Below are positions 1 through 64,000 of a DNA stretch of 64,000 bases, in pieces (positions within the stretch are counted from its first letter, which is position 1; every line of letters starts with the position of its first letter). The notes under the pieces are model-generated. The model made no database searches and had not been told where the DNA came from. It saw only the letters and a list, made by a program, of their open reading frames with translations. The stretch covers positions 24,727 to 88,726 of the IMG/VR virus record IMGVR_UViG_3300034198_004780; one strand, written 5' to 3'. Source of the DNA: a virus. The translations under genes were made by a program, and so were the position numbers.

Positions 1-3000
1 GTTATTTTAGAATATGAAACTCGAGTTTTTAATAATCTAAAAGTAAAATATAATCCTGATTTATTAGATATTAGCACAGTATTACCAGGAGCTTTTAGAG
101 ACAACTCTTACTCTCAAACTGAAGTTACTGATCTAGTAACAGCTGACTTTTTAAGATGGGCCGGATCGTTTGGAGTTGATTATCAAACCAATAATACACT
201 TGACGAATTGAATTCGTTTACATTTAATTACACAGGATCCGTTGATACCTTACGTAAAAATTCACTAACAGGATATTGGAGATCGATATACAAATATTTC
301 TATGACACTGATCGTCCCCACACACATCCGTGGGAAATGCTAGGTTTTTCAGAAGAACCAGTGTGGTGGACCAATGTCTACGGACCAGCTCCGTATACTA
401 GCGGTAATCTTGTGCTATGGGATGATTTAGAAGCGGGTCGAATTGTTCAAGGTGATCGTGCTGGCATTAATATTGCGTATGCTCGTCCTGGTCTAAGCAA
501 AATAATCCCAGTTAATGAAAGCGGAGTATTATTAAGCCCTACCGATTCGGGCCTTGCTGCTACACCTATTGTTAATCCTAATGATCCAAGACGTTTAGTG
601 GTGTTACGCAGCGATCAAATTGCCAACAGATGGGCGGTAGGAGATCAGGGTCCTGCTGAAACTGCTTGGCGTAGAAGTAGCTATTGGCCGTTTGCTTGCC
701 AAGTATTAATGGCATTGGCTTATCCAGCCACCTATGCCGCACAATTATTTGATACAAGTCGCATAAAGAAAAACATTGCAGGCCAATACAAATATGGCGA
801 TACTAAAACGTTTTTAAATCCTTCAAAGGTCTTAATTTATAGAGATGTAATAGATAGCCAGCGTGTTTTAGCATCGGGCTACAGTGTATTTGTTATTGAA
901 GCTGGAATTTCTAAAAATATAAATTATTTGAATTCATTAAAAGTTGATCTAACAAATTTAGATTATCGTCTAATGGTTAAACTTGGCGGTTTTGCCAGCA
1001 AAGAAAAATTACAAGTGGGAATAGATGCTGTAGACCCAACTAGCCCATATCCCGGTGCATTAATTCCATCTGAAGACTACAACATATTCTTCAACAAAAG
1101 CAATCCTATTGAAAGTCTTGAAATCTCGGGCCTTATTATTCAAAAAACGGGCCTCGGCTATTCAATTCGAGGATATGACAAATATAAACCATACTTTACT
1201 ATTTTAAAACCATTTGCGTCCAATCTTGATCAAATAGAGCGAGTGGGCGGACGTAGCGAATCTTATGTAACCTGGTCACAGAATACAACGTATAATATTG
1301 GACAGATAGTATTTTATACTGATAGATATTATAGAGTAACACAGCGGCATAATAGCGATGTTTCGTTTAATCTGTCATATTATCAAAGTTTACCATACCT
1401 ACCAACAGTGGGCGGAGTAGGCGTTTCAAGACGCACTGCATTTGACACAAGCGAAACTGTTGTTCCATATGGTGTAGAATACAAAACAATACAAGAAGTG
1501 TACGACTTAATTGTTGGATACGGGCAATGGTTGGAATCAAAAGGATTTATATTTGAAGAATTTAATTCTACATTGGAGCAAATACTTGATTGGAAATTCA
1601 CGGCTAAAGAATTCTTATATTGGACTACTCAAAACTGGGATGTAAACTCTATTATCACGTTAAGTCCGTTTGCTAATAAACTTACATTGAGATCAGATCA
1701 GGGTGTTGTTGAAAACATTATGAATGAATTCTACGAATACAGTTTATTAAAAGCCGACGGCAACATGTTTTCTAAAAATAATTTTACATTAGTAAGATTG
1801 GATGGCGAATTTTCAATTACAACAATGAATACACAAGATGGAATGTTCTTTGCTAGATTAAATTTAGTGCAAAAAGAGCATGCAGTGGTAATGAATAATT
1901 TTACCCTATTCAAAGACGTGGTGTATGCTGTAGAAACTGGCTACCGCCAACGGCGTGTTAAATTAAAAGGATTTCGAACAGCCAACTGGAATGGAGATTT
2001 TTTCAGTCCAGGATTTGTGTTTGATCAAGCAGTTGTTAGCGATTGGCAGAAGTTTGTGGATTATGGTATTGGTTCGGTGATTCGCTTCTCTGGAAAATAT
2101 TATTCGGCAATTAAATCAATCATTGGATCGAGTGCCTTTGATATTACTCAGTGGGCGCCACTAAATGAAAAACCAGAAGCTCAATTATTACCAAACTTTG
2201 ATTATAAGATTAATCAGTTTGAAGATTTCTATTCGTTAGACATTGACAACTTTGATGTTGGCCAACAGTCAATGGCACAACATTTAATTGGGTATACCCC
2301 GCGACCATATTTAAATTATATTATTTCTGATCCAACTGCACAGTACAAATTTTATCAAGGATTCATACGAGATAAAGGCAGTAAGAAATCTCTAACTAAT
2401 CTAAGTAAAGCTAGCTTTAATAACTTCCGTAGTTCTATTGATTTTAACGAAGAATGGGCGTTCCGTATTGGCTACTATGGTGGATACAACACATACCAAG
2501 AATTAGAAACATCGTTAGAATCTACAGGATTTATTGAGAATCCGCAGATTTTACAATTTGTTGAAAATAAACCTGTAGGTAAATCAGATACTGTTTATTA
2601 CAAAGATGAAGCAGATGCAATTATTAAACCTGAAAATTTTAATATTAATTTGATATTTCCTACAATTGAAACAACGCTAGCTGAAAATAATTTTAAATTA
2701 CCAGTGGCGGGATACGTGAGATTTGATGATGTCACCTCCACCGCCTATAATAAAAACAGCATATTAGACATTGCTAATAACAGCTTGTTAAAAGTTGGAA
2801 CTACCATTTGGTTAGGATTTAGAGAAGACGGTGAATGGGATGTTCTTCGATTAACTGAAGTTCCCACAATTATTACTGCGGTTGCTATTAATGTTGTTGG
2901 AGAATCGTTAACAATTAGCACTTACTATCCGCATCAACAATCGGTAGGTGACTTAATTAGCATTACAAGAATAGCTAGAGATATTGATCGATGCTATGTT

Positions 3001-6000
3001 ATTGATGAGGTACTAGGTCCAAATCAGTTTGTTGTTCGATCAACAATAAAATCAATGCCTCCGTTACCAAACACTATAAGGGGGTTAATGTTCTCATTTG
3101 ATTCTTCAAGATTAAGAACATTCGATGATCTTTCTGATATTAAATTTTTAGATCGCTGGGCACTTGGTGAAAAAGTTTGGGTAGATGATGACGGAACCGG
3201 CAAATGGGTAGTTTATAAAAAGAGTAATAACTACCAAGCAACTGTTTATAGCTCTATAATTCCTAAGTCTGGACAACATTATGCCAGCACCATAGTAACT
3301 GATGATAAAATTGTTGACGGTAGAACAGTAACAGTGGTTGTTGCATCTGCACCTGATTTTCAAGAAATTAACTTAGATGGTGATGATCTTCGAGGCAGAG
3401 TGTTTATATCAGTTAAAGACAGTTTTGGTGAAATCCAGTCATTTAATAATTACAATCTAAACGAAGATGTAACTTATTATAGTACTGCCACAAGTAGCCT
3501 TACTAATTTTGGTCAGAGTCTAGCATTTAATGCGACAGCCAATTTAGTAGTGGCAGGCGCTCCAGCAACCTCAAATGTCAAAACCGCACAATCTAGCAAC
3601 GGCTTTATTGTTAATACCGACTCTGAAGCAATTGAGCCTTTTGCAAAACAAGGTGTAGTAAAACTTTCAGTTCTAAATGCCGGATATAGAGAAATTGACA
3701 GTGCTCGAGTAGTTATTACAACTCCAATCCCTCAAACAGGCGCGGAATTTGGAACAAGCATTGCTCTTTCGTCAACATCGACTACAAACTTTAAATTATT
3801 AGTTGGTGCTCCGGGGCAAACAGTTAATAATGTTAGTTCTGCTGGTGCCGTTTACATATACAATGTTGTAGTTTCTACGGCAACAATAGCAGTTACTACC
3901 AGCACACAATCCGCTCTATTACAAGATTCAACGAACCCATTAATTGCTAATAGTGAATTTGGTACATCAATTTCTGGAAACGCTAGTCTAACCAGAGTTG
4001 CGGTATCTGCTCCTGGTTACTTTTCTAACAGCACTACATCAACAGGGGCTGTATTTGTTTATGATTTTGCAACCACATCAACTCCCACTATAATTACAGG
4101 CGAGGACGCAGCTATTAAATTTGGATCAGGAGATCAATTTGGTCCTAAAGTTACAATGACCAAGGACGGCGAATATCTCATAGTGGCAAGCTATAATGCA
4201 CTTGACCCGGATCTCGGAATACGGTCAGGGGTTGTTGATATTTTTAAATGGAATTCTGTTGCCAAGAAGTTTAAGCACCATCAACGCATCGGAGCGCCAA
4301 TATCGGCAGTCAACTCAACATTTGTTTATGGCTACGATATTTCTATTAGCGAGTCCGGTGATACTCTAGTTATTTCGTCAGTTGGCAATTCTAGAACTCC
4401 GCCACCAACATTTGACAAGTATACTGAACGATACAGTACATCAACAATCCTTGCTAAGAATTTTGAATCAATTTATGTAAATAATCTCACTTCAGATGAG
4501 CGGAATTCTCCAACAACGTTTGACAGTGGCGCAACAACATTTTCTTCTAACGTTATTAATGCAGGTACTGTGCATGTTTATAACCGGTTAGGGACCGGTG
4601 CAACTAAATGGGCCCATGCACAAAGTCTTTACAGTTCAGATATTGTATCTAATAGCATGTTTGGCCGCTCTGTATTTGCGACAAATAATTCAGTGTATGT
4701 CGGAGCTCCGGCCAAGTTATTAAACGGTAATGACGGAGCTAATCTTGGAATTGGACAATTGTTTTCGTTTGATAAAATTGATAATTCTATTAACAGTTGG
4801 GCACTGTATAGAAATCAAGCGCCATCGGTTGACCTTGAACCAATTACAAGAGCAATTACAATAGATTCTAATTCGGAGCAGATACAATATTATATTGATA
4901 TCATTGATCCCATTAAAGGTAAAGTCTTAGGAACAGCTGCAGAAGAATTGCGATACGTGACTTCTTATGATCCTGCAATATATAGTTTAGGAATATTAGG
5001 AGTTAATGTTAATTCTAATACCAACTGGCTTGATGAACACGTTGGCGAGTTATGGTGGGATCTATCATCAGTTAAGTACGTGTGGTATGAACAAGGTGAG
5101 CTAGAGTATAGAAAAAATAACTGGAATAATATATTCCCAGGTAGTTCTATTGATGTATATGAATGGGTAAGATCAGAGTATCTTCCAGCCGAATGGAGTC
5201 AGTTAGCAGATACAGCCGACGGACTAACACAAGGAGTAAGTGGACAACCTAAGTTTGTAGATAATTCAGTTATTAGTGTAAAACAAGTTTATAACTCTGT
5301 TTCAAATGCGTTTACTAATGTTTATTACTATTGGGTTAAGAATAAGGTCACAGTACCGACTAAAGTTGCTAACCGCAATAGATCTGCATTTGATATTGCT
5401 AATCAAATTGCTGATCCATTAAGTTCTGGACTACAATTTTTAGCAGTTATTAGTCCAACGTCGGTAATGTTGGCAAATATAAAATCTGTCATTGCCTCGG
5501 AACAGATTAATCTAAATATTTCGTTTGATCTAATTAATGATTCTGCAAACCGTCACACTGAATGGTTATTGCTAGAAGAAAACAATGCCAATAGTAAACC
5601 AAACTGGTTGTTAGAAAAGAAATTAATAGATAGTTTGTTAGGACACGATTCACTGGGAAATCCAGTGCCGGACCCCACATTGCCAAACAAATTACAATAT
5701 GGTATTGAAGTTCGCCCTCGTCAAAGTTTATTTGTTAATCGTCGAGAAGCGTTAAGAAACATAATTGAATTTGTTAATGACATACTCAGCAAGCAGTTAA
5801 TTACGGGGCAAATTAACTTTGCTAATTTAAATGCGGTTGACGATTTACCTAATGCGTCAACGTACGATTCTATCGTTGAGGATATTTTTACTTTAGAATT
5901 AATATCTACGAAATCTTTAATCACAGCAGAATTACAGCCAGTTATAGATTCTAATGGAAAAATTACCAACGTAACTATAGTAAATGCTGGATATGGTTAT

Positions 6001-9000
6001 CTAACAACCCCAACTGTATCTATTAATGGTACTGGCTTTGGAGCAGAAATTAGCTTAACTATTAACTCGTTTGGCAGTATTACAGAAGTCAATATTATAA
6101 ATGCCGGCACAAATTATACAGCAGATACAGAATTTGTTGTTCGCCCATATACCACAGTAGTACAGACAGATTCAAACTCAGCAAATAAATGGGCAGTATA
6201 TGAGTGGTCCGCAAATAAATCTGAATGGATTAAAATTCGTACACAAGATTTCAATACTACTTTATTCTGGAAATATATCGATTGGTCTGCTACCGATTAC
6301 GACCCATTAAAAGAAATTATTTCTACCGTTTCGTCTGTTTATGCTTTAGAAGCACTACAGGTATTATCCGAGGGCAGCTATGTTAAGGTTTTGAACGGCG
6401 GTGATGGCCGTTATCTAATTTTGAAAAAAACAAATGGAGCAGGCGGATCGTTTGAGCCAGATTGGGATGTTGTATATTCCGAAAAAGGAACAATTAAATT
6501 TTTAGAAACCATCTGGAACTTATCCGGAACACTATATGCTTGGGATGAAATAGTTGGATTTGATCAAACACAATATGATCAAGCACCCGATAAAGAGATT
6601 GAATTTATCTTAACTGCGCTTAAAGATGATATCTTTATTAGTGATCGTAAGGTTTACTGGAATCAACTATTCTTTAAAGCAGTTCGTTATGCAATGAGCG
6701 AACAGAAGTTTCTCGATTGGGCATTTAAAACAACATTTATTAGTGTTGTTAATAATTCTGGAAGTTTGGATCAAGTAGCTACTTATAAATTAGAAAATGT
6801 CAAGTATTATGAAGATTTCTTAAAAGAAATTAAACCATACCATACTAAGATTAGAAAATTCACCGAACAATACACTACTACAGAATTAACGAATACATTC
6901 TCAACTGACTTTGATTTACCAAGCTATTACAATACATCTACTTTAAACTTTAATAAAGTTGAATTTGGAAATAATCTACTATTGCAATATCCGTGGAAAG
7001 CGTGGTATGACAATTATGCCTACGGTGTGTCTACCATTGAATTATATGATAGCGGAGTTGGATATACAGAAACTCCTATAGTTAACATTGTAGCCGCAGC
7101 CGGTGATACAGGACATAGTGCAACAGCGGTGGCCTTTATATCGTTAGGTAGAATTTCACGAATTATTGTTACCAATCCTGGTAAGGGATACACAGCAACG
7201 CCAACAATATCTATTAACGGTGGCGGCAGTACTGTGCTGACTCCTGCTAGAGCTTATGCTCAATTGGGTGGCAGTCCGGTGAGATCTAATTCTATTACAA
7301 TGAAGTTTGATAGAACAACAGGTAACAGAGAAATTGGTGAGCAGTACTACACAGATACATTTGTTGCGCAAGGTGAAAATTTATTGTTTAATTTAACTTG
7401 GGTACCTGTACCTAATAAAGAATTAATTGTAATAACTCGAAATGGTATACTACAATTAGATGACTCGTATACTATATTATATAGTACAGCAAAATATAAT
7501 CCTCAACCTAATACTGAATATACTAAACAATCTGCAACACTGCGTTTAGAATTTATTCCAACAACTGGTGATGTGATAAAAATTACATATCCTAAGAGTT
7601 TGAATTTATATAACGCTGCAAGTCGTATTGAAGATTATTATCAACCTGGACCAGGCATGCCTGGAAAGGATCTCTCACAATTAATGACTGGTCTAGAATA
7701 TTCTGGTTTAATTGTTGACGGGCTACCATTTAACTTTGCTGGCGGCTGGGATGCAATGCCGTATGCCTCCACTGGCTGGGATAATTATGCTTTAGAAAAT
7801 GGCTATACATCCTTTGTAACTACACAAACATCTACGCAAACTTTTGTTCTTCCTACATTGATTACTACGGGTACTGAGGTTAATGTCTATGTTAAGAGCA
7901 TGGGCGATTCTAAAATTAATGGTCAGAGAATTGACAGCACTTCGACAACCTCATTAGTGCAGACATTGATTGGATTAGGAACAGGCGCTGTTGATAAGAT
8001 TGAAGTATTGATCCCGGGGATCGGCTATTCAAATACATACACAACATTTTCAATCTCCGCACCAAATACTGTAGGCGGAACAAATGCCGCGGCAACTATG
8101 GTTATTAATAGCGGATCTGTTACAAGTTTCGTAATTACCAATCCTGGAAGTGGATACACTGAGCCTCCAACAGTTACTATTGTTGAATCTATTAATCCAA
8201 ATAATTCAACAAGCACTATAACTCTGCCAGCTATTGCTAGAGCAGTTCTAAAAGCAGAGTTTACCGCAGTAGGTTCAACAGCAACAACATCAACTGTGAC
8301 AATACCTGACGCTGCGTTTACTACAACTTCAACATTGGTGATGTTTAGATACGCTGACAGCGACGGCACGGTATTGCCAACAGACCAAGACAGTTTAGAT
8401 GCGGTAGTTAGTGGCGGTAATTTAGCCTACACTACAGCATTGGGATTATCTCCTTCAGAAATTATTCTAGACGGCGGCTCACAAGCTACTCGCAGTATTA
8501 CTGGAATGATGGATGATGGATTCTTAAATAGTATTAACAGTCACGCACCAGAAGAATGTGTACCGGGACAGATTCAAGAGGCTGTAGGAATTAGCGTGTA
8601 TACTCAACCATCTAGTGCCGCACCAATAATTACCAATAGAAAATATTGGGCTGACGGAACTACATTAACCTACAAGTTAGGAGTTAAACCAGCCAATGCT
8701 GATTCGGTGATTGCAATCTTTAATAATCAATTAGTTCCTTCTAATGATTATACAATTGATTATGTTAATAATACATTCACATTCAATTCAAACACCGTTG
8801 GAACAGGTTGGCTAAGTCTAACATCAATGCAGTTGGGTACTTTAACACTACTAGGCACGTTTAACACTAGCACCTCTGCAGCCAGTGCGGTCTATACATC
8901 AGTGGTAAAATTTGCCGATGTAGGCAGTGTTTATGTTACAGTAAATGGGATCTCAACAACTAATTATACATTAAGTAGCTACCGTCGTCGTGCAAGATTA

Positions 9001-10506
9001 ACAATTAACGAGCCAGGAACTATTCAGGCGTATTTGTTTAATGGAGTAGAAAAATCGTTCAGTGAAGTAACGGATCAAATAATAGTAACAACGTCGACAA
9101 CTTCTACATTTGTCCTAAGTCAACCTCCAGGTAAAGTAGAACCATTTCATAGTCAAGTAATTGTAACTAAAAATGGATTAAGATTGCAACCTCCAGTTAC
9201 TACCTATTATAAAGTTTCTAATTCTCAATCAGTTTATGATATAAGTCAGTCTATTGTATATCCTGCAGGTTTGATCGATTTACAGCGAATTGAAGTTTAT
9301 GTTAACGGCGCAAAAATACCAGTTGGACAAGATTGGAATCTTGATCAAGGTGCGGGCCAGATTATTTTTAATAATAGTGTTATTTTTGATAATGACGTAA
9401 TAGCAATCGTAGTTAAGCAAGAAAACGATTATCTAATCGAAAATAACAAATTAATTTTAATCAACGCTGTACCAACCGGAACCAAGATAGAAATCACTAC
9501 ATTTACCAATCACGATCCTAATTTTATAAGAACAGAAACATTCAAAGGAGCAGTCAGCAACCAATACACAATGCAACGTCCTATATTAGATTCTGCGTAT
9601 GTATGGGCATCCTATAATGGAGAACCATTAATTGTCAATCTAGACTACACTATTGATATTGATAATCGAACTGTTGTTTTAAGAAATGGCCTGTATCAAG
9701 GTCCAGATGATATTGCGGTAATAACAAGTTTTGCAGATATATCGGCAAAAGAACTAATTGCCTATAGAATCTTTAAAGACATGCTAGGCCGCACTCATTA
9801 CAAACGATTAAGCGCACAAAATTCTACAGAGTTGGTTCAAGATTTAACAATGACTGCAACATCAATTACGGTTCAAGACAGCAGCGTTTTAACTAAACCT
9901 GATCCATTACATAATCTTCCAGGCATAGTGTTGATTGACGGTGAAAGAATAGAATTCTTTACAATTGTAGGCAACACATTAGGACAACTTCGCAGAAGCA
10001 CATTAGGTACAGCACCTAAGAATATTTACACAGCAGGAACTCCTGTAATTGATCAAGGAACGCATCAAACAGTGCCGTTCAAAGAAACTGTGGTTAAATA
10101 CACCACTGCTACAACTACTGTAACAAATGCGTATTCGTTGTTGGATTCGATTAAATTTGATCCTAGTGTAGCATATAGTGATCAAGTAGAAGTCCGCTAT
10201 CAGGGTCGTCCGTTGTTAAAACCTGGCCTTAATACAACCGAACATCAAATTGAATTGGGCTACGACTCTACATCAACGACTACAGTTGATGTTCCTGTTC
10301 CTTATGGATTTACAATTTCATCAACAAGCAGCGTATTAACACTCAACTTTACTCCGGTTGAAGGGGCACGATTAGAGGTTATAAAACGCACATCTAGGTC
10401 TTGGTATAATGTCCCACAGACATTATTAGAAAATACCACAGATCAAGCTAAATTTTTACTAGAAAGGCCGGCCACGTTGCCAGATAAATATCGTTATGGA
10501 CAATAA
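1..10506 (+). CDS. Giant virion structural protein (baseplate/tail-associated), 5'-truncated, >3,500 aa
   Basis: Frame is open from base 1 (VILEYETRVFNN...). Contains FG-GAP-like propeller repeats (~3270-4780), GxGYTxxPxV repeats and W-x6-Y-xxG-xxV aromatic repeats. Followed by fibre genes. Confidence 0.75.
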   Translation, partial: VILEYETRVFNNLKVKYNPDLLDISTVLPGAFRDNSYSQTEVTDLVTADFLRWAGSFGVDYQTNNTLDELNSFTFNYTGSVDTLRKNSLTGYWRSIYKYFYDTDRPHTHPWEMLGFSEEPVWWTNVYGPAPYTSGNLVLWDDLEAGRIVQGDRAGINIAYARPGLSKIIPVNESGVLLSPTDSGLAATPIVNPNDPRRLVVLRSDQIANRWAVGDQGPAETAWRRSSYWPFACQVLMALAYPATYAAQLFDTSRIKKNIAGQYKYGDTKTFLNPSKVLIYRDVIDSQRVLASGYSVFVIEAGISKNINYLNSLKVDLTNLDYRLMVKLGGFASKEKLQVGIDAVDPTSPYPGALIPSEDYNIFFNKSNPIESLEISGLIIQKTGLGYSIRGYDKYKPYFTILKPFASNLDQIERVGGRSESYVTWSQNTTYNIGQIVFYTDRYYRVTQRHNSDVSFNLSYYQSLPYLPTVGGVGVSRRTAFDTSETVVPYGVEYKTIQEVYDLIVGYGQWLESKGFIFEEFNSTLEQILDWKFTAKEFLYWTTQNWDVNSIITLSPFANKLTLRSDQGVVENIMNEFYEYSLLKADGNMFSKNNFTLVRLDGEFSITTMNTQDGMFFARLNLVQKEHAVVMNNFTLFKDVVYAVETGYRQRRVKLKGFRTANWNGDFFSPGFVFDQAVVSDWQKFVDYGIGSVIRFSGKYYSAIKSIIGSSAFDITQWAPLNEKPEAQLLPNFDYKINQFEDFYSLDIDNFDVGQQSMAQHLIGYTPRPYLNYIISDPTAQYKFYQGFIRDKGSKKSLTNLSKASFNNFRSSIDFNEEWAFRIGYYGGYNTYQELETSLESTGFIENPQILQFVENKPVGKSDTVYYKDEADAIIKPENFNINLIFPTIETTLAENNFKLPVAGYVRFDDVTSTAYNKNSILDIANNSLLKVGTTIWLGFREDGEWDVLRLTEVPTIITAVAINVVGESLTISTYYPHQQSVGDLISITRIARDIDRCYVIDEVLGPNQFVVRSTIKSMPPLPNTIRGLMFSFDSSRLRTFDDLSDIKFLDRWALGEKVWVDDDGTGKWVVYKKSNNYQATVYSSIIPKSGQHYASTIVTDDKIVDGRTVTVVVASAPDFQEINLDGDDLRGRVFISVKDSFGEIQSFNNYNLNEDVTYYSTATSSLTNFGQSLAFNATANLVVAGAPATSNVKTAQSSNGFIVNTDSEAIEPFAKQGVVKLSVLNAGYREIDSARVVITTPIPQTGAEFGTSIALSSTSTTNFKLLVGAPGQTVNNVSSAGAVYIYNVVVSTATIAVTTSTQSALLQDSTNPLIANSEFGTSISGNASLTRVAVSAPGYFSNSTTSTGAVFVYDFATTSTPTIITGEDAAIKFGSGDQFGPKVTMTKDGEYLIVASYNALDPDLGIRSGVVDIFKWNSVAKKFKHHQRIGAPISAVNSTFVYGYDISISESGDTLVISSVGNSRTPPPTFDKYTERYSTSTILAKNFESIYVNNLTSDERNSPTTFDSGATTFSSNVINAGTVHVYNRLGTGATKWAHAQSLYSSDIVSNSMFGRSVFATNNSVYVGAPAKLLNGNDGANLGIGQLFSFDKIDNSINSWALYRNQAPSVDLEPITRAITIDSNSEQIQYYIDIIDPIKGKVLGTAAEELRYVTSYDPAIYSLGILGVNVNSNTNWLDEHVGELWWDLSSVKYVWYEQGELEYRKNNWNNIFPGSSIDVYEWVRSEYLPAEWSQLADTADGLTQGVSGQPKFVDNSVISVKQVYNSVSNAFTNVYYYWVKNKVTVPTKVANRNRSAFDIANQIADPLSSGLQFLAVISPTSVMLANIKSVIASEQINLNISFDLINDSANRHTEWLLLEENNANSKPNWLLEKKLIDSLLGHDSLGNPVPDPTLPNKLQYGIEVRPRQSLFVNRREALRNIIEFVNDILSKQLITGQINFANLNAVDDLPNASTYDSIVEDIFTLELISTKSLITAELQPVIDSNGKITNVTIVNAGYGYLTTPTVSINGTGFGAEISLTINSFGSITEVNIINAGTNYTADTEFVVRPYTTVVQTDSNSANKWAVYEWSANKSEWIKIRTQDFNTTLFWKYIDWSATDYDPLKEIISTVSSVYALEALQVLSEGSYVKVLNGGDGRYLILKKTNGAGGSFEPDWDVVYSEKGTIKFLETIWNLSGTLYAWDEIVGFDQTQYDQAPDKEIEFILTALKDDIFISDRKVYWNQLFFKAVRYAMSEQKFLDWAFKTTFISVVNNSGSLDQVATYKLENVKYYEDFLKEIKPYHTKIRKFTEQYTTTELTNTFSTDFDLPSYYNTSTLNFNKVEFGNNLLLQYPWKAWYDNYAYGVSTIELYDSGVGYTETPIVNIVAAAGDTGHSATAVAFISLGRISRIIVTNPGKGYTATPTISINGGGSTVLTPARAYAQLGGSPVRSNSITMKFDRTTGNREIGEQYYTDTFVAQGENLLFNLTWVPVPNKELIVITRNGILQLDDSYTILYSTAKYNPQPNTEYTKQSATLRLEFIPTTGDVIKITYPKSLNLYNAASRIEDYYQPGPGMPGKDLSQLMTGLEYSGLIVDGLPFNFAGGWDAMPYASTGWDNYALENGYTSFVTTQTSTQTFVLPTLITTGTEVNVYVKSMGDSKINGQRIDSTSTTSLVQTLIGLGTGAVDKIEVLIPGIGYSNTYTTFSISAPNTVGGTNAAATMVINSGSVTSFVITNPGSGYTEPPTVTIVESINPNNSTSTITLPAIARAVLKAEFTAVGSTATTSTVTIPDAAFTTTSTLVMFRYADSDGTVLPTDQDSLDAVVSGGNLAYTTALGLSPSEIILDGGSQATRSITGMMDDGFLNSINSHAPEECVPGQIQEAVGISVYTQPSSAAPIITNRKYWADGTTLTYKLGVKPANADSVIAIFNNQLVPSNDYTIDYVNNTFTFNSNTVGTGWLSLTSMQLGTLTLLGTFNTSTSAASAVYTSVVKFADVGSVYVTVNGISTTNYTLSSYRRRARLTINEPGTIQAYLFNGVEKSFSEVTDQIIVTTSTTSTFVLSQPPGKVEPFHSQVIVTKNGLRLQPPVTTYYKVSNSQSVYDISQSIVYPAGLIDLQRIEVYVNGAKIPVGQDWNLDQGAGQIIFNNSVIFDNDVIAIVVKQENDYLIENNKLILINAVPTGTKIEITTFTNHDPNFIRTETFKGAVSNQYTMQRPILDSAYVWASYNGEPLIVNLDYTIDIDNRTVVLRNGLYQGPDDIAVITSFADISAKELIAYRIFKDMLGRTHYKRLSAQNSTELVQDLTMTATSITVQDSSVLTKPDPLHNLPGIVLIDGERIEFFTIVGNTLGQLRRSTLGTAPKNIYTAGTPVIDQGTHQTVPFKETVVKYTTATTTVTNAYSLLDSIKFDPSVAYSDQVEVRYQGRPLLKPGLNTTEHQIELGYDSTSTTTVDVPVPYGFTISSTSSVLTLNFTPVEGARLEVIKRTSRSWYNVPQTLLENTTDQAKFLLERPATLPDKYRYGQ

Positions 10507-11149
10507 TAAAAAAACACAAGAAATCCCAGTAGTGGTGGATACTCAACCAAACGAGCAGAGTTCTCTACATGTTCGTGGGCATATTAAGATTTTTGACCCC
10601 GAGACTAAAGAAGTCTTCATTGATAAGCCAAACGCTATTCACTACGAAAATTTTAGCATTGGATTAGCACAGGCTATGAGCAATCAGGGCAAAGGCTTTA
10701 TTGCTGAAATGTGCTTTGGCAACGGCGGAAGTCGAATTGACCCAACGGGTATTATAACATATCTTACTCCCAACGCAGTAGGATTAAATGCTGGACTTTA
10801 TAATCAACGATACGTTAAAAATATTGATTCGTCTAATGTACAAAATTTAGATCCGGCTAGAAATTTTATGGAAGTTCGTCATATCACTGGAACAGCATAT
10901 ACTGATATTCTAGTAAGTTGCTTATTAGACTTTGGTGAGCCATCGGGGCAGCAAGCCTTTGACAACAGTACTAGCGTTAATGGCGACTTTGTGTTTGACG
11001 AATTGGGACTACGAAGTTATAGTCCAGAAGGTCCAGGAGAAGGCATGCTGCTAACTCACGTTATTTTCCACCCTGTACAAAAGTCATTAAATCGTTTACT
11101 ACAAATAGATTACACAGTTAGAATTCAAAGTCTAACCAACGGGGCATAA
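10496..11149 (+). CDS. Putative virion/tail structural protein
   Basis: 217-aa ORF between the giant protein and fibre genes, with GATAAATA just upstream. Function inferred from context only. Confidence 0.5.
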   Translation: MDNNKKTQEIPVVVDTQPNEQSSLHVRGHIKIFDPETKEVFIDKPNAIHYENFSIGLAQAMSNQGKGFIAEMCFGNGGSRIDPTGIITYLTPNAVGLNAGLYNQRYVKNIDSSNVQNLDPARNFMEVRHITGTAYTDILVSCLLDFGEPSGQQAFDNSTSVNGDFVFDELGLRSYSPEGPGEGMLLTHVIFHPVQKSLNRLLQIDYTVRIQSLTNGA

Positions 11150-11152
11150 TAA

Positions 11153-12316
11153 ATGAGCTATACCATATACTACTCAGATCCATCAAAAGTCAATTTTCCT
11201 ATCATTGTTCAAGATGATGTAAAATACAATAGTGTTGGTTCTGGCGGATTAACTTTAGTAGGTAGAAGTTATCCAGGATATGGCCAATCTCTTGCAGAAA
11301 ATTTTGTTCACCTACTAGAAAATTTTGCTAGTCCGGTACCTCCTTCTAATCCTATTGAAGGTCAGTTATGGTATGATTCTAATACCAGTAAGTTGAGATT
11401 AAACGATGGGTCAGCTACAGTTGCTAGATGGAAACCAGTTAATGGTATATTTCAGCAAGCAAATGAACCAGACAACGCTATTGCCGGCGATGTTTGGGTT
11501 GACACTAATACACAAAAATTAAGTATCTATAATGGCAACACAAACTTGTTTGTTCCAGTATCAACCGGCTATTCCGAAGACACCGACACTGGGAGCAGTT
11601 TTGAAACAATAACAGATACGTTAGGTAGTTTTCATCAAGTAGTTGTAAACAAGATAGACGGTACAATAATTTCAGTTGTTGCTGGTGAGGATTTTAATCC
11701 AAACCCACAGTTTGACGGCTTTACTAATTTACGTGCTGGAGTTAATATTGCTAATACTCGAGTATTCAACGGAACCGCGGTACGGTCTAATGCCTTAATC
11801 CAGAATAATATTGCAATTAACGGCAACAACTTCTTAAGAAAAGATACAAGCCAGGGCATAAACGGGCAGTTTAGTATTCTTCAAGACGGATCTGCATTAA
11901 AAATTGGATCAGATTCTAGTTTTATTATTGAAAGAGAATCTGAATATAAAGCTAATTTCATTAATACGTATCCCGATGATGGACAATTTAATTTTAAAGT
12001 TACAAATAATGAACTACAAACAACCGTATTAGAAATCAACGGAGCTACGGTATCACAAGGCATTAAGGTTCGTTCAACCACGGCGGCAACATCGACACTG
12101 ACGGGTGCGTTACAAGTAGTAGGTGGTGTAGGAATTGGCGGCAACTTATTCGTTGGAGGCTGGACAGTACTGAAGTCAACGACTACTTCAGCAGTTAATT
12201 CTTTTATAGGAACTCCAACCGGAGCAACAGTTTACTTTACTAATTTGACCCCTAAAAAGATTGGAGTTTATAGCGGAACTGCTTGGACAGACGCTATTGG
12301 AAATGTTTTAATTTAA
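11153..12316 (+). CDS. Tail-fibre-like protein, paralog 1
   Basis: N-terminal LTLVGRSYPGYG...ENFVHLLENFA...GQLW domain shared with the next three genes; Thr/Ser/Gly-rich body. Confidence 0.65.
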   Translation: MSYTIYYSDPSKVNFPIIVQDDVKYNSVGSGGLTLVGRSYPGYGQSLAENFVHLLENFASPVPPSNPIEGQLWYDSNTSKLRLNDGSATVARWKPVNGIFQQANEPDNAIAGDVWVDTNTQKLSIYNGNTNLFVPVSTGYSEDTDTGSSFETITDTLGSFHQVVVNKIDGTIISVVAGEDFNPNPQFDGFTNLRAGVNIANTRVFNGTAVRSNALIQNNIAINGNNFLRKDTSQGINGQFSILQDGSALKIGSDSSFIIERESEYKANFINTYPDDGQFNFKVTNNELQTTVLEINGATVSQGIKVRSTTAATSTLTGALQVVGGVGIGGNLFVGGWTVLKSTTTSAVNSFIGTPTGATVYFTNLTPKKIGVYSGTAWTDAIGNVLI

Positions 12317-12327
12317 TAGAGAAATAA

Positions 12328-14250
12328 ATGGCATATACACTAAAATTAACAGACGGTAAAATATTAACAACGCTACCTGATCAACAATCGGATAATCTTA
12401 CCACCAGCTTGACATTAATAGGTAAGAATGTAAATGCCTACGGTACTGACATTAATCAAAACTATATAAGACTGTTAGAAAATTTTGCTTTTACTTCTCA
12501 GCCGCGTAGTCCGTTAGAAGGACAACTATGGTTCAGTACGGTAGAACAGAGAATTAAAGTTTACACAAGATCTGGGCAATTTAAGCCAGTCGGTGGACCA
12601 ATTATCTCAGCTACTCAACCTATTACAGTAGTCCCAGGAGACTTTTGGTTTGATTCTGATGCAAGACAACTAAATCTTATAGATCAAAATAACGAACCAA
12701 TTGTCATTGGACCGTCATACGATTCTAGCATAGGAAAATCAGGATGGGTAACCGAACAATTTACTGCAAGTGATCTTTCAACTCAGACTGTTGTAAATTT
12801 ATATGCTAACAATACCCTACTTGGCATATTAAGTGATAGAGCGTTTACTATGTCAAGTACGCTTACTAGCATAACAAATGTGGGTGTTGGATTTAACGCA
12901 AATTATAATTCAACCGCTAAGACACAATTTTATGGAACAGCAACTAGCGCACTAACACTAACAGGCCGCTTTGGTACAATCCTGCCTGAGACAATTTTAG
13001 TTGATGCTCCGGGACTAACAATCACTAATGCGCTATCGATCAGTACCAATACACAATCATTATCAATTGGTAAAAATAAAGATTTTCAATTTTATGTACA
13101 AGGCGCCAATACCACAGCAACAATGCTGATCGGCGGACAGAATGAAGATTTTCAATTAAGAATCAATTCTGCAAATAACGTCAATAAACCACCGGTGTTT
13201 AACGTCAACGGAAGCACCGCTAGGCTTGGTATTTTTAATACTAATCCAACTGTAGATGTAGATATAAACGGCAGCGTTAATATCAACGGAAATTTATCAG
13301 TATCGGGCTCGTCAACTTTTATTACTTCTAGTAATTTATTGATTTCTGATAAAACAGTTGAGCTAGCTTATTCTACCGAAACCTACAGCAATGCACTGGC
13401 CGACGGCGGCGGCATAATATTACACGCCGGAGTTGACAAAACAATAACTTGGGGGTCAACATACGATGCCTGGACATTCTCTACTCATGTTGATTTGCAA
13501 AATACGTCACTGGCATACAAGATTGGCGGAGTAGATGTTCTTACTCAAGGTACGTTAGCTGCATCTGTAACACAAGCTCCAGGATTAATACAGGTTGGCC
13601 CGTTAACTACAGCAACAATTGGCCAACTTAAATTTGATAATTCAACAATTGGCGCAACAGTATTCGGTACTGTAATAACCGTAGGCGACAGCAATACTGC
13701 AAATATTAATTTTGCCGGTAAAAAATTATTTAATGCACTAGGACCATCTTCCAGCGATTCACGTAGTACCGTAGCAACAAAAGGATATGTTGATGATACA
13801 GCAGGAGTTGCGGCTAATCAAAAGCCAGTAGTAACTATTGACGTAACTGGAATAGCAGACAGTCCGGAAGATCCTCGATTAGATGCTTACGTAATTGACA
13901 TGTTAACACGTCTGTTGCCACCGGGGGATGATGAGCCTGACCCAGCATTCCGTACTCCGAATGGTTCTAGAGCTCGAGTACTTGCAATTAGATATACAAC
14001 TCCTGAACAATTAAATGTACCTAGTGAATTTATAGATTTAGGATTACGAGTATTAGTTGATAGCGGCGGCATTCAAAATTCTGCCAGTGTTGTTGGATAT
14101 TCTACTGCTATTAGAGCATCTACAAACATACCAGGAACAAACTTAGGAATTAATAGATGCATTAAACAATATATTGTATCTGGTGGAATTTGGGCTGGGC
14201 TGATTTATTCTGGCTCCTCTAACATTGTTTATACCGACGGCACTTGGTAA
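12328..14250 (+). CDS. Tail-fibre-like protein, paralog 2
   Basis: Same N-terminal domain (LTLIGKNVNAYG...LLENFA...GQLW); ATKGYVD fibre-type motif. Confidence 0.65.
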   Translation: MAYTLKLTDGKILTTLPDQQSDNLTTSLTLIGKNVNAYGTDINQNYIRLLENFAFTSQPRSPLEGQLWFSTVEQRIKVYTRSGQFKPVGGPIISATQPITVVPGDFWFDSDARQLNLIDQNNEPIVIGPSYDSSIGKSGWVTEQFTASDLSTQTVVNLYANNTLLGILSDRAFTMSSTLTSITNVGVGFNANYNSTAKTQFYGTATSALTLTGRFGTILPETILVDAPGLTITNALSISTNTQSLSIGKNKDFQFYVQGANTTATMLIGGQNEDFQLRINSANNVNKPPVFNVNGSTARLGIFNTNPTVDVDINGSVNINGNLSVSGSSTFITSSNLLISDKTVELAYSTETYSNALADGGGIILHAGVDKTITWGSTYDAWTFSTHVDLQNTSLAYKIGGVDVLTQGTLAASVTQAPGLIQVGPLTTATIGQLKFDNSTIGATVFGTVITVGDSNTANINFAGKKLFNALGPSSSDSRSTVATKGYVDDTAGVAANQKPVVTIDVTGIADSPEDPRLDAYVIDMLTRLLPPGDDEPDPAFRTPNGSRARVLAIRYTTPEQLNVPSEFIDLGLRVLVDSGGIQNSASVVGYSTAIRASTNIPGTNLGINRCIKQYIVSGGIWAGLIYSGSSNIVYTDGTW

Positions 14251-14260
14251 GGGAAAGATA

Positions 14261-15862
14261 ATGTCATATACTATAAGCAAGACAAACGGCACAACATTGA
14301 TAGTTTTAAACGACGGGTTGGTTGACAAAAATGCAACATCGTTGTCTTTAGTTGGAAAAAATGTCAGCAGTTTTGGGGATGCGCAAAATGAAAATTTTGT
14401 TCATCTATTAGAAAACTTTGCTGGCGAGTTACAACCAAGAAGTCCGTTACAAGGACAGTTATGGTTTGACTCCTCGGCCAATGTAGCTCGTCCTGCTGTG
14501 TTTGATGGTGTTAAATGGCGTCCTCTAGCAGTCAGTCTTTACAGCAACACGTCCACTAACGCTATTATAGACAGCAACGGAGCAGTATTTACAGCCAACC
14601 AGCCTGGCGATTTTTGGTTTGATAGTGTTAACAAACAACTACATGTAGTTTCAGGCACATCAAATGAAACAACAATAATCGGTCCAGAAGCTGTAAAAGA
14701 CTTCGGTACTACAAAATTAGCATCAGTTAAAATGATTGATACTGCTAATCAAGGCCATCCAGTAATTCAAATGGTACTTGACGGCGAAATAATTGGAATA
14801 CTTAGTAATACTACTTTTAATTCTACAGCTACTGGATTTACTAAAGTTTTCCGCGGGCTAACATTTAAAAATTATAGTTCAAGTACTCTTTATACAACAA
14901 CAAGCTCGGACGTAGTTCTACACGGATTACACGAACAATTAGATCGATCTTTTACTAGACGTTCAATTAACGAACATATTCAAGCAGACTGGTATATTGA
15001 CAACAGCTATACATTAAACTTTGGCACAACGGGCCAGTCGTCAGTGACTTGGAGTACTGCAACTTCTAGATTATTGCTTACTTCGTTGGGCAGTATTAGA
15101 TTACAATCTGCAACCACTGCTGTTACATTTGACGGAAGTTCTGTCACTGCTTCTGCTAACACGGTTAATATAGGATCAACTTCTACAAGATTTAACATAG
15201 TTTATGCTAACACAGTAGATGCAAATACTGTTACTGCAAATGTTTTTAACGGTGTTGCAATATTTGACAATGGAGCTCGCGTACTTACAACTGCAACTAT
15301 TGGAGACTTTGGTACACAATTTATCAAAGGCACTGAAAATCAAATTACAGTTACTCCAAATACTGGTACAGTTACACTTAGCTTGTCTAACATAGTTGAT
15401 ATTAAACGACTACGTGGAGGCAATGCAGGCAATGCGGGAACTATATCAGGTACTTGGACATTAGAAAGCGGATCAAGTTTACAAGCTACCTATGCTGACT
15501 TGGCCGAGTGTTATCAAGCTGATACAGAATACGAACCAGGTACTGTGTTAGAATTTGGCGGTGAGTTCGAAGTAACAATAGCCGAGGATGGTACAAGAAG
15601 AGTCGCCGGAGTAGTGTCTACTGCGCCTGCATACTTAATGAATAGACAGTTAATGGGTGCAAATGTTGTTTCTGTAGCACTATCTGGACGAGTTCCTTGT
15701 AAGGTTCGTGGAAAAATATGCAAAGGAGACATGATGGTTTCTGCTGGTAGCGGGTATGCCCGGGCTGAATATTCACCCATCATGGGCAGTGTTATAGGCA
15801 AGGCACTTGAAAACTTTGAAGGCGTTGAAGGCGTAATCGAAGTAGTAGTAGGACGTCTATAA
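14261..15862 (+). CDS. Tail-fibre-like protein, paralog 3, with C-terminal intramolecular-chaperone-like domain
   Basis: Start moved to ATG 14261 (MSYTIS) to match paralogs. C-terminal ATYADLAECY...PGTV...GRVPCKV domain resembles fibre autocleaving chaperones. Confidence 0.65.
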   Translation: MSYTISKTNGTTLIVLNDGLVDKNATSLSLVGKNVSSFGDAQNENFVHLLENFAGELQPRSPLQGQLWFDSSANVARPAVFDGVKWRPLAVSLYSNTSTNAIIDSNGAVFTANQPGDFWFDSVNKQLHVVSGTSNETTIIGPEAVKDFGTTKLASVKMIDTANQGHPVIQMVLDGEIIGILSNTTFNSTATGFTKVFRGLTFKNYSSSTLYTTTSSDVVLHGLHEQLDRSFTRRSINEHIQADWYIDNSYTLNFGTTGQSSVTWSTATSRLLLTSLGSIRLQSATTAVTFDGSSVTASANTVNIGSTSTRFNIVYANTVDANTVTANVFNGVAIFDNGARVLTTATIGDFGTQFIKGTENQITVTPNTGTVTLSLSNIVDIKRLRGGNAGNAGTISGTWTLESGSSLQATYADLAECYQADTEYEPGTVLEFGGEFEVTIAEDGTRRVAGVVSTAPAYLMNRQLMGANVVSVALSGRVPCKVRGKICKGDMMVSAGSGYARAEYSPIMGSVIGKALENFEGVEGVIEVVVGRL

Positions 15863-15889
15863 ATTTTACGATAAATAGTTGAAAATAAT

Positions 15890-17521
15890 ATGCCATATAC
15901 AATAAACAGAACCAACGGATTAAAAATAACAGTAGTTCAGGACGGTACAATCAATACTTCTGCGCTTGACATTACTCTTATCGGAAAAAATTATACAGGG
16001 TATGGTGAAACATTTAACGAAAATTTTGTAAAACTATTAGAAAATTTTTCAAATACTACTCCTCCCAAAAAGCCGTTGTCCGGGCAACTATTTTTTAATT
16101 CTAGTACCAAGTCTTTAAAAGTTTACGACGGCACTAAATTTAAATCAATCGGAGTTGTTGAAAGCAGTGACACTAAACCGACAGGTATGAATGCTGGCGA
16201 TCTATGGTATAAAACATCAGAAAAACGTTTATATGCCTATAGCGGAGTTGGATCTGATTGGATATTAGTAGGGCCCATATCAACTAAAGCATCTGTCAGT
16301 GGGGCAATTGAAGCAACTATCACTGCTACTAACTTAGTTTCACAAACAATTTTGAAACAAATTGTAGCAGGCCAAAATACATTTATATCATCCGCGGATC
16401 GATTTGATGTTTCCCCAACCGATGATGCGTATTCTGTATTTCCTAGAATTAAACAAGGAATAACATTTCCAAGCGCAGACGCTAACGGAATAAGTTATTC
16501 TCCTAATGTGTTTGGACATATTCTATGGGGTACCAGTGCCACTGCATTAGGGCTTGTTAAAAATAATGGAGATTATGTATCGGCTGATGATTATTTAAGA
16601 AGGTCAGAACTTGCGTCTATAACCGGATCAATTACAGTTAATAATGATGATGGTATTTTAATCGGTTCTCAGGATGTGTTAAAATTGCACATTACTGATA
16701 GTAATGTAGCCAACGCCAGTGTTATTAATGGATCAATTTTAAAAATCAATGCAAGATATAATGGCAATCAATATTATAACATTATTAGTTTAACTACAGG
16801 AACTAATAACGATCCTAAAGTACTACCTAATCCTGCAGCAACGGTTTATATTGGAACATCATCAAATCCATTTAGCTACGCATATGTTAATACGGTTACT
16901 TCTAATGCTATTTACGATAATGGTGCACGAGTACTTACTACTTCGACAATTGCCGGAACTGCTAATCAAATTAACGTAACTGCAGGTATTGGCGCTATTA
17001 CACTTAGCCTTCCGCAAAATATTCATGCTAGTGCAAGCCCAAGATTTAATGGAATGACATTAAGTAGTTTAACTGCTGGATCATCTCCCTCAATTATTAA
17101 CGGAGCTTGGCAATTAGCTGCCGGCGCAACTTTTCAAGCAACCTATGCCGACTTAGCAGAACGCTATGCCGCTGATGCTGAATATACTCCAGGAACTGTT
17201 TTAATCATTGGTGGAATTGCAGAAGTTACCACAACTGATCGCCACGGAAATACTGCGGTTGCTGGCATAGTATCTACTAACCCAGCGTACACACTAAATG
17301 AAACTGCTGGTGATAATTCTACACATCCGTATGTTGCTCTTAAAGGTCGAGTTCCCTGTAAAGTAACAGGATCAATTAGCAAGGGAGATTTGCTAGTTAC
17401 TTCATATAAAACAGGATACGCAGAACGTGCTCATGCTAATGATAACCCAAATGCTATCCTAGGACGAGCATTAGCAGATTTTGATGGTGATGACGGAGTT
17501 ATCGAAGTAATGATTGCCTAA
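15890..17521 (+). CDS. Tail-fibre-like protein, paralog 4, with C-terminal intramolecular-chaperone-like domain
   Basis: Shared N-terminal domain; C-terminal ATYADLAERY...PGTV...GRVPCKV. Confidence 0.65.
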   Translation: MPYTINRTNGLKITVVQDGTINTSALDITLIGKNYTGYGETFNENFVKLLENFSNTTPPKKPLSGQLFFNSSTKSLKVYDGTKFKSIGVVESSDTKPTGMNAGDLWYKTSEKRLYAYSGVGSDWILVGPISTKASVSGAIEATITATNLVSQTILKQIVAGQNTFISSADRFDVSPTDDAYSVFPRIKQGITFPSADANGISYSPNVFGHILWGTSATALGLVKNNGDYVSADDYLRRSELASITGSITVNNDDGILIGSQDVLKLHITDSNVANASVINGSILKINARYNGNQYYNIISLTTGTNNDPKVLPNPAATVYIGTSSNPFSYAYVNTVTSNAIYDNGARVLTTSTIAGTANQINVTAGIGAITLSLPQNIHASASPRFNGMTLSSLTAGSSPSIINGAWQLAAGATFQATYADLAERYAADAEYTPGTVLIIGGIAEVTTTDRHGNTAVAGIVSTNPAYTLNETAGDNSTHPYVALKGRVPCKVTGSISKGDLLVTSYKTGYAERAHANDNPNAILGRALADFDGDDGVIEVMIA

Positions 17522-17537
17522 TCATTTTTTGGTTAAC

Positions 17538-17565
17538 GAAAAGGGACACCTCGGTGTCCCTTTTC
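17538..17565. terminator. Bidirectional intrinsic terminator
   Basis: GAAAAGGGACACC-TC-GGTGTCCCTTTTC perfect inverted repeat between convergent gene blocks. Confidence 0.9.
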
Positions 17566-17579
17566 TTTGGAGATAAAAA

Positions 17580-18164
17580 TTAAACAGTTTCTTTAGTCTT
17601 CTTTTTAGGAGGATCTAATTCATCTGCTGTTTTACGGAGTTTAGCAGCTTCTTTATATAAAGCATCTGCGCGAGACCGCATTTCAGTTGGAGATAATTCA
17701 ACATTATTACTAATTGTTTCTTCTACTATTGCTGGAATCTTAGTACCTAATCCATCGTCAATTGTGGGTACTACTGAATTAGACCCGTCTTTTATGGTCA
17801 AATCATTTAGGGTTATTCCCTGTTGTTGAGCAATGATATTGTTCAACTCGTCCAATGGAATTGATGTTTTAGTATCTGGAGTAACCAGGACTGAGGTTGT
17901 TGCAACTTTTTTTAACATTCCGTTGGTATGCACAAACTGTAACATGTTTGAACCATCTGGAAATTTACGGACAGACATAATATCAGCTAGTTCGTTAGCC
18001 TGCTGGCCTGCCTCTGATTCCAAAAGAGTCATTAAAGAATCATGATAACTATCTGGGAGACCTTGTGTACCGATTACTAGAGCAGAGTATGGGTCTCCTG
18101 GAATTGTTCGATATGCAATAACAACCCTTGCGGCATTGTTTTTCATTTTACCAACGTGTTTCAT
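17580..18164 (-). CDS. Hypothetical protein
   Basis: 194-aa ORF with AGGAG Shine-Dalgarno (SD). Confidence 0.7.
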   Translation of the reverse strand: MKHVGKMKNNAARVVIAYRTIPGDPYSALVIGTQGLPDSYHDSLMTLLESEAGQQANELADIMSVRKFPDGSNMLQFVHTNGMLKKVATTSVLVTPDTKTSIPLDELNNIIAQQQGITLNDLTIKDGSNSVVPTIDDGLGTKIPAIVEETISNNVELSPTEMRSRADALYKEAAKLRKTADELDPPKKKTKETV

Positions 18165-18176
18165 TTTAATCTCCTA

Positions 18177-18428
18177 TTAGGCTTCTGTAGTTTCAGCAGC
18201 AGGTTGTTGGGTAGCCACAGCATTTAGGAATCCATCTAATTTATTAAATGCACTTCCTACTGCTGCCATTTCAGCTGCCTTAAATGCACCACGCTGACTT
18301 GCTACGTCGATAATAGCACGTAGATTGCCTAGGTCCTGGATTGTTAATTCTGGACTAGCTGATGCCTGTGATTCTGGTGTTTGCTCTGCTGATGTTGTTT
18401 CTACTGCTGCTTGTTGTTTTGTAGACAT
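18177..18428 (-). CDS. Hypothetical protein
   Basis: 83-aa ORF with AGGAG SD. Confidence 0.7.
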   Translation of the reverse strand: MSTKQQAAVETTSAEQTPESQASASPELTIQDLGNLRAIIDVASQRGAFKAAEMAAVGSAFNKLDGFLNAVATQQPAAETTEA

Positions 18429-18437
18429 TTTAATCTC

Positions 18438-18719
18438 CTATGTGTTCTTGTCTAAGTAAGGACATGTTAGACTCAATATAGTTAGTTCTTTTGCATCCTC
18501 GACTCCAATTTCTTGAATCTCTAACATTTTGTTACTTGAATCTACTTTTAACGATTTGGTAATTGAATACCTGCTATCTAAGTTATGATAAATCCAAGCA
18601 TCTATTGCGTCAATACTATGTGTCTTAACGATCATTTTAGCAAAGTGTTGAGGTATGTAAGTTAAACGTCTTGCGCCCAAGATATTGAGCGGATTTACAG
18701 ACCCTTTTCCTAAAGCCAT
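18438..18719 (-). CDS. Hypothetical protein
   Basis: 93-aa ORF, tightly packed in operon. Confidence 0.65.
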   Translation of the reverse strand: MALGKGSVNPLNILGARRLTYIPQHFAKMIVKTHSIDAIDAWIYHNLDSRYSITKSLKVDSSNKMLEIQEIGVEDAKELTILSLTCPYLDKNT

Positions 18720-18731
18720 AATGTACCTACT

Positions 18732-19991
18732 TTATTTATAATATGCAACCTGGCCATATGGTGGAATTATGGATTCCGTACCGTGAATAATAAACAGTGT
18801 TTCGCAGAACTCTTCTGGACCCCAACTGCCGCATGGATATCCGTCTGTAAACATAATAAAACGTTTTGGATCAATATCGTTTTCTTCCATAAAACGGAAG
18901 TTGGCTTCAAAGTCTGTACCGCCCCCGCCCTTAACTTCGTAGCTCAAAATGTCACTGGCAGTATCTGCTGTAAACTCGGCAAAATTATAAACATCAGTGT
19001 CAAAGCACCAAAGTTTGAGTTTAAAATCTACATATTCGTCCATAATGCCTTTAACTTCGCTGATAAAGTCTTTGGCCTGCTTGTCCGAAATACTGCCGCT
19101 CATATCAATAGCACAACATACATCCACTGTTTCGTCATTGATCATACCTGGTAAAATAGCACCAGTCATTTGGCTTTTACGATTTGGACGGCTAAAGCTG
19201 AAGTTGCTCTTAAGAATACTTTGGATATTCATACGCAACAGTTCACGCCAATCCATTTTAGGTTCTGTAAAATCTTTAATCATACGTGCTACACCTGCTG
19301 GAATCTTACCAGCACCTGCGGCCTGTGCGGCACTGACCATAGCTTCTTTGATCTCATCGCGGATCTGCTTCTTTTCTTCAGCAGTTAGTTTAGGACGACC
19401 TTTGCCCTTGCCTTCTTGATCCCCACCGTCGTCATCCTCACCTTCTCCATCGCCTTCACCATCCAAATGCTCATCAAGCAATTCGCCTAGTGAACCGATG
19501 TCAATCTTTTCTGCTTTTTCATAAACATCATCATAAATCTGCTCATATGACCAACCACGATATTTGTTGTCTTGGAAGATTTTGATCCATTCTGGAACTT
19601 CGCCAATGCGTTCATCTTTGAGGATTTGATTAGCGGCATAGTCAGCGGCAATGTTTGACAATGTTGGGTCACGGCTATCACGACGACCCATATGATCAAA
19701 TACGTTATGTAGGACCTCGTGAGCAAATCCAAACTCTGCTTGTTTTGGAGTAAGACGATCTACAAATCCTACATTGTAATAAAATGTACGACCATCTGTA
19801 GCAAGTGTAGGACACCAATCACTAGCATCAACTAATTTCAAACGAGTAGCAAGATTGCCAAAGAACGGATGACGCAACAAAAGACCAACACGAGCCGTAG
19901 TTAACTTTTCGATAACCTTGTTCTTTTCCTCGTTGGTAAAAACACGAGTCTTGTCAATTTTTTTAGTACGCTCTTGCTTCATTGTAGTCAT
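18732..19991 (-). CDS. Metallopeptidase-like + vWA domain protein (DUF2201-like)
   Basis: HEVLH zincin motif, acidic linker, MIDAS-like DMSGS...GGGT...FTDG. Confidence 0.85.
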   Translation of the reverse strand: MTTMKQERTKKIDKTRVFTNEEKNKVIEKLTTARVGLLLRHPFFGNLATRLKLVDASDWCPTLATDGRTFYYNVGFVDRLTPKQAEFGFAHEVLHNVFDHMGRRDSRDPTLSNIAADYAANQILKDERIGEVPEWIKIFQDNKYRGWSYEQIYDDVYEKAEKIDIGSLGELLDEHLDGEGDGEGEDDDGGDQEGKGKGRPKLTAEEKKQIRDEIKEAMVSAAQAAGAGKIPAGVARMIKDFTEPKMDWRELLRMNIQSILKSNFSFSRPNRKSQMTGAILPGMINDETVDVCCAIDMSGSISDKQAKDFISEVKGIMDEYVDFKLKLWCFDTDVYNFAEFTADTASDILSYEVKGGGGTDFEANFRFMEENDIDPKRFIMFTDGYPCGSWGPEEFCETLFIIHGTESIIPPYGQVAYYK

Positions 19992-20023
19992 TTTGGGTTC
20001 CTAGTATTTCAGTGTATGTATAT

Positions 20024-20052
20024 ATTATACAGTTATTCTTTGGTTTTGTCAA
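20024..20052 (-). promoter_or_regulatory. Sigma70-type promoter
   Basis: TTGACA-17 nt-TATAAT upstream of the vWA gene. Confidence 0.85.
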
Positions 20053-20218
20053 GTCCAAAATGAGCCAGAATCATCTCGTCTAAAACCAAACAACTGCATG
20101 TAGTTCTGTTAAATTCAGCTGCCTCTTCAATGATCAGTTTGGCAAATAAGTCCAATCCCTCTTGATCTGGATTATCTTCAATTCCGGCTTTTTGTTTAAG
20201 TTCAGTTAAGTTTGTCAT
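20033..20218 (-). CDS. Small hypothetical protein
   Basis: 61-aa ORF coupled to the upstream ORF by an ATGA overlap. Confidence 0.6.
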   Translation of the reverse strand: MTNLTELKQKAGIEDNPDQEGLDLFAKLIIEEAAEFNRTTCSCLVLDEMILAHFGLDKTKE

Positions 20219-20286
20219 TCGCTAGTGTCTACAGCTACAATAATAGCAACTAGAGCAATCAAGATCAAAGCAATCCACATATCCAT
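20215..20286 (-). CDS. 23-aa single-pass membrane microprotein (not in ORF track)
   Basis: MDMWIALILIALVAIIVAVDTSE; TAATG overlap upstream and ATGA overlap downstream. Confidence 0.6.
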   Translation of the reverse strand: MDMWIALILIALVAIIVAVDTSE

Positions 20287-20453
20287 TAGTAATTTTCTTT
20301 AACCAAATAGTATTGTGGCTTTGGATATTTCTCTAAAATTTCTTCGCTTTTGATAAATGCGTTCATAACTGGAGCAGTAAAAAACATTTTATTGAGTACT
20401 GGTTTATGTGTTTCTGAATCGATCACGCTTAGATACCATGATTTTACAGCCAT
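20286..20453 (-). CDS. 55-aa hypothetical protein (not in ORF track)
   Basis: MAVKSWYLSVIDSETHKPV...LVKENY; purine-rich upstream region; fills the gap exactly. Confidence 0.65.
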   Translation of the reverse strand: MAVKSWYLSVIDSETHKPVLNKMFFTAPVMNAFIKSEEILEKYPKPQYYLVKENY

Positions 20454-20488
20454 ATTATATTCTCTTTTCTTTTATTGTGTGTTAAGTG

Positions 20489-20509
20489 AAAAAGGACCCC
20501 GTAGGGTCC
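20489..20509 (-). terminator. Intrinsic terminator with cUACGg tetraloop
   Basis: GGACCC-TACG-GGGTCC-TTTTT directly after the AAA gene stop. Confidence 0.85.
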
Positions 20510-20513
20510 AATT

Positions 20514-21596
20514 TTAATTCTCCATTGCTGAGATAATGTACTTGCCGTATTTGGCGTGGAACTCATCAAAGCTCTTGAGCTTGCTGGCATCAAACGGTAA
20601 GCTGTATTGTGTAAGGGCAACTTTGGCACCCATAACAACCAACTCGGTTGGGAAATTATCCATCATAAAACGGAAGAAACAATCAGCCATGTCATTCCAG
20701 TTCTTGACTTTCTTTTCATGTGCTGTTTGTAATTCATAGCACATACTAATAGTCAAAGAATACATTGCTGAAATCTCTTTAATCTCCAACTTTGTAACCT
20801 CACCATTTAAAATAGCTTCAGGCTTTGGCAACTGATTGGCAATTTTGCGATGTGCCATAAACTTCACTGCCAGACCATCCCCGATAGCGCCAGCTACGAG
20901 ATCAGTGAGCGTGTTCTCCGGCAAGTCATCGTCACCGAGGAGGTCTGACACGAAGCTCCATGAACGAGGCGTGGCAAACGCACGACTCGAACTTTTTGGA
21001 TCAAAGTCGTAGAGGTCTTGTTTAGCAAAACCACAGTAACCTACAACTTGTTCGTGAATCTTATTTTTAACAGCCCATTCTTGCCAATCATCATAATTAG
21101 TTTTAAGTTCTAAATGTAAGAAACGATTAGCTAACGGAGCAGGCATACGATATGTAACACCTTTGTCGCTTTCGCGGTTACCAGCGGCAACAATACTAAC
21201 ACCTTTTGGTAAATGATATGTACCTACTCGACCATTAAGAATCAGTTGATACGCCGCGGCCTGCGTAGCCGGGGCCGCGGAATTTAATTCGTCTAAGAAT
21301 AGAACTGCGGTACTATCTGGATCACTTGGCAACTCGCTCGGAGCCGCCCATTGCATTGTTTGTGCTTCTGGATTAAAGAATGGAATACCTTTAATATCTG
21401 TAGGTTCCCAAAGTGATAAACGGACGTCAACAACTTCACGGTCTGTTTCTTCTGCAATCTGTTTAACAATGTCTGATTTGCCAATACCAGGAGCTCCCCA
21501 AAGGAATACTGGACGGCTCACTTTAAAGCATTTACGAATAGCCGCTTTGGCTTCGTTAGGTGTTTGTGTACGATTAGAACTGATTGACTCTGCCAT
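20514..21596 (-). CDS. MoxR-like AAA+ ATPase
   Basis: Walker A GAPGIGKS, Walker B LFLDE, AAGN, LANRF arginine finger, TPRSW; vWA partner nearby. Confidence 0.85.
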   Translation of the reverse strand: MAESISSNRTQTPNEAKAAIRKCFKVSRPVFLWGAPGIGKSDIVKQIAEETDREVVDVRLSLWEPTDIKGIPFFNPEAQTMQWAAPSELPSDPDSTAVLFLDELNSAAPATQAAAYQLILNGRVGTYHLPKGVSIVAAGNRESDKGVTYRMPAPLANRFLHLELKTNYDDWQEWAVKNKIHEQVVGYCGFAKQDLYDFDPKSSSRAFATPRSWSFVSDLLGDDDLPENTLTDLVAGAIGDGLAVKFMAHRKIANQLPKPEAILNGEVTKLEIKEISAMYSLTISMCYELQTAHEKKVKNWNDMADCFFRFMMDNFPTELVVMGAKVALTQYSLPFDASKLKSFDEFHAKYGKYIISAMEN

Positions 21597-21647
21597 TTTA
21601 TGTCTCTTTCTATAAAAGTTAGTTTACAACGCTCACTGCATACATAT

Positions 21648-21676
21648 AGTATAGCGTCAACTAGCAAAAAGGTCAA
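21648..21676 (-). promoter_or_regulatory. Sigma70-type promoter
   Basis: TTGACC-17 nt-TATACT. Confidence 0.75.
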
Positions 21677-22083
21677 GTGGTGGTTTGTCCAGCGTCTTCG
21701 GTGTTGTTTTTCAGCGACATGGCCTTGGCAATTCCAAACTTTTGGACATCACCGCTAAACAGTACCAATTGGACAGCAGTTTTTTCTTTGAATACAATTA
21801 TAGATTTTTTGGTTATATAGTATGGACCATCAATAAACCGATCTAGCCAAATGGTAACTTGATTTGTAAGTGTAAATTCTTTTGGAAACTCTATATTGTA
21901 GCTTTTCATATCCATTCGTTCAGTGAATACACTAAATCCCTCATCAGTAAGACGCATGCCGCCTGTTTCTTTCTTACGGGGATTTTGCCAAATAACAACG
22001 TGATTTTTGTTTAAACTTTTTAGATCTGATGGCCAACCTAACTGCTCGCTGACTATTTTGGTTAAAGAATGTTTAACATCCAT
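21673..22083 (-). CDS. Hypothetical protein
   Basis: 136-aa ORF in operon. Confidence 0.65.
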   Translation of the reverse strand: MDVKHSLTKIVSEQLGWPSDLKSLNKNHVVIWQNPRKKETGGMRLTDEGFSVFTERMDMKSYNIEFPKEFTLTNQVTIWLDRFIDGPYYITKKSIIVFKEKTAVQLVLFSGDVQKFGIAKAMSLKNNTEDAGQTTT

Positions 22084-22085
22084 TA

Positions 22086-22367
22086 TTAGAGTCGAGTACC
22101 TGTGGTCAATTTATATACAGCAAAATCGGCGCAGTTAAATAATTCGTTTAATTTTTTAGCAAGATTTATAGCATGCCCAGAATTTGAAAAAGAAATCTTC
22201 TTGTATTTTGGACCTAATTGTTGTGCTACTAAACTTGTGGTTTTTAGATTAACCGGCTTGTCTTTATAAAAAACAGCCCAAATGGCTTCAGCCTCAAGTA
22301 CCTGTTCAGTCTTGTAGGTTTTCTTACTGGTTATTTCTAGAAGCACAATTGGCTTAGGGCGGCTCAT
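22086..22367 (-). CDS. Hypothetical protein
   Basis: 93-aa ORF, AAGGA SD, ATAAATA motif at 22396-22402. Confidence 0.7.
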   Translation of the reverse strand: MSRPKPIVLLEITSKKTYKTEQVLEAEAIWAVFYKDKPVNLKTTSLVAQQLGPKYKKISFSNSGHAINLAKKLNELFNCADFAVYKLTTGTRL

Positions 22368-22412
22368 TCTACGTATCCTTTTATATATACGCAGTTATTT
22401 ATTCAAAAACCG

Positions 22413-22637
22413 CTATAAACTGCCACCATCCATTTTAACAGTAACATCGCCTGATTGTTGTACAGACAGCGCAATAGCATCTAAATCACCGGCTAAACGA
22501 GTCATTACCACTGCTAGACTTTCTTCTAGTAAGGTTGCTTCATCTATTGACAAATTAACTGTCTTTTGACTACTTTTTCGAGCAATTCGAGCCTTTTCGA
22601 GGAACAATTCGATAGGTAAAGTATTGAGTGGTTTCAT
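22413..22637 (-). CDS. Hypothetical protein
   Basis: 74-aa ORF with AAGGA SD. Confidence 0.65.
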   Translation of the reverse strand: MKPLNTLPIELFLEKARIARKSSQKTVNLSIDEATLLEESLAVVMTRLAGDLDAIALSVQQSGDVTVKMDGGSL

Positions 22638-22638
22638 T

Positions 22639-23121
22639 CTAGTCCTTGCTTACAGAGTTAAGTATCGAACGCATTTCTAATTCGGTCTTAAATGGGCCTT
22701 GAAATGGATAGCGTTCCAGTGTAATCAGTTTGGGACAAAATGATTTAACCCAACCTTTACGGAATTTAATTACATAATACCCAGCACAATACAAGCTCTT
22801 GCTCTTTGAGCTTTTGGCATAAATTGGCAACTTTTTCTTAACGTTCCATAGTGGACTAAACGCTCGTCCGTTCATTGGAAAACCATAAATGTCTTGAGAA
22901 GTTATAGTTGGCCGTGTTGTCTTTTCTTTTTTAATAGCATCTTCTGTGATAGTGATGCCGAATCGTTCTTTAATTTCTGTAAGATCACCTACTTCAATTT
23001 TTTGACCTCGACAAAGAACGCTGTAGCCTTTTTTCTCTTTGCTAAGAGTGCCAACTTTTTCACCATCGGTCTCTAGAATCCAAAATTTATTTGGAATTAA
23101 TACTTTGGCAGTTGTTATCAT
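22639..23121 (-). CDS. Hypothetical protein
   Basis: 160-aa ORF, ATGA overlap with the nuclease gene. Confidence 0.7.
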   Translation of the reverse strand: MITTAKVLIPNKFWILETDGEKVGTLSKEKKGYSVLCRGQKIEVGDLTEIKERFGITITEDAIKKEKTTRPTITSQDIYGFPMNGRAFSPLWNVKKKLPIYAKSSKSKSLYCAGYYVIKFRKGWVKSFCPKLITLERYPFQGPFKTELEMRSILNSVSKD

Positions 23122-24110
23122 TTATGATACCTCGCATTTAATGGATCTGAATAACTCTGTGCCTGTTCACTTACCTTAATCAAATCGTAGGTAGCACAGA
23201 ATTTAATAAGTCTAATACCCACTTGACTGATATTCTTTTCTTTAGCAATTTCTGCTTTAATAGTATCTTCAATCCACATTTTTGGTTCTGCTGGATGTGC
23301 CTTAAGATCGCATAAGGTAACATTGCGAGCGTAGTCATCTAACACACGATGCTCTTTACCTTCATGATCGGTCCAACGCTGCAGCATCATGTTATTCCAT
23401 GCCCAGCCTTTAGTGTTGCGATCAGCATAGGCCTCTTGCAATCCTACTTTGTTTTTTGTGCCTTTTGTGCGGACACCCGGATACGCTGAGAAGACGTTAT
23501 CGCTAGTATCCCCTCGCATGCATTTTTCAAAGAGAAGCCATTCAGGATCCGGCGCTGGTTTTTCTTCATTAGTTTTTTTATCTTTAACTCTTTTGCCTTT
23601 TTCATCAAAGTACCCTTCGTGTGTAGTAGTAACTCCAGTAACGCCATTATACTGTTTTACGTTAGGTGCAATAAGTTGTGCAAAGTCGCCATCTGTACTA
23701 ATGATAACATGATTGTCATCGGGATGTGCAGCAACCCAACCTGCAATTAGATCATCTGCTTCTAGATTAGCGTGTTGTAGAACTGTACAGTTTGTCTTTT
23801 CGTGTATGTAATCTTTAAAATCATCAAAGGTTTCCCAAAAGATTTTATCTTCTTCTGCATCTCTAGGACTCAGCGCATCACGAGCAACTTGTCGATTACG
23901 CTTGTATGGCTCGTAGTAATCCTTACGCCATGAGCGCCCCTCTAAACAAAAGATCACATGACTACCGTCAAAGTCTTTCCACGCTTTGCGTACAGAGTTT
24001 AGAATTACATGTAGACTCATTCCTACCTTTTCGCTAATGTCGCCACGTACTACATGACGAGCTCTAAAAAAAACATTTGCAGTATCGATTAATAAGTAAG
24101 TTTTATTCAT
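23118..24110 (-). CDS. rnh: T4 RNase H-like 5'-3' exonuclease / flap nuclease
   Basis: LLIDTAN, SWRK...YKRNR, LEADD, STDGDF, GDTSDNV motifs. Confidence 0.9.
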   Translation of the reverse strand: MNKTYLLIDTANVFFRARHVVRGDISEKVGMSLHVILNSVRKAWKDFDGSHVIFCLEGRSWRKDYYEPYKRNRQVARDALSPRDAEEDKIFWETFDDFKDYIHEKTNCTVLQHANLEADDLIAGWVAAHPDDNHVIISTDGDFAQLIAPNVKQYNGVTGVTTTHEGYFDEKGKRVKDKKTNEEKPAPDPEWLLFEKCMRGDTSDNVFSAYPGVRTKGTKNKVGLQEAYADRNTKGWAWNNMMLQRWTDHEGKEHRVLDDYARNVTLCDLKAHPAEPKMWIEDTIKAEIAKEKNISQVGIRLIKFCATYDLIKVSEQAQSYSDPLNARYHK

Positions 24111-24116
24111 TCTTTT

Positions 24117-24145
24117 ATTGTACTAGATTTCTCAAATAATGTCAA
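24117..24145 (-). promoter_or_regulatory. Sigma70-type promoter, probably giving a leaderless rnh mRNA
   Basis: TTGACA-17 nt-TACAAT with ATG 6 nt downstream. Confidence 0.8.
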
Positions 24146-24150
24146 TAACA

Positions 24151-24223
24151 TTGATAAATAAAGGTGCCCCTCGCGATACTCGAAATATCCAGGAGCTCTA
24201 ACAGTTAAAAGGAACTATCAGCA
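24151..24223 (+). promoter_or_regulatory. Late promoter plus conserved structured leader, copy 1
   Basis: TTGATAAATA followed by a leader nearly identical to 28535-28607, with a compensatory base-pair change. Confidence 0.7.
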
Positions 24224-24826
24224 ATGACTATTTACACCCTCTACATAAAGACCCATAATAAAACCGGTCTTAAATACCTTGGTCAAACTACATCAAAAGA
24301 TCCACACAAATATCCTGGATCTGGATTATATTGGAAAGCTCATTTGAATAAACATGGATATGATTATAACACGGAAATCCTACACGAATGCCAATCTAAA
24401 GAAGAATTAAAAGAACGAGGTTTATATTACAGTAATCTTTGGAATATAGTAGAAAGTAATAACTGGGCTAATCTTAAAGAAGAACAAGGCGACGGTGGTA
24501 GGCAAAGTGAAGCAGTTAGAAAACGAATTAGTGAAACAGGCAAAGGTAGAATACCTTGGAACAAAGGCAAACAAATATGGTCCGAAGAAGAAAAGATCAA
24601 AATCGGAGAACGCAATAAAGCACGTGGACCGCAATCTGCAGAAACTATTGCTAAACGTGTAGAAAAAACTACAGGTAAAAAAAGAACTGATGAACAAAAA
24701 CAGCGATCTTCTGATGCACAAAAAGGAAGAGAATTAACTGAAGAGCACAAGGCTAAATTAAAAGCGGCGGCACAAAATAGAATTGCACCGCCGTGGAACA
24801 AGGGACTTAAAAAAAAGTCTAGCTAA
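24224..24826 (+). mobile_element. Free-standing GIY-YIG homing endonuclease with NUMOD3-like repeats
   Basis: LYIKTH...KYLGQT...YPGSG...E...WANL nuclease domain; basic helical repeats and PWNKG twice; antisense to flanking operon. Confidence 0.85.
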
Positions 24827-25196
24827 TCTCTGACTTTCCGTTAGGCAATTTGTTTACATTAATATAACCCGAACCTCTACGATCCATTCCGGGTACGTTT
24901 TCTTCACTGCCTACTTCACGACATAAATCACTAAACCACTGATCTACAAGTTCTTCATCTGTAGTGCCAGTGTATCCATTGTTTCTTAACATCGACACAA
25001 AATACTCATTCCAGTCAAGTTCAAAAAAGCCATTCTTTGGATTTTCTGGATTTACGTGAGTTTGTAAAACGGTTACCCACGGCTCCTTATTGGCAGTTGC
25101 TGCCGTCTTCGGATCTGCTGGACTAGCGTCTACTCGATACTTTTCAGCTTCTTTTGTTTTTTTTGACTTGAACAAGTCTTTAATTTTTTCTAACAT
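24819..25196 (-). CDS. Hypothetical protein
   Basis: 125-aa ORF; stop overlaps the endonuclease stop. Confidence 0.7.
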   Translation of the reverse strand: MLEKIKDLFKSKKTKEAEKYRVDASPADPKTAATANKEPWVTVLQTHVNPENPKNGFFELDWNEYFVSMLRNNGYTGTTDEELVDQWFSDLCREVGSEENVPGMDRRGSGYINVNKLPNGKSEIS

Positions 25197-25459
25197 ATCT
25201 TACCTTTTATTATTGCTACCAAAAATTCTTCTTTAGTCAACCAGTAATTTTCAAAAACTGGTGTACCTGGTCCTGTCCAAACAGCTTCACCATGATACCC
25301 CAATTTTAACCAAATCCAGCAACCACTTATTAAACAGCGATGCGGCCACCATGCAAATGTTAATCGCCATTGTGCTTTTCTAAAAAAAGCATCATACCAA
25401 TCTCTTGTTTCAAATGGGATCGGCATATTATATCCAACTAGCCGCTCTAGCAATTCCAA
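25190..25459 (-). CDS. Trp-rich hypothetical protein
   Basis: 89-aa ORF; true start may be the internal MPIP. Confidence 0.55.
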   Translation of the reverse strand: MELLERLVGYNMPIPFETRDWYDAFFRKAQWRLTFAWWPHRCLISGCWIWLKLGYHGEAVWTGPGTPVFENYWLTKEEFLVAIIKGKIC

Positions 25460-25691
25460 CTAATCCAACTAAAATCCAAAATGCGTTTAATAATGTATAA
25501 GCCGCATCTTTTTTCAAGGTAGCACAATATGTTAATAATATTGCATCTATGGTATTAAACACCCACACAAACATAAATGGACTATCTGGTCCTAACCAAG
25601 ATACTAAGCTAAAACTAATGATACGCATAACAACCCCAATCATTTCAAATTGAGGGATATGCGTATTAATATAATTTAAAACAAATTTCAT
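25428..25691 (-). CDS. Small three-TM membrane protein
   Basis: Three hydrophobic segments; abuts the queE stop. Confidence 0.65.
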   Translation of the reverse strand: MKFVLNYINTHIPQFEMIGVVMRIISFSLVSWLGPDSPFMFVWVFNTIDAILLTYCATLKKDAAYTLLNAFWILVGLVGIARAASWI

Positions 25692-26564
25692 TTAAGTTCC
25701 CCACTCATTCTTGAAAAGCGGCACCTGAAGCCTATCACTATATCTTAGGCCATTTTTCATAGCTATCAACGCCACTGCCTTATTATTCAGAGCGTATACA
25801 CTTTCAACGCCTCCGACCGGCATTAAGTAGACATGACCTGTAAATCCAGCGGCACGATATTCACTTGCGGCTTTAAGAGCATAATCACAATCTTCTTCAG
25901 TAGCAATAACAAATTTAAGATAGGTAGTACCTACTTGTTCATACTCACATACAACTTCTGGGCGAATAGCTTCTTCCCACTTTTCACCACTGCAAGGAAG
26001 TTTAGCACTGACACTAAATGTAATCTCACGATCAATGCCATAAGCGTTGCGCCATTTAGTTAGATAGTCTTTAAATTCTGGAGTTAGCTTTTGAGTACCA
26101 TTTGTTTCAAAAGTAATCTCTTTTAATCCCTTCATTTTAAGATTGTCAAGCAGGTCTGGATAAGCACGTTGCCAGCCTAGCAAAGGTTCACCGCCTGTAA
26201 TAACCAAATGTTCATCTAACCATTCATTGTGCGGTAGAATTTCCATAATGCGATCTGCAAGTTCATTTGAACTTTCTTTAATAACAAATTTTTTAAATTC
26301 GGGATATATAGAACTATAACTATCGCATCCAGTTTTTGCCAACGGTAAATCTTTAAATGTTTTATATTGATCAATATTTTTAATAAACTCAACAACTTCT
26401 GGATTATGCGTTTCGTCAACACCGAGAATGTCTTTTTCGTATCTTCCAAAATTTTTACAACGGAAGTTGCAACCAAACATACGAAGGAACACACTCGGGA
26501 CACCCATATATCGACCTTCTCCTTGTATGCTGTAAAATAGCTCTGTATAATGTAATTTTGACAT
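25692..26564 (-). CDS. queE: 7-carboxy-7-deazaguanine (CDG) synthase, radical SAM
   Basis: ELFYSIQGEG...FLRMFGCNFRC...GCDS, VITGGEP, ETNGT, VYLMP. Confidence 0.88.
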   Translation of the reverse strand: MSKLHYTELFYSIQGEGRYMGVPSVFLRMFGCNFRCKNFGRYEKDILGVDETHNPEVVEFIKNIDQYKTFKDLPLAKTGCDSYSSIYPEFKKFVIKESSNELADRIMEILPHNEWLDEHLVITGGEPLLGWQRAYPDLLDNLKMKGLKEITFETNGTQKLTPEFKDYLTKWRNAYGIDREITFSVSAKLPCSGEKWEEAIRPEVVCEYEQVGTTYLKFVIATEEDCDYALKAASEYRAAGFTGHVYLMPVGGVESVYALNNKAVALIAMKNGLRYSDRLQVPLFKNEWGT

Positions 26565-27350
26565 TCAAATCCTTTTTTGTTTAATGATACCATAATCTTC
26601 AAACGTCTTTCCAATATACGGAAAAAAATCTTTATGAAAATAGCAAAATCGTTTAGTTATTATAGCATTATTATCTAACACAGTCAATGTATTTTTAGTA
26701 AATGTTGGATACAATTTTAACAAATCATCGCTGTTTTCACAAAACCCTAACGGTGTTTTATATGAATACTTCGATGCGGCTAAACTCCTACTTCGTAATC
26801 CCTGTTTTACTTTTCTTGGCCGTTTGCTTGCGGCCTGTTTTTTAAGTTTGGTTTCTTTTGAGTCTTTTCTATTTTTGGCCAACGCTTCATATAAAATTCC
26901 ATTATACATGTCAAATAATTTTTTAGGAATTCTTTTAACTTCGTTCGTATATAGGTGTTTTGCTACTACTGTATTTTTGCTATAATTACTAACAACCTTT
27001 GCGTGTTCCTCTCTAATATAAGCATAAACCCTGCTGGTAATTTTATAATCACGTTGAACATCACCGGTTGTTGAATACACCATTTTGTGTAACGCTTTAA
27101 TCATTTTAGGACTGTTAGTTGCCCTTGCCAATAACAGATGAGCAATATAGTGTTGTCTAGCACCTAATTTAATAAGATTGTTTTTATTGTTGGTACCATT
27201 AAAAGAACGAGGAATGATATGATGATTTTCAATGTAACCATCAAATTTAATATTTTTATAATAGTTGATAAATTTTAGATAGCGTTCTATGATGTATTCT
27301 TTGGGAAGAATAGAATTTTTGAGAAGGTATTGTTTAATGTCATCAGACAT
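26565..27350 (-). mobile_element. Free-standing HNH homing endonuclease
   Basis: ENHHIIPRS...NNLIKLGARQHYIAHLLL; AT-rich; start reassigned to ATG 27350 after GGAG SD. Confidence 0.8.
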
Positions 27351-27435
27351 ATAAGATACTCCAGTAAAGTAATAAGGGGCTATCTGCGTTACTGGCACAG
27401 AAGGAGGATCAGTCCGTTCACCCAATATTATTTAT
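27351..27435 (-). promoter_or_regulatory. Late promoter plus structured leader with SD pseudoknot
   Basis: ATAAATA, then stem UCUGUG/CGCAGA whose loop CCAGUAA is complementary to UUACUGG overlapping the SD. Confidence 0.6.
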
Positions 27436-27632
27436 TATTCTGCCCTTCCGCTAGTGCATGAATCACTCCACGTATCTGCCGCTTGTTTTTGATACTGCGC
27501 CAAATCCCATTTATCCTTAGCCGCTTTGTAGGCATCTTCAGTTAATCCATGCCAACCGCAACAATCACCTGTGGGGCTACGGCCACAACCACAAGATCCA
27601 ATCTTACCATTTTCATTTGCTCTAACCTGCAT
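27435..27632 (-). CDS. CDGSH-like iron-sulfur/zinc-finger microprotein
   Basis: CGCGRSPTGDCCGWH resembles the CxCxxSxxxPxCDGSH motif. Confidence 0.6.
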   Translation of the reverse strand: MQVRANENGKIGSCGCGRSPTGDCCGWHGLTEDAYKAAKDKWDLAQYQKQAADTWSDSCTSGRAE

Positions 27633-28162
27633 TATTTTTCACCTTTTAAGCTGTCCATAATTACTCTGCGTTCTTTATTATACACTTGTTTTTGAAGAAA
27701 AGCAACAAACTCGTCGTGTTCCATTTTCTCTGCTTTATTTAGAATATTTTGGCAAGCCCGCAAATAATACCTACGACGAGCGGCTTTGGTAACACCTTTT
27801 TCATTTTCTACCGTAAATTGAAAAGTTCGAACCAACGCCTCTGCTGCCTCACTGGGTTTACCGTGCCATTCCACGTCACCGTCATTGGTAATAATTAGTA
27901 CTTCTTTATTTCCAGATGTAGTAAATGTAATTGCATTTTTAGCAGGAGCAAGATTACCAATAGTTATTCCAGAATTGGCCCAGTTATATCCAGATCCTGC
28001 TCCGCTTAATGTATATGCCGGCAACGATGATATAGTTGTTCCTACTGCTCCAGTGCTGCACCAAGTAAACTCTATAGGTTTAATCTGCTCGATAGTTCGG
28101 CGATTTATAGTTTCCCTTCCCCGGGATCGTATTGCGGACACCACCAATCGGATCTTCAACAT
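27632..28162 (-). CDS. Hypothetical protein, start uncertain
   Basis: Open frame fills the gap below HIT; nearest in-frame ATG (28162) lies inside HIT. Confidence 0.5.
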   Translation of the reverse strand: MLKIRLVVSAIRSRGRETINRRTIEQIKPIEFTWCSTGAVGTTISSLPAYTLSGAGSGYNWANSGITIGNLAPAKNAITFTTSGNKEVLIITNDGDVEWHGKPSEAAEALVRTFQFTVENEKGVTKAARRRYYLRACQNILNKAEKMEHDEFVAFLQKQVYNKERRVIMDSLKGEK

Positions 28163-28487
28163 CACCCTTTCTGCGAGGGATAAGATGGATATGGGGCCAT
28201 CCAACAGTTTGACCAGCAGTTTCGCCTTGATTAAGTCCAACATTGAAACCGTCCCATTCTCCGGCCGCCACCATTCTTTTACCTTCTCTAACAGCATCTT
28301 CAAATGCATCATTTAACAACTCCATTGAATTATATTTAGGTACGAATAATAAATGTCCAGGGGTACAGGGATATTTGTCATAATACACTACAACATGAAA
28401 ATCTTCACGAAACACATTATCCCACGGTGCGCTACTTTCCTCTAGCGTATCTGGACCGTCAAATATCTTATTGTTCATTTTGTCCAC
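28080..28487 (-). CDS. HIT-family nucleotide hydrolase
   Basis: DKYPCTPGHLLFVPK, GFNVGLN, AGQTVGWPHIHLIPR (first triad His replaced by Trp). Confidence 0.88.
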   Translation of the reverse strand: MDKMNNKIFDGPDTLEESSAPWDNVFREDFHVVVYYDKYPCTPGHLLFVPKYNSMELLNDAFEDAVREGKRMVAAGEWDGFNVGLNQGETAGQTVGWPHIHLIPRRKGDVEDPIGGVRNTIPGKGNYKSPNYRAD

Positions 28488-28500
28488 CTTAATTTACTTT

Positions 28501-28529
28501 ATTATTACATAGAACTAAAAACAAGTCAA
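28501..28529 (-). promoter_or_regulatory. Sigma70-type promoter
   Basis: TTGACT-17 nt-AATAAT upstream of HIT. Confidence 0.65.
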
Positions 28530-28534
28530 ATATA

Positions 28535-28607
28535 TTGATAAATAAAAGTGCCCCTCGCGATGCGCCAACATCCAGGAGCTCTAACAGTTTATAAGGAACT
28601 ATCAGCA
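28535..28607 (+). promoter_or_regulatory. Late promoter plus conserved structured leader, copy 2
   Basis: Direct repeat of 24151-24223. Confidence 0.7.
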
Positions 28608-29339
28608 ATGACTATTTACAACCTCTATGTAAAGACCCATAATAAAACCGGTCTTAAATATCTCGGACAAACTACCAAAAAAGATCCCCATAAGTATCCC
28701 GGTTCGGGAAAGTATTGGACAGCTCATTTAAACAAGCATGGTTATGATTATACTACAGAAGTTCTTCACGAGTGTCAATCTAAAGAGGAATTAAAAGAAC
28801 AAGGATTGCATTACAGCAATATTTGGAATGTTGTAGAAAGTGCCGAATGGGCCAACCTAAAACCTGAAAGCGGCGACGGTGGTGACATGTCTATGTGTAA
28901 ATCTTTTATTGAGGGAATTAAAAATAGAAAGATGCCATCGAGAAAAGGTATACCAAGGACTAAAGAGACTTGTGCTAATATAAGCAAGGCAAAAAAAGGT
29001 AAAATGCCAAAAAATCTAGATTTATTTACCCAATCATCAACAGATACCATATGGTATCATAATCCAATTACTGGAGAACACAGTAGGATTAAACAAGGTA
29101 ATATTGCTCCTCGAGGATTTATAAAAGGAAACATTCGAGGTTCAAAAAGTAATACCGATAATCCACGCAACCCTACTCCGGTACGTTGTGTTGAACTTTC
29201 TATGGATTTTCCTACCCTTAAATCAGCCGCTCAGTTTGCTAATCTAAAATGTCCGAGAGATATTGTTGATTCTATAATAGGTCGAAATCAAAGAAAAACC
29301 GCCGGAGGATACCATTGGCAGTTTTTATCTAAAGATTAA
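28608..29339 (+). mobile_element. Free-standing GIY-YIG homing endonuclease with NUMOD1-like C-terminus
   Basis: Start reassigned to ATG 28608. First ~90 aa closely match 24224-24826; C-terminal PVRCVEL...KTAGGYHWQF. Confidence 0.85.
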
Positions 29340-29891
29340 TTATTTCATCCAGAAGTTTTCATAAGGGAAGTCGACCCAGACATCATCCTCAGCTTTATTA
29401 ACTTCAATGCCCCAGTAGTCCATTTTAACATCGCACTTGCTGGCAAGATTATCTACAACTACTGCAAAACGTACATTGTTATTCCAAATGTTATTCCAAC
29501 GCGGATCTGACGGTAAACAACCACTGCGCCAATCTTCCATAATCCAATTAAGTGTGGCGCCACTGTCGTTGATGTCATCTACTATGAGAATATTTTTGCC
29601 TCTCGTGCTACGTGGAGTATCACCGTCGTAGGTGTCACCGGTATATCCAAACGCATCTTCCGCCATCCAAAGATTGCTTTCTGGCCCAAGTTCAGAGGCA
29701 TTATCTCGTAGACTAACACCCAAAGCAAACATAGGTACATTGAAATAATGACTGATCATAACAGCAGGCAATAACCCACCACGGGTAAGACCTACTACAT
29801 AGTCGGGACGCCATTCGCTGACGGCAATATCTCTACAGATTTTACCCATTTGAAATTGAAACTCTTGCCAACTGATTTTATTTTTGTTCAT
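29340..29891 (-). CDS. Type I phosphoribosyltransferase (xanthine/guanine PRT-like)
   Basis: VVGLTRGGLLPA, PRPP-binding ILIVDDINDSGATL, WVDFPYE. Confidence 0.85.
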   Translation of the reverse strand: MNKNKISWQEFQFQMGKICRDIAVSEWRPDYVVGLTRGGLLPAVMISHYFNVPMFALGVSLRDNASELGPESNLWMAEDAFGYTGDTYDGDTPRSTRGKNILIVDDINDSGATLNWIMEDWRSGCLPSDPRWNNIWNNNVRFAVVVDNLASKCDVKMDYWGIEVNKAEDDVWVDFPYENFWMK

Positions 29892-30372
29892 TTTTGCTCT
29901 TTCGCATTTTCATATAATATTCGTTTTGAATCCATATGTTGTTTACTAGAAAGCCCCAATCACGCACTTTCTTAAATGGCATAAACAAGGTCCAGGCCGT
30001 AACACCTGGTTTTAATTCAATACGATGATAGCTGTTGGGACTGCATATACGGAAGTGTCCAGGGCCTCTCCATTTTTGTACTTCGCAGGTCATTTCGCCC
30101 ATTTCATTAAAGAACGGAATCCACTCCCAATATCCGCCACGCAAAATTAGTGTACAGTATCCCCATGGATGATCATGAGGGGTTTCCTCGTCGCTTTTAT
30201 GAAATCGATGAAGGAAAATATTAAACAAAAATTTATTCCTATTTTTAAGAAATAAGTAATATCTAGTCAAGTATAGCTCGTTATCTACTCTATCATATAT
30301 TAAATTCTTACGACCCAATATTATCATAAATTTATCAAATAGCTTAAATAATTTTTTTATCATTAAATTCAT
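29878..30372 (-). CDS. Cupin-fold protein
   Basis: PHDHPW...GGYWE...YHRIEL cupin metal-binding pattern. Confidence 0.7.
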   Translation of the reverse strand: MNLMIKKLFKLFDKFMIILGRKNLIYDRVDNELYLTRYYLFLKNRNKFLFNIFLHRFHKSDEETPHDHPWGYCTLILRGGYWEWIPFFNEMGEMTCEVQKWRGPGHFRICSPNSYHRIELKPGVTAWTLFMPFKKVRDWGFLVNNIWIQNEYYMKMRKSKNEQK

Positions 30373-31276
30373 TTTCCCAAATGGTTACCAATTTAAACCC
30401 TAAATTTTTTAATATCTCTTCTCGTTTTATAGTGTTATTATACAACGTTCCAAACGATAAATCAACTGATGAATTAATCATTTTAGAATCAAATATATTT
30501 GGATTTCCGTGCCAGTAATCTCCATAAAATTCATATATAGTATTTGTTTTAGGATCATACCCATCTACAACAAAGTATCCTACATCATATCGAATTTCGT
30601 GTTCTCTCATAAATTCTATATCAAATGAATCTAACCACTGTTGAGATATAGGACTTACTGACGTGCCGGCACATAGTTTACACCCAGACCCCTGAATATG
30701 GTCTCTTGGCGCCTGTTTAAATACTCCGTGCTCTTTACAAATAATTTCTACTTGGTTAATAAGTGTTTTGTAATCCACTAAAGAATAATCGTATCTATCA
30801 TTATGGATGATCTTAGATCTTTTTACAAACTCATCAGTACCTAATCTTTTCTTGTTTGAAATTTTATCTTTTTTACATAAAGGACATCCTTGCCCTCTTA
30901 TAATATGGTATGCTGTATTGTTAAACACAGTATTGTGTACTTTACATAAAACGGTTAATCTACTACCGGTATTATAAAATACTGATGATAAAAAATCAAA
31001 TTTATCACCAAATTTTTTAAAACATTTAAGTTTTAAATCTTCAATATCTTGAATTAAAATTTTTGAAGATTTTTCTTTTTTTCTTTGTAACCCACATTTA
31101 GGACAACCTGCAGATAAGTGATCGTAATGATGTTGTAAAAATTTTCCATGTATCGGACAAATTATAGTAACCTTACCATTAATTTTATTACAAATATCAA
31201 GTGTTGCATAATCATACTTGTTTCCGTGTTTTAGTTTATATTTTTCTAACAACTCTTCTTTGCTATATGCTTTCAT
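30344..31276 (-). mobile_element. Free-standing endonuclease: zinc-ribbon repeats (DUF723-like) + Vsr/EDxHD-like nuclease
   Basis: Three CxxH...HxxGxGCxxC-type repeats, VVDGY...YEFYGDYWHG; very AT-rich; ATAAATA at 31302-31308. Confidence 0.8.
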
Positions 31277-31304
31277 ACTGATGATCTCCACATCTATCGT
31301 TTAT

Positions 31305-31514
31305 TTATGTAGATTGTCTATCAATATCATCTTGACTCCTTGCTATATCATACATTAGTTTAAATTGTTCCCAGCTATGATGTAATGCTGGGTATTTTTC
31401 ACACATACGACCTAGACGGATTGAATCAATTTTATAAGTAGTCATCCAACTGTGTTGTCTGTCTAATTTTAAATCTGAGGCAATTTTTGCCAATTCATCT
31501 ACAACGCTTTTCAT
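31305..31514 (-). CDS. Hypothetical protein
   Basis: 69-aa ORF with ATGA overlap. Confidence 0.55.
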   Translation of the reverse strand: MKSVVDELAKIASDLKLDRQHSWMTTYKIDSIRLGRMCEKYPALHHSWEQFKLMYDIARSQDDIDRQST

Positions 31515-31843
31515 AACTTTAGTGTTTCTATTGTGATGATCTTGCCTAGCTCCTTGCCGATATCCTTGTCATCCGTGATAACATGTAGACTATTATGGTG
31601 ACGATCCTTCTGCCGGTCATAAAAACTAGTTTCAATAACAGTTCCACCCGATGCTTTAAAGACTTTAAAATTAATACCGCGATCGTTGTCTATTGATAGG
31701 CTAGGCATTACAGCAACAGCATAACTGTCTTGTTCTACTATATCTTCGCCACTATCATTAAGCCAATCGCGAAACCTTTGTTTCCACGTTTTTTTATAAT
31801 TAAAGTTGCCTGGGTTAATGCTTACATTATATGGTGATCTCAT
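31511..31843 (-). CDS. Hypothetical protein
   Basis: 110-aa ORF, ATGA overlap with folE. Confidence 0.65.
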   Translation of the reverse strand: MRSPYNVSINPGNFNYKKTWKQRFRDWLNDSGEDIVEQDSYAVAVMPSLSIDNDRGINFKVFKASGGTVIETSFYDRQKDRHHNSLHVITDDKDIGKELGKIITIETLKL

Positions 31844-32607
31844 TTACCTGCGTGTCCTTGCTGTAGTTTAATGTTATCAAAAAACTCTTTTTTAGTATCC
31901 ATGTCGCTTTGAAATGCTCCAGTTAATACTGTAGTTTGAGTCATGGAACTACCTGCCATAATTCCCCTATTGGTACAGCAACCGTGTTCGGCCTGTATAT
32001 AAACTGCAATATTCTTGCTTCCTGTAGCGTTGCTTATTTCTCTTGCGATGTCGTTACACAGTTCTTCCTGTAAAGTGCCACGGCGAGCACACCACTGAGC
32101 AATACGAGTGTACTTGCTGAGACCAATAAGCCTGTCGGCAGCAATAATACCAATATAAGCAACACCCACCACAGGCTGGTGATGATGACTACACATGCTA
32201 CGAAGCTCACTACGCACAACCAACATACCTTTGTATCCATCATCTACCTCATTAGGAAAACTTGTTGCATCGGGCGCTTCATCATACCGCCCTGCCATAA
32301 TTTCGTTAAAATACATCTTAGCTAGTCGTTTAGCAGTACCTTGACTATTAGGATCATTTTCACGGTCAATAAGTAATGCATCAAGAACGCCTTCAAATGC
32401 TATAGTTGCGTTTGCAATTAGTTCATCTCTATGTCCAACTACATATTCGCTAATATTATCTCCGGCCCAAAAGCGTTTCTTATTGCGTCGCATATTGAAG
32501 CGAATAGCATCTGCTAGGTTACCTTCTTTATAATCTTTGTTGTCATCGCCTTGCATGTCTGCACCAGCAAGGACGTTTTTTAAATCTTCTGTTGTAAATG
32601 TTGTCAA
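31840..32607 (-). CDS. folE: GTP cyclohydrolase I
   Basis: SMCSHH, IGLSKYTR, LQEEL, AEHGCCTNRG; TTG start with GGAG SD. Confidence 0.93.
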   Translation of the reverse strand: MTTFTTEDLKNVLAGADMQGDDNKDYKEGNLADAIRFNMRRNKKRFWAGDNISEYVVGHRDELIANATIAFEGVLDALLIDRENDPNSQGTAKRLAKMYFNEIMAGRYDEAPDATSFPNEVDDGYKGMLVVRSELRSMCSHHHQPVVGVAYIGIIAADRLIGLSKYTRIAQWCARRGTLQEELCNDIAREISNATGSKNIAVYIQAEHGCCTNRGIMAGSSMTQTTVLTGAFQSDMDTKKEFFDNIKLQQGHAGK

Positions 32608-32648
32608 TTCTATTCTCCGAGTTTATGCCGTGGATGGCTTGTATAGTA

Positions 32649-33752
32649 CTATTTTATATTCTTTAGCAGATTATTACAATTAAAAAATTGCTCAGTTAAA
32701 TCTTGTGCTTGTTTATTTAGGCTAGGTAATAACTTACTATAATTCTCCATGTGCTGGATAATTTTATTACATAGTTCTGGGCGATGTGCGGTATATGACT
32801 CAAATGATTCTGTCCATTCACTTGGATATTTAAAAGCGTCATAATACATTTCAGTATATGATAAACGATCCGGAACCATTGGAATAGCATCTACAATAGC
32901 ACCCTCATAACAACTAATGCCCAGTGTTTCCTGTAGGTTAGCTGAAAACACCAACTTGGCCTCACCTAGTAAATTATGGTATTCATTCTTTGACAATTGT
33001 TGATCCTGACAAACAACGAACTCATATTGTGGTAAATGTTCTTTTAGATCACGGAATATTTCAACTTGTTTCTCTGGAGCAATACGATGTGGAAATAATA
33101 TTAGATCACGCTTGGGCATATTTTTATATGCGGCAAGGGTACCATCCATATATTCCATAGGCCACCCTGTGCGTACAATCTTGTCTGTAAGCGTACCTGC
33201 ACGTAACTCTGCTAGCTCGTCATCAAACCAAGGATTCTCACTAATGGGTCCATTTTGTAATAGATTGGTAAAAAACATTTCAATATGAAACTCAGTAGCA
33301 AAGTAGTTGTAGTCAAATGCGTGATAAAAACTCTTCTCAGCGTATCTAACCCAAGGCTTATCACCTACAAGACGTCCTAAAAAATCTTGAGGATCATAAC
33401 TACCAGCATGCCACAGACCGTGAGTCGTTACAGGAATCTGTAACAGTTCACTCATATATTTTAGGTTGATGATGCCAGGGTGCCAAGCATCAGTAAAAAT
33501 AAAGTGATCGCCAGGGCTAATTGCTCCGGAGCAAAATAGCCTGCCCATTTTTTCAACTTGACTAGACTTATATATATTGGTGCCACCAAAATTAAGGAAA
33601 GCGCCAGGAGTAGTGGCTGTAGGGATGTCCGTAGGGCCAGAGATAATTTCGACATGATGTCCTTTTTTTCGTAAGAGACTAGGTACATGAGTTTTCCATT
33701 CACCTGTGTACCTTGTTTCAACACTTTCTAAGTCGACTAAAAATATAGTCAT
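32649..33752 (-). CDS. GT-B fold glycosyltransferase
   Basis: FPHRIAPEKQ and QETLGISCYEG (ExxGxxxxE) donor-binding motifs. Confidence 0.8.
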   Translation of the reverse strand: MTIFLVDLESVETRYTGEWKTHVPSLLRKKGHHVEIISGPTDIPTATTPGAFLNFGGTNIYKSSQVEKMGRLFCSGAISPGDHFIFTDAWHPGIINLKYMSELLQIPVTTHGLWHAGSYDPQDFLGRLVGDKPWVRYAEKSFYHAFDYNYFATEFHIEMFFTNLLQNGPISENPWFDDELAELRAGTLTDKIVRTGWPMEYMDGTLAAYKNMPKRDLILFPHRIAPEKQVEIFRDLKEHLPQYEFVVCQDQQLSKNEYHNLLGEAKLVFSANLQETLGISCYEGAIVDAIPMVPDRLSYTEMYYDAFKYPSEWTESFESYTAHRPELCNKIIQHMENYSKLLPSLNKQAQDLTEQFFNCNNLLKNIK

Positions 33753-33973
33753 TAGGCTTCTCTACGTTCCTTAGCTTCACGACGGGCTTTGCGCTGTAGA
33801 TACTCTTGAGTACGCTGCCAATCCTTGTAAGCCTTAGACCTGTAAAGATCTGCAGGGTTAAAATCGATCAATTCCAAACGGCAATGATCGTGCCATGTTT
33901 CTAGGTCACTAAAGATCTTCGATACTTCAGGTTTCATAGTTAGATACTTCGCTAACCACTTTGGCTGTGCCAT
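33752..33973 (-). CDS. Hypothetical protein
   Basis: 73-aa ORF, AAGGA SD, TAATG coupling to the glycosyltransferase. Confidence 0.7.
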   Translation of the reverse strand: MAQPKWLAKYLTMKPEVSKIFSDLETWHDHCRLELIDFNPADLYRSKAYKDWQRTQEYLQRKARREAKERREA

Positions 33974-33991
33974 TTTATTTCCTTTTAATAC

Positions 33992-34369
33992 TTAAGGTTT
34001 ATATTCAACGATTCCATCGGATTCGCCGTCTTCGGATACAACTACTTCATAATATCTCTCGCCGTACTTTGGCAGGAGATGATTATTTAGGATATCTGTA
34101 GCAATCATTTCACATGACTTGTGATTTTGATTCCCAGATTGAATAAATTCTTGTAATGCCCACTTGACCAAGAAAAACTCTAGTTCACGATCTAAGTGTG
34201 TAACACCAATCTTTACATCAACTTTGAACATATGACGATGTTCATTTTCTAAGAATTTAATACGAGGATCAATAGTTCCAGCATGTGGATAGTAGTGAAA
34301 TCCTTCAAACTCTGTACGTACTTTAATAAAAGTACTTGTGCAAGGTCTTATGTCTTGTTTAATATTCAT
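33992..34369 (-). CDS. QueD-like T-fold protein, HRH subtype (possible DpdL-like CDG decarboxylase)
   Basis: EGFH...LENEHRHMF...SCEMIA...VSEDGE; lacks the CxxxHGH motif of canonical QueD. Confidence 0.65.
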   Translation of the reverse strand: MNIKQDIRPCTSTFIKVRTEFEGFHYYPHAGTIDPRIKFLENEHRHMFKVDVKIGVTHLDRELEFFLVKWALQEFIQSGNQNHKSCEMIATDILNNHLLPKYGERYYEVVVSEDGESDGIVEYKP

Positions 34370-34893
34370 TTAATAATCTCATCTTTACCATATTCGTCCC
34401 AGCTTGTAAACTGATCACGACCTGTTAGGCTGTGAAGTGTATGACACCAAACTCCTGGATTTGTTGCCTTGAAGTCTTTGTCGTCTAGTTTAATTGTAGC
34501 ATTATATCCTAGCTGTGTCAAGTGGGGAATCTTTACAGATAGTTGAGGAATAAATTTCCTTTGTTCAACTAGTGAGCTTTCCAAAAGACCTTCAACCAAA
34601 CTAACGTCTAAATCTAAGGTACACCACAAGTCATGTTCCAAGCAATCCAAAATCATCATCTCCCAATCACGCCAGCCGTCACCATCATTAGTTTCTAATT
34701 TTGGAAAACTTTGATTGGCACCAAAATAAACGTGTGTACAATCGTTATTCTTGACCAAATTAAGTATAACGCTGGCATCTTGGATGCCTACTACAAATAG
34801 TGTACGCATACCAAACGCAGGAGTCTTTTCAATTTCGGTACCAACAAAGAATGTTACTTCTTCGCTGACGCCTGTGTCGTAATCACGTTTCAT
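34366..34893 (-). CDS. Hypothetical protein in the deazaguanine operon
   Basis: 175 aa, ATGA-coupled to both neighbours. Confidence 0.7.
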   Translation of the reverse strand: MKRDYDTGVSEEVTFFVGTEIEKTPAFGMRTLFVVGIQDASVILNLVKNNDCTHVYFGANQSFPKLETNDGDGWRDWEMMILDCLEHDLWCTLDLDVSLVEGLLESSLVEQRKFIPQLSVKIPHLTQLGYNATIKLDDKDFKATNPGVWCHTLHSLTGRDQFTSWDEYGKDEIIK

Positions 34894-36524
34894 TCTGCTA
34901 TACTTTCCTCAAGAGCTCGTAAGTCGTCATCATCTGGATTCTCAAGATCAACTTCTGATGAATTAGTAATTTGTTCAAGTTCAAATAAACTACCAAAAGT
35001 ATTTGCCGCAGGACCGCCTTGTAATCGAGCACCTTCTAATGATTTTAAAAACGGGCCAGCTTGCTCGATCATTTCAAATGCTTCTTCTTTGGTAGTAGTA
35101 TTAAACAGGTCTTCGATAAAAGAACTAAAATACAGAATGTTACGTGGAACCCAGTCTGAATACTCATCGCTCATGTCTTGTGCTTTAACTTTCTTCCAAT
35201 GTTTCCATGAAAGTTTATCTTTAGTTTTAGCAATCTCAATGTCCATCAACTGTTGAGCACGTTGAACTGCACGAATATGACATTCAACGTTATGACCCAT
35301 CATAAGTGCATAGGCAAAACTATCCCACGATGTTTTGTTAGGAATCTTACCTAACTTGTTAAGTCTTGGAACTTCGACATAATGTTCCGGATTCAAATGA
35401 TCAAACTTTACACCTTCGCCTAACTGTGCTTGTGTCTTTGGAGTTCCGAGATTATAGTAGGCAATATCGCCCATCGTTAATCTGCGTCCAATTTCTGATT
35501 CGAATGGGAACGGAATGTCTGATCCTGAAAGTGCTTTGTTATCTGGGGCTTTGTCCATAATAACACTCCACCGCTTGGGCGTGTGGACTGCTGTTGTATA
35601 GACGAGTCCGTGTGCTGTTGCGATGAACGGTGAGGCGCAGTCAAAAGATACGGTAAAGTTTTCATTAATATGCTTTCTAATTTGTCGTTGAATTAAAGTC
35701 AAGTAGCATGACCAATCTAATTGGGCAGTGCCCAAGAAGTGCATCCAGTCTTTACCTTTGAGTAAATTATCTTCACGTAATGTAACTAGGCGCTTTAATG
35801 TGATATCCATCTTACACATATTAGCACCGCCCATTGCCCAACCTTCTGCTTCCTTACCAGCATATTTGCCTTTAGGATCGGAGAATTCTTTTACACCTTG
35901 ATACCACTTTTCAGCGGTATCCCAATCACCACCTTGTAGAACGTTAAGCCATTTGGTCTGACCTAAACGATTTTCTAAGAAGTAGTCATTGTTGAAGCGT
36001 GTCTTATCCAAACAATCTTCAAATGTTTTTAATCCAGTTTTAGGTGAGTGAATGTGATCACAGGCCCATGTTGGCACGTCCAACATCATTGACCAATCTG
36101 CTGTAAGCTCAAGCCACTCGAGAATCTTTTGACGAGTCTTGTTGGCTTCCTTGCCTTCAAAGTTTAACCAGTCAAATTTGAGAACACCCTTACCAATCTG
36201 ATATCCACCTGAGTCCCCCAAGATCATGGTGTTGCTACGATCTCGTTGTTGAATCATAGACTCTTGTTCCATGCTCTTGACAAGATCCAACTGAGCGTGA
36301 CCTGCTGAATACAGACCATATTTGTAGGTAAAGTAGCCGTCTTCTGGATTTAGAAAGTTCATGCCTTCTACTCCGCGATCAAAGCCTACAGGAATGCGAT
36401 CATCTGCGATAAACTTTTCTAATCGTTGTTTAGCAATATATGTGGAATAGAAAGAGGAGATTGCTGGCAAATATATTGCATAATCTTTCTGTAGTGGGGT
36501 TAGGTTGACTGGCGGAGTCTTCAT
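34890..36524 (-). CDS. dpdA: TGT-fold transglycosylase (DpdA-like DNA 7-deazaguanine insertase)
   Basis: GDSGGYQ, MLDVP, NVLQG, GWAMGG, HFLG, SFDCASP motifs; clustered with folE and queE. Confidence 0.75.
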   Translation of the reverse strand: MKTPPVNLTPLQKDYAIYLPAISSFYSTYIAKQRLEKFIADDRIPVGFDRGVEGMNFLNPEDGYFTYKYGLYSAGHAQLDLVKSMEQESMIQQRDRSNTMILGDSGGYQIGKGVLKFDWLNFEGKEANKTRQKILEWLELTADWSMMLDVPTWACDHIHSPKTGLKTFEDCLDKTRFNNDYFLENRLGQTKWLNVLQGGDWDTAEKWYQGVKEFSDPKGKYAGKEAEGWAMGGANMCKMDITLKRLVTLREDNLLKGKDWMHFLGTAQLDWSCYLTLIQRQIRKHINENFTVSFDCASPFIATAHGLVYTTAVHTPKRWSVIMDKAPDNKALSGSDIPFPFESEIGRRLTMGDIAYYNLGTPKTQAQLGEGVKFDHLNPEHYVEVPRLNKLGKIPNKTSWDSFAYALMMGHNVECHIRAVQRAQQLMDIEIAKTKDKLSWKHWKKVKAQDMSDEYSDWVPRNILYFSSFIEDLFNTTTKEEAFEMIEQAGPFLKSLEGARLQGGPAANTFGSLFELEQITNSSEVDLENPDDDDLRALEESIAE

Positions 36525-36527
36525 AGA

Positions 36528-37262
36528 TTATGCCTGTGCTGGAATGATATACTTGTAAGTAGCAATACCACTATCTAATTCAATTTGCATAGCACCGTCA
36601 TTACTAATACTCAACTTAGTGTTGTTTGCATCTGCAATTTTTAAGATACTTAATACTTGACTAACCGGCCATGTCCAAGACTTGCTCAATGTTCCTGCAA
36701 CTCCTGTGGCAAATACAAATTCACCACCGTGGGTTGATTGATCACCAAATACAAATTTAAGATTACCATTTTCAGTCTTAGTTAGGAATGTTGCGTGTTC
36801 TGCATTGGCGGCCGCCTGAAAGTTGAAACGCTGGATAGCGGCAACTGTGGGACTAACTTCAACGTGCCAATTAACACCGCGGAATTTAACTGTTTTAAGT
36901 TTCTCGTTGATAATTTCTGTGTTCATAAAACGATAATCGTTTTTAAAATCACCTACGTCATTTTCAAAGTGGATACCAACTGGAACTGTATCACCATTGC
37001 GATCAGCGGTAACAATGTCAAGTTTAGCATTTTCTTTGTAAACTGGGCAGTCTAAATGAATCTTCAACTTGTTAAGTTGTGGCATACCAAAGACGCCCTT
37101 CATTTCCGGTACTGCTGTGTTTACTTCTCCGTACATGATTACAGAACGGTCATCAGCCATACTATCAATCTTAGTAGCGGAGTCATCACCTGTAATTTTA
37201 ACGGTATCTAGGAATCCTAGATTATGTGTATGTCCTACAATGTCTTTAAGCAAATCAAGCAT
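36528..37262 (-). CDS. Sliding clamp (gp45/PCNA-like)
   Basis: 244 aa, directly after the polymerase, ends YKYIIPAQA; clamp loader is also in the window. Confidence 0.7.
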   Translation of the reverse strand: MLDLLKDIVGHTHNLGFLDTVKITGDDSATKIDSMADDRSVIMYGEVNTAVPEMKGVFGMPQLNKLKIHLDCPVYKENAKLDIVTADRNGDTVPVGIHFENDVGDFKNDYRFMNTEIINEKLKTVKFRGVNWHVEVSPTVAAIQRFNFQAAANAEHATFLTKTENGNLKFVFGDQSTHGGEFVFATGVAGTLSKSWTWPVSQVLSILKIADANNTKLSISNDGAMQIELDSGIATYKYIIPAQA

Positions 37263-37280
37263 ATAATTCTCCTTTGTTAT

Positions 37281-37309
37281 ATTATATTTAGGTTTTTGGT
37301 CTTTGTCAA
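37281..37309 (-). promoter_or_regulatory. Sigma70-type promoter for the clamp-dpdA operon
   Basis: TTGACA-17 nt-TATAAT, then AAGGAG SD. Confidence 0.85.
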
Positions 37310-37315
37310 GTAATT

Positions 37316-39985
37316 TTATTCAAAGCTGAATAAATTACCAAAATTATTGTCTTGCGTTGTGGATTCCAAATCCCACTCTAGTACACCGATAAGATTATCT
37401 AGTTTATTGTTGATAATGGCAGTTTCCATAGCACTATCATCAAAAGGCAATTCCTTAAACCACTGTGGCAAGCGCATCTCATCGACCGGATAAGCAACTG
37501 AAGTATAGCCCAAGGGATTCTCCTTTACCTTACACACAATTACTTTCATACCATCAACAACCTGTTGACTGTATTTGTCACCATTCATGCGCTTGAGAGT
37601 GTTCCAATTGATACTTGCTCTAACGTGACCTGGCATATTGGCTTTACCGGCTTTCTTTTCCTTGGCTTCGTATTCGGCAATATTGTTGGCACGTTTTGGG
37701 CTTCCTTTCTCCCAACCCGGCCGACTCTTAAACTCGGTGCGGAACTGACTGATACGATCGAGGATTTCAGTTTCGCCAGAACCATTTAATACCTTGGTTA
37801 GAAGTTCACTTAAAAAGTTCTGCATGAACTCTGGAGTATCTGAACGTTTCAAGTCTAGACCCATGGCTTTGATCTTACCTGGGCTGTCTTCTGTATCCTG
37901 TCTCTTACCATCTTTGTCGTAGTACAGTACAGCATAGCGTTTCTTGGTAATAAACAGGCCTTTAATAGCAACAATCTCACGACCTGCTTTGATAACTTCT
38001 CCTCGCGACTTTGGACAGTGAAAATCATCCAGCATAAACTGCGGGAATGTATCATTGACTTCTTCAGAGATCTGATCATATAACTGTACTACTGATTCTT
38101 TATTCCACGGAATGAGTCCCTTGTTGATATCATTCTTCAGCACAGGCCAAGCAGTAAAATATACAGAGTCAGTATCACCGTAGATGATGCTCTTACCTGT
38201 GTAGTCATACTCACCTGCAATGTATTCATTTACCTTTGCAGCCATATGACGGGCAATGCGGCGTCCTGTAAGAGTGGTTGATTGACCAATACGCTTGTCA
38301 AAGAAACGACAACCAGGATTAAGAATAGCACCATACAGACTGTTGAGGTTAATCTTTTTAACCAATTGACGCTTGTCCCAATATTCTTCTTCAATTTTAT
38401 TCTCCGCTTTAATACATTCTTTTAATTTGGCCTGCATGTCTTTACGTTCACTATACCATCGTTTCAGCAATCCAGGAATAACACCTTCTTTTTCGTAACT
38501 AAAGATAGTACCGTTAGCTGATAACATCCAAGGTTGATTACTGTCAAAAAATACATCATGTAATTGAGCACCACTTAGTACATCAGTCGACCCGTCTTCC
38601 CAATCAACAATAATATCGTGACTGATATCTTTACTCATGACAAGTTCATATTCATTACTGCCGAACTTGCCTTCCCATGCTGACGCAAAGCTACTGCCCT
38701 TGGCCATTTTAGCTTCAATTTCATCTTTGGTATAGTCTTGACGCAACTGTCCAACAATGGTCTCAGGACCCATATTAAGTGCTCTAATGGCACTGGGATA
38801 TAGTGAGTTGATGTCCATGCTTCCAATCCAGTCGTGAAGACCTTTCTTTGGATACGCTACATATGCACCCGCTGCTTGATTATCACCGCGGTCATCCATT
38901 CTAGGCCGGCTTGGAACAATAAGACCCTTGTGATGGGCTTCATTGATAATGGCCTGTTCAGTAACAGCCACAGCACCCATTGTTGTTTGGATCAATACAG
39001 TATTCTCATGAGCGACGGTATTAGCAAGGTCGATAAACTTCAGTTTCTTATCCAGATCATCAAGTAGTTTACAGTCATTAATGTTGTATTCAATAAACTT
39101 ACGGAAGTCATTGTTGTACAACTGATCAAGTGTGCCTTCGTATTGTGTCTTACGTTGACCCAACTCATATTCAGCAATAGCATCTAGTCGATATGAATGA
39201 CGTTCTTCGTAGGTGTACTTGCGATACAGTTCTAGTGAGTCAACGTGTACACGACCAATCAAGTCATATGTAACAGCAGCCTTGCCATACTTTTCATATT
39301 CACGTTTTTTAGGGAACTGTCCTAGCAGACAAAAACGACGAGTGTCATCTTTGCTTAGTGTTTTAGTAACACGATTAACTGTGTAGGGGATATCAAATCC
39401 TTCTGAGTTCCAACCTGACAATACATCAGCATCTTCAATAATGTTTAGAAACGCTTCTAACATATCTCCTTCATTGTCAAACAATACTGTATTGGGAAAC
39501 TCTTTAACCTGTTCTTGCGCCTGCTCCATGGTTAGTGTCTTTGGCGGAACTGCAAAACATACCATAGTTTCCATCCACTGTAGATAAACAGCAATAGCAG
39601 TGATTGGCATGAACGCATCTTCTGGTGATGCATAACCACGTTCTGGGTCGAAGTCGACCTCAATATCGAAAAAGGCTACGTTTAGTTTTGGAGCATCTTT
39701 GCCTAGGTAATTATCTTCTAGACAACGAAATACAGGGTTGATATCACTTTCAAATAACTTTTGACCTGAATGTATCTTTTGTTCTTTAGCAAATTCTTTC
39801 CAGTTCTTACAAGTGACTCTTGTCAACTGATCCCCATAAATTGACGTGTACTTGCCCTTTTGATCAGGGTAATAAAACAAGTAACGTGCTGGGTATTCTT
39901 GAAATATACGACCCTTCTTCGGGTCACGTTCTACAACGGTGACGATATCTGTCTCCCGATCCCATCGGGCATCTACATAACTCAT
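37316..39985 (-). CDS. Family B DNA polymerase (gp43-like)
   Basis: Exo DIEVD, GWNSEGFD, YNIND; Pol DINSLYP, KINLNSLYG, YGDTDS, KKRY. Confidence 0.97.
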   Translation of the reverse strand: MSYVDARWDRETDIVTVVERDPKKGRIFQEYPARYLFYYPDQKGKYTSIYGDQLTRVTCKNWKEFAKEQKIHSGQKLFESDINPVFRCLEDNYLGKDAPKLNVAFFDIEVDFDPERGYASPEDAFMPITAIAVYLQWMETMVCFAVPPKTLTMEQAQEQVKEFPNTVLFDNEGDMLEAFLNIIEDADVLSGWNSEGFDIPYTVNRVTKTLSKDDTRRFCLLGQFPKKREYEKYGKAAVTYDLIGRVHVDSLELYRKYTYEERHSYRLDAIAEYELGQRKTQYEGTLDQLYNNDFRKFIEYNINDCKLLDDLDKKLKFIDLANTVAHENTVLIQTTMGAVAVTEQAIINEAHHKGLIVPSRPRMDDRGDNQAAGAYVAYPKKGLHDWIGSMDINSLYPSAIRALNMGPETIVGQLRQDYTKDEIEAKMAKGSSFASAWEGKFGSNEYELVMSKDISHDIIVDWEDGSTDVLSGAQLHDVFFDSNQPWMLSANGTIFSYEKEGVIPGLLKRWYSERKDMQAKLKECIKAENKIEEEYWDKRQLVKKINLNSLYGAILNPGCRFFDKRIGQSTTLTGRRIARHMAAKVNEYIAGEYDYTGKSIIYGDTDSVYFTAWPVLKNDINKGLIPWNKESVVQLYDQISEEVNDTFPQFMLDDFHCPKSRGEVIKAGREIVAIKGLFITKKRYAVLYYDKDGKRQDTEDSPGKIKAMGLDLKRSDTPEFMQNFLSELLTKVLNGSGETEILDRISQFRTEFKSRPGWEKGSPKRANNIAEYEAKEKKAGKANMPGHVRASINWNTLKRMNGDKYSQQVVDGMKVIVCKVKENPLGYTSVAYPVDEMRLPQWFKELPFDDSAMETAIINNKLDNLIGVLEWDLESTTQDNNFGNLFSFE

Positions 39986-39990
39986 ACTCT

Positions 39991-40046
39991 CTCCTACCGC
40001 TTATGGCCGGTTAACCTTCACTTAGCGATTTATGGCTCGCAGGACC
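39991..40046 (-). promoter_or_regulatory. Twin-hairpin putative translational operator of the polymerase
   Basis: GCGA-GCCAUAAA-UCGC and ACCG-GCCAUAAG-CGGU immediately before the AGGAG SD. Confidence 0.65.
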
Positions 40047-40050
40047 GTCT

Positions 40051-40353
40051 TCATGAAATATTTATGATTCTAATCAACGCAACTGTATCAATTGCGACTA
40101 GCAACAGATAGTTAGACAACATACCAACGCTACCGCGGCTCCACGATGCCCAGCCAAATATGGCACATTGTAAAATAAAAGTTGGGTAAAGTATCAACCA
40201 CGGCGGATTGGGAACAGTAATGGCTAAGGCAACTGCACATCCTATGCTCATCAACCAGGCAAGGATTTCTAAAACAAATCTTAAAGGGTATTCTTTAAAA
40301 TCTCTATTAGCCCATTGCCAAGTATCAGTAATACCTTTTTTAAGTTGAATCAT
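40051..40353 (-). CDS. Small three-TM membrane protein
   Basis: Three hydrophobic segments; pattern similar to 25428-25691. Confidence 0.65.
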   Translation of the reverse strand: MIQLKKGITDTWQWANRDFKEYPLRFVLEILAWLMSIGCAVALAITVPNPPWLILYPTFILQCAIFGWASWSRGSVGMLSNYLLLVAIDTVALIRIINIS

Positions 40354-40655
40354 TAGTCGTCGTTGCGGTTTGGATTAATTGTATCGTTGTGTATTTCGCG
40401 AGTAGCGTGACCTGCAATGTCAACAATAGTTTCTAAATCATCAAACTCGTTAAACACACGATCCCAATCACCCTTTTGTGCAACTTTAATTGCTTTCTTA
40501 ATGGTGCTGGGCTTTACTTCCAATTCTTCTGCTACTGCTTTTATGGTATCGTTGAGACCTTCTGTAAGGTCTTGAACTTCTTGCAGCACAGTCACACCCT
40601 CAGAAATCAACTGACGGATCTTTGCTTTTTCTGGATCGCCGAATACTTTGCTCAT
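40353..40655 (-). CDS. Small helical DNA-binding protein (T4 DsbA-like)
   Basis: 100 aa, IKAVAEELEVKPSTIKKAIK HTH-like segment; family by resemblance only. Confidence 0.5.
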   Translation of the reverse strand: MSKVFGDPEKAKIRQLISEGVTVLQEVQDLTEGLNDTIKAVAEELEVKPSTIKKAIKVAQKGDWDRVFNEFDDLETIVDIAGHATREIHNDTINPNRNDD

Positions 40656-40689
40656 AAAAAATCTCCTATACTGATATTATATAGGAGAT
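40656..40689 (-). terminator. Terminator-like hairpin overlapping a -10 box and SD
   Basis: ATCTCCTATA-9 nt-TATAGGAGAT followed by a T-run. Confidence 0.7.
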
Positions 40690-40704
40690 CTAGAGTAAAG
40701 TCAA
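40676..40704 (-). promoter_or_regulatory. Sigma70-type promoter for the polymerase operon
   Basis: TTGACT-17 nt-TATAAT. Confidence 0.8.
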
Positions 40705-40711
40705 GCATCGA

Positions 40712-41662
40712 TTACCGTTTGGTTAATTTGTTTAATTGATTTTGGAGTTTTTCTTCGTAAGTGCGTTCATGCTCAAACAACTCATCAGCTAGACTGTCGT
40801 GTGTCCACCCTTCTTTTGGCACACAGTTAGGAACAGTACGTCCACCTTTCTTCTTTGTACCTACAGGCTTGTAGCCTTTCCAGCAGGGATTTTCTGTCCG
40901 AAGACTTTCTGTTTTATTGTCCATGTGTTTTGCCAACCGATCAATTGCACCTGCTGAATCACCCGGCTTGGCTTTACGCTTGGCTTCAATATCAGCATGT
41001 TTCTTTTCGCGCTCTGTGGAACCTTTACGGAACTTTTCAAGAGCTGATGCTTCACTTACTTTGGGATTGATGCCCTGCTCTTTTTGACTTAGTAAATAAT
41101 CCCAAACGCTGACCAGCATCATTTCTGCTTTGGCAATCTTTTCCTGACACCATTCTGGAAGATTGTCGCCGTCATTGATAGTTTCTAACAAACCATCTAC
41201 TGATCTTTTTAGAGTGTGTAAGTTGCTTTCAGCCATACCAGCTTCGTCATTATATTCTGGACTATCAAACTCTTCCGCCATTTCTTTCTCTTTGCGATTA
41301 ATCTTACGTTGTGCTGTATTCATATTGATATGGCGTACAGCTTGATCAATCCAATCTTTATCGCCAGTACGCGGGTTAGGTACAGCGGCCTTAGCGGCGT
41401 CCTGTTGTGTCTTGCGTTTTTCTTTATAGCTCTTCAGAGTGTCAATACTTAGTTCGTTCAGTTGACGAGCAAGACGCACTTCATAGTTTTCAGCAAACTC
41501 TGCTTTCTTATGCTTTACATCGCCATTCTTTTCAGCTCGCTTTTTGTCTTTATGTGCGCCAGCGGCACCACCGCCGATTGCCGCATTGGCATTTTTAGCA
41601 ACAGGGTTCTTTGTCTTGATTGTGCGAATAGGATCGCGACGGTCTTTTTTTTCTTCGTTCAT
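40712..41662 (-). CDS. Modular basic/acidic protein, putative head-internal polyprotein
   Basis: Short modules separated by xxE sites; CWKGY...NCV module also present at 44526-44591. Confidence 0.6.
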   Translation of the reverse strand: MNEEKKDRRDPIRTIKTKNPVAKNANAAIGGGAAGAHKDKKRAEKNGDVKHKKAEFAENYEVRLARQLNELSIDTLKSYKEKRKTQQDAAKAAVPNPRTGDKDWIDQAVRHINMNTAQRKINRKEKEMAEEFDSPEYNDEAGMAESNLHTLKRSVDGLLETINDGDNLPEWCQEKIAKAEMMLVSVWDYLLSQKEQGINPKVSEASALEKFRKGSTEREKKHADIEAKRKAKPGDSAGAIDRLAKHMDNKTESLRTENPCWKGYKPVGTKKKGGRTVPNCVPKEGWTHDSLADELFEHERTYEEKLQNQLNKLTKR

Positions 41663-42435
41663 TTTGTTCTCTTTATTACTTTAGATTTTTTCTTGGCGTC
41701 TTTTGGAGCACCTACTGTACCACCAAATAACCACCCACCGCCCTGGGCAGGTGCGCTAGCAATGCTCCCTGAGCCAGTAGCACCACTGCTTGCAGATTCT
41801 TTTACATCTGCGGCACTAGTAGGATGTTCATCATTGTCACCGCTCTTGGCAATTAGTTTACCATTTGATCTGTCTAGGCTCTTCAACGCTTGAGGTTTAT
41901 GCTCTTCTTCGCCTTTCATAATTTTACGAGCGCGAGCAAGTCCGTCAACAATAACATCTAGACCATTTTCATCTGCTTGATATTTTATACCAATACCGCC
42001 TGCGGCTTCCCAAGCTGAGATATTACTACCACGGTCATCTACTAAAATGTTAGGAGTGCCGTCTGCTTGTTTTGCCCACTTGGCTTTGTTTGGAGTAATA
42101 ACAATATCAACAGGTTGTGGATTTAAATGTTGTTTAATCCAAATTCTTTTGTTCTTTTCACTATTTTCAAAATCGCCACGTAGTGGACTAGAGCAGATAT
42201 GATAGTGTCCGTACAATTTTACAATCATGGAAACTAATTGATCTGCATTACGTAATTTTGGTAGTCGTGCAAAGAAGTCTGTGCCCACCATTTTGTTTAG
42301 TGTGGGGTCAGTCTTTGCTGGAGGAATATCTCTGTAGTTACCGCTTTCGATGCCGGCAAGTTTAGCGTACTCTGTAAAAAAGTCTGCTAATACTCCATCC
42401 ATGTCTAAGTAAACTTCTGGTCGCTTCTCTTTCAT
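41659..42435 (-). CDS. HAD-family 5'(3')-nucleotidase with basic C-terminal extension
   Basis: YLDMDGVLADF, CSSP, K, ILVDD; start at ATG 42435 (ATGA overlap). Confidence 0.85.
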   Translation of the reverse strand: MKEKRPEVYLDMDGVLADFFTEYAKLAGIESGNYRDIPPAKTDPTLNKMVGTDFFARLPKLRNADQLVSMIVKLYGHYHICSSPLRGDFENSEKNKRIWIKQHLNPQPVDIVITPNKAKWAKQADGTPNILVDDRGSNISAWEAAGGIGIKYQADENGLDVIVDGLARARKIMKGEEEHKPQALKSLDRSNGKLIAKSGDNDEHPTSAADVKESASSGATGSGSIASAPAQGGGWLFGGTVGAPKDAKKKSKVIKRTK

Positions 42436-42812
42436 TTCTTCATCCAATCTGCTACAGGGCTACGAGTAGATACATCTTTAGTTTCTTCACTATTGATTGT
42501 ACTAATTAATTTTTTATCACTAGGCGATAGGCCGACTAATTTTAACGCATCGTCTATGTAGTCGTCAATCGTATTGGAGTAAGATACAATGACTTGATTC
42601 TCCCCCCAAGGGCTTACTGCATTAAACTCTGATCCAGCATCATTAGGATCTTTACGACCTTTTGCCGCCGCAATGGCAACACCAAACCGGTATTGCTTAT
42701 ACGGATCTTGATTTTGTAAAGCGGGAATTACATACGTAGCAGGTAAGGCACATGCAACGTCATCTTGCATACTTCCTATTCTACTTTCGTGAATGAATTC
42801 TCTTGCTCTCAT
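42432..42812 (-). CDS. Hypothetical protein, paralog of 42809-43195
   Basis: MRAREFIHE start; YRFGVAIA; ends SPVADWMKK. Confidence 0.7.
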   Translation of the reverse strand: MRAREFIHESRIGSMQDDVACALPATYVIPALQNQDPYKQYRFGVAIAAAKGRKDPNDAGSEFNAVSPWGENQVIVSYSNTIDDYIDDALKLVGLSPSDKKLISTINSEETKDVSTRSPVADWMKK

Positions 42813-43195
42813 TTCTTTTTATCTTTCTTTGAAGGCTTCATCCAGTCTGCAACTGGGCTAACATTATTTGTACTGTCTAACTCATCACTGTCTATATCAC
42901 CGTGGTTTAAATCTTCAGCGTGAGCCCCTACTGTTTTAAATGCCAGTGTCAGCATGTCTTTTTCAACTTGACTGTAAGGGAATGCCGCTTTGTTTTTTCC
43001 AATCCAACTTTTTGGATCCATGTCTGGGGGAGTAATACCGTCGCATCCGGCCACAGCCATTCCTAGTCTATAAGCAACATAATCTGCGTTCCACCGTTCA
43101 GAGTCACTAAATGTGATAACTCCGCGAGTAGACTGTTGCTGTCTCTTAGACATCTTACCAGCCTTTACTTCAGTTAGTAGTTCGTTAATTCTCAT
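42809..43195 (-). CDS. Hypothetical protein, paralog of 42432-42812
   Basis: MRINELLTE start; YRLGMAVA; SPVADWMK. Confidence 0.7.
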   Translation of the reverse strand: MRINELLTEVKAGKMSKRQQQSTRGVITFSDSERWNADYVAYRLGMAVAGCDGITPPDMDPKSWIGKNKAAFPYSQVEKDMLTLAFKTVGAHAEDLNHGDIDSDELDSTNNVSPVADWMKPSKKDKKK

Positions 43196-43503
43196 TTCTT
43201 TTCCACAGGCTTTTCTGATGTAAGGTACGGTAAACTAAACCATAACTTAAACCATTCGGGTGTTCCAGGTTTAATATTGTGCTTCTTCATCAGTTCACCC
43301 TTTTCATTACCAGTGACGCTGATATTACTACCCTTATTTATTTCTGTATTGTGAGCACGGTATTCTTGTAGTCTACCCTCTGCGCTAATCCCTGCTAGAT
43401 ACTGTATGACCTTTAATTCGTGTATGGGATCTTCAGGAGATAGATATGCATCATTGTCACTGTCCTGCGGAATATTATCTGTTGTTATACGATACTGTTT
43501 CAT
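43192..43503 (-). CDS. Hypothetical protein
   Basis: Start at MKQYRI (ATGA overlap); IKPGTPEWFKLWF motif. Confidence 0.65.
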   Translation of the reverse strand: MKQYRITTDNIPQDSDNDAYLSPEDPIHELKVIQYLAGISAEGRLQEYRAHNTEINKGSNISVTGNEKGELMKKHNIKPGTPEWFKLWFSLPYLTSEKPVEKK

Positions 43504-44006
43504 TTCTTTTTGCCAGCACAATGCGCTTTTTGACTAAATCCTTTAGGATTAGAGCAATTGATACTGCTCTTATACTTTAATGTCCACTTTTCTTCAAGGG
43601 CTGAATCAGTCAGTGGTCCGCCAGTGACCCATGCATCGCATGTTCTTTTTGCTGCACATTTGAATTTTAGGAATCTACAGTAACCAATATCTCCAGCTTC
43701 AATGGTGGGATCTTCTGCTCCTTGATCTGAATCTATACCTTGAGCAATACAGTCTAACGCAGTTGTACGTTGATCAAAGGCCGCACAGTTACCGCATAGG
43801 CTTTGTTTTGCTTCTTCTGCGGAGTCTAAATTCCACTCATCAACTTTTTTCATCCAAAATTTAGTATTAGGCAAGTCTGGGTTTAAGGGACCATATCCGT
43901 ATTCGTCAATGGCCTTTTGTCTATTTTCAAGATTGATGGCAATGTCTTGTGTAGCTAACGGACATTTGTTATCTGTATTTTTAGCGATAATTTCAGTAAT
44001 TCTCAT
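43500..44006 (-). CDS. Cys-rich protein with basic C-terminal module
   Basis: Start reassigned to MRITEII; CGNC...GYC...C...TCDAW; tail EEKW...CSNPKGFSQKAHC. Confidence 0.7.
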   Translation of the reverse strand: MRITEIIAKNTDNKCPLATQDIAINLENRQKAIDEYGYGPLNPDLPNTKFWMKKVDEWNLDSAEEAKQSLCGNCAAFDQRTTALDCIAQGIDSDQGAEDPTIEAGDIGYCRFLKFKCAAKRTCDAWVTGGPLTDSALEEKWTLKYKSSINCSNPKGFSQKAHCAGKKK

Positions 44007-44007
44007 A

Positions 44008-44298
44008 TCAGCAGTTCCAACGACGACGTGCTTTACATATTGCCTTGTCCGGAGTCTTTGAGCAATCAATATTATGCATCTTCTTTTGACCAGCGGATCT
44101 AGCGCAATAGCTTGATCGACGCTTTGAATCTTTACTACCTGCTTTTAACTTACTAGGTTTAGTAGTAACCGCAGTCTTTAACTTACTACCTGGATTCTCA
44201 CGACGATACGCACTCACAGCTTTCTTACTCATGCCGTCAGTTTTATCTTTTTTATTGGTCTTTTGCCAATCTTCGTTAATAAATTCTCTAGCTCTCAT
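44008..44298 (-). CDS. Very basic small protein
   Basis: MRAREFINE start; K/R-rich; ends RRRWNC. Confidence 0.7.
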   Translation of the reverse strand: MRAREFINEDWQKTNKKDKTDGMSKKAVSAYRRENPGSKLKTAVTTKPSKLKAGSKDSKRRSSYCARSAGQKKMHNIDCSKTPDKAICKARRRWNC

Positions 44299-47200
44299 TT
44301 TTTCTTTGCCTTGCCTGCTTTCATATTAGCCATCCAGTGTGCCATTCGAGCTTTTTCACCTGAGCTGTTCTTAGCAGTCTTTCTTAGACTACTAACACTG
44401 GCTTTGGTATTGACACCTGAACGTTTTGCTAGACCTTTGCGTCCAGGTTTCTTACCATCGGCAAAATTCTCTAATAACTTGTCAACAGCGTTGGCTATGA
44501 CTTCTTCCCAACCCTCACCTATTTTAACACAATTATTGACTCTTGTCCCACCTTTCATCTTGGTTCCAGACTTTCGATATCCTTTCCAACATTTTGGGTC
44601 TAATCGTTGTTTTGCCTCATCAACGTTCTGCTCAATAGTTTTGGTTTTTATGCTCCAGTCGCTAAATTTTAATCCTAACATTGTTTGAAACTTTTCAAAT
44701 TCTTTAATAGACGGAAATAAAAATACGGATTTAAGCAGATCGCCATCTAATTTGTTCCCTTCGGGATATTGTTTTATTTCACCGTCAACATTAAAATATG
44801 CTCGATTATTTTCTATTTTTACAAGTTTATATGGCTGAGCAAAATGTACTATAGATAAATTATGCGCAGGCAATATTGAAGTCACTGACACATACACATA
44901 AGAGTTTCCTTTTTGAATATCTTTAGGTGTATGTTGTTTTAAAAAATGTTGTAAATTTTTGTAATCGGTGCTGTTTTCAAATAGTCTGGGATTTTTTAAT
45001 AAGTCTTGTCTAAGATCTTCTTCTTGTTCTTCCCAAATTGGTTCTAATGGAATTTTATTGAAGTTGATATGATTGTAGCTTTCGCCGACTAAATCGCCCT
45101 GACGTGCTGGGCGTTTTGCTGTGGCCTTTAATTGACCTGCTGTACCTAACTTATTTTTCTTACTGCTAGTAAATGAGCTGTCTGGAGACATGGTCTCATC
45201 AGTTAGACTAAACGCTCGCAAATTCTTTTCAATCTGTCCAGGACGGACATCTTTGGTTAAACTCATAGAGTAGCGTGGGTCGTTGGCCTGTGCCTTTGTA
45301 GCAATAACACCCGAAGCGCTCTCCATTGTACTCTTATCAACAACATAGTTGCCCATACCTACCCCAGCCATTGTTTCTACCGGAGCGGCCACTTTCTGTT
45401 GGGTCGTAGGTGCTGGAGTTTTAACGTCCATACCTTGTTTGGTTAATTCTATAAGTTTCATAATCCATGCTCGCCCTAGTTTTTTAACATCAAAACCTTT
45501 TTCCCATACAGCCAATTGCTGTTGTGGAGTCGCATTAGGATCTTTAAGAATATCTCTTAATTTTGTAAAACTCATGCCTGTACCACGCGGCGTTGCTTCT
45601 AAACTAACCTTAACGTGTTCGTATCCTGCAAATTTATTTACAGCCTTCATCAATGCGTTGGCAATATTCATACCCGCCTGATCCTCACCTACCATAACAA
45701 TAACATTATCATAGCGTGGTGGTTTGCCTGGTAGTGGATTGATCAGCTCATGTTTAATTTTCTGTATAAGTGTACCACCAGCCTGTGTTACTGCACTAAT
45801 ATTGCTGGCATACTTAGGATAAAGTTTGTGCCATGTTTGTACTTTAATATCGACTGGAATAGGATCATCCTTGCCTACAGCGTTGCCGATAAACAGGTAA
45901 GGATCTCCGCCTACTTCTGCGGCTTTCTTAACTGTGTAATCAAATAGCTGTTCGTGTCCAACATGTCCAACAAAACTGCCAATAGCAACTACCGCAGTTT
46001 TATTTTCACCACGTGGGCGTTCTGTGCGGGCATTTACCTTAGCGGCATTCTTATCTGCAATAATATCACGCTGTTCTTGACTTGTAATTTTAATAGGACC
46101 CATACGACTATTGATAACAATACCTTCGTAGTCCTTACCTAACATATCCTTGCCTATAATGTTTGGATCTTTGATAATGGCATCTTCAAGAGCTTGTTTA
46201 ACTGGTCCAAGTGCGGCTTTGACTTCTGCGGCTTGATCACGCTTCTTACTAGCCAGCATGGCTTTCATCTGTTCAATATTCTCTAACGGCGGAACAATAG
46301 CAGTAACATCAAGTGCTTCATTTTGTGTTAGGCTATTGTCAATAAACATAACGCTGCCGCCCTTGCCAATTCCTGTTAGGGCTTTAATAACTCCTTCGCT
46401 ATCGGGTAAGTCTTCGCCTGTATCACCTTGTACTACACGGAACGGTACTAGAGCAAGCTCTACACCATCTGGAAGTTTGTCATAATGTATACCAACAAAT
46501 TTTAGCTTGCCTTCTGGAGTCTGTGTAGCAAATGGCAAGTATAATACTTCGCAGGTAACTTGTTTGTTGATTAAGAATTTAGGACCTAACTTGCTATCGA
46601 CTAATTTAATAGCCTTCATCATTTGTTCAAATAGTTGATCGAATAGTTGAGCACGACCTAATACATCCGGATCAGTTGTGCCTTTCTTTTGATGATAGTC
46701 TAGGAATCCTGCTTTGTATCTTGGTTCAGTACGGCTGGTTCCCATAAAAGGTTTACCATCTTTATCCTTACCAAAACGTCCACCAAAGCCGTCTACTTTA
46801 ACATTTAGTGGAATATTTTTTAATTGGAACTGCCCGTTACCTTGATGTAGTTCATCTAACAAGTCTAAAAAGTCTACTGACTTTAAATCACGTAGATGCG
46901 GCATACCTTTACGTAGCTGTGCTTTTACTGCTGGATCTTCTCCAGCTTCACCTATTGCTTCAGTTACTGGTTTTTTTTTGGATTCGTGGGCTTGTTCGTA
47001 GTCCATTGCCATTTTAACTGCTTGCTGTCTTAAACCTTTAGCATCGGCAATCTTTAGAGCAGTTATACCGCCACCGCCTAATAGCATAGCATCAACAGCG
47101 GCAAATTTTGTATCACGGTCTCTTACAGGATCATTTGCTGTAAGCATCTGTGCTCCTGGCCCAAAGCATATATCTAAGAAACGTTTTGCCGCTTCTTCAC

Positions 47201-48578
47201 GACCTTGCTCGTCAAGATATTTGTTTGCTAGTTGAAGTGTTCCAACAAAACTCTGTTGTAATTTTAAATCTTCTGCTGTAGGTTTCCTTCCAAATAATTT
47301 TTGGAACTGTGAAGAAAGATTTTGATCATAGTCACGTTGACTAGGATCTAATAACTGCATTACAGGAATACCATCAATTTCTTTAGGTTGTCCAGTCTCC
47401 GGATCAATGTAAGGCTTATACTTACTACTTATCCCACCACCCTGACCGCTGGCTACAGCAAAACTATAATCACTATCAGTAACTGGTTCTGGACTAATCT
47501 TAGTGCTTTTCTTTAGAACACGGGCAACATACTTGGTGCTGGCTTGTGCGTAAGGTATAGCACGATAGATATACTTGTGGAACACACCTTTAATGCCTGC
47601 GGCCATATCTGTGTAATCAGAACTATGACTAAACTTAAACCAATCTGTAGGTTTAGCAGGCTCTTTACCTGCAGCAGGTTTGTAAGGTCCTAATTCAAAA
47701 TCGACCTGTACTCTAACAGGAGGATCATCTAATTTCCAAAGTCCGGAGAGCGACGCATTAAATCCTAGGAATGTTGCAGGCCCAATTTTCTTACCAATAA
47801 CCGATTTTAACCACTCGCGAACCTGTTCACCAATTTCTTGATCAACTTGTGTATCTATATCGCCCACTTTGGTTTTTTTAAGTTTGTTTAGGAAGTCTTC
47901 GTCTGATACACCTTTGATATTAAAGAATTCTATAGTGCTACCGCTAAGTGCTTCTCTAGTGTTTAGTAATTTTGGATCCCAAATTGGTCTACCATAAGTT
48001 GACTCAAAATTTTGATTCATTGCTACTAATAGTTCATGTATCTTGCCAACCATAAGTGTGCGGTTGTGCAATTTAAGATCTATTTCATCTGCTTTGTGTT
48101 GTCCAGGCGCACCTTGCCAGCCTGGGCTCTGATATGATACATTGCCACCTTCACTAATCGGTTTTAATTTTAAAAATTCTGGATGTGCCTTGTTAAACTC
48201 ACGCATAATAATACCAGCCAATGCATGTGCTTGATTTTCGTCTGGTGAACCAGTAGTACCGTCTATAGCAACATTCCGGCGATGTTGTTTAGCATGCACA
48301 AGTTCGTGTGCTAGAGTTCTCAATATATCTACAGGTTGACGATTTGCCACAGCAAGTTCTAATGCATAGGTTACGTCATTAAATCTACCTTGGGATGGTT
48401 GATCGTCTTGTGTTAATGATTTCTTGAGAATAATTTTAGGTAACTTATCTAATTCAAGAATCTGTTTGGCAGTTGGCAAAAATATTTTTATTATTTCTGT
48501 CAAGTCTGACGGAGTTATCGACTTGGTAACAGTTTGATTATTTTCAGTAGGAGATTGAAAAATATCTCTTAATTTCAT
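44295..48578 (-). CDS. 1,427-aa multidomain protein: zincin-like, Pol-beta-like NTase, ligase-like NTase, HIGH NTase, basic peptides
   Basis: RTLAHELVH; LSGS...VGDIDT; NVKVDG...EGIVI...IKI; IGSFVGHVGH...MVGEDQ. Confidence 0.7.
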   Translation of the reverse strand: MKLRDIFQSPTENNQTVTKSITPSDLTEIIKIFLPTAKQILELDKLPKIILKKSLTQDDQPSQGRFNDVTYALELAVANRQPVDILRTLAHELVHAKQHRRNVAIDGTTGSPDENQAHALAGIIMREFNKAHPEFLKLKPISEGGNVSYQSPGWQGAPGQHKADEIDLKLHNRTLMVGKIHELLVAMNQNFESTYGRPIWDPKLLNTREALSGSTIEFFNIKGVSDEDFLNKLKKTKVGDIDTQVDQEIGEQVREWLKSVIGKKIGPATFLGFNASLSGLWKLDDPPVRVQVDFELGPYKPAAGKEPAKPTDWFKFSHSSDYTDMAAGIKGVFHKYIYRAIPYAQASTKYVARVLKKSTKISPEPVTDSDYSFAVASGQGGGISSKYKPYIDPETGQPKEIDGIPVMQLLDPSQRDYDQNLSSQFQKLFGRKPTAEDLKLQQSFVGTLQLANKYLDEQGREEAAKRFLDICFGPGAQMLTANDPVRDRDTKFAAVDAMLLGGGGITALKIADAKGLRQQAVKMAMDYEQAHESKKKPVTEAIGEAGEDPAVKAQLRKGMPHLRDLKSVDFLDLLDELHQGNGQFQLKNIPLNVKVDGFGGRFGKDKDGKPFMGTSRTEPRYKAGFLDYHQKKGTTDPDVLGRAQLFDQLFEQMMKAIKLVDSKLGPKFLINKQVTCEVLYLPFATQTPEGKLKFVGIHYDKLPDGVELALVPFRVVQGDTGEDLPDSEGVIKALTGIGKGGSVMFIDNSLTQNEALDVTAIVPPLENIEQMKAMLASKKRDQAAEVKAALGPVKQALEDAIIKDPNIIGKDMLGKDYEGIVINSRMGPIKITSQEQRDIIADKNAAKVNARTERPRGENKTAVVAIGSFVGHVGHEQLFDYTVKKAAEVGGDPYLFIGNAVGKDDPIPVDIKVQTWHKLYPKYASNISAVTQAGGTLIQKIKHELINPLPGKPPRYDNVIVMVGEDQAGMNIANALMKAVNKFAGYEHVKVSLEATPRGTGMSFTKLRDILKDPNATPQQQLAVWEKGFDVKKLGRAWIMKLIELTKQGMDVKTPAPTTQQKVAAPVETMAGVGMGNYVVDKSTMESASGVIATKAQANDPRYSMSLTKDVRPGQIEKNLRAFSLTDETMSPDSSFTSSKKNKLGTAGQLKATAKRPARQGDLVGESYNHINFNKIPLEPIWEEQEEDLRQDLLKNPRLFENSTDYKNLQHFLKQHTPKDIQKGNSYVYVSVTSILPAHNLSIVHFAQPYKLVKIENNRAYFNVDGEIKQYPEGNKLDGDLLKSVFLFPSIKEFEKFQTMLGLKFSDWSIKTKTIEQNVDEAKQRLDPKCWKGYRKSGTKMKGGTRVNNCVKIGEGWEEVIANAVDKLLENFADGKKPGRKGLAKRSGVNTKASVSSLRKTAKNSSGEKARMAHWMANMKAGKAKKK

Positions 48579-48973
48579 TTGCTGCCCAAATTGTATTCGT
48601 CTTTAACAATGTCTTGATGATAGTGATCAGTTAGTCTTTTGCAAAGTTCTTTACGCATTTTTATGTCAAATACTTCTTTTGGATCACCTTGAACATCGGT
48701 CTCTTTATAAAATTTAACGCATCCAACATTAACCATAGGCAACCATACTTTCCAATCATGTTCGTCACTATCAGTTTTGTCGTCTAATTTTTGTTTAAGT
48801 GCTTTAGCAGTTGGCATAAAATATTTTTTATGCAGGTCATTGTCATCAAGAATAAACCAAAAGACGTTGTCTGTTAGCTCGGTTTCTTCTTCTTTTTTAA
48901 GAGTGTCGGGATTGGCTGTATCATCTCGATCGGAGTCCTGATTAATATTTCCAAAAAATTCGTATAGTTTCAT
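48575..48973 (-). CDS. Acidic hypothetical protein
   Basis: MKLYEFF start; CTAAATA motif at 49008-49014. Confidence 0.65.
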   Translation of the reverse strand: MKLYEFFGNINQDSDRDDTANPDTLKKEEETELTDNVFWFILDDNDLHKKYFMPTAKALKQKLDDKTDSDEHDWKVWLPMVNVGCVKFYKETDVQGDPKEVFDIKMRKELCKRLTDHYHQDIVKDEYNLGSK

Positions 48974-49037
48974 AGTAGTTTGCTACATCCAAAGTAGTAT
49001 TACCCTGTATTTAGTGTATTTTACATCTAACAAACAG

Positions 49038-49505
49038 TTAAAAATTTATTCTAATTGATCTTAAAGAACCGCGGCTGATGTCTAAACGAGCACGGACCCA
49101 TGCATAATTGCCAGTAAATTCGCAGATATCTGTTTGAGTAGGGTGACTAATAGCTGCACCTGCGCTGGTGATACCGGCACTACCTGTAGTTTCTATTCCT
49201 AGATACCGCTTTCGAGTATCCTCTGTCAGCTCTGTCCAATCACCTTCCCCTGGGTTAGGAGTAGTGCTAACTTGAATAGTGCAGGTGCCCATAAATGCTC
49301 CTTCTACGGTATATGATACACTATGAGTTCTACTGCCTAATCCATAGTATCCCGCTGCTTCTATACGATTACTATAGATAGTAAGTACTGGGTCCGGCTT
49401 TTGTCCGTTGATCATTTGTGGCATGGTAATACCGGGCTGAGTAGTACGTGTATTTTTTGTTGACCACGGGTTGTAAAATTCAAAGGTTTTGCTTAGTGCA
49501 GGCAT
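49038..49505 (-). CDS. Hypothetical beta-rich protein, possibly virion
   Basis: Start at ATG 49505 after AGGA; TTAAATA at 49524-49530. Confidence 0.6.
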   Translation of the reverse strand: MPALSKTFEFYNPWSTKNTRTTQPGITMPQMINGQKPDPVLTIYSNRIEAAGYYGLGSRTHSVSYTVEGAFMGTCTIQVSTTPNPGEGDWTELTEDTRKRYLGIETTGSAGITSAGAAISHPTQTDICEFTGNYAWVRARLDISRGSLRSIRINF

Positions 49506-49522
49506 AATAGTTCCTATATACA

Positions 49523-50194
49523 CTATTTAACTGTTAATTGCATATCACTTATGACAAAATCCTGTATGCTACGCACATGTCCACCTAAAAACAAGGTAAC
49601 TAACAGTAGTTGACTGCGATCAGCAACGTAGACAAATGGGTCTTGGAAGTACGGACTACCATTTCCTAACCATTTAATTGTACCAGCACTGGCCTGTATG
49701 GTGCCTTCATAGTTTTTTAACCATTCTAAAAAGCTAGTTCTTTGCCAGGGTGGCATACGATATCGAATATACACACGATGCCGATACTTACCGTGCGGAT
49801 AATCATTACACAGAATTATTTTAGAACCATTTTCTAGTGCTGCTAGGTCAGTGTTTCCGCTAGGTTTAGATACACTAACAACATACTTTTCGAGGCTATC
49901 TAATATGTTGTTATATAGATTTATATCATTAAGATAAAAACTTAAGGTATCCCATTCTGCTCGTATCTGTAGATCGCCTGTTATAAAGGGTTCAACCTTG
50001 ATGATAAAATCCAGCAGATTCTTTTTAGCAACCTCAGAATAATTGCGAGAATAACGGCCAGTGTTGTCGTCTATACAGAATTTACGAGCTTCATTAATAC
50101 CCCAACGCTTGACTAAACTAGCGCCGGGTACCGATGTTTCAATGCGATAAGCCCATTTTTTAAAATAGAGTTTGTTAGTCTGATAGACTTTCAT
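49523..50194 (-). CDS. Hypothetical protein
   Basis: 223-aa ORF overlapping the clpA end. Confidence 0.65.
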   Translation of the reverse strand: MKVYQTNKLYFKKWAYRIETSVPGASLVKRWGINEARKFCIDDNTGRYSRNYSEVAKKNLLDFIIKVEPFITGDLQIRAEWDTLSFYLNDINLYNNILDSLEKYVVSVSKPSGNTDLAALENGSKIILCNDYPHGKYRHRVYIRYRMPPWQRTSFLEWLKNYEGTIQASAGTIKWLGNGSPYFQDPFVYVADRSQLLLVTLFLGGHVRSIQDFVISDMQLTVK

Positions 50195-52454
50195 TATCTT
50201 CTACTTCAACAACCTTGACTTTTTCACTTAACACTTCGATAAAGTTAAATGTAAATTGTCCATCTTCTACAGCAATCTCAACTATGCCACCGTTGACTAG
50301 TTTGCCAAACAGGATTTCTTTAGAAAGAGGTTTTTTAATGTGTTCATCAATGGCACGAGCCAGTGGTCGAGCACCCATCTTCTTATTAAAGCCTTTCTTG
50401 ATCAGCAACTCAACCGCTTCTGCTGTAGGTTTAACATGAACATTCTTTTCTTTAATCTGTGCGTTAAGTTCGTCAAGGAACTTCTTAACAATTTTAATCA
50501 TGGTAGTCTGTTCCAACTTACCAAACTGAATAATGCTATCTAAACGATTGCGAAATTCTGGTTTAAAGTATGAGTTAATAGCACTTGTAGCATCGCCATC
50601 ACGCTCAAGACTACCAAAGCCAACACCGTTCTTCTCAGCATCACTAGCACCCAAATTACTTGTTAGAATAACAATAGCATTACGTCCATCTGCTTTCTTA
50701 CCATTGCTTCCGGTAACAAAACCATTGTCCATCAAGCCTAACAAGACATTGCTAACACTTGGATGAGCTTTTTCAATTTCATCTAACAATAGGATACAGT
50801 TTGGATTCTCTTGCAGTTGTGTAACAAGTTGTCCGGCATTGTCTTCAAATCCTACATATCCTGGGGGCGCACCGATAAATTTAGCAACAGAATGCTGTTC
50901 TTGGAACTCACTCATATCAAAGCGTACTAGTTTGACTCCGAGGCTCTCGGCCAAGACCTTTGCAGTCTCTGTCTTACCACATCCGGTCGGCCCAGTAAAC
51001 AGAAAATTACCTACAGGTTTGTTTAGTGACTTTAGTCCAGCTTGCGAAATATAAATCTTATCTAGCAAAATATCAATTGCTTTATCTTGTCCAAATACTT
51101 TACCATGCATATTCTTGTCAAGATTCTTAAGATTATTGTTTTCTTTAGCCGCAACCTGCTCTAATGGCAAGTTTGATTGTTTGGCAACTTCAAACATGAT
51201 TTCATCGTGATCCACTGTGCCGCCGTCTTCGTCGCGTACTTTAAATCGAGCACACGCACAATCAATCAAATCAATTGCTTTGTCTGGGAGTTTTTTATCA
51301 GTCATGTATTTGATAGAATACCTAACACTATCGACTACAGCCTGCTTGGTAATCTTAACACCGTGGTGTTTTTCGTAGTACTTTTTAAGACCATTGATAA
51401 TCTTAATTGCCACTGCTTCTGAAGGTTCGTCAACTGTAACACGTTGGAAACGACGCATTAACGCACGATCCTTCTCAAAGTGCTTGCGGAACTCTTCCCA
51501 AGTAGTTGAAGCAATAACCTTTAGGGTACCTTTGCCTAATGCCGGTTTAAGCATGTTGGCCATGTCGTTAGATCCGCCACCTACTGCTCCAGCACCGCTC
51601 ATCATGTGTGCTTCGTCAATAAAAATAATACATTTCTTTTTCTTTTCTAGAGCAGTGATAACCATCTTTAGGCGTTCTTCAAAATCACCACGATACTTGG
51701 ATCCGGCTAACATAGCTGAGATATCCAAGTTATAAACAGTATGATCCTTCAAATATTTTGGAACAGCACCTTCGACAATTTTGCGAGCAAGTCCTTCAGC
51801 GATTGCAGTCTTACCTACACCGGGGTCGCCAATCATCATCACGTTGCTCTTAGAGCGACGTGCTAGTACCAATTGAATCTCTTCAATTTCTTTTTCACGT
51901 CCAATAACTGGATCAATTTTTTTCTGTTTAACTTTGTTGTTTAAGTTGACACAATACTGTACAATCATTTTTTCAAACTGCGCACTGTTAACTTCGTCTG
52001 TTTCTGAATCAACATTCTTGGGAGCAACCTGATCCATGAAATCAATAAACGCATCTTTTTCTATTTTGGCTTGACGTAAAAAGTGTGCGGCATGACTTTT
52101 CTTTTCTGAGAACAAACTAATAAAGCAATCTTTAGGTTCAATTGTAGAACGGCCAGCAAATAACACTTGTGTAAACGCACGATTCAACATGCGTTCCATT
52201 GAGTGTGTCTTGCGTGGACGTACATCTGATTCTTCCAGGGCAATATCCTTAAGATCTTCATTGATAAATTTTTCAAGACTATCTTTGAGAAGATCTAAGT
52301 CTGCTCCAAAGTCTCCTAAAAGTTGTTCAAATTTTGAATCAACAATTAGGCTATATAGGAAATGCTCTAAAGTAATATATTCGTGCCGATTTTTAGTCGC
52401 CAATTTAATAGCACGTTCAAAGATTACTTCTAAATCTGAATTTGGTTCTAACAT
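50175..52454 (-). CDS. clpA: ClpA-type Hsp100 AAA+ unfoldase
   Basis: Clp N-domain, GDPGVGKT and GPTGCGKT, no M-domain, GVGFG ClpP-docking-type loop, MGARPL; start at MLEP. Confidence 0.9.
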
Positions 52455-52455
52455 T

Positions 52456-52944
52456 TCATTTCCTTTTTGATTTTTTAACACCAAGTGCCCATTTTACTGG
52501 ACTAACCCTGTCTTGAAAAACAATACCTTCTAAATGATCTAACTCATGTAGAAAGCACTTACACTCGTAACCTTCTAACTTTGCTTCTTTTATTTCACCT
52601 AGGCTATTTTGCCAACGTGCCTTAATTGCTGTAGGTCTTTTTATATTAACAAAAATTCCAGGAAAACTCAAACATCCTTCCTCCATATCAGCAATGTCTT
52701 CTGTATTAGCAACAACTTCTGGATTAAAAAATGCCATTCCGGGTTCTGGACTATCTTTATGCCCCATGACAAATACTCGGGCTTCGATACCGACTTGATT
52801 GGCAGCAAGTCCGATGCCGTCATACTGCAACATGGTTTTGATCATGTCTTTTTCTAATTGTACAGGATCGTGGCTAGGATTAGCAAAATCAAAGTTTGGA
52901 ATCTGTTTTCTCAGTATAGGGTTAGGAAATTTTACAATGTTCAT
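52456..52944 (-). CDS. def: Peptide deformylase
   Basis: GIGLAANQ, EGCLS, HELDH. Confidence 0.95.
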   Translation of the reverse strand: MNIVKFPNPILRKQIPNFDFANPSHDPVQLEKDMIKTMLQYDGIGLAANQVGIEARVFVMGHKDSPEPGMAFFNPEVVANTEDIADMEEGCLSFPGIFVNIKRPTAIKARWQNSLGEIKEAKLEGYECKCFLHELDHLEGIVFQDRVSPVKWALGVKKSKRK

Positions 52945-53756
52945 TTTATATTTAATTGTCGTAGATTACTTTTCTGTTCTTCTGATAATGTTGGAATTTT
53001 AATTTTAATTCTAATCAATAATCTACCGCGACGTGTGTGATTATTAAAGTTAGGCATTCCGTGTCCGTTTAGACTTAAAATAGCATCGTGTTGTACGCCA
53101 GCAGGTATGTTGGTTTCTAATTGTTTACCATCAATGCCTTTGACAGTGATAGTCCCACCTAACAAGGCATCAAAACAATCAATTACATGTTCTTGTATTA
53201 GGTCATCGCCTTGCCTTTTGAAAACTGGATGGTTTTGTATTTGTACTGACAACAACATATCTCCGCGAGGAGCACCAATTTGTGAGTCATCACCCATGCC
53301 CTGCAATTTTAGTGTGGTGCCTTCGTGAATACCTTTGGGAATAGTAATATTAACAGTCTGCTCATGTCCGCTGGGCAGTGTCACCGAAGCCAGCATTTCT
53401 TTACCGTAAAACGCTTCTTCTAGACTAATTGCTGTTTGTAATTGAATATTGCGATTACCTTGCGGTCTACGCTGATGGAATCCAAAGATGTCACCAAACG
53501 GTGACCCCTGTCCAAAGAACTGCTCAAAGCCTTCAGGGCCGTGAAAATGGAATCCACCCTGTGGTGCAGGATTATCGTATTGTGATCGTTTGTTGGGATC
53601 GCTTAAGGTAGCGTAGGCTGCTTGGATCTCTTGAAACTTGCCAGCATCTCCACCGCGGTCAGGATGGTGCTTCATAGCCGCAGAACGATAGGCACGTTTA
53701 ATCTCGTCGTCTGTTGCGGTTCGGGATACACCTAGGGTTTCGTAATAATTGCTCAT
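52941..53756 (-). CDS. dnaJ: Class B J-domain protein (DnaJ/CbpA-like)
   Basis: HPD motif, G/F region, C-terminal domains, no zinc finger. Confidence 0.92.
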   Translation of the reverse strand: MSNYYETLGVSRTATDDEIKRAYRSAAMKHHPDRGGDAGKFQEIQAAYATLSDPNKRSQYDNPAPQGGFHFHGPEGFEQFFGQGSPFGDIFGFHQRRPQGNRNIQLQTAISLEEAFYGKEMLASVTLPSGHEQTVNITIPKGIHEGTTLKLQGMGDDSQIGAPRGDMLLSVQIQNHPVFKRQGDDLIQEHVIDCFDALLGGTITVKGIDGKQLETNIPAGVQHDAILSLNGHGMPNFNNHTRRGRLLIRIKIKIPTLSEEQKSNLRQLNIK

Positions 53757-53768
53757 AGTAATATATTA

Positions 53769-53797
53769 ATTATACTACTTTAGTTGAGTTATGTCAA
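53769..53797 (-). promoter_or_regulatory. Sigma70-type promoter for dnaJ-def-clpA
   Basis: TTGACA-17 nt-TATAAT. Confidence 0.85.
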
Positions 53798-54105
53798 CTA
53801 TTTGGAGGAGGTGCGTCAATACCTTGATTCATTGCGGTGATCTTTTCTTGTCCACGACTCCAAGCCGCAACACCCAAAACAGCACCCATGGCCATATGGA
53901 ACAAACCGCCACCTTTAAGTGTTAAAGGCTCCCATTCGGTAGCAACAACACCTTGTTGATCATATGCTTGTATGGCGGTCCACAAGATTGGAAAAATAAT
54001 AAAATCAAATATACACACAGTCATGTACATCCATCCCATCATTGGACGCCATTTTGCAGATACCCAATCGTTAGTTGGTGCCGCAGTAGATTGGTGTATA
54101 GTCAT
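53794..54105 (-). CDS. Putative holin (3TM/GTA-holin-like)
   Basis: WRPMMGW motif, hydrophobic segments, adjacent to spanins. Confidence 0.65.
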   Translation of the reverse strand: MTIHQSTAAPTNDWVSAKWRPMMGWMYMTVCIFDFIIFPILWTAIQAYDQQGVVATEWEPLTLKGGGLFHMAMGAVLGVAAWSRGQEKITAMNQGIDAPPPNS

Positions 54106-54368
54106 TATTTTGCGCTCTCAAAAATTTTCTTTTGGTCTATATACCATTGTTGCCAGCCACGTAACTGATTGGCAATTTCATTGTATATTCCGTAGTTTTC
54201 TATCACTGTGTCAAATATTATACTTGCACTGGCACCTGCTGGAATTTCTTTTAGTTCTGGCGGCGGTGTTTGTAGTGTGTCGCTGGCCTTGGGAAAGTTC
54301 TGGGCTACCGGAACAGTTACGCATCCAACTAGTCCAATCACACACAGAGCAATTAGCAGGTGTTTCAC
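54105..54368 (-). CDS. Putative o-spanin lipoprotein
   Basis: Signal peptide with LVGC lipobox, Pro-rich segment. Confidence 0.7.
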   Translation of the reverse strand: MKHLLIALCVIGLVGCVTVPVAQNFPKASDTLQTPPPELKEIPAGASASIIFDTVIENYGIYNEIANQLRGWQQWYIDQKKIFESAK

Positions 54369-54811
54369 TTAACAGTCTCCTTACGATTCTTTGCAGCATC
54401 GTTTAACACATCAATTACAGCCTGGTCTACAGAACACTGTCGGTTTAATTGATCTGCTAATTCTTGTAATCGCTTTTTATTAGTTTCAGTAATGTCTTTA
54501 ATTCGAACCTGTTCTCGAAGAATCTGCTCTGCTAATCGAGTATTAGCTTCTGCGGATGCAGTTTCCGAACGGCTGATCTTTAATTCCATAGCGGCGATGC
54601 GAATCTTGTATTCAGCATCTTTGGCAATACCACCTTCATACCAAACCGCAACCACAGTTAGGATAATACCAGCAACTTGAATAGGAAGTTTATATTGTGA
54701 TACAAATGGAATAGCAGTAAGTACAAAGCTAACAGCAATAGTCAGCAATCCCACTAATAACATTAGGTGAAATACAAAATCAGGAAGCCAGTTTAAGATC
54801 CACATTACCAT
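54365..54811 (-). CDS. Putative i-spanin
   Basis: N-terminal TM segments, coiled coil, C-terminal Cys; overlaps the lipoprotein gene. Confidence 0.65.
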   Translation of the reverse strand: MVMWILNWLPDFVFHLMLLVGLLTIAVSFVLTAIPFVSQYKLPIQVAGIILTVVAVWYEGGIAKDAEYKIRIAAMELKISRSETASAEANTRLAEQILREQVRIKDITETNKKRLQELADQLNRQCSVDQAVIDVLNDAAKNRKETVK

Positions 54812-55548
54812 TTACTCTTTTGTAAAATAACAGCACGATCGCCATTACGGATTAAGAAATGATCTTCAATTTTGTTAATATCGTAATTGCCTAGATACTT
54901 GTTTAGGTATAATACTTGACCTCTGCTGGATTCGTCTAATTGAATAGCACCTTGTAGGGCTTGCTTTAATGTATTATATTCGCCTATGGCAATTAGTTTA
55001 GCAGTTAACGGCTCAGCATATGGTTTCTTAAAAGTAATATTGCGGCCTTCACCCATTTCAACTTCTGTAGCACCTTGATCAAAAAAGTCCGCAGCTTCTT
55101 CTGATTCGGCACCTTCAATGCTTCTATCGTACTCTTTTGGCGTTAGCGGAACAGTATCTGTAATTGATTCTTCGCTAAAATTGTGACCACCAATATCGCG
55201 ATACCAACGGAACCGCCAATCAGTGCAATCACATAATTGACTAATGCCGTTTATTAAATCTTTAATTTGAGCAGGAGCATGTTTTGTACGTTCTAATTCT
55301 ACAAATATACTATAGTTGCCATCACGCTCTTCACCGGAGCTAACATCGGCATCTAATATAAAATTATAACCCTTTTCAATAAATTCCATTAGGTCCTGGG
55401 CTGGCTCTTTATCAACAGCGCGGAATCTTAAAACAATAACATCTCGATCCTCGCCCATTTTACTGCCGTATTGATCTATAGTAAAAAGATTATCCACTGT
55501 GTCTTTAAGGTCGCCTCTACGTAGGCCTTCAGTTAACTTATTGTCCAC
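54805..55548 (-). CDS. Hypothetical protein
   Basis: Probable start GTG 55548 overlapping the upstream stop. Confidence 0.6.
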   Translation of the reverse strand: MDNKLTEGLRRGDLKDTVDNLFTIDQYGSKMGEDRDVIVLRFRAVDKEPAQDLMEFIEKGYNFILDADVSSGEERDGNYSIFVELERTKHAPAQIKDLINGISQLCDCTDWRFRWYRDIGGHNFSEESITDTVPLTPKEYDRSIEGAESEEAADFFDQGATEVEMGEGRNITFKKPYAEPLTAKLIAIGEYNTLKQALQGAIQLDESSRGQVLYLNKYLGNYDINKIEDHFLIRNGDRAVILQKSKW

Positions 55549-56083
55549 TTGGAGCCACCGGTTCTGGAATTGTGTCATTTGGCATTGCCTCTGTTGCTGC
55601 CGCATCTGCGGTCATTGCTGTGTTAGGATCGAAGTCAATATGATCTCGAATGTATTTACTTTGTTGACGCTTCTGACCTTGGTAGATATCCTGCATTAAT
55701 TTTTTAGGTATGGTAATTGAAACAATCCAAACAGGGAGTGCATCAATCTTGCCTTTCTTTGTGCCAGGACGGAAGTCGCTTGCCTTATAAACTTTACGTG
55801 GAACCAACAGGTCTTGTTGTTGATATGTGACTTTACAACCGTAGTCTAATAATCGTGAAGCGCCGACTGGGTCTGGCATATTTTCGTATGGCCACATAAA
55901 TTTGCATGTTACTGAATGTCTATGCATCTCTGGACCTATAACTAGTTCACCATCTTCCCAGTTTCTATATACGTATAAATCTAGGTCGTCGATGACACGT
56001 TCAAAATCCTTAAGAATTTTAAACGCAGAGTCATTAGTTGTTAGTGTTTCGATGTTTTTAATTATATCTACAATATCATGCAT
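55538..56083 (-). CDS. Hypothetical protein, probably late
   Basis: 181 aa; ATAAATA at 56105-56111. Confidence 0.65.
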   Translation of the reverse strand: MHDIVDIIKNIETLTTNDSAFKILKDFERVIDDLDLYVYRNWEDGELVIGPEMHRHSVTCKFMWPYENMPDPVGASRLLDYGCKVTYQQQDLLVPRKVYKASDFRPGTKKGKIDALPVWIVSITIPKKLMQDIYQGQKRQQSKYIRDHIDFDPNTAMTADAAATEAMPNDTIPEPVAPSGQ

Positions 56084-56199
56084 AAGAGCTCTCGGTTGAC
56101 TTAGTATTTATGCTATTCAAAATAACGGCATTTGAAATGGTTTTTTTGAAATACCTGATAACTATATTATGCAGGTCTCCCAACTAATGGAGGTTAGAT

Positions 56200-56949
56200 T
56201 TGTCTAGAAACAACGCAAAACGACGTAATCCTCAGCAGAGCACACGTCATAACGACAGTCAAAACTTAATTGAAATCAACACTTATTTCAAAAAACAATC
56301 GCAGGTCCACATAGTTCCACGCAATACATCGCAGGAACGCTACCTAGAACTACTAAAAAACCCTAAAAAGTTCATCGTTTTTGCCATCGGCCCAGCCGGA
56401 ACTGGCAAGACTATGCTCGGGGTTCAAATGGCCATCAAACAATTAAAAGAGGGGGTGATTGATAAGATTGTAGTTACCCGGCCGGCAGTTAGCGTGGATG
56501 AGGAACATGGTTTCCTCCCAGGAACATTGAATCAAAAAATGGAACCCTGGACTAAGCCGATTATGGATGTATTCCAAGAGTATTATCACACTAAACAGAT
56601 AGCAGAAATGCTAGAAGAAGGTATTATAGAAATCTCCCCGCTGGCATATATGCGCGGTCGTACGTTCAAGAACGCTTTTATCGTTGCAGATGAAATGCAG
56701 AACGCAACACCTAGCCAGATGAAGATGCTACTCACACGTTTGGGCGAAGGCTCGCGTATGGTAGTTACAGGAGATTTGAATCAAGCAGATCGTCCACGTG
56801 AAAACGGATTGCTAGAATTCTGCAGTTTATACGGCCAAGGAGGTGACTATCGTATGATTGCTATGGCGAGGTTTGAAACTAAGGACATCGAGAGACATCC
56901 AGTGGTAAAAGAAGTTCTATCTATCTATAAGGAAACCGATAGCGAATAA
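56200..56949 (+). CDS. phoH: PhoH-family ATPase
   Basis: GPAGTGKT, RPAV, GFLPG, YMRGRTF, DEMQN, GDLNQAD; TTG start with GGAGG. Confidence 0.95.
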   Translation: MSRNNAKRRNPQQSTRHNDSQNLIEINTYFKKQSQVHIVPRNTSQERYLELLKNPKKFIVFAIGPAGTGKTMLGVQMAIKQLKEGVIDKIVVTRPAVSVDEEHGFLPGTLNQKMEPWTKPIMDVFQEYYHTKQIAEMLEEGIIEISPLAYMRGRTFKNAFIVADEMQNATPSQMKMLLTRLGEGSRMVVTGDLNQADRPRENGLLEFCSLYGQGGDYRMIAMARFETKDIERHPVVKEVLSIYKETDSE

Positions 56950-56969
56950 AACACTCAACAAAATTTAAT

Positions 56970-57015
56970 AAAAACCGCATACATACGACCTGCAAAATCG
57001 TGTATGCGGTTTTTT
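56970..57015. terminator. Bidirectional terminator
   Basis: AAAAACCGCATACA...TGTATGCGGTTTTT between convergent genes. Confidence 0.85.
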
Positions 57016-57017
57016 AA

Positions 57018-57938
57018 TTATTGGAGTCTTGCCAACTTGACCATTACTGCTGACAAGTTGATTTCTGGATCAGCAATGAGAGTATGATCTACTAGTCCTT
57101 GTTTAATAACCAATAAGGCTGCATCTTTTGTTTCTTCGTCTTTGCCAAATAACTCTAAGTTGTCATACATCCAACGATAGATACCTTCCATCTCTTCTGG
57201 TCGAGCAGTGCCACATAACAATTTACGAGCTTTTTGAATCTGTCCAGACTTGAACAAATCAACCATCTGTATCTTCCAGTCAGCTTGTCCGGCATCGGAC
57301 TTATTAGCACCCAACAACGCACCATCCTGGATATTCTGTTGAACAAAATTAATACACTTGCGTAGGTCTGGATAGGTCACTTTGACGTAGGTATCTAGAG
57401 TATCTAGATCAAACTCAATAGCTTCTTCTACTAATATGGTAGCAACACGAGCAGTAAACTCAGTTTGATCAATCGATCCAAAATGCATCTGTTGACAACG
57501 ACTATGGATAGCAGGAATAATTTGATTAGGATGATTGCAGGTCAGTATAAATCGTGAAGTGCTGGAATATTCTTCCATAACACCACGCATGGCCGCCTGG
57601 GCCGCTGGAGTTAGATAATCAGCCTCGTCAAGTAGTACAACTTTAAATGGACCAAATGGCATCATGCTAATGAAGTTTGTAATGCGATCACGAACCTCAT
57701 CGATACCACGCTCACGACTTGCGTTGATCTCCAGTATGTCAAACTCTTCGATACCGATCTCATTAAGCAGGAGTTTAGCCAGGGTAGTCTTACCAATACC
57801 TGGCGATCCACTCAACAACAGGTGCGGTATTGATCCTTCTTTAATCCAGTTGAGAATCTGCTTCTTTTGACCTTCATCTCGGAATACATACCCGTCTACT
57901 GTATTAGGCCTCCATTTTTCAACCCAAAGTTCGCGCAT
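57018..57938 (-). CDS. Clamp loader ATPase subunit (gp44/RFC-like)
   Basis: WVEKWRP, GSPGIGKT, INASRERG, LDEAD, SRC. Confidence 0.93.
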   Translation of the reverse strand: MRELWVEKWRPNTVDGYVFRDEGQKKQILNWIKEGSIPHLLLSGSPGIGKTTLAKLLLNEIGIEEFDILEINASRERGIDEVRDRITNFISMMPFGPFKVVLLDEADYLTPAAQAAMRGVMEEYSSTSRFILTCNHPNQIIPAIHSRCQQMHFGSIDQTEFTARVATILVEEAIEFDLDTLDTYVKVTYPDLRKCINFVQQNIQDGALLGANKSDAGQADWKIQMVDLFKSGQIQKARKLLCGTARPEEMEGIYRWMYDNLELFGKDEETKDAALLVIKQGLVDHTLIADPEINLSAVMVKLARLQ

Positions 57939-57980
57939 TTATTTCTTCCTTATCTAATATTAATATTACATCACACTCTT

Positions 57981-58017
57981 ATTATACAGAAAATAAAAGG
58001 GCCTGTCAAGGCCCTTT
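57981..58017 (-). promoter_or_regulatory. Sigma70 promoter with its -35 inside a terminator hairpin
   Basis: AAAGGGCC-TTGACA-GGCCCTTTT, then TATAAT at 17-nt spacing. Confidence 0.8.
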
Positions 58018-58036
58018 CTAACTAGTTTAACAGTTA

Positions 58037-58711
58037 TTATCGTCTGTTGCCAAATAGCTGTAGTAAGTTTAAGAACAAGTTGATAAAGTCCAAGTACAAG
58101 GATAATGCACCTAGTACTTCTTCACGTCCAGTATCGGTATCTCTTGCAACCAGCTCACGAATCTTTTGAGTGTCGTAGGCAGTTAGTCCTAAAAAAATAA
58201 TAATAGCAATAGCTGAAATAACCATTTGCATTACTGAACTACCAATAAAGATATTAACAACGCTGGCAATGATGATTGCAATTAAGCCTACAAACATAAA
58301 TGAGCCCACTGATGTCAAGTCCTTTTTGGTGAAGTAACCGTAAATGCTCATTGTTCCAAACAATACTGCTCCACCCATAAACGCTGTAAAGATGCTGCCC
58401 ATGGTATAGATTGCAAAGATTGTAGCAAAGCTCAGACCCATCAATGCGGCAAACACCTGCAAGAATACCTGTAGTCCTGCCTTGCTAAGATTATCTGCGG
58501 CAAATGTCATACCAAGGATTGCAACTAACGGAGCAAAAATTACAACCCATTTTAATGCCCCGGTAAAAAAGAATTGTAACAGCTCTGGACTAGTTCCTAC
58601 AAAATAACTTACAATCATACTGGTAAGTACAGCTAGACTCATGTTTCCATAAACACGCCCCATGGCCTCGTTAATGCCAGCGGCTGATCGATATACTCCT
58701 GTTGCGTACAT
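58037..58711 (-). CDS. Bax inhibitor-1/YccA-family membrane protein
   Basis: Seven TM segments, AYDTQKI, ALSLYLDFINLF. Confidence 0.92.
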   Translation of the reverse strand: MYATGVYRSAAGINEAMGRVYGNMSLAVLTSMIVSYFVGTSPELLQFFFTGALKWVVIFAPLVAILGMTFAADNLSKAGLQVFLQVFAALMGLSFATIFAIYTMGSIFTAFMGGAVLFGTMSIYGYFTKKDLTSVGSFMFVGLIAIIIASVVNIFIGSSVMQMVISAIAIIIFLGLTAYDTQKIRELVARDTDTGREEVLGALSLYLDFINLFLNLLQLFGNRR

Positions 58712-58714
58712 AAA

Positions 58715-59083
58715 CTACTCCTTAGTTAAAAATTGTGCTAACGATGGCGCAGTCCAACCTACCGGCTTAAGGACCTTACCATCTTCACGCTTGCGAACCT
58801 TGCCTGTTTCTTTGTCAATTTTAGCAAAGTTTGTATCCATAACTTCTTTCCATGCACCCTCTGCATCGGCACCCATCGAATGAATGGCACCAATAGTGAC
58901 GACTAGGATGTCAATAAGTGCATCTAATTGCTCTAATCGATCTTTATTAATTTCAGCAGTAGCAAGCTCGTTAAATTCTTCTTCAATAAGGTTTTTATAA
59001 AGCTCAAACTGCTGTGTATTTTCTACACCCACTGATTGGTCGCAGGCCTTCATAAATTTTTCTTGGTCTCTAAATGGGTTCAT
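58715..59083 (-). CDS. MazG-like NTP pyrophosphohydrolase
   Basis: LIEEEFNE...LDALIDILVV...N.AK...DGKVLKP. Confidence 0.85.
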   Translation of the reverse strand: MNPFRDQEKFMKACDQSVGVENTQQFELYKNLIEEEFNELATAEINKDRLEQLDALIDILVVTIGAIHSMGADAEGAWKEVMDTNFAKIDKETGKVRKREDGKVLKPVGWTAPSLAQFLTKE

Positions 59084-59466
59084 TAGGCACCTGGAATGTT
59101 AAAATTGAAATTACCACCAGCTGCAGCTGCAACGTTTCTTTGTGCGCCTTCTGGCTTCGAATCAGATATTAACATAATACCCTTGTTATCTGCCACCTGA
59201 AGATTGGTAATAGAGCCGTCCTCGTTTTCAAGTTCAAATGTGCGAGTCCAACGACCGTGTTCGATAAGAATCCAATCGCCAACTTTTACATCATGCTGAT
59301 CAGGACCTATAGCATACACACGACCCCAGCGAGGCTTAACACCACCGCCTTTTCCGTTGTCGCTTTGAAGTACAATACCGCCCTTAGTTGTTTCCTCACC
59401 AAACTCCATATCGGTAAAAAAAACTCTATCTTTAATTGGAACTACTTTTCCTTGGATCTTCATCAA
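59083..59466 (-). CDS. groES: GroES-like co-chaperonin
   Basis: PIKDRV, TKGGIVL, GRVYAIGP, VKVGD. Confidence 0.85.
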   Translation of the reverse strand: MMKIQGKVVPIKDRVFFTDMEFGEETTKGGIVLQSDNGKGGGVKPRWGRVYAIGPDQHDVKVGDWILIEHGRWTRTFELENEDGSITNLQVADNKGIMLISDSKPEGAQRNVAAAAGGNFNFNIPGA

Positions 59467-59675
59467 TTGCCTTGTGCTTTAGGATCTTGTTTGTTGTAAT
59501 GGTCGCCTACAATATCTTCACGCTTGCGAACAACTACTCCACCTGGCCCTAATTCATCGCCGCGAGCATTCATACGAACATTACCCACTGCTGGCATTGT
59601 TTCGTTGCGTGAAGCCAATGATTCCATATCAACTTGTTTTCCCTGCATACTACGATATACCTTACGTTCAGCCAT
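59463..59675 (-). CDS. Hypothetical protein
   Basis: 70-aa ORF with AAGGAG SD. Confidence 0.7.
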   Translation of the reverse strand: MAERKVYRSMQGKQVDMESLASRNETMPAVGNVRMNARGDELGPGGVVVRKREDIVGDHYNKQDPKAQGN

Positions 59676-60201
59676 TTTGTTTCTCCTTTAAGAATTCATG
59701 GATGTCTAAATTGTATTTTAGACTGTCGACTTTATGGATCCCAAGCAAGTATAATATATAGCTCGCGACACTAGATCCTCTACCTACTCCCCACACGATC
59801 TTATTTTCACGCATGGTGTCTACTAAGTATTTAAGATAATACAAGAGGTCGAACATGCCATGCTGAATGTATAATTCTAACTCTGTACTAACTCGTTTTG
59901 TCTGCTCTGGAGTAGAGCACAGGCCATACAGCATCTCTACTAGGTTTGGACAGTAATCATCAGGCATAAACCACCGGGCTTGATTGGCTCGATCAAACTC
60001 TGCTACACTGACCTCTGGATCCACACAAAATTGTACAAAACCAGCTTTATCATAATTTTTCTTTACACTTTCATTGAAAATTGTACAAATCGCCGGATTG
60101 TCTAAGAAAATTGTTCCAAGGTCTGTAATTTTACCAGAGTACAGAGCGTCAAAAGCTTCTTGAGCATTTAACACAACTTGTCCGTATTCTGTGATTTTCA
60201 T
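59668..60201 (-). CDS. Stand-alone fragment homologous to DNA polymerase III alpha (DnaE)
   Basis: RVSTEL...WGVGRGSSVASYILYLLGIHKVD...FL; ends before the catalytic PDxD. Confidence 0.75.
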   Translation of the reverse strand: MKITEYGQVVLNAQEAFDALYSGKITDLGTIFLDNPAICTIFNESVKKNYDKAGFVQFCVDPEVSVAEFDRANQARWFMPDDYCPNLVEMLYGLCSTPEQTKRVSTELELYIQHGMFDLLYYLKYLVDTMRENKIVWGVGRGSSVASYILYLLGIHKVDSLKYNLDIHEFLKEKQNG

Positions 60202-60206
60202 ACCTT

Positions 60207-60235
60207 ATTATAACAGGTATTGTCTGCAGGGTCAA
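60207..60235 (-). promoter_or_regulatory. Sigma70-type promoter, probably leaderless
   Basis: TTGACC-17 nt-TATAAT with ATG 5 nt downstream. Confidence 0.75.
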
Positions 60236-60474
60236 CCTATGTTGATAAGTCCGTCCAAATCTTTGTTTTGTTTGGACATGAGCTTTTTGCTAGCTTCATA
60301 TTGTCGTCTTACTGTTTCTTCCCGTAGAGATTCTAGCACCATTGCTACCTGTTGCGCCAGGGCGCTATTACCAACTCTGAGAGCAATACTGTATTTTTTA
60401 TTAAGATCAGTCATGCGGCTTTCGAGGTCTGCATCCTTTAGCTGAGTAAGATCTTCTAGAAGTGGATTAAACAT
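60232..60474 (-). CDS. Small coiled-coil hypothetical protein
   Basis: 80-aa ORF. Confidence 0.65.
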   Translation of the reverse strand: MFNPLLEDLTQLKDADLESRMTDLNKKYSIALRVGNSALAQQVAMVLESLREETVRRQYEASKKLMSKQNKDLDGLINIG

Positions 60475-60476
60475 AA

Positions 60477-61568
60477 TTAATTATATAGATCTCGCTTACA
60501 ATAATATATTGTTGCCCCACCGTCGTACGAATATAAATGATAAACTACTCTATTTGTAATATTGTATGTGCTTGTAGCTTCTACAGTTTCTTCAAATCGT
60601 AAGGTTTGTCCAGGAGTAGTCGACATTCGAATTTCGTATAATTGAGTAAGATCGGACGCAACTGGCGCAAAATAATATGTAGTTCCTTCAACAAAATTAT
60701 ATCCCGGAAATACTGTTATTGTTCTGTTATCGACTACTTTGTCAATGTATGTAACAGCGTCGGTACTGGCAGTAACAGTGCTTGATAAGAATACACCATA
60801 TCCGCGTGCCAACCCTGCAGTTCCTAAATAGCCGTCAACTAATCGATCGTACACGGAAACAATCGTAGATGTTGATCCGTAGGTAGTACACGAGCTTCTA
60901 AATTCAGTATTTGCAACAAAGGCCGAGTTAGCTCCTGTAAATCCTACTTCTACAGAAATTGGAGAGTAATTTCCGCTAGTTGGCCAATTTGTTATTTTTA
61001 ATGAGGTTAACGAATTTCCTGTTACATCAACTGTTACTTTTTGATATCTTCCATTATTATAATCTAATGTAATATCGGTAGAATTTGCAGTAGTGGTATA
61101 GAGTTTTGGAACTACAGCATACTTATGATCAGCAAAGTATAGTTGATTAACCCCTGAGATATTTAGATAATTGTTTGCAGTTGAAATAACAGCAACACCG
61201 ACATTAATATTATTTGCTACAAAAAGATTTGTTAAAGTTCCAATTGATGTAATATTATCAAATGGAATATTTGTAATTAAACTTCCGTCTCCAATAAATC
61301 TACCCTGAGTAGTAATATCTCCAGAATTAACAATACTAACTGAATTAATTGTTGTACCCGTAAAAATAGTAGGAGTAGTAATGTTTGATAGCTGACTAGC
61401 AATGCCTTCCTGAATTACTTGAATATCTGTAATTTCTGCGGCTGTAACATCAAACGCATTTTTAATATTACCAAAAATATCTCTAAATCCCTGAGTGTCG
61501 TTGTCTTGACCAGGAACAGGATATCCAGTATCGATATTCGAGCTAAAATTAGTAATTGTTGATGACAT
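60477..61568 (-). CDS. Putative virion fibre/tail protein
   Basis: YPVPGQDNDTQGFRD N-terminus, FIGDGSLITNI fibre motif, ATAAATA at 61589-61595. Confidence 0.6.
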   Translation of the reverse strand: MSSTITNFSSNIDTGYPVPGQDNDTQGFRDIFGNIKNAFDVTAAEITDIQVIQEGIASQLSNITTPTIFTGTTINSVSIVNSGDITTQGRFIGDGSLITNIPFDNITSIGTLTNLFVANNINVGVAVISTANNYLNISGVNQLYFADHKYAVVPKLYTTTANSTDITLDYNNGRYQKVTVDVTGNSLTSLKITNWPTSGNYSPISVEVGFTGANSAFVANTEFRSSCTTYGSTSTIVSVYDRLVDGYLGTAGLARGYGVFLSSTVTASTDAVTYIDKVVDNRTITVFPGYNFVEGTTYYFAPVASDLTQLYEIRMSTTPGQTLRFEETVEATSTYNITNRVVYHLYSYDGGATIYYCKRDLYN

Positions 61569-61600
61569 ATATATTTTCCGTTGTCGTATATTTATGTATC

Positions 61601-63295
61601 TTAAAGTGTGCGTTTAATTCTTGAGCGAGGATATACTGCTCCCGATATCGGTCTGGGACTGTAGTTAACCTTAGGAAAAGCCAGTCCAACAGTTTCACGT
61701 TCTTCTTTATAGGCTAGATATTTGTTTTCAGATCCTTGTAAAGAATTAAGATCAGTAGTTCCGCCTCCTGTATCGCCCATCTGAGCATTTTTGGCATAGT
61801 ATGCTAGATATTCGATTGCCTTGGCCTGTGTCATGTTAGGGTAAGTTTCCAGCATTGCGGCTATGACTCCACATACTTGCGGACTTGCCATACTGGTTCC
61901 AGAACTTTTACCAATCTTGTAGGTACTATTTCTAGGATCGTTAACCCCACCAAAACTAAGAGTGCTGTTAAAAGAACTCATGATATTTTGTCCCGGAGCA
62001 TATAAATCTACTCTAGGTCCACAATTGCTAAATGTTGCTTTGTATTCTGCCACAGACGATCCTACTGCACCTATACACAGTACTGCAGGAACTGAGCCTG
62101 GTGCAGATCCTTGGCGATAATACCAGGAGTAATTCACGACCCCATACTTTGCCACAAATCGATTATTGTAATCTATACCACTAGGTACATCAATGTTAGC
62201 AGATTCGTTTCCGGCAGCCGCTACAACAATAATTCCGTCAGCAATGGCATCTGTAATATCTGCCGCGGTGGCGTTGCTGTAGTACGGTATTTCAGTGATT
62301 GGATTATCTTCGGTTCCTGCCTTTGCGTAAACCCCAACTGCGGTCAACTGAGTTTTTGTTAAAGGAGTAACAAAATTAGTATCGCCGCTGGCTAGTCCTC
62401 GATATATTGCGTAGGTAGGTCCAGTTGTTGTATATCCCACGCTATTAGGAAAGGTCAGTGACGCCCCATAACTACAATTACATATTGTGGGATTGCGTCT
62501 GCCAGTAACTGGATTGACAGGTTTGCTATTATGCCACGCTCGAACGTAGTCCCATAGTTCTAATGCGTTAAGCCCGTTGGGATCTGTACTATATGGGCTT
62601 ATATTATATATGTTTGCTTTTCTAGCCCAACCTTGTGTATTACCAGCAACTGTTCCGGCAACGTGTGCACCGTGATTGTTATCTCTGGTAAGATTGACAT
62701 CAGCTCCACTATACGGAGTATAGACGTATGTTCCATTTGCCCCACCACTGACTACATTGGTAAGTGATAGCCAATTAAATTGTACAACTCTAGAACCGCC
62801 AGTTCCGTCTGCATTTAATGCATACTCCGGATGAGCTGGATCTATAAGACCATCAATAATTACCACGTCAACATTACGACCTTCTGCGTTTACCTGTATG
62901 GTACCTGTTTCAGAAGCATTTCCATTGCTGCCCCAATTACTCCTTTGTTGACCAATCACTGATCTTAGTAATCCCCAATTTTTATAATTGGAATTGTTAG
63001 ATGATGATTTGTCCCATGTGGCTGATTGTGTATAAAATGGTTGTATGCTGTCTAATTCTAATTGCAGTGGACTAACTGACAGCACCCTAGGATCGTTCTG
63101 TAGATTAGCAGCCTCTTCAGCAGTTAACATGTAATTGGTATTGCGACTAAGAGGTCGTCTCTTTGTGCTTTCTACTGCTCGATCTGGAATATACAAATCT
63201 CCACCGAGAGTCTCTATGTCGTGATAAAATCCTTCAAGATCATCGTAATTTTTTAAGGTAACAACATATTCCTGTTGTGTTAAATTTGTGGACAT
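61601..63295 (-). CDS. Subtilisin-like S8 serine protease
   Basis: Catalytic triad VVIIDG / HGAHVAG / GTSMASP, oxyanion AAGN, N-terminal propeptide-like region. Confidence 0.92.
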   Translation of the reverse strand: MSTNLTQQEYVVTLKNYDDLEGFYHDIETLGGDLYIPDRAVESTKRRPLSRNTNYMLTAEEAANLQNDPRVLSVSPLQLELDSIQPFYTQSATWDKSSSNNSNYKNWGLLRSVIGQQRSNWGSNGNASETGTIQVNAEGRNVDVVIIDGLIDPAHPEYALNADGTGGSRVVQFNWLSLTNVVSGGANGTYVYTPYSGADVNLTRDNNHGAHVAGTVAGNTQGWARKANIYNISPYSTDPNGLNALELWDYVRAWHNSKPVNPVTGRRNPTICNCSYGASLTFPNSVGYTTTGPTYAIYRGLASGDTNFVTPLTKTQLTAVGVYAKAGTEDNPITEIPYYSNATAADITDAIADGIIVVAAAGNESANIDVPSGIDYNNRFVAKYGVVNYSWYYRQGSAPGSVPAVLCIGAVGSSVAEYKATFSNCGPRVDLYAPGQNIMSSFNSTLSFGGVNDPRNSTYKIGKSSGTSMASPQVCGVIAAMLETYPNMTQAKAIEYLAYYAKNAQMGDTGGGTTDLNSLQGSENKYLAYKEERETVGLAFPKVNYSPRPISGAVYPRSRIKRTL

Positions 63296-63299
63296 GATA

Positions 63300-64000
63300 T
63301 TAATTCTCTAATTGTACTAGAGTTAAGGTAACAGTAATAGCCGCTGCCCCACCTGAATTATTTGTTACCGCACATTGTATATTGTTTGTTGCAAGAGTCT
63401 CATCGTTAAATCCAAAAACTCCCGGACTCATAACAACTGTTCCAGTAGCCAGTGTAATAATTTCAGCAATTACTCCCGAACCAGGTAGTGGGTCTGTTCC
63501 CTGTGCTCTACCGGCATCGGCTATTCTTGCTGCGGCAGTTGTATACAATCGAACCCAACTTGCTGTATTGGTTTGTACTTTTTGTAGAAGATAGCTTTTA
63601 AATCCTGTTATTGATATATTACCAGTGGCTCCGTTGGCTATGGGTGCTGTAGTTGCTGACACTGATGTTCTTGACGGAAATAAATTAGCCCATGATAAAG
63701 AATTTGCGCCATCTGTAATTAACGCCTGTCCGCTGCTGCCAGTAGCAACAGGATAGGCCATAACAGAATTATCAACAGATACAACTCCTGCAAGAATAGC
63801 TAAACCTGCGCCAACCTTAACTCCACCTAATATGGTATTGCTGGCAGTCGGTAATGTGTAGGCAGATGCTGCACTGATAACGCCACTACCATTGATTGTG
63901 ACAGTAGTGCCATCAACCTTAACTCCACCTAATGTGGTATTGCTAGCTGTTGGTAATGTGTAAGGTGTTGGGATATTAACAGAAATAGTGCCATCACCTG
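63300..64000 (-). CDS. Fibre-like virion protein, 5'-truncated at window edge
   Basis: Frame open to the window end; YTLPTASNTxLGGVKV repeats; GSSGQALITDG motif. Confidence 0.7.
   Translation of the reverse strand, partial: GDGTISVNIPTPYTLPTASNTTLGGVKVDGTTVTINGSGVISAASAYTLPTASNTILGGVKVGAGLAILAGVVSVDNSVMAYPVATGSSGQALITDGANSLSWANLFPSRTSVSATTAPIANGATGNISITGFKSYLLQKVQTNTASWVRLYTTAAARIADAGRAQGTDPLPGSGVIAEIITLATGTVVMSPGVFGFNDETLATNNIQCAVTNNSGGAAAITVTLTLVQLEN
63812..63962. repeat. Coding direct repeat, two ~49-bp copies at 102-bp period
   Basis: CAACCTTAACTCCACCTAAT...GTAATGTGTA at 63812 and 63914. Confidence 0.85.

Follow-up and report, generated by a model that had tools for sequence, protein, structure and literature searches.

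We identified a structured element at the 5′ side of homing endonuclease genes in uncultured phages; all of its helices covary, and it is built to fold on the strand opposite to the endonuclease mRNA. On balance, the analysis of its sequence suggests that the element is probably the gene of a cis-antisense RNA of roughly 65-70 nt that restrains the endonuclease genes. Two copies are located in the window, i.e. the whole 64,000-nucleotide stretch of viral DNA analysed here (positions 24,727 to 88,726 of IMG/VR record IMGVR_UViG_3300034198_004780).

The two copies (24151-24223 and 28535-28607) agree at 66 of 73 positions. The original prediction, which had described these non-coding leaders as near-identical, was correct also in the parts that it named: the inner hairpins GAUA/UAUC and GAUG/CAUC, the outer helix GCCCCU/AGGAGC (with one C·A mismatch on the + strand, which is U·G on the minus strand) and the hairpin AGUU/AACU around the Shine-Dalgarno (SD) sequence are all present, and most differences between the copies fall in loops. 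The 18-mer ATCCAGGAGCTCTAACAG is found twice in the 64-kb window as an exact match, against 0.04 occurrences expected. Both downstream genes encode GIY-YIG/NUMOD3 homing endonucleases of phrog_314, gene 1 being oriented opposite to both of its neighbours (Table 1). The first 300 nt of the two ORFs are alike at 223 positions, including 59 of 100 third codon positions, and after alignment the catalytic N-terminal third is homologous while the C-terminal part is unlike.

Table 1. Features associated with the two copies of the element (window positions)
Feature	Position	Strand	Remarks
Endonuclease gene 1, GIY-YIG/NUMOD3, 200 aa	24224..24826	+	phrog_314, E 1.6e-15; NUMOD3
Copy 1 predicted antisense small RNA, about 68 nt	24155..24222	-	Fold, model R2; ends predicted
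Copy 1 RNA layout	5′ G 24222; helix A 24221-24198; linker 24197; hairpin B 24196-24166; U-rich tail 24165-24155	-	
Copy 1 helix A	24198..24221	-	Second hairpin of the original prediction; 9 bp including two wobble pairs
Copy 1 hairpin B	24166..24196	-	Outer GCCCCU/AGGAGC plus inner GAUA/UAUC of the original prediction
Copy 1 TAAATA box, minus strand	24229..24234	-	Within endonuclease codons 2-4, 6 nt above GCUG; proposed antisense-RNA promoter
Copy 1 TAAATA box, + strand	24155..24160	+	Probable late endonuclease promoter; its complement forms the minus-strand terminator U tract
Sigma-70-like promoter TTGACA-17-TACAAT	24117..24145	-	11/12 consensus matches; just past the terminator, facing the 5′-3′ exonuclease gene (23118-24110)
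Strong terminator	24793-24765	-	Upstream of the copy 1 element on that strand
Endonuclease gene 2, GIY-YIG, 243 aa	28608..29339	+	phrog_314, E 6.1e-15
Copy 2 predicted antisense small RNA	28539..28606	-	Fold, model R2
Copy 2 RNA layout	5′ G 28606; helix A 28605-28581; linker 28580; hairpin B 28579-28550; U-rich tail 28549-28539	-	
Copy 2 TAAATA box, minus strand	28613..28618	-	Within endonuclease codons 2-4
Copy 2 TAAATA box, + strand	28539..28544	+	Also complement of the terminator U tract
Sigma-70-like promoter TTGACT-17-AATAAT	28501..28529	-	10/12 consensus matches; facing the HIT-domain gene

The strand on which the structure folds was read from the mismatches. Using an anchored parse, we tallied the 11 pairs of hairpin 1 (outer plus inner helix) in 125 distinct copies on the + strand, that is, the strand of the endonuclease mRNA; the pattern employed for the collection of copies permitted A·C and G·U mismatches equally. 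The tally gave 1316 Watson-Crick pairs, 55 A·C, 0 G·U and 4 other combinations, and for the internal pairs of hairpin 2 (the hairpin around the SD) 493 Watson-Crick pairs, 33 A·C and 2 G·U. Since an A·C mismatch in the mRNA corresponds to a G·U wobble pair in the complementary strand, the fold was assigned to the minus strand. Under the minus-strand model (R2), 99.7% of 347 cells pair, both sides change in 15 of 16 pairs, and the covariation score of 0.755, compared with 0.266 in shuffles, was reached by none of 500. The pairing level was 97.2% of 1486 cells for a larger minus-strand set of 94 distinct sequences, and 85.1% for the + strand model. The earlier + strand model R1, based on a MAFFT alignment, misaligned hairpin 2 (67.9% paired) and was superseded by the anchored parse and R2, which recognizes copy 1 with 63.4 bits (E 2.6e-10) and copy 2 with 66.7 bits (E 5.3e-11). 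The two window copies supply by themselves only one compensatory pair, and it is in these larger alignments that the conserved, covarying, endonuclease-associated RNA motif of the original prediction is borne out. Stem sequences of hairpin 2 vary freely, with 55 distinct stems, while pairing is kept.

Folding energy also differs between the strands. The minus strand is the more stable in 110 of 122 copies, with a mean of -17.1 kcal/mol versus -12.6 on the plus strand, and the hairpin 2 region reaches a mean of -6.7 kcal/mol on the minus strand versus -2.3 on the + strand. For the window, the minus-strand folds amount to about -19.2 to -20.5 kcal/mol for copy 1 (z about -2.46 to -2.8) and about -20.5 to -21.8 kcal/mol for copy 2 (z about -2.3 to -2.69), and the plus-strand folds to -7.0 and -10.5 kcal/mol (z +0.3 and -0.6); leader folds on the + strand were not better than shuffles (z +0.83, -0.41, +0.49 and -0.43). 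The original prediction had placed the structure in the leader of the endonuclease mRNA, and this assignment is not supported by the mismatch counts or by the stability of the opposite strand.

Read from its 5′ end, the minus-strand RNA consists of a G, helix A, hairpin B and the U tract. The helix A loop, CCUUUU, is complementary to the SD sequence, and the GCUG/UAGAG clamp of the element is invariant. Hairpin B (mean -10.2 kcal/mol on the minus strand) is composed of 6 bp, one G-C pair between two bulged G that are both invariant, and 4-6 bp, followed by ACCUUUAUUUA. It leads into a U-rich tract, with 6-9 U within the last 15 nt in 22 of 22 copies, which is the arrangement of an intrinsic terminator; owing to its bulges, hairpin B goes undetected in a simple terminator scan. 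A run of A takes the place of the + strand TAAATA in 2 of 15 genome copies, by which the minus-strand U tract stays pure. The predicted RNA spans the whole leader, leaving the AUG 1-2 nt outside its predicted 5′ end. A conserved fold opposite to the strand of the target gene and complementarity to the translation start region of that target, both found here, are characters of cis-encoded antisense small RNAs. The resemblance of the copy 1 loop to an anticodon loop, which had been raised as a speculation, was not sustained, since ARAGORN detected no tRNA gene in 23900-28900 and the loop varies in sequence and length across copies. Rfam, to which the original prediction had also pointed as a check, gave no match in the window, and relaxing E up to 10 added two at chance level (19.4 bits versus a gathering threshold of 65, and 14.1 versus 75).

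The same element was found 5′ of GIY-YIG and HNH homing endonuclease genes in well over 100 uncultured phage contigs, so that the association with GIY-YIG genes originally proposed is real but not specific. Among the downstream ORFs scanned, 65 of 71 match endonuclease PHROGs whose catalytic types are unrelated. All 15 copies in five large virus records adjoin an ORF of 153-278 aa, and 13 of these 15 ORFs match endonuclease PHROGs, which were used here as Pfam names few of them. The RNA model is fitted by 98 of 100 viral loci; as a control, the same pattern hit at least 120 stretches in bacterial and archaeal genomes, of which the model fits 1 of 80 fetched loci, the rest being chance. Searches against 50,697 phage records gave no match for 7 kb of the window (megablast) or for the 96-nt element from a related contig (blastn). 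The gene upstream of the element is opposite to the endonuclease gene in 41 of 77 loci and on the same strand in 17, its orientation being unclear in 19; the endonuclease gene is opposite to its neighbours in 11-12 of 15 loci. Helix sequences tend to be common among the copies of one genome, GCCCCU being common to both window copies and GCUAGU to 4 of 7 copies in one complete 210-kb genome, and four inner-hairpin sequences occur in both orientations.

Two TAAATA boxes face each other across the element, 62-69 bp apart. On the + strand, all 125 copies have TAAATA upstream of the first helix at a distance of 3-6 nt, and in 87 of them it is 5 nt away from the first base of P1. The original prediction was thus right that the structure lies downstream of a late-promoter-like box, unlike the T4 hairpins that late transcripts escape. 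The minus-strand box, read on the + strand as TATTTA, matches exactly in 95 of 122 copies and with one deviating letter in 21; it is located in endonuclease codons 2-4, occurring in all three reading frames, and its distance to CAGC is 4-6 nt in 84 of the 95 copies with an exact box. This box was present in 15 of 15 element-bearing homologues versus 3 of 27 without the element. Within the window, 18 of 45 TAAATA occurrences fall in the intergenic 7.7% (p 2e-9), and a gp55-like late sigma (phrog_234) is encoded in 4 of 5 element-bearing records, including that of the window. These features indicate that TAAATA is promoter-like in this phage, and its minus-strand copy may fire as well. A sigma-70-like promoter just past the terminator is found with both window copies but with 32 of 121 copies elsewhere, and is not a constant part of the element.

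The cis-antisense reading can be put as follows. A small-RNA gene would lie opposite each endonuclease gene, overlapping its entire 5′ untranslated region, and would be transcribed from the leftward box in codons 2-4, which has the form of a T4-type late promoter, as in phages with the gp55 sigma. Transcription would start at or near the G of GCUG, taking the box-to-start distance from T4; helix A, with its anti-SD loop CCUUU, would form first and hairpin B next, and transcription would then stop at the U tract. This tract being the complement of the TAAATA promoter of the endonuclease gene itself, the two RNAs would be complementary over the whole leader. The RNA would pair with the leader by a loop-loop contact and then by a duplex over the SD, which would block translation or provoke cleavage of the endonuclease mRNA, and antisense transcription running into the endonuclease promoter may interfere with it. 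Production of the RNA would be independent of read-through, because a strong terminator is located upstream of copy 1 on the minus strand and because the upstream gene is on the endonuclease strand in the 17 loci noted above. As counterpoints, the proposed minus-strand promoter is a 6-bp box, and an RNA starting at GCUG would cover the SD, not the AUG.

As the endonuclease gene is mostly opposite to its neighbours, transcripts of the neighbours would also reach the element, which could serve them as a terminator without having an RNA gene of its own. Such a promoterless structure, stopping neighbouring transcripts that have passed antisense through the inserted endonuclease gene and stabilising the 3′ ends of these transcripts, by which the cassette would be tolerated in the phage operon, is in our view unlikely, but it accounts for the hairpin and U tract on the minus strand, for the usual gene orientation, for the sigma-70-like promoter that restarts transcription just past the terminator in both window copies, and for one locus (L004) in which hairpin B stands alone as an intergenic terminator between two same-strand genes. 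It leaves unexplained helix A, the invariant clamp and the 4-6 nt spacing kept by a TAAATA box in three reading frames; moreover, copy 1 already has a terminator upstream on the minus strand, the upstream gene is on the endonuclease strand in 17 of the 77 loci, and the restart promoter is so infrequent among the copies. We regard as improbable a role as leader or attenuator, with late expression of the next minus-strand gene depending on the minus-strand TAAATA and read-through into it being tuned by the hairpins and the U tract. Box and structure are on one strand, as this attenuator would have them, and T4 endonuclease coding regions are described as holding promoters for downstream host genes (Edgell review, PMC2988022); against it, the next gene past the element lies on the opposite strand in those same 17 loci and of unclear orientation in 19, and an unsystematic search revealed no alternative antiterminator fold.

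The remaining explanations meet the strand test directly. A role of the hairpins within the endonuclease mRNA, be it as operator, processing signal or SD mask, along the lines first proposed, now has little probability: a promoter-like box and the AUG do enclose the structure, part of the SD lies in hairpin 2, and a near-complement of every helix would be in the mRNA, but the A·C excess and the weak + strand folds speak for the other strand. Least probable is a function at the level of DNA, in which the element would bind a protein as an inverted repeat, form a cruciform, or serve in recombination or homing as a signal at the edge of the cassette. Cassettes common to unrelated endonuclease genes do have the element at their 5′ border, and the inner hairpins found in both orientations would suit this; a duplex site, however, needs strict complementarity or none, so that strand-specific wobble pairs are not expected, and the stems vary freely with pairing kept.

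No description of the element was found in full-text literature searches, and, if the cis-antisense reading is true, it represents a new RNA family, without Rfam entry, that is common in uncultured large phages. Homing endonucleases must stay at low, late levels, which T4 achieves by hairpins in the mRNA, by autorepression and by processing; with a conserved antisense RNA cassette, common to GIY-YIG and HNH genes, phages would have another, modular means of this control. A promoter of the other strand embedded in the first codons would, we propose, account for the M-x-I-Y or M-Y-L with which unrelated endonucleases begin. Since copies within a genome tend to share helix sequences, the RNAs could act in trans on each other's leaders. 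A wider view, speculative and doubtful at present, is that of a portable, late-expressed antisense 'governor' RNA gene, carried and exchanged among unrelated homing endonuclease genes, which would in this way provide genome-wide control of endonuclease dosage in gp55-carrying jumbo phages. The element also illustrates how comparing the numbers of A·C and G·U cells can shift the assignment of a covarying motif from one strand to the other.

Among known systems, SD-sequestering hairpins are described for I-TevI, I-TevII, I-TevIII, segB and Aeh1 mobE; these form on the mRNA, and late transcripts start inside the hairpin and so escape it (PMC2988022). The element shares with them a late promoter and a hairpin beside the endonuclease gene start, and presumably the purpose of limiting endonuclease synthesis, but its box is upstream of all helices rather than within or after a 5′ arm, and in place of a stable SD-masking structure on the mRNA strand there is a fold for which selection has acted on the opposite strand. 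A similar case is that of the metagenomic 'fractured genes' (Dassa 2009; PMC2677866), where conserved hairpins and a TATAAATA element precede free-standing GIY-YIG and Vsr-like endonuclease genes in environmental phage DNA. The leaders described there (e.g. NrdA-1, gp41-1 and DnaE-1) each consist of one hairpin that masks the SD and has the promoter in its loop, and the sequences printed in that paper have no motif in common with the element, by which identity with it was rejected. CfrI of the T4-like cyanophage S-PM2 (Millard 2010, as cited in the review PMC2984593) is likewise an antisense RNA overlapping a homing endonuclease gene; as the review describes it, CfrI is about 225 nt long and links the endonuclease gene to psbA, whereas the element is of about 65-70 nt, at the 5′ leader, in several copies per genome and with several endonuclease families. 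With intrinsic (Rho-independent) terminators the element has in common that, on the minus strand, a U tract comes directly after hairpin B, and it differs in the two invariant bulged G and interrupted stem of this hairpin and in the second conserved helix and promoter-like box before it. RNA-OUT of IS10/Tn10, which acts against the transposase RNA-IN, and the similar cis-antisense RNAs Sok and CopA form another class. RNAs of the RNA-OUT type are short, stable stem-loops transcribed from within the 5′ end of a nuclease gene of a mobile element; they are complementary to the mRNA of that gene at its ribosome-binding region, and their promoter faces that of the gene. The element, known from sequence, differs from RNA-OUT in sequence, in its two-hairpin fold, in its phage late-type boxes and in its association with homing endonuclease genes instead of transposase, but shares with it the complementarity to the ribosome-binding region and would share the internal 5′-end promoter and the facing promoters, which are proposed ones here.

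The two leaders of the window are identical at 66 of 73 positions, exceeding both the identity of the downstream ORFs (223/300) and that of third codon positions (59/100). The hairpins of the original prediction, which took the element for a leader RNA of the endonuclease mRNA, are present in both leaders, and its observation of a conserved, covarying element was confirmed, the covariation being strong. As plus-strand (endonuclease mRNA strand) RNA, the window leaders are no more stable than shuffled sequences (z +0.83 to -0.43).

A protein-based search, blind to the leader, gave a total of 63 IMG/VR loci; among the 42 non-duplicate loci the same leader was found in 15 and was absent in 27. 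Searching for exact matches to the outer stem of the window copies added 6 loci, some of which precede HNH genes or another GIY-YIG gene type, and a looser pattern with the stems left free yielded at least 132 stretches; the covariance model of the minus strand (the RNA model) fitted 98 of the first 100 loci among the looser-pattern matches listed. When applied to genomes of bacteria and archaea, the same looser pattern produced only chance matches, the RNA model fitting 1 of 80. This sole fit (L291; CAIYAG010000327.1, 2.2 kb, 86.4 bits) comes from a small contig assigned to an uncultured Bacteroidetes MAG, probably phage DNA that ended up in a bacterial bin.

To assign the strand, 125 distinct copies were parsed by fixed anchors, without an alignment fitted to a structure. 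Read on the endonuclease strand, hairpin B (outer stem plus inner hairpin; 11 pairs) comprised 1316 Watson-Crick, 55 A·C, 0 G·U and 4 other cells, and the internal pairs of helix A, the hairpin near the Shine-Dalgarno sequence (SD), comprised 493 Watson-Crick, 33 A·C and 2 G·U cells from 55 distinct stems; both kinds of mismatch were handled alike by the filter and the search pattern. Since A·C on the endonuclease strand is G·U on the opposite strand, these counts indicate that the fold is maintained on the minus strand. With RNAfold the minus strand was stabler in 110 of 122 copies (-17.1 vs -12.6 kcal/mol), and over the 57 nt compared in the two window copies the energies were -19.2 and -20.5 kcal/mol (z -2.8, -2.3) on the minus strand vs -7.0 and -10.5 kcal/mol (z +0.3, -0.6) on the plus strand. 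The mRNA strand originally proposed is thus replaced by the minus strand. In the minus-strand covariance model 99.7% of 347 cells were paired, 15 of 16 pairs showed changes in both partners and the covariation score was matched in none of the shuffles; on 94 distinct sequences 97.2% of 1486 cells were paired. The plus-strand model gave 85.1%. Model-fitted alignments are biased to their own model, and the argument therefore rests on the anchored counts.

The order along the minus strand is a 5' G, helix A, one A, hairpin B, A/C and a U-rich tail. Helix A is closed by an invariant CUG/UAG clamp, including one G·U pair, and carries the loop CCUUU, an anti-Shine-Dalgarno sequence. Hairpin B consists of 6 bp, a G-C, G·U or A-U pair between two invariant bulged G, and then 4-5 bp; the tail, with 6-9 U within the final 15 nt in 22/22 copies, is complementary to the plus-strand TAAATA box. 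In two copies (L260 and L261) of G002, a complete virus record of 210 kb, a run of A replaces TAAATA, which preserves the U tract but removes the putative plus-strand promoter. In a variant of the element in G002 (L253, L258-L261) the start codon lies upstream of CAGC, so that AUG is enclosed by helix A with a loop of about 20 nt. Outer stem sequences tend to be common to copies within one genome, GCCCCU being shared by both window copies while G002 carries GCUAGU in four copies and GUGGAU in two, which suggests recent duplication or gene conversion. Among 84 distinct inner-hairpin sequences, four have their exact reverse complement in another copy (L115/L170, L005/L035, L147/L133 and L177/L139); this looks like hairpin inversion through template switching, or a sign that the orientation of the loop does not matter.

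A second box, TATTTA (TAAATA in reverse complement), stands 4-6 bases past CAGC. The sequence is exact in 95 of 122 copies; another 21 differ by one letter. Its offset from the start codon is 3, 4, 5, 6 or 8, so that every reading frame is represented, and in the variant with AUG upstream of CAGC the stretch CAGC-N5-TATTTA is translated as codons; the box inside their first codons explains why unrelated endonucleases start M-x-I-Y or M-Y-L. Homologues of the window protein carry the box in 15/15 cases where the element is present vs 3/27 where it is absent. A distance of 62-69 nt separates the two boxes in 79 of 95 copies, and in 87 of 125 the plus-strand box lies 5 nt away from hairpin B's first base. 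Within the window, 18 of 45 TAAATA occurrences fall in the intergenic 7.7% of bases (p 2e-9), standing 20-70 nt ahead of genes. Of the 5 records with the element, 4 encode a gp55-type late sigma (phrog_234), the window's own among them (E 9.5e-26). In T4, late transcripts begin about six bases below the box. Late promoter boxes are TATAAATA in T4 and NATAAATA in S-PM2, as given in the relevant passages of PMC2984593. A conserved sigma-70-like match, TTTACA-17-CATAAT, at the start of both endonuclease ORFs overlaps the TATTTA box.

Judging from sequence, we interpret the element as a gene for a small antisense RNA, made up of a putative promoter box, two helices and a terminator, and infer its function accordingly: the gene would converge on the endonuclease promoter, with an RNA that would extend over the SD and transcription that would pass over that promoter. 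A transcript of its own is favoured by the strong minus-strand terminator (24793-24765) ahead of the element on the minus strand, and by an upstream gene on the endonuclease strand in 17 of 77 loci. The terminator of the element may instead chiefly serve the neighbouring genes, because most endonuclease cassettes are antisense islands within phage operons. Also against the antisense gene reading, hairpin B alone stands as an intergenic terminator in one locus (L004), and a sigma-70-like promoter lies directly past the terminator in both window copies, but in just 32 of 121 copies elsewhere.

The element accompanies endonuclease genes. Five large virus records carry 3, 7, 3, 1 and 1 copies, and all 15 adjoin an other-strand ORF of 153-278 aa, 13 of which match endonuclease PHROGs. 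The scan of downstream ORFs took in 71 of 108 distinct ORFs, the remainder being 35 ORFs from short-flank loci, truncated near 90 aa, plus the window's two ORFs, scanned separately; 65 of the 71 matched a family described as endonuclease, the families including GIY-YIG phrog_314, HNH phrog_655 and HNH phrog_12324. At L152, L188, L151 and L180 the downstream ORF is absent or just 4-34 aa, and these loci may be remnants after endonuclease gene loss or decay.

The source record (88.7 kb, IMG/VR; completeness 25% by CheckV) is from a jumbo phage, with genes for a 3389-aa virion protein, Lon-like protease, clamp loader and T4-type family B DNA polymerase; by polymerase, the closest cultured relatives are Sinorhizobium phage Phosso (48.9%) and 121Q-like E. 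coli jumbo phages (43-44%). Both GIY-YIG genes are oriented against their neighbours; the three HNH-type genes follow their neighbours' orientation and are without the element. Interleaved with these are QueE-like radical SAM, GTP cyclohydrolase and phosphoribosyltransferase genes, which suggests 7-deazaguanine DNA modification.

Features of the window around the two elements
Feature	Position	Strand	Remark
HNH-type endonuclease gene	18732-19991	-	phrog_1314
Outer stem GCCCCU, copy 1	24166-24171
GIY-YIG/NUMOD3 homing endonuclease gene 1	24224-24826	+	phrog_314
Sigma-70-like match, copy 1	24231-24259	+
Terminator-like hairpin, 11 pairs then CUUUUAAUUU	24765-24793	-	within 3' end of endonuclease gene 1; right after convergent gene
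Convergent gene	24819-25196
QueE-like radical SAM gene	25692-26564
HNH-type endonuclease gene	26565-27425	-	phrog_655
Outer stem GCCCCU, copy 2	28550-28555
GIY-YIG/NUMOD3 homing endonuclease gene 2	28608-29339	+	phrog_314
Sigma-70-like match, copy 2	28615-28643	+
Phosphoribosyltransferase gene	29340-29891
HNH-type endonuclease gene	30344-31291	-	phrog_559
GTP cyclohydrolase gene	31840-32556

The element is without a match in Rfam, and no description of it was found in the full-text literature, subscription journals lying outside the coverage. The hairpins in the relevant passages of Dassa 2009 (PMC2677866) were considered and rejected as identical, being different sequences of the classic SD-masking type. 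In the T4 mechanisms, as described in the review by Edgell and colleagues (PMC2988022), the late promoter sits within the hairpin. CfrI of S-PM2, compared by its description in passages of PMC2984593, is a longer antisense RNA that spans an endonuclease gene and psbA.

Follow-up and report, generated by a model that had tools for sequence, protein, structure and literature searches.

In the bacteriophages T4 and RB69, the DNA polymerase gp43 binds the sliding clamp gp45 through a hydrophobic C-terminal peptide, as T4-type polymerase tails do, and gp45 also serves clients other than the polymerase, namely gp33, gp55 and a loop of the T4 ligase. A DNA-modifying enzyme among clamp clients is DNMT1, the maintenance DNA methyltransferase, which marks new DNA soon after synthesis and binds PCNA through a PIP box.

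Only one published claim puts a DNA-modifying enzyme of a phage on a clamp: an earlier in vitro study placed the T4 alpha-glucosyltransferase on gp45 (cited in bioRxiv 10.64898/2025.12.06.692756). According to the part of this 2025 preprint drawn on here, the claim was not reproduced, co-purification of the two proteins being absent in vitro and in vivo. The closest described enzymes on the side of the chemistry are the phage DpdA1-DpdA4 and bacterial DpdA proteins, which have a TGT fold, are encoded next to genes for 7-deazaguanine synthesis and have a polymerase gene nearby. Their insertion of the modified base was concluded to be post-replicative (Hutinet et al., 2023; PMC10516641), and the word “clamp” does not occur in the main text of that paper. 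In the literature, no paper was found that describes a DNA base-exchange enzyme as a clamp client or proposes a clamp-tethered DpdA.

The locus described here lies in a window of 64,000 nucleotides, the whole stretch of DNA that was analysed, on a viral contig of 88.7 kb from a large uncultured phage (Table 1). Its DpdA-like enzyme is probably tethered to the phage sliding clamp through a polymerase-type peptide and would exchange G for a 7-deazaguanine base on nascent phage DNA. DpdA-type features recur around it, and, as with DNMT1 and PCNA, a DNA-modifying enzyme is predicted to be tied to a replication clamp, although this is a phage system and the reaction would be base exchange instead of methylation. 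The proposal resembles that for the T4 alpha-glucosyltransferase in putting a phage DNA-hypermodifying enzyme on the sliding clamp, where it would act during replication. It differs in resting on a conserved polymerase-like peptide, whereas a shared tail motif is not mentioned for the T4 enzyme in the part of the preprint used here.

Table 1. Features of the locus, with positions in the window and the basis of each assignment
Feature	Position	Strand	Basis
Radical-SAM protein, candidate QueE	25692..26564	-	weak Pfam Fer4_12 + Radical_SAM, E about 1e-4
GTP cyclohydrolase I (FolE)	31840..32607	-	Pfam E 7.8e-40
QueD-like T-fold protein, LxxxHRHxF signature given for DpdL	33992..34369	-	regex match; phrog_17812
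TGT-fold, DpdA-like transglycosylase, 544 aa	34890..36524	-	predicted structure, Foldseek
Acidic 27-residue extension, predicted terminal helix + second conserved element (L..LE)	34893..34973	-	predicted structure, conservation
Internal clamp-docking-type peptide NTFGSLFELE, aa 508-517	34974..35003	-	translation; disordered linker
PCNA-fold sliding clamp, 244 aa	36528..37262	-	predicted structure + Foldseek
Promoter-like site	37281..37309	-	12/12 match to sigma-70 TTGACA-17-TATAAT (37309-37281); consensus match only
Family-B (T4 gp43-type) DNA polymerase, 889 aa	37316..39985	-	Pfam, PHROGs
Polymerase C-terminal peptide NNFGNLFSFE, clamp-docking-type tail	37319..37348	-	translation
RFC/gp44-type clamp-loader ATPase, 306 aa	57018..57938	-	Pfam

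Replication genes and layout of the locus

The polymerase matches Pfam DNA_pol_B (E 5.9e-37), an exonuclease domain (E 8.4e-19) and phrog_262 (E 4.9e-201). Unlike T4 gp45, the clamp gives no Pfam match, the gp45 and PCNA families included, and its PHROG, phrog_12062, is labelled “unknown function”. Its predicted structure (pLDDT 94.6) is a two-domain clamp fold of about 245 aa, and among the PDB matches listed by Foldseek all the top ones are PCNA (E 2e-11 to 7e-10, TM 0.66-0.72), which bears out the identification as a clamp made in the earlier note. The polymerase gene is adjacent, and the RFC-type loader (Pfam AAA, E 9.3e-18; DNA_pol3_delta2, E 2.8e-13; Rad17, E 1.2e-4) completes a set that, like the T4/RB69 system, combines a PCNA-fold clamp with an RFC-type loader. 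The homolog of the clamp in PA5oct carries the annotation “structural protein, ESI-MS/MS”.

The polymerase, clamp and TGT-like genes all lie on the minus strand. As read directly from the DNA, the TGT-like ORF begins 3 nt past the stop codon of the clamp gene (TAA tct ATG), just as described earlier. The promoter-like site and an AGGAG 3' of it both fall within the 53-nt gap upstream of the clamp gene, and no terminator-like site was found within 34300-40400; a promoter shared by the clamp and TGT-like genes is plausible, and the two are probably co-transcribed. When the order of polymerase, clamp and DpdA-like genes was followed across 173 loci, 162 of them yielded a polymerase and 168 a clamp, and in most of these loci the DpdA-like gene stands directly downstream of the clamp gene. 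In Phosso, the DpdA-like gene is distant from the polymerase-clamp pair, and its tail ends only in ..VEGLF.

The shared peptide and its predicted docking on the clamp

NNFGNLFSFE is the true C-terminus of the 889-aa polymerase ORF, and where the T4-type polymerase RB14 gp43 ends in ..ASLDFLFG, the window polymerase ends in ..NFGNLFSFE. The tail of the enzyme carries NTFGSLFELE, which is identical at six of ten positions (N, F, G, L, F, E). Both peptides are read on the minus strand, as had been claimed, and plus-strand translation of the two intervals contains stops. In the enzyme, residues 502-523 have pLDDT below 50; in a set of 30 sequences of this otherwise variable tail, F514 never changes, and conservation of F510 and L513 is at least 90%. 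The 27 residues after the peptide are mostly acidic. A hydrophobic-aromatic motif on a flexible, disordered end, held in common with the cognate family-B polymerase, is also what characterizes the clients of T4/RB69 gp45, from which this case differs in that the client is a predicted DNA base-exchange enzyme and the motif is internal in most clades, with about 30 acidic residues after it. Compared with the PIP box, the motif lacks a conserved Gln, and its core reads F-x-x-L-F.

On 170 related viral contigs, 145 of the 166 DpdA-like tails have the strict pattern F-x-x-[LF]-F among their final 60 residues, and 154 of 166 have a relaxed form (110 and 118, respectively, of 130 unique tails); most of the 21 tails missed by the strict pattern have variants of it. 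Control ORF tails contain the motif in 14 of 1360 cases, and the bodies of the DpdA-like proteins show no match in 65,925 residues. The homologous polymerases on the same contigs have F-x-x-[LF]-F within their last 14 residues in 159 of 160 cases (80 of 81 unique). The motif also tracks the polymerase tail, changing with it in parallel across clades: PA5oct has ..HFDSLFGW in the polymerase and ..SFNSLFDVD in the DpdA-like protein, Vibrio phage 2.275.O has ..NNTDLFDW and ..NNNDLFGW, both terminal, and the loci L177 and L179 pair ..KAMKLFNY with ..KAKSLFEF and ..FVDDLFD with ..AVHDIFE. In five loci (L101, L107, L123, L131 and L154), both tails have FF in place of LF. Co-variation tests on the tails are not significant (p 0.125-0.25), the independent contrasts being too few. 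The co-conservation that the earlier note had named as a check on its proposal is thereby found. Further relatives come from a sample of bacterial and archaeal assemblies with 78 complete DpdA-like tails. Here the motif is present in six of the seven relatives that also bear a clamp, the seventh having a variant, and in none of the 70 clamp-less relatives in bacterial assemblies, so that in this sample it goes only with a clamp; one more motif-positive tail comes from a contig that, at 2.7 kb, is too small to show whether a clamp is nearby.

A co-fold was computed for the clamp monomer (not the ring) with enzyme residues 495-544, using alignments built within this analysis. It reached an ipSAE of 0.73 (runs 0.72-0.74) against 0.00 for the best of three controls; in calibration, 58 of 80 solved complexes reached the mark set for this score, as did 2 of 110 mismatched pairs. 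Agreement between runs was at least 49% of contacts, with a partner pLDDT of at least 49. In the model, enzyme residues 507-517 contact clamp residues 39-42, 123-130, 222-224 and 239-244 and sit in the canonical pocket under the inter-domain connecting loop, in agreement with the clamp docking proposed earlier; the predicted use of this loop together with the C-terminal tail of the clamp is also seen in eukaryotic PCNA docking. Since the co-fold may echo the many solved PCNA-peptide complexes, it shows likeness, not binding.

Could the two peptides resemble each other by chance or composition, without a common function? Only six of ten residues are identical, and the pattern [FY]xx[LFM]Fx[FWLIVM] has three matches in the 87 crude genes (28,192 aa) of the contig, of which two are the polymerase and the TGT-like protein and the third lies beyond the window, in a protein of the baseplate wedge. 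This third match is probably meaningless, and a chance match within a single genome is not negligible; the motif goes beyond chance because it is conserved across relatives, not because of a single match in one genome. A coincidence is very improbable, as the conservation counts already disfavour it and as the motif sits in a disordered, otherwise variable tail and, in distant clades, follows the changes of the polymerase tail. A further reading is that the peptide docks another partner in the replisome, such as a single-strand-binding protein, the helicase/primase or the clamp loader, which would make the enzyme replisome-linked but not clamp-tethered. Sequence conservation alone names no partner, and a hint of additional ones comes from the acidic extension and the second conserved element in it. 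This reading is nevertheless quite unlikely, given that the motif follows the presence of a clamp gene, that the DpdA-like gene is directly 3' of that gene in most loci, that in T4-type systems it is the clamp to which such polymerase tails bind and that the co-fold, in contrast to its controls, chooses the clamp pocket. The enzyme shares the tail peptide of the polymerase and therefore probably hooks onto the phage sliding clamp.

Proposed identity of the enzyme and its 7-deazaguanine context

The 544-aa protein is proposed to be a phage DNA guanine transglycosylase of the TGT/DpdA superfamily, with DNA as its presumed substrate. Its predicted structure (pLDDT 90.9) has a TGT-type barrel: the top 50 PDB matches listed by Foldseek are all TGTs (E about 1e-6), with modest TM-scores of 0.33-0.52, and VIA-align gives Z 18-19 over about 305 aligned residues at an rmsd of 4.5 A. 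Its matches in BFVD include a “tRNA guanine transglycosylase” of Achromobacter phage Motura (E 1.5e-10), a protein of Vibrio phage nt-1 and M4SLA5 of Cellulophaga phiST (E 1.9e-3). Across 67 diverse homologs, S73, D104, S105, G107, D149, H262 and D295 are invariant, as is GDSGGYQ, and the invariant Asp residues, that of the DSGG[FY]Q motif and two more, are taken by us to be the catalytic and substrate Asp residues of TGTs.

Profile searches say less. The enzyme has no match in Pfam, PHROGs or PADLOC and none to the curated models PF01702, TIGR00432 and TIGR00449, and a PDB profile search with it found no TGT. Among the 67 family members, three touch the Pfam TGT model PF01702 (best E 0.0045), nine TIGR00432 (best 2.7e-6) and eight tgt_general, and none matches any Dpd model in PADLOC-DB, a library that may lack one for DpdA. 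The TGT fold assigned in the earlier note accordingly stands as far as the predicted structure is concerned and receives no support from Pfam and PHROGs. With phi19:2 gp042, a likely DpdA3 ortholog judging from gene order, hhalign aligned the enzyme across 87 of 259 columns at a probability of 84.4% (E 7.1e-6); gp042 has 259 aa, roughly half the 544 aa of the enzyme. With the enzyme and two distant family members as queries, tblastn returned only 13 phage records (11 PA5oct-like phages, Vibrio 2.275.O and Phosso) and recovered none of the named DpdA phages.

One may ask whether an enzyme on the clamp has to be a DpdA that inserts 7-deazaguanine; it might use the TGT fold as a DNA glycosylase or in repair, or act on tRNA and have an additional role. 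The window protein scores above threshold with no DpdA or TGT family model, its profile link to the presumed DpdA3 is limited in probability and in columns, and the canonical QueD or QueC signature is absent from the 88.7-kb contig. Such a function is unlikely, however, in view of the invariant DSGG motif and the two further Asp residues, the phage TGT/DpdA-type proteins among the structural neighbours, and the genes around the enzyme. FolE and the protein with the LxxxHRHxF motif, which is given as the DpdL signature in part of PMC10516641, are clustered with it, and the radical-SAM protein, which may be QueE, lies 8 kb away. In Vibrio phage 2.275.O and PA5oct, the DpdA-like relatives adjoin QueF, QueC-type and QueE genes, and PA5oct DNA resists several restriction enzymes, a pattern that was interpreted by its authors as a sign of modified G (PMC12191111, in the part drawn on here).

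A proposed route to modified phage DNA

In the preferred reading, a clamp-tethered DpdA-like enzyme, a disordered linker would lead to a tail copy of the C-terminal peptide of the polymerase, with the core F-x-x-L-F-x-[FL], and this copy would dock in the pocket beneath the inter-domain connecting loop of the PCNA-type clamp. The RFC-type loader would place the clamp at phage replication forks, and the clamp would carry the enzyme on freshly synthesized duplex DNA, or retain it there, either at the fork or behind it. This would make the exchange of guanine for a 7-deazaguanine base efficient and would direct it preferentially to phage DNA, which would then be told apart from that of the host. 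The interpretation offered by the earlier note is supported overall, since motif conservation, clamp identity and predicted docking in the pocket have all turned out in its favour.

A wider reading is more speculative and rather doubtful: in a group of big phages that is very large and mostly uncultured, hypermodification would be wired into the replisome. The docking peptide would co-evolve with the polymerase tail and with the clamp pocket, where the change from LF to FF would go along with loss of Pro241, and the conserved acidic helix at the C-terminus of the enzyme would be a second switch, barring it from DNA as long as it has not reached a loaded clamp. If true, modification would be confined to DNA that the phage replicates with its own machinery, which would explain near-complete modification and the marking of self and non-self without sequence specificity.

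Locus and predicted folds

The window forms the final 64 kb of one 88.7-kb contig, and the genes of the family-B DNA polymerase, the clamp and the DpdA-like enzyme all lie on the minus strand. The DpdA-like gene begins 3 nt past the stop of the clamp gene, a spacing also given in the earlier note, and the 53-nt gap between the polymerase and clamp genes holds a perfect TTGACA-17-TATAAT match together with AGGAG. Given this perfect consensus, and with no terminator-like site in 34300-40400, co-transcription of the clamp and DpdA-like genes is plausible; the note's claim that the two genes share a promoter stands to that extent, the promoter being a consensus match only.

Features of the locus and of related loci (window positions unless another locus is named)
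Feature	Position	Strand	Basis or remark
Family-B DNA polymerase, 889 aa	37316-39985	-	Pfam DNA_pol_B E 5.9e-37; phrog_262 E 4.9e-201
Clamp, 244 aa	36528-37262	-	predicted structure
DpdA-like enzyme, 544 aa	34890-36524	-	predicted structure
Acidic extension of DpdA-like enzyme	34893-34973	-	
QueD-like protein, 125 aa	33992-34369	-	LxxxHRHxF in place of CxxxHGH
367-aa protein	32649-33752	-	no Pfam family
Phosphoribosyltransferase	29340-29891	-	Pfam E 2.5e-13
Flap endonuclease/RNase H	23118-24110	-	
RFC/gp44-type ATPase	57018-57938		AAA E 9.3e-18; DNA_pol3_delta2 E 2.8e-13
Baseplate wedge gp6-like protein, upstream of the window	18242-21649 of the whole contig (G000), equal to L175 3242-6649	+	phrog_10646
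Insert in PA5oct polymerase gene	L001 4009-5691		homing-endonuclease/intein-like
Insert in L177 polymerase gene	L177 7152-8180		homing-endonuclease/intein-like
PA5oct clamp homolog	L001 6912-7658		annotated 'structural protein, ESI-MS/MS'
Phosso DpdA-like gene	L003 7998-9647		ends ..VEGLF
Phosso 'virion structural protein', 240 aa	L003 7211-7933		

Neither the clamp nor the DpdA-like protein has a match in Pfam; in PHROGs the clamp is matched by entries of 'unknown function' only and the DpdA-like protein by none, PADLOC returned nothing relevant, and profile searches of PDB sequences with either alignment gave chance-level matches only. Predicted structures settle the identity of both. The clamp model (pLDDT 94.6, built on 45 diverse aligned homologs) has the PCNA fold, its top PDB matches in Foldseek all being PCNA (E 2e-11, TM 0.66-0.72), in line with the earlier assignment of this gene. 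The TGT fold guessed for the DpdA-like protein is confirmed by its own model (pLDDT 90.9, 67 homologs): tRNA-guanine transglycosylases make up all of the 50 best PDB matches listed (E about 1e-6, TM 0.33-0.52), and VIA-align superposes about 305 residues on TGT at 4.5 A with Z 18-19. In the viral structure library the model matches a Motura 'tRNA guanine transglycosylase' and proteins of Vibrio phage nt-1 and phiST. S73, D104, S105, G107 (in GDSGGYQ), D149, H262 and D295 are invariant in the 67 sequences (26-50% identity), and the aspartates among them are presumably the catalytic aspartates of TGT.

At the sequence level the TGT link is faint, with hits in 3 (Pfam TGT), 9 (TIGR00432) and 8 (tgt_general) of the 67 members. 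Three tblastn queries against 50,697 phage records retrieved 13 only, namely 11 PA5oct-like phages, Vibrio phage 2.275.O and Sinorhizobium phage Phosso, and at the BLAST level the family is separate from the named phage DpdA groups. Profile comparison with a protein of Cellulophaga phage phi19:2, which we infer to be its DpdA3, gave 84% probability (E 7e-6) over 87 columns. Since this is the extent of the link to named groups, the protein is called DpdA-like and assigned to no named subfamily. Searched at near-identity, the DNA of 34000-40000 has no match among cultured phages.

The PA5oct clamp homolog EST35_0314 is annotated as a structural protein and so was detected in virions, which is odd for a clamp. 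In Phosso, the 240-aa protein beside the DpdA-like gene was considered as the clamp and rejected (hhalign probability 0.1); the actual clamp adjoins the Phosso PolB.

The tail peptide in the polymerase and the DpdA-like enzyme

Both peptides reported in the earlier note were recovered by minus-strand translation. NNFGNLFSFE is the true C-terminus of the polymerase, and NTFGSLFELE, identical to it at 6/10 positions, occupies residues 508-517 of the DpdA-like protein, where it is followed by 27 mostly acidic residues. Judged from this contig alone, there is little against a chance resemblance: its 28,192 residues contain three matches to [FY]xx[LFM]Fx[FWLIVM]. The third match, PFGSLFEIA, lies 42 residues from the end of the baseplate wedge protein and is probably due to chance, close as its resemblance to the DpdA-like motif is.

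Comparison with relatives is decisive in taking the shared peptide beyond chance. The sample of 173 loci comprised three from cultured phages and 170 viral contigs, of which 80 have 79-90% identity, 10 group around the cluster representative P0253 and 80 are 44-56% identical to the representative P0259. Iterated profile searches located the DpdA-like gene in every locus, the clamp in 168 and the polymerase in 162; in the loci listed, the order is polymerase, clamp, DpdA-like gene on one strand. F-x-x-[LF]-F lies within the final 14 residues of 159/160 complete polymerases, the sole miss ending in ..LDDLFDF. In the final 60 residues of complete DpdA-like proteins, the strict motif is found in 145/166 and a relaxed form in 154/166. 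Counted as unique tails, these become 80/81 for the polymerase and 110/130 (strict) or 118/130 (relaxed) for the DpdA-like protein, against 14/1360 unique control tails, taken from the remaining ORFs (≥150 aa) of these loci, and no match in 65,925 residues of DpdA-like bodies. The shared peptide is confirmed, and the conservation in DpdA homologs that the note had looked for is borne out. Across 30 aligned sequences, the most distant at 30% identity, F514 never changes and F510 and L513 are kept in at least 90%, whereas neighbouring positions vary freely; residues 502-523 have pLDDT <50 in the model. A conserved core in a variable, low-pLDDT tail is what characterises a short linear motif.

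The metagenomic family is large, with 5426 protein clusters at E up to 0.001 among 8000 candidates and 870 representatives at 50% identity. An LF-type tail motif is present in 49 of 109 full-length representatives (17 of them strict), so only a portion of the family bears the hook. Viral contigs probed with the divergent members P0277 and P0341 yielded nothing.

Among the loci, the two tails appear to drift together. PA5oct has ..HFDSLFGW in the polymerase and ..SFNSLFDVD in the DpdA-like protein EST35_0316; Vibrio phage 2.275.O has ..NNTDLFDW and ..NNNDLFGW, both of them terminal; the P0253 clade has ..DLFDF and ..NLFDF[SDN]. Likewise, ..KAMKLFNY pairs with ..KAKSLFEF in L177 and ..FVDDLFD with ..AVHDIFE in L179, and FF replaces LF in both proteins of L101, L107, L123, L131 and L154; the tails of L105, L163 and L168 are discordant. 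Clamp residue 241, which contacts F510 and L513 in the co-folded model described below, is Pro in 148/158 loci and another residue in about five lineages, mostly ones with FF or LM motifs. In a paired phylogenetic test on a FastTree of the 130 unique DpdA-like bodies, residue 241 and the DpdA-like motif type gave 5 contrasts, on average 3.7 the same way and 0 opposite (median p 0.125); residue 241 and the polymerase motif type gave 2.7 the same way and 0 opposite (p 0.25), and the two motif types 6 contrasts, 3.4 the same way and 0 opposite (p 0.25). The direction is consistent, and the tests are non-significant and under-powered. In PA5oct and L177 the polymerase gene is split by an insert, and the C-terminal piece retains the docking tail.

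Predicted docking on the clamp and distribution of the hook

The clamp monomer and enzyme residues 495-544, each from its own alignment, were co-folded with an ipSAE of 0.73 (runs 0.72, 0.73 and 0.74), the best of three controls giving 0.00; the mark applied is reached by 58/80 solved complexes and 2/110 mismatched pairs. The runs share at least 49% of contacts, with a partner pLDDT of at least 49. The predicted interface comprises clamp residues 39-40, 42, 123-130 (the inter-domain loop), 222-224, 239 and 241-244 (the conserved C-terminal ..IPAQ) and, on the enzyme, residues 507-517, which are exactly the motif. As PCNA-peptide complexes abound among solved structures, this score may reflect likeness to them only; the co-fold supports binding of the peptide to the clamp rather than demonstrating it.

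The acidic extension beyond the motif was not placed on the clamp in the co-fold. About 30 residues long, it is present in 112/130 unique DpdA-like tails (mean 12.1 acidic vs 1.7 basic residues) and ends in a conserved L..LE helix in 98/112 long unique tails vs 12/1306 control tails; 14/130 tails stop at the motif.

One genome for each of 185,579 prokaryotic species was scanned with family members that lack the motif; this gave 80 loci, mostly from Alpha- and Betaproteobacteria, 78 of them with complete tails. Seven of the 78 have a clamp nearby, six of these also PolB, and lie on phage-looking MAG contigs; six carry the strict motif and the seventh the L179 variant given above. Among the clamp-less loci the motif is found in 0/70, 59 of which have at least 5 kb upstream, and one more motif-positive locus is a 2.7-kb contig too short to tell whether a clamp is present. 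On this distribution, the hook is a trait of those family members that occur together with a clamp. The roughly 70 motif-less relatives (within L178-L257) sit on large chromosomal contigs with no clamp or PolB nearby, in Rhizobium, Sphingomonas, the Roseobacter group, Polynucleobacter and others.

Clamp clients and the deazaguanine context

The hydrophobic tail of T4-type gp43 polymerases binds the gp45 clamp; in eukaryotes, PCNA is bound by PIP-box proteins, among them the DNA methyltransferase DNMT1. The tail of RB14 gp43 is ..ASLDFLFG. The mechanism considered here would be the same, that of a clamp client, and the new element is the client itself. The earlier note's reading, in which the DpdA-like enzyme would ride the clamp and modify nascent DNA, passes every computational test applied; its clamp-riding part is supported by both the comparative data and the models. 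A polymerase-type clamp hook on the enzyme would be a concrete mechanism by which base exchange could extend to much of the guanine in a 300-kb genome and yet spare or ignore host DNA, testable with peptides, point mutants and the cultivable relative PA5oct. If true, a DNA-hypermodifying enzyme would join the phage clamp clients and, with the DpdA-like family very common in metagenomes, the mechanism would apply widely.

Among the papers listed in literature searches, titles and abstracts showed no link of DpdA or deazaguanine to a sliding clamp, none of a clamp-binding motif to phage DNA modification, and nothing relevant on DpdA in jumbo phages. All 7-deazaguanine insertions have been argued to be post-replicative, in a paper whose main text contains no mention of a clamp (Hutinet et al., 2023; PMC10516641). 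T4 alpha-glucosyltransferase with gp45 is the one earlier proposal of a clamp-borne phage modifier found, and it is now disputed, a 2025 preprint having failed to reproduce it (bioRxiv 10.64898/2025.12.06.692756).

The gene set of the window includes FolE, a QueD-like protein, a radical-SAM protein and a phosphoribosyltransferase. The LxxxHRHxF of the QueD-like protein is the signature given for DpdL, a proposed CDG decarboxylase (PMC10516641), and no canonical QueD or QueC signature was found on the 88.7-kb contig, which covers only a fraction of the genome, related ones being up to about 350 kb long; from these two observations, 7-deazaguanine or one of its derivatives may be the base inserted. 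The DpdA-like homologs of Vibrio phage 2.275.O and PA5oct lie near QueF, QueC-type, FolE and QueE genes. PA5oct DNA behaves as G-modified, and the passages on this phage name QueE and PTPS and no transglycosylase (PMC12191111); a 'deazaguanine synthesis/incorporation system' is ascribed to it by Iyer et al. (2021; PMC7824862).

The phosphoribosyltransferase and the 367-aa protein are encoded within the deazaguanine gene cluster, and homologs of the latter with a complete C-terminus occur in 93/173 loci. This protein (..EQFFNC..) and FolE (..KEFFDN..) have FF near their ends and were not counted as further clamp clients, because conservation extends over their entire tails, as in folded helices, instead of being limited to a motif within a variable linker. 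The polymerase-type motif was found neither in the flap nuclease nor in a 175-aa protein of the window; homologs of the former share a conserved ..SYAEPLNARY.. tail, unlike the polymerase motif. In Phosso, the DpdA-like gene adjoins genes for primase and helicase and is distant from the polymerase-clamp pair (L258); genes for a glycosylase, a glycosyltransferase and FolE come after that pair, in an arrangement resembling that of the window.
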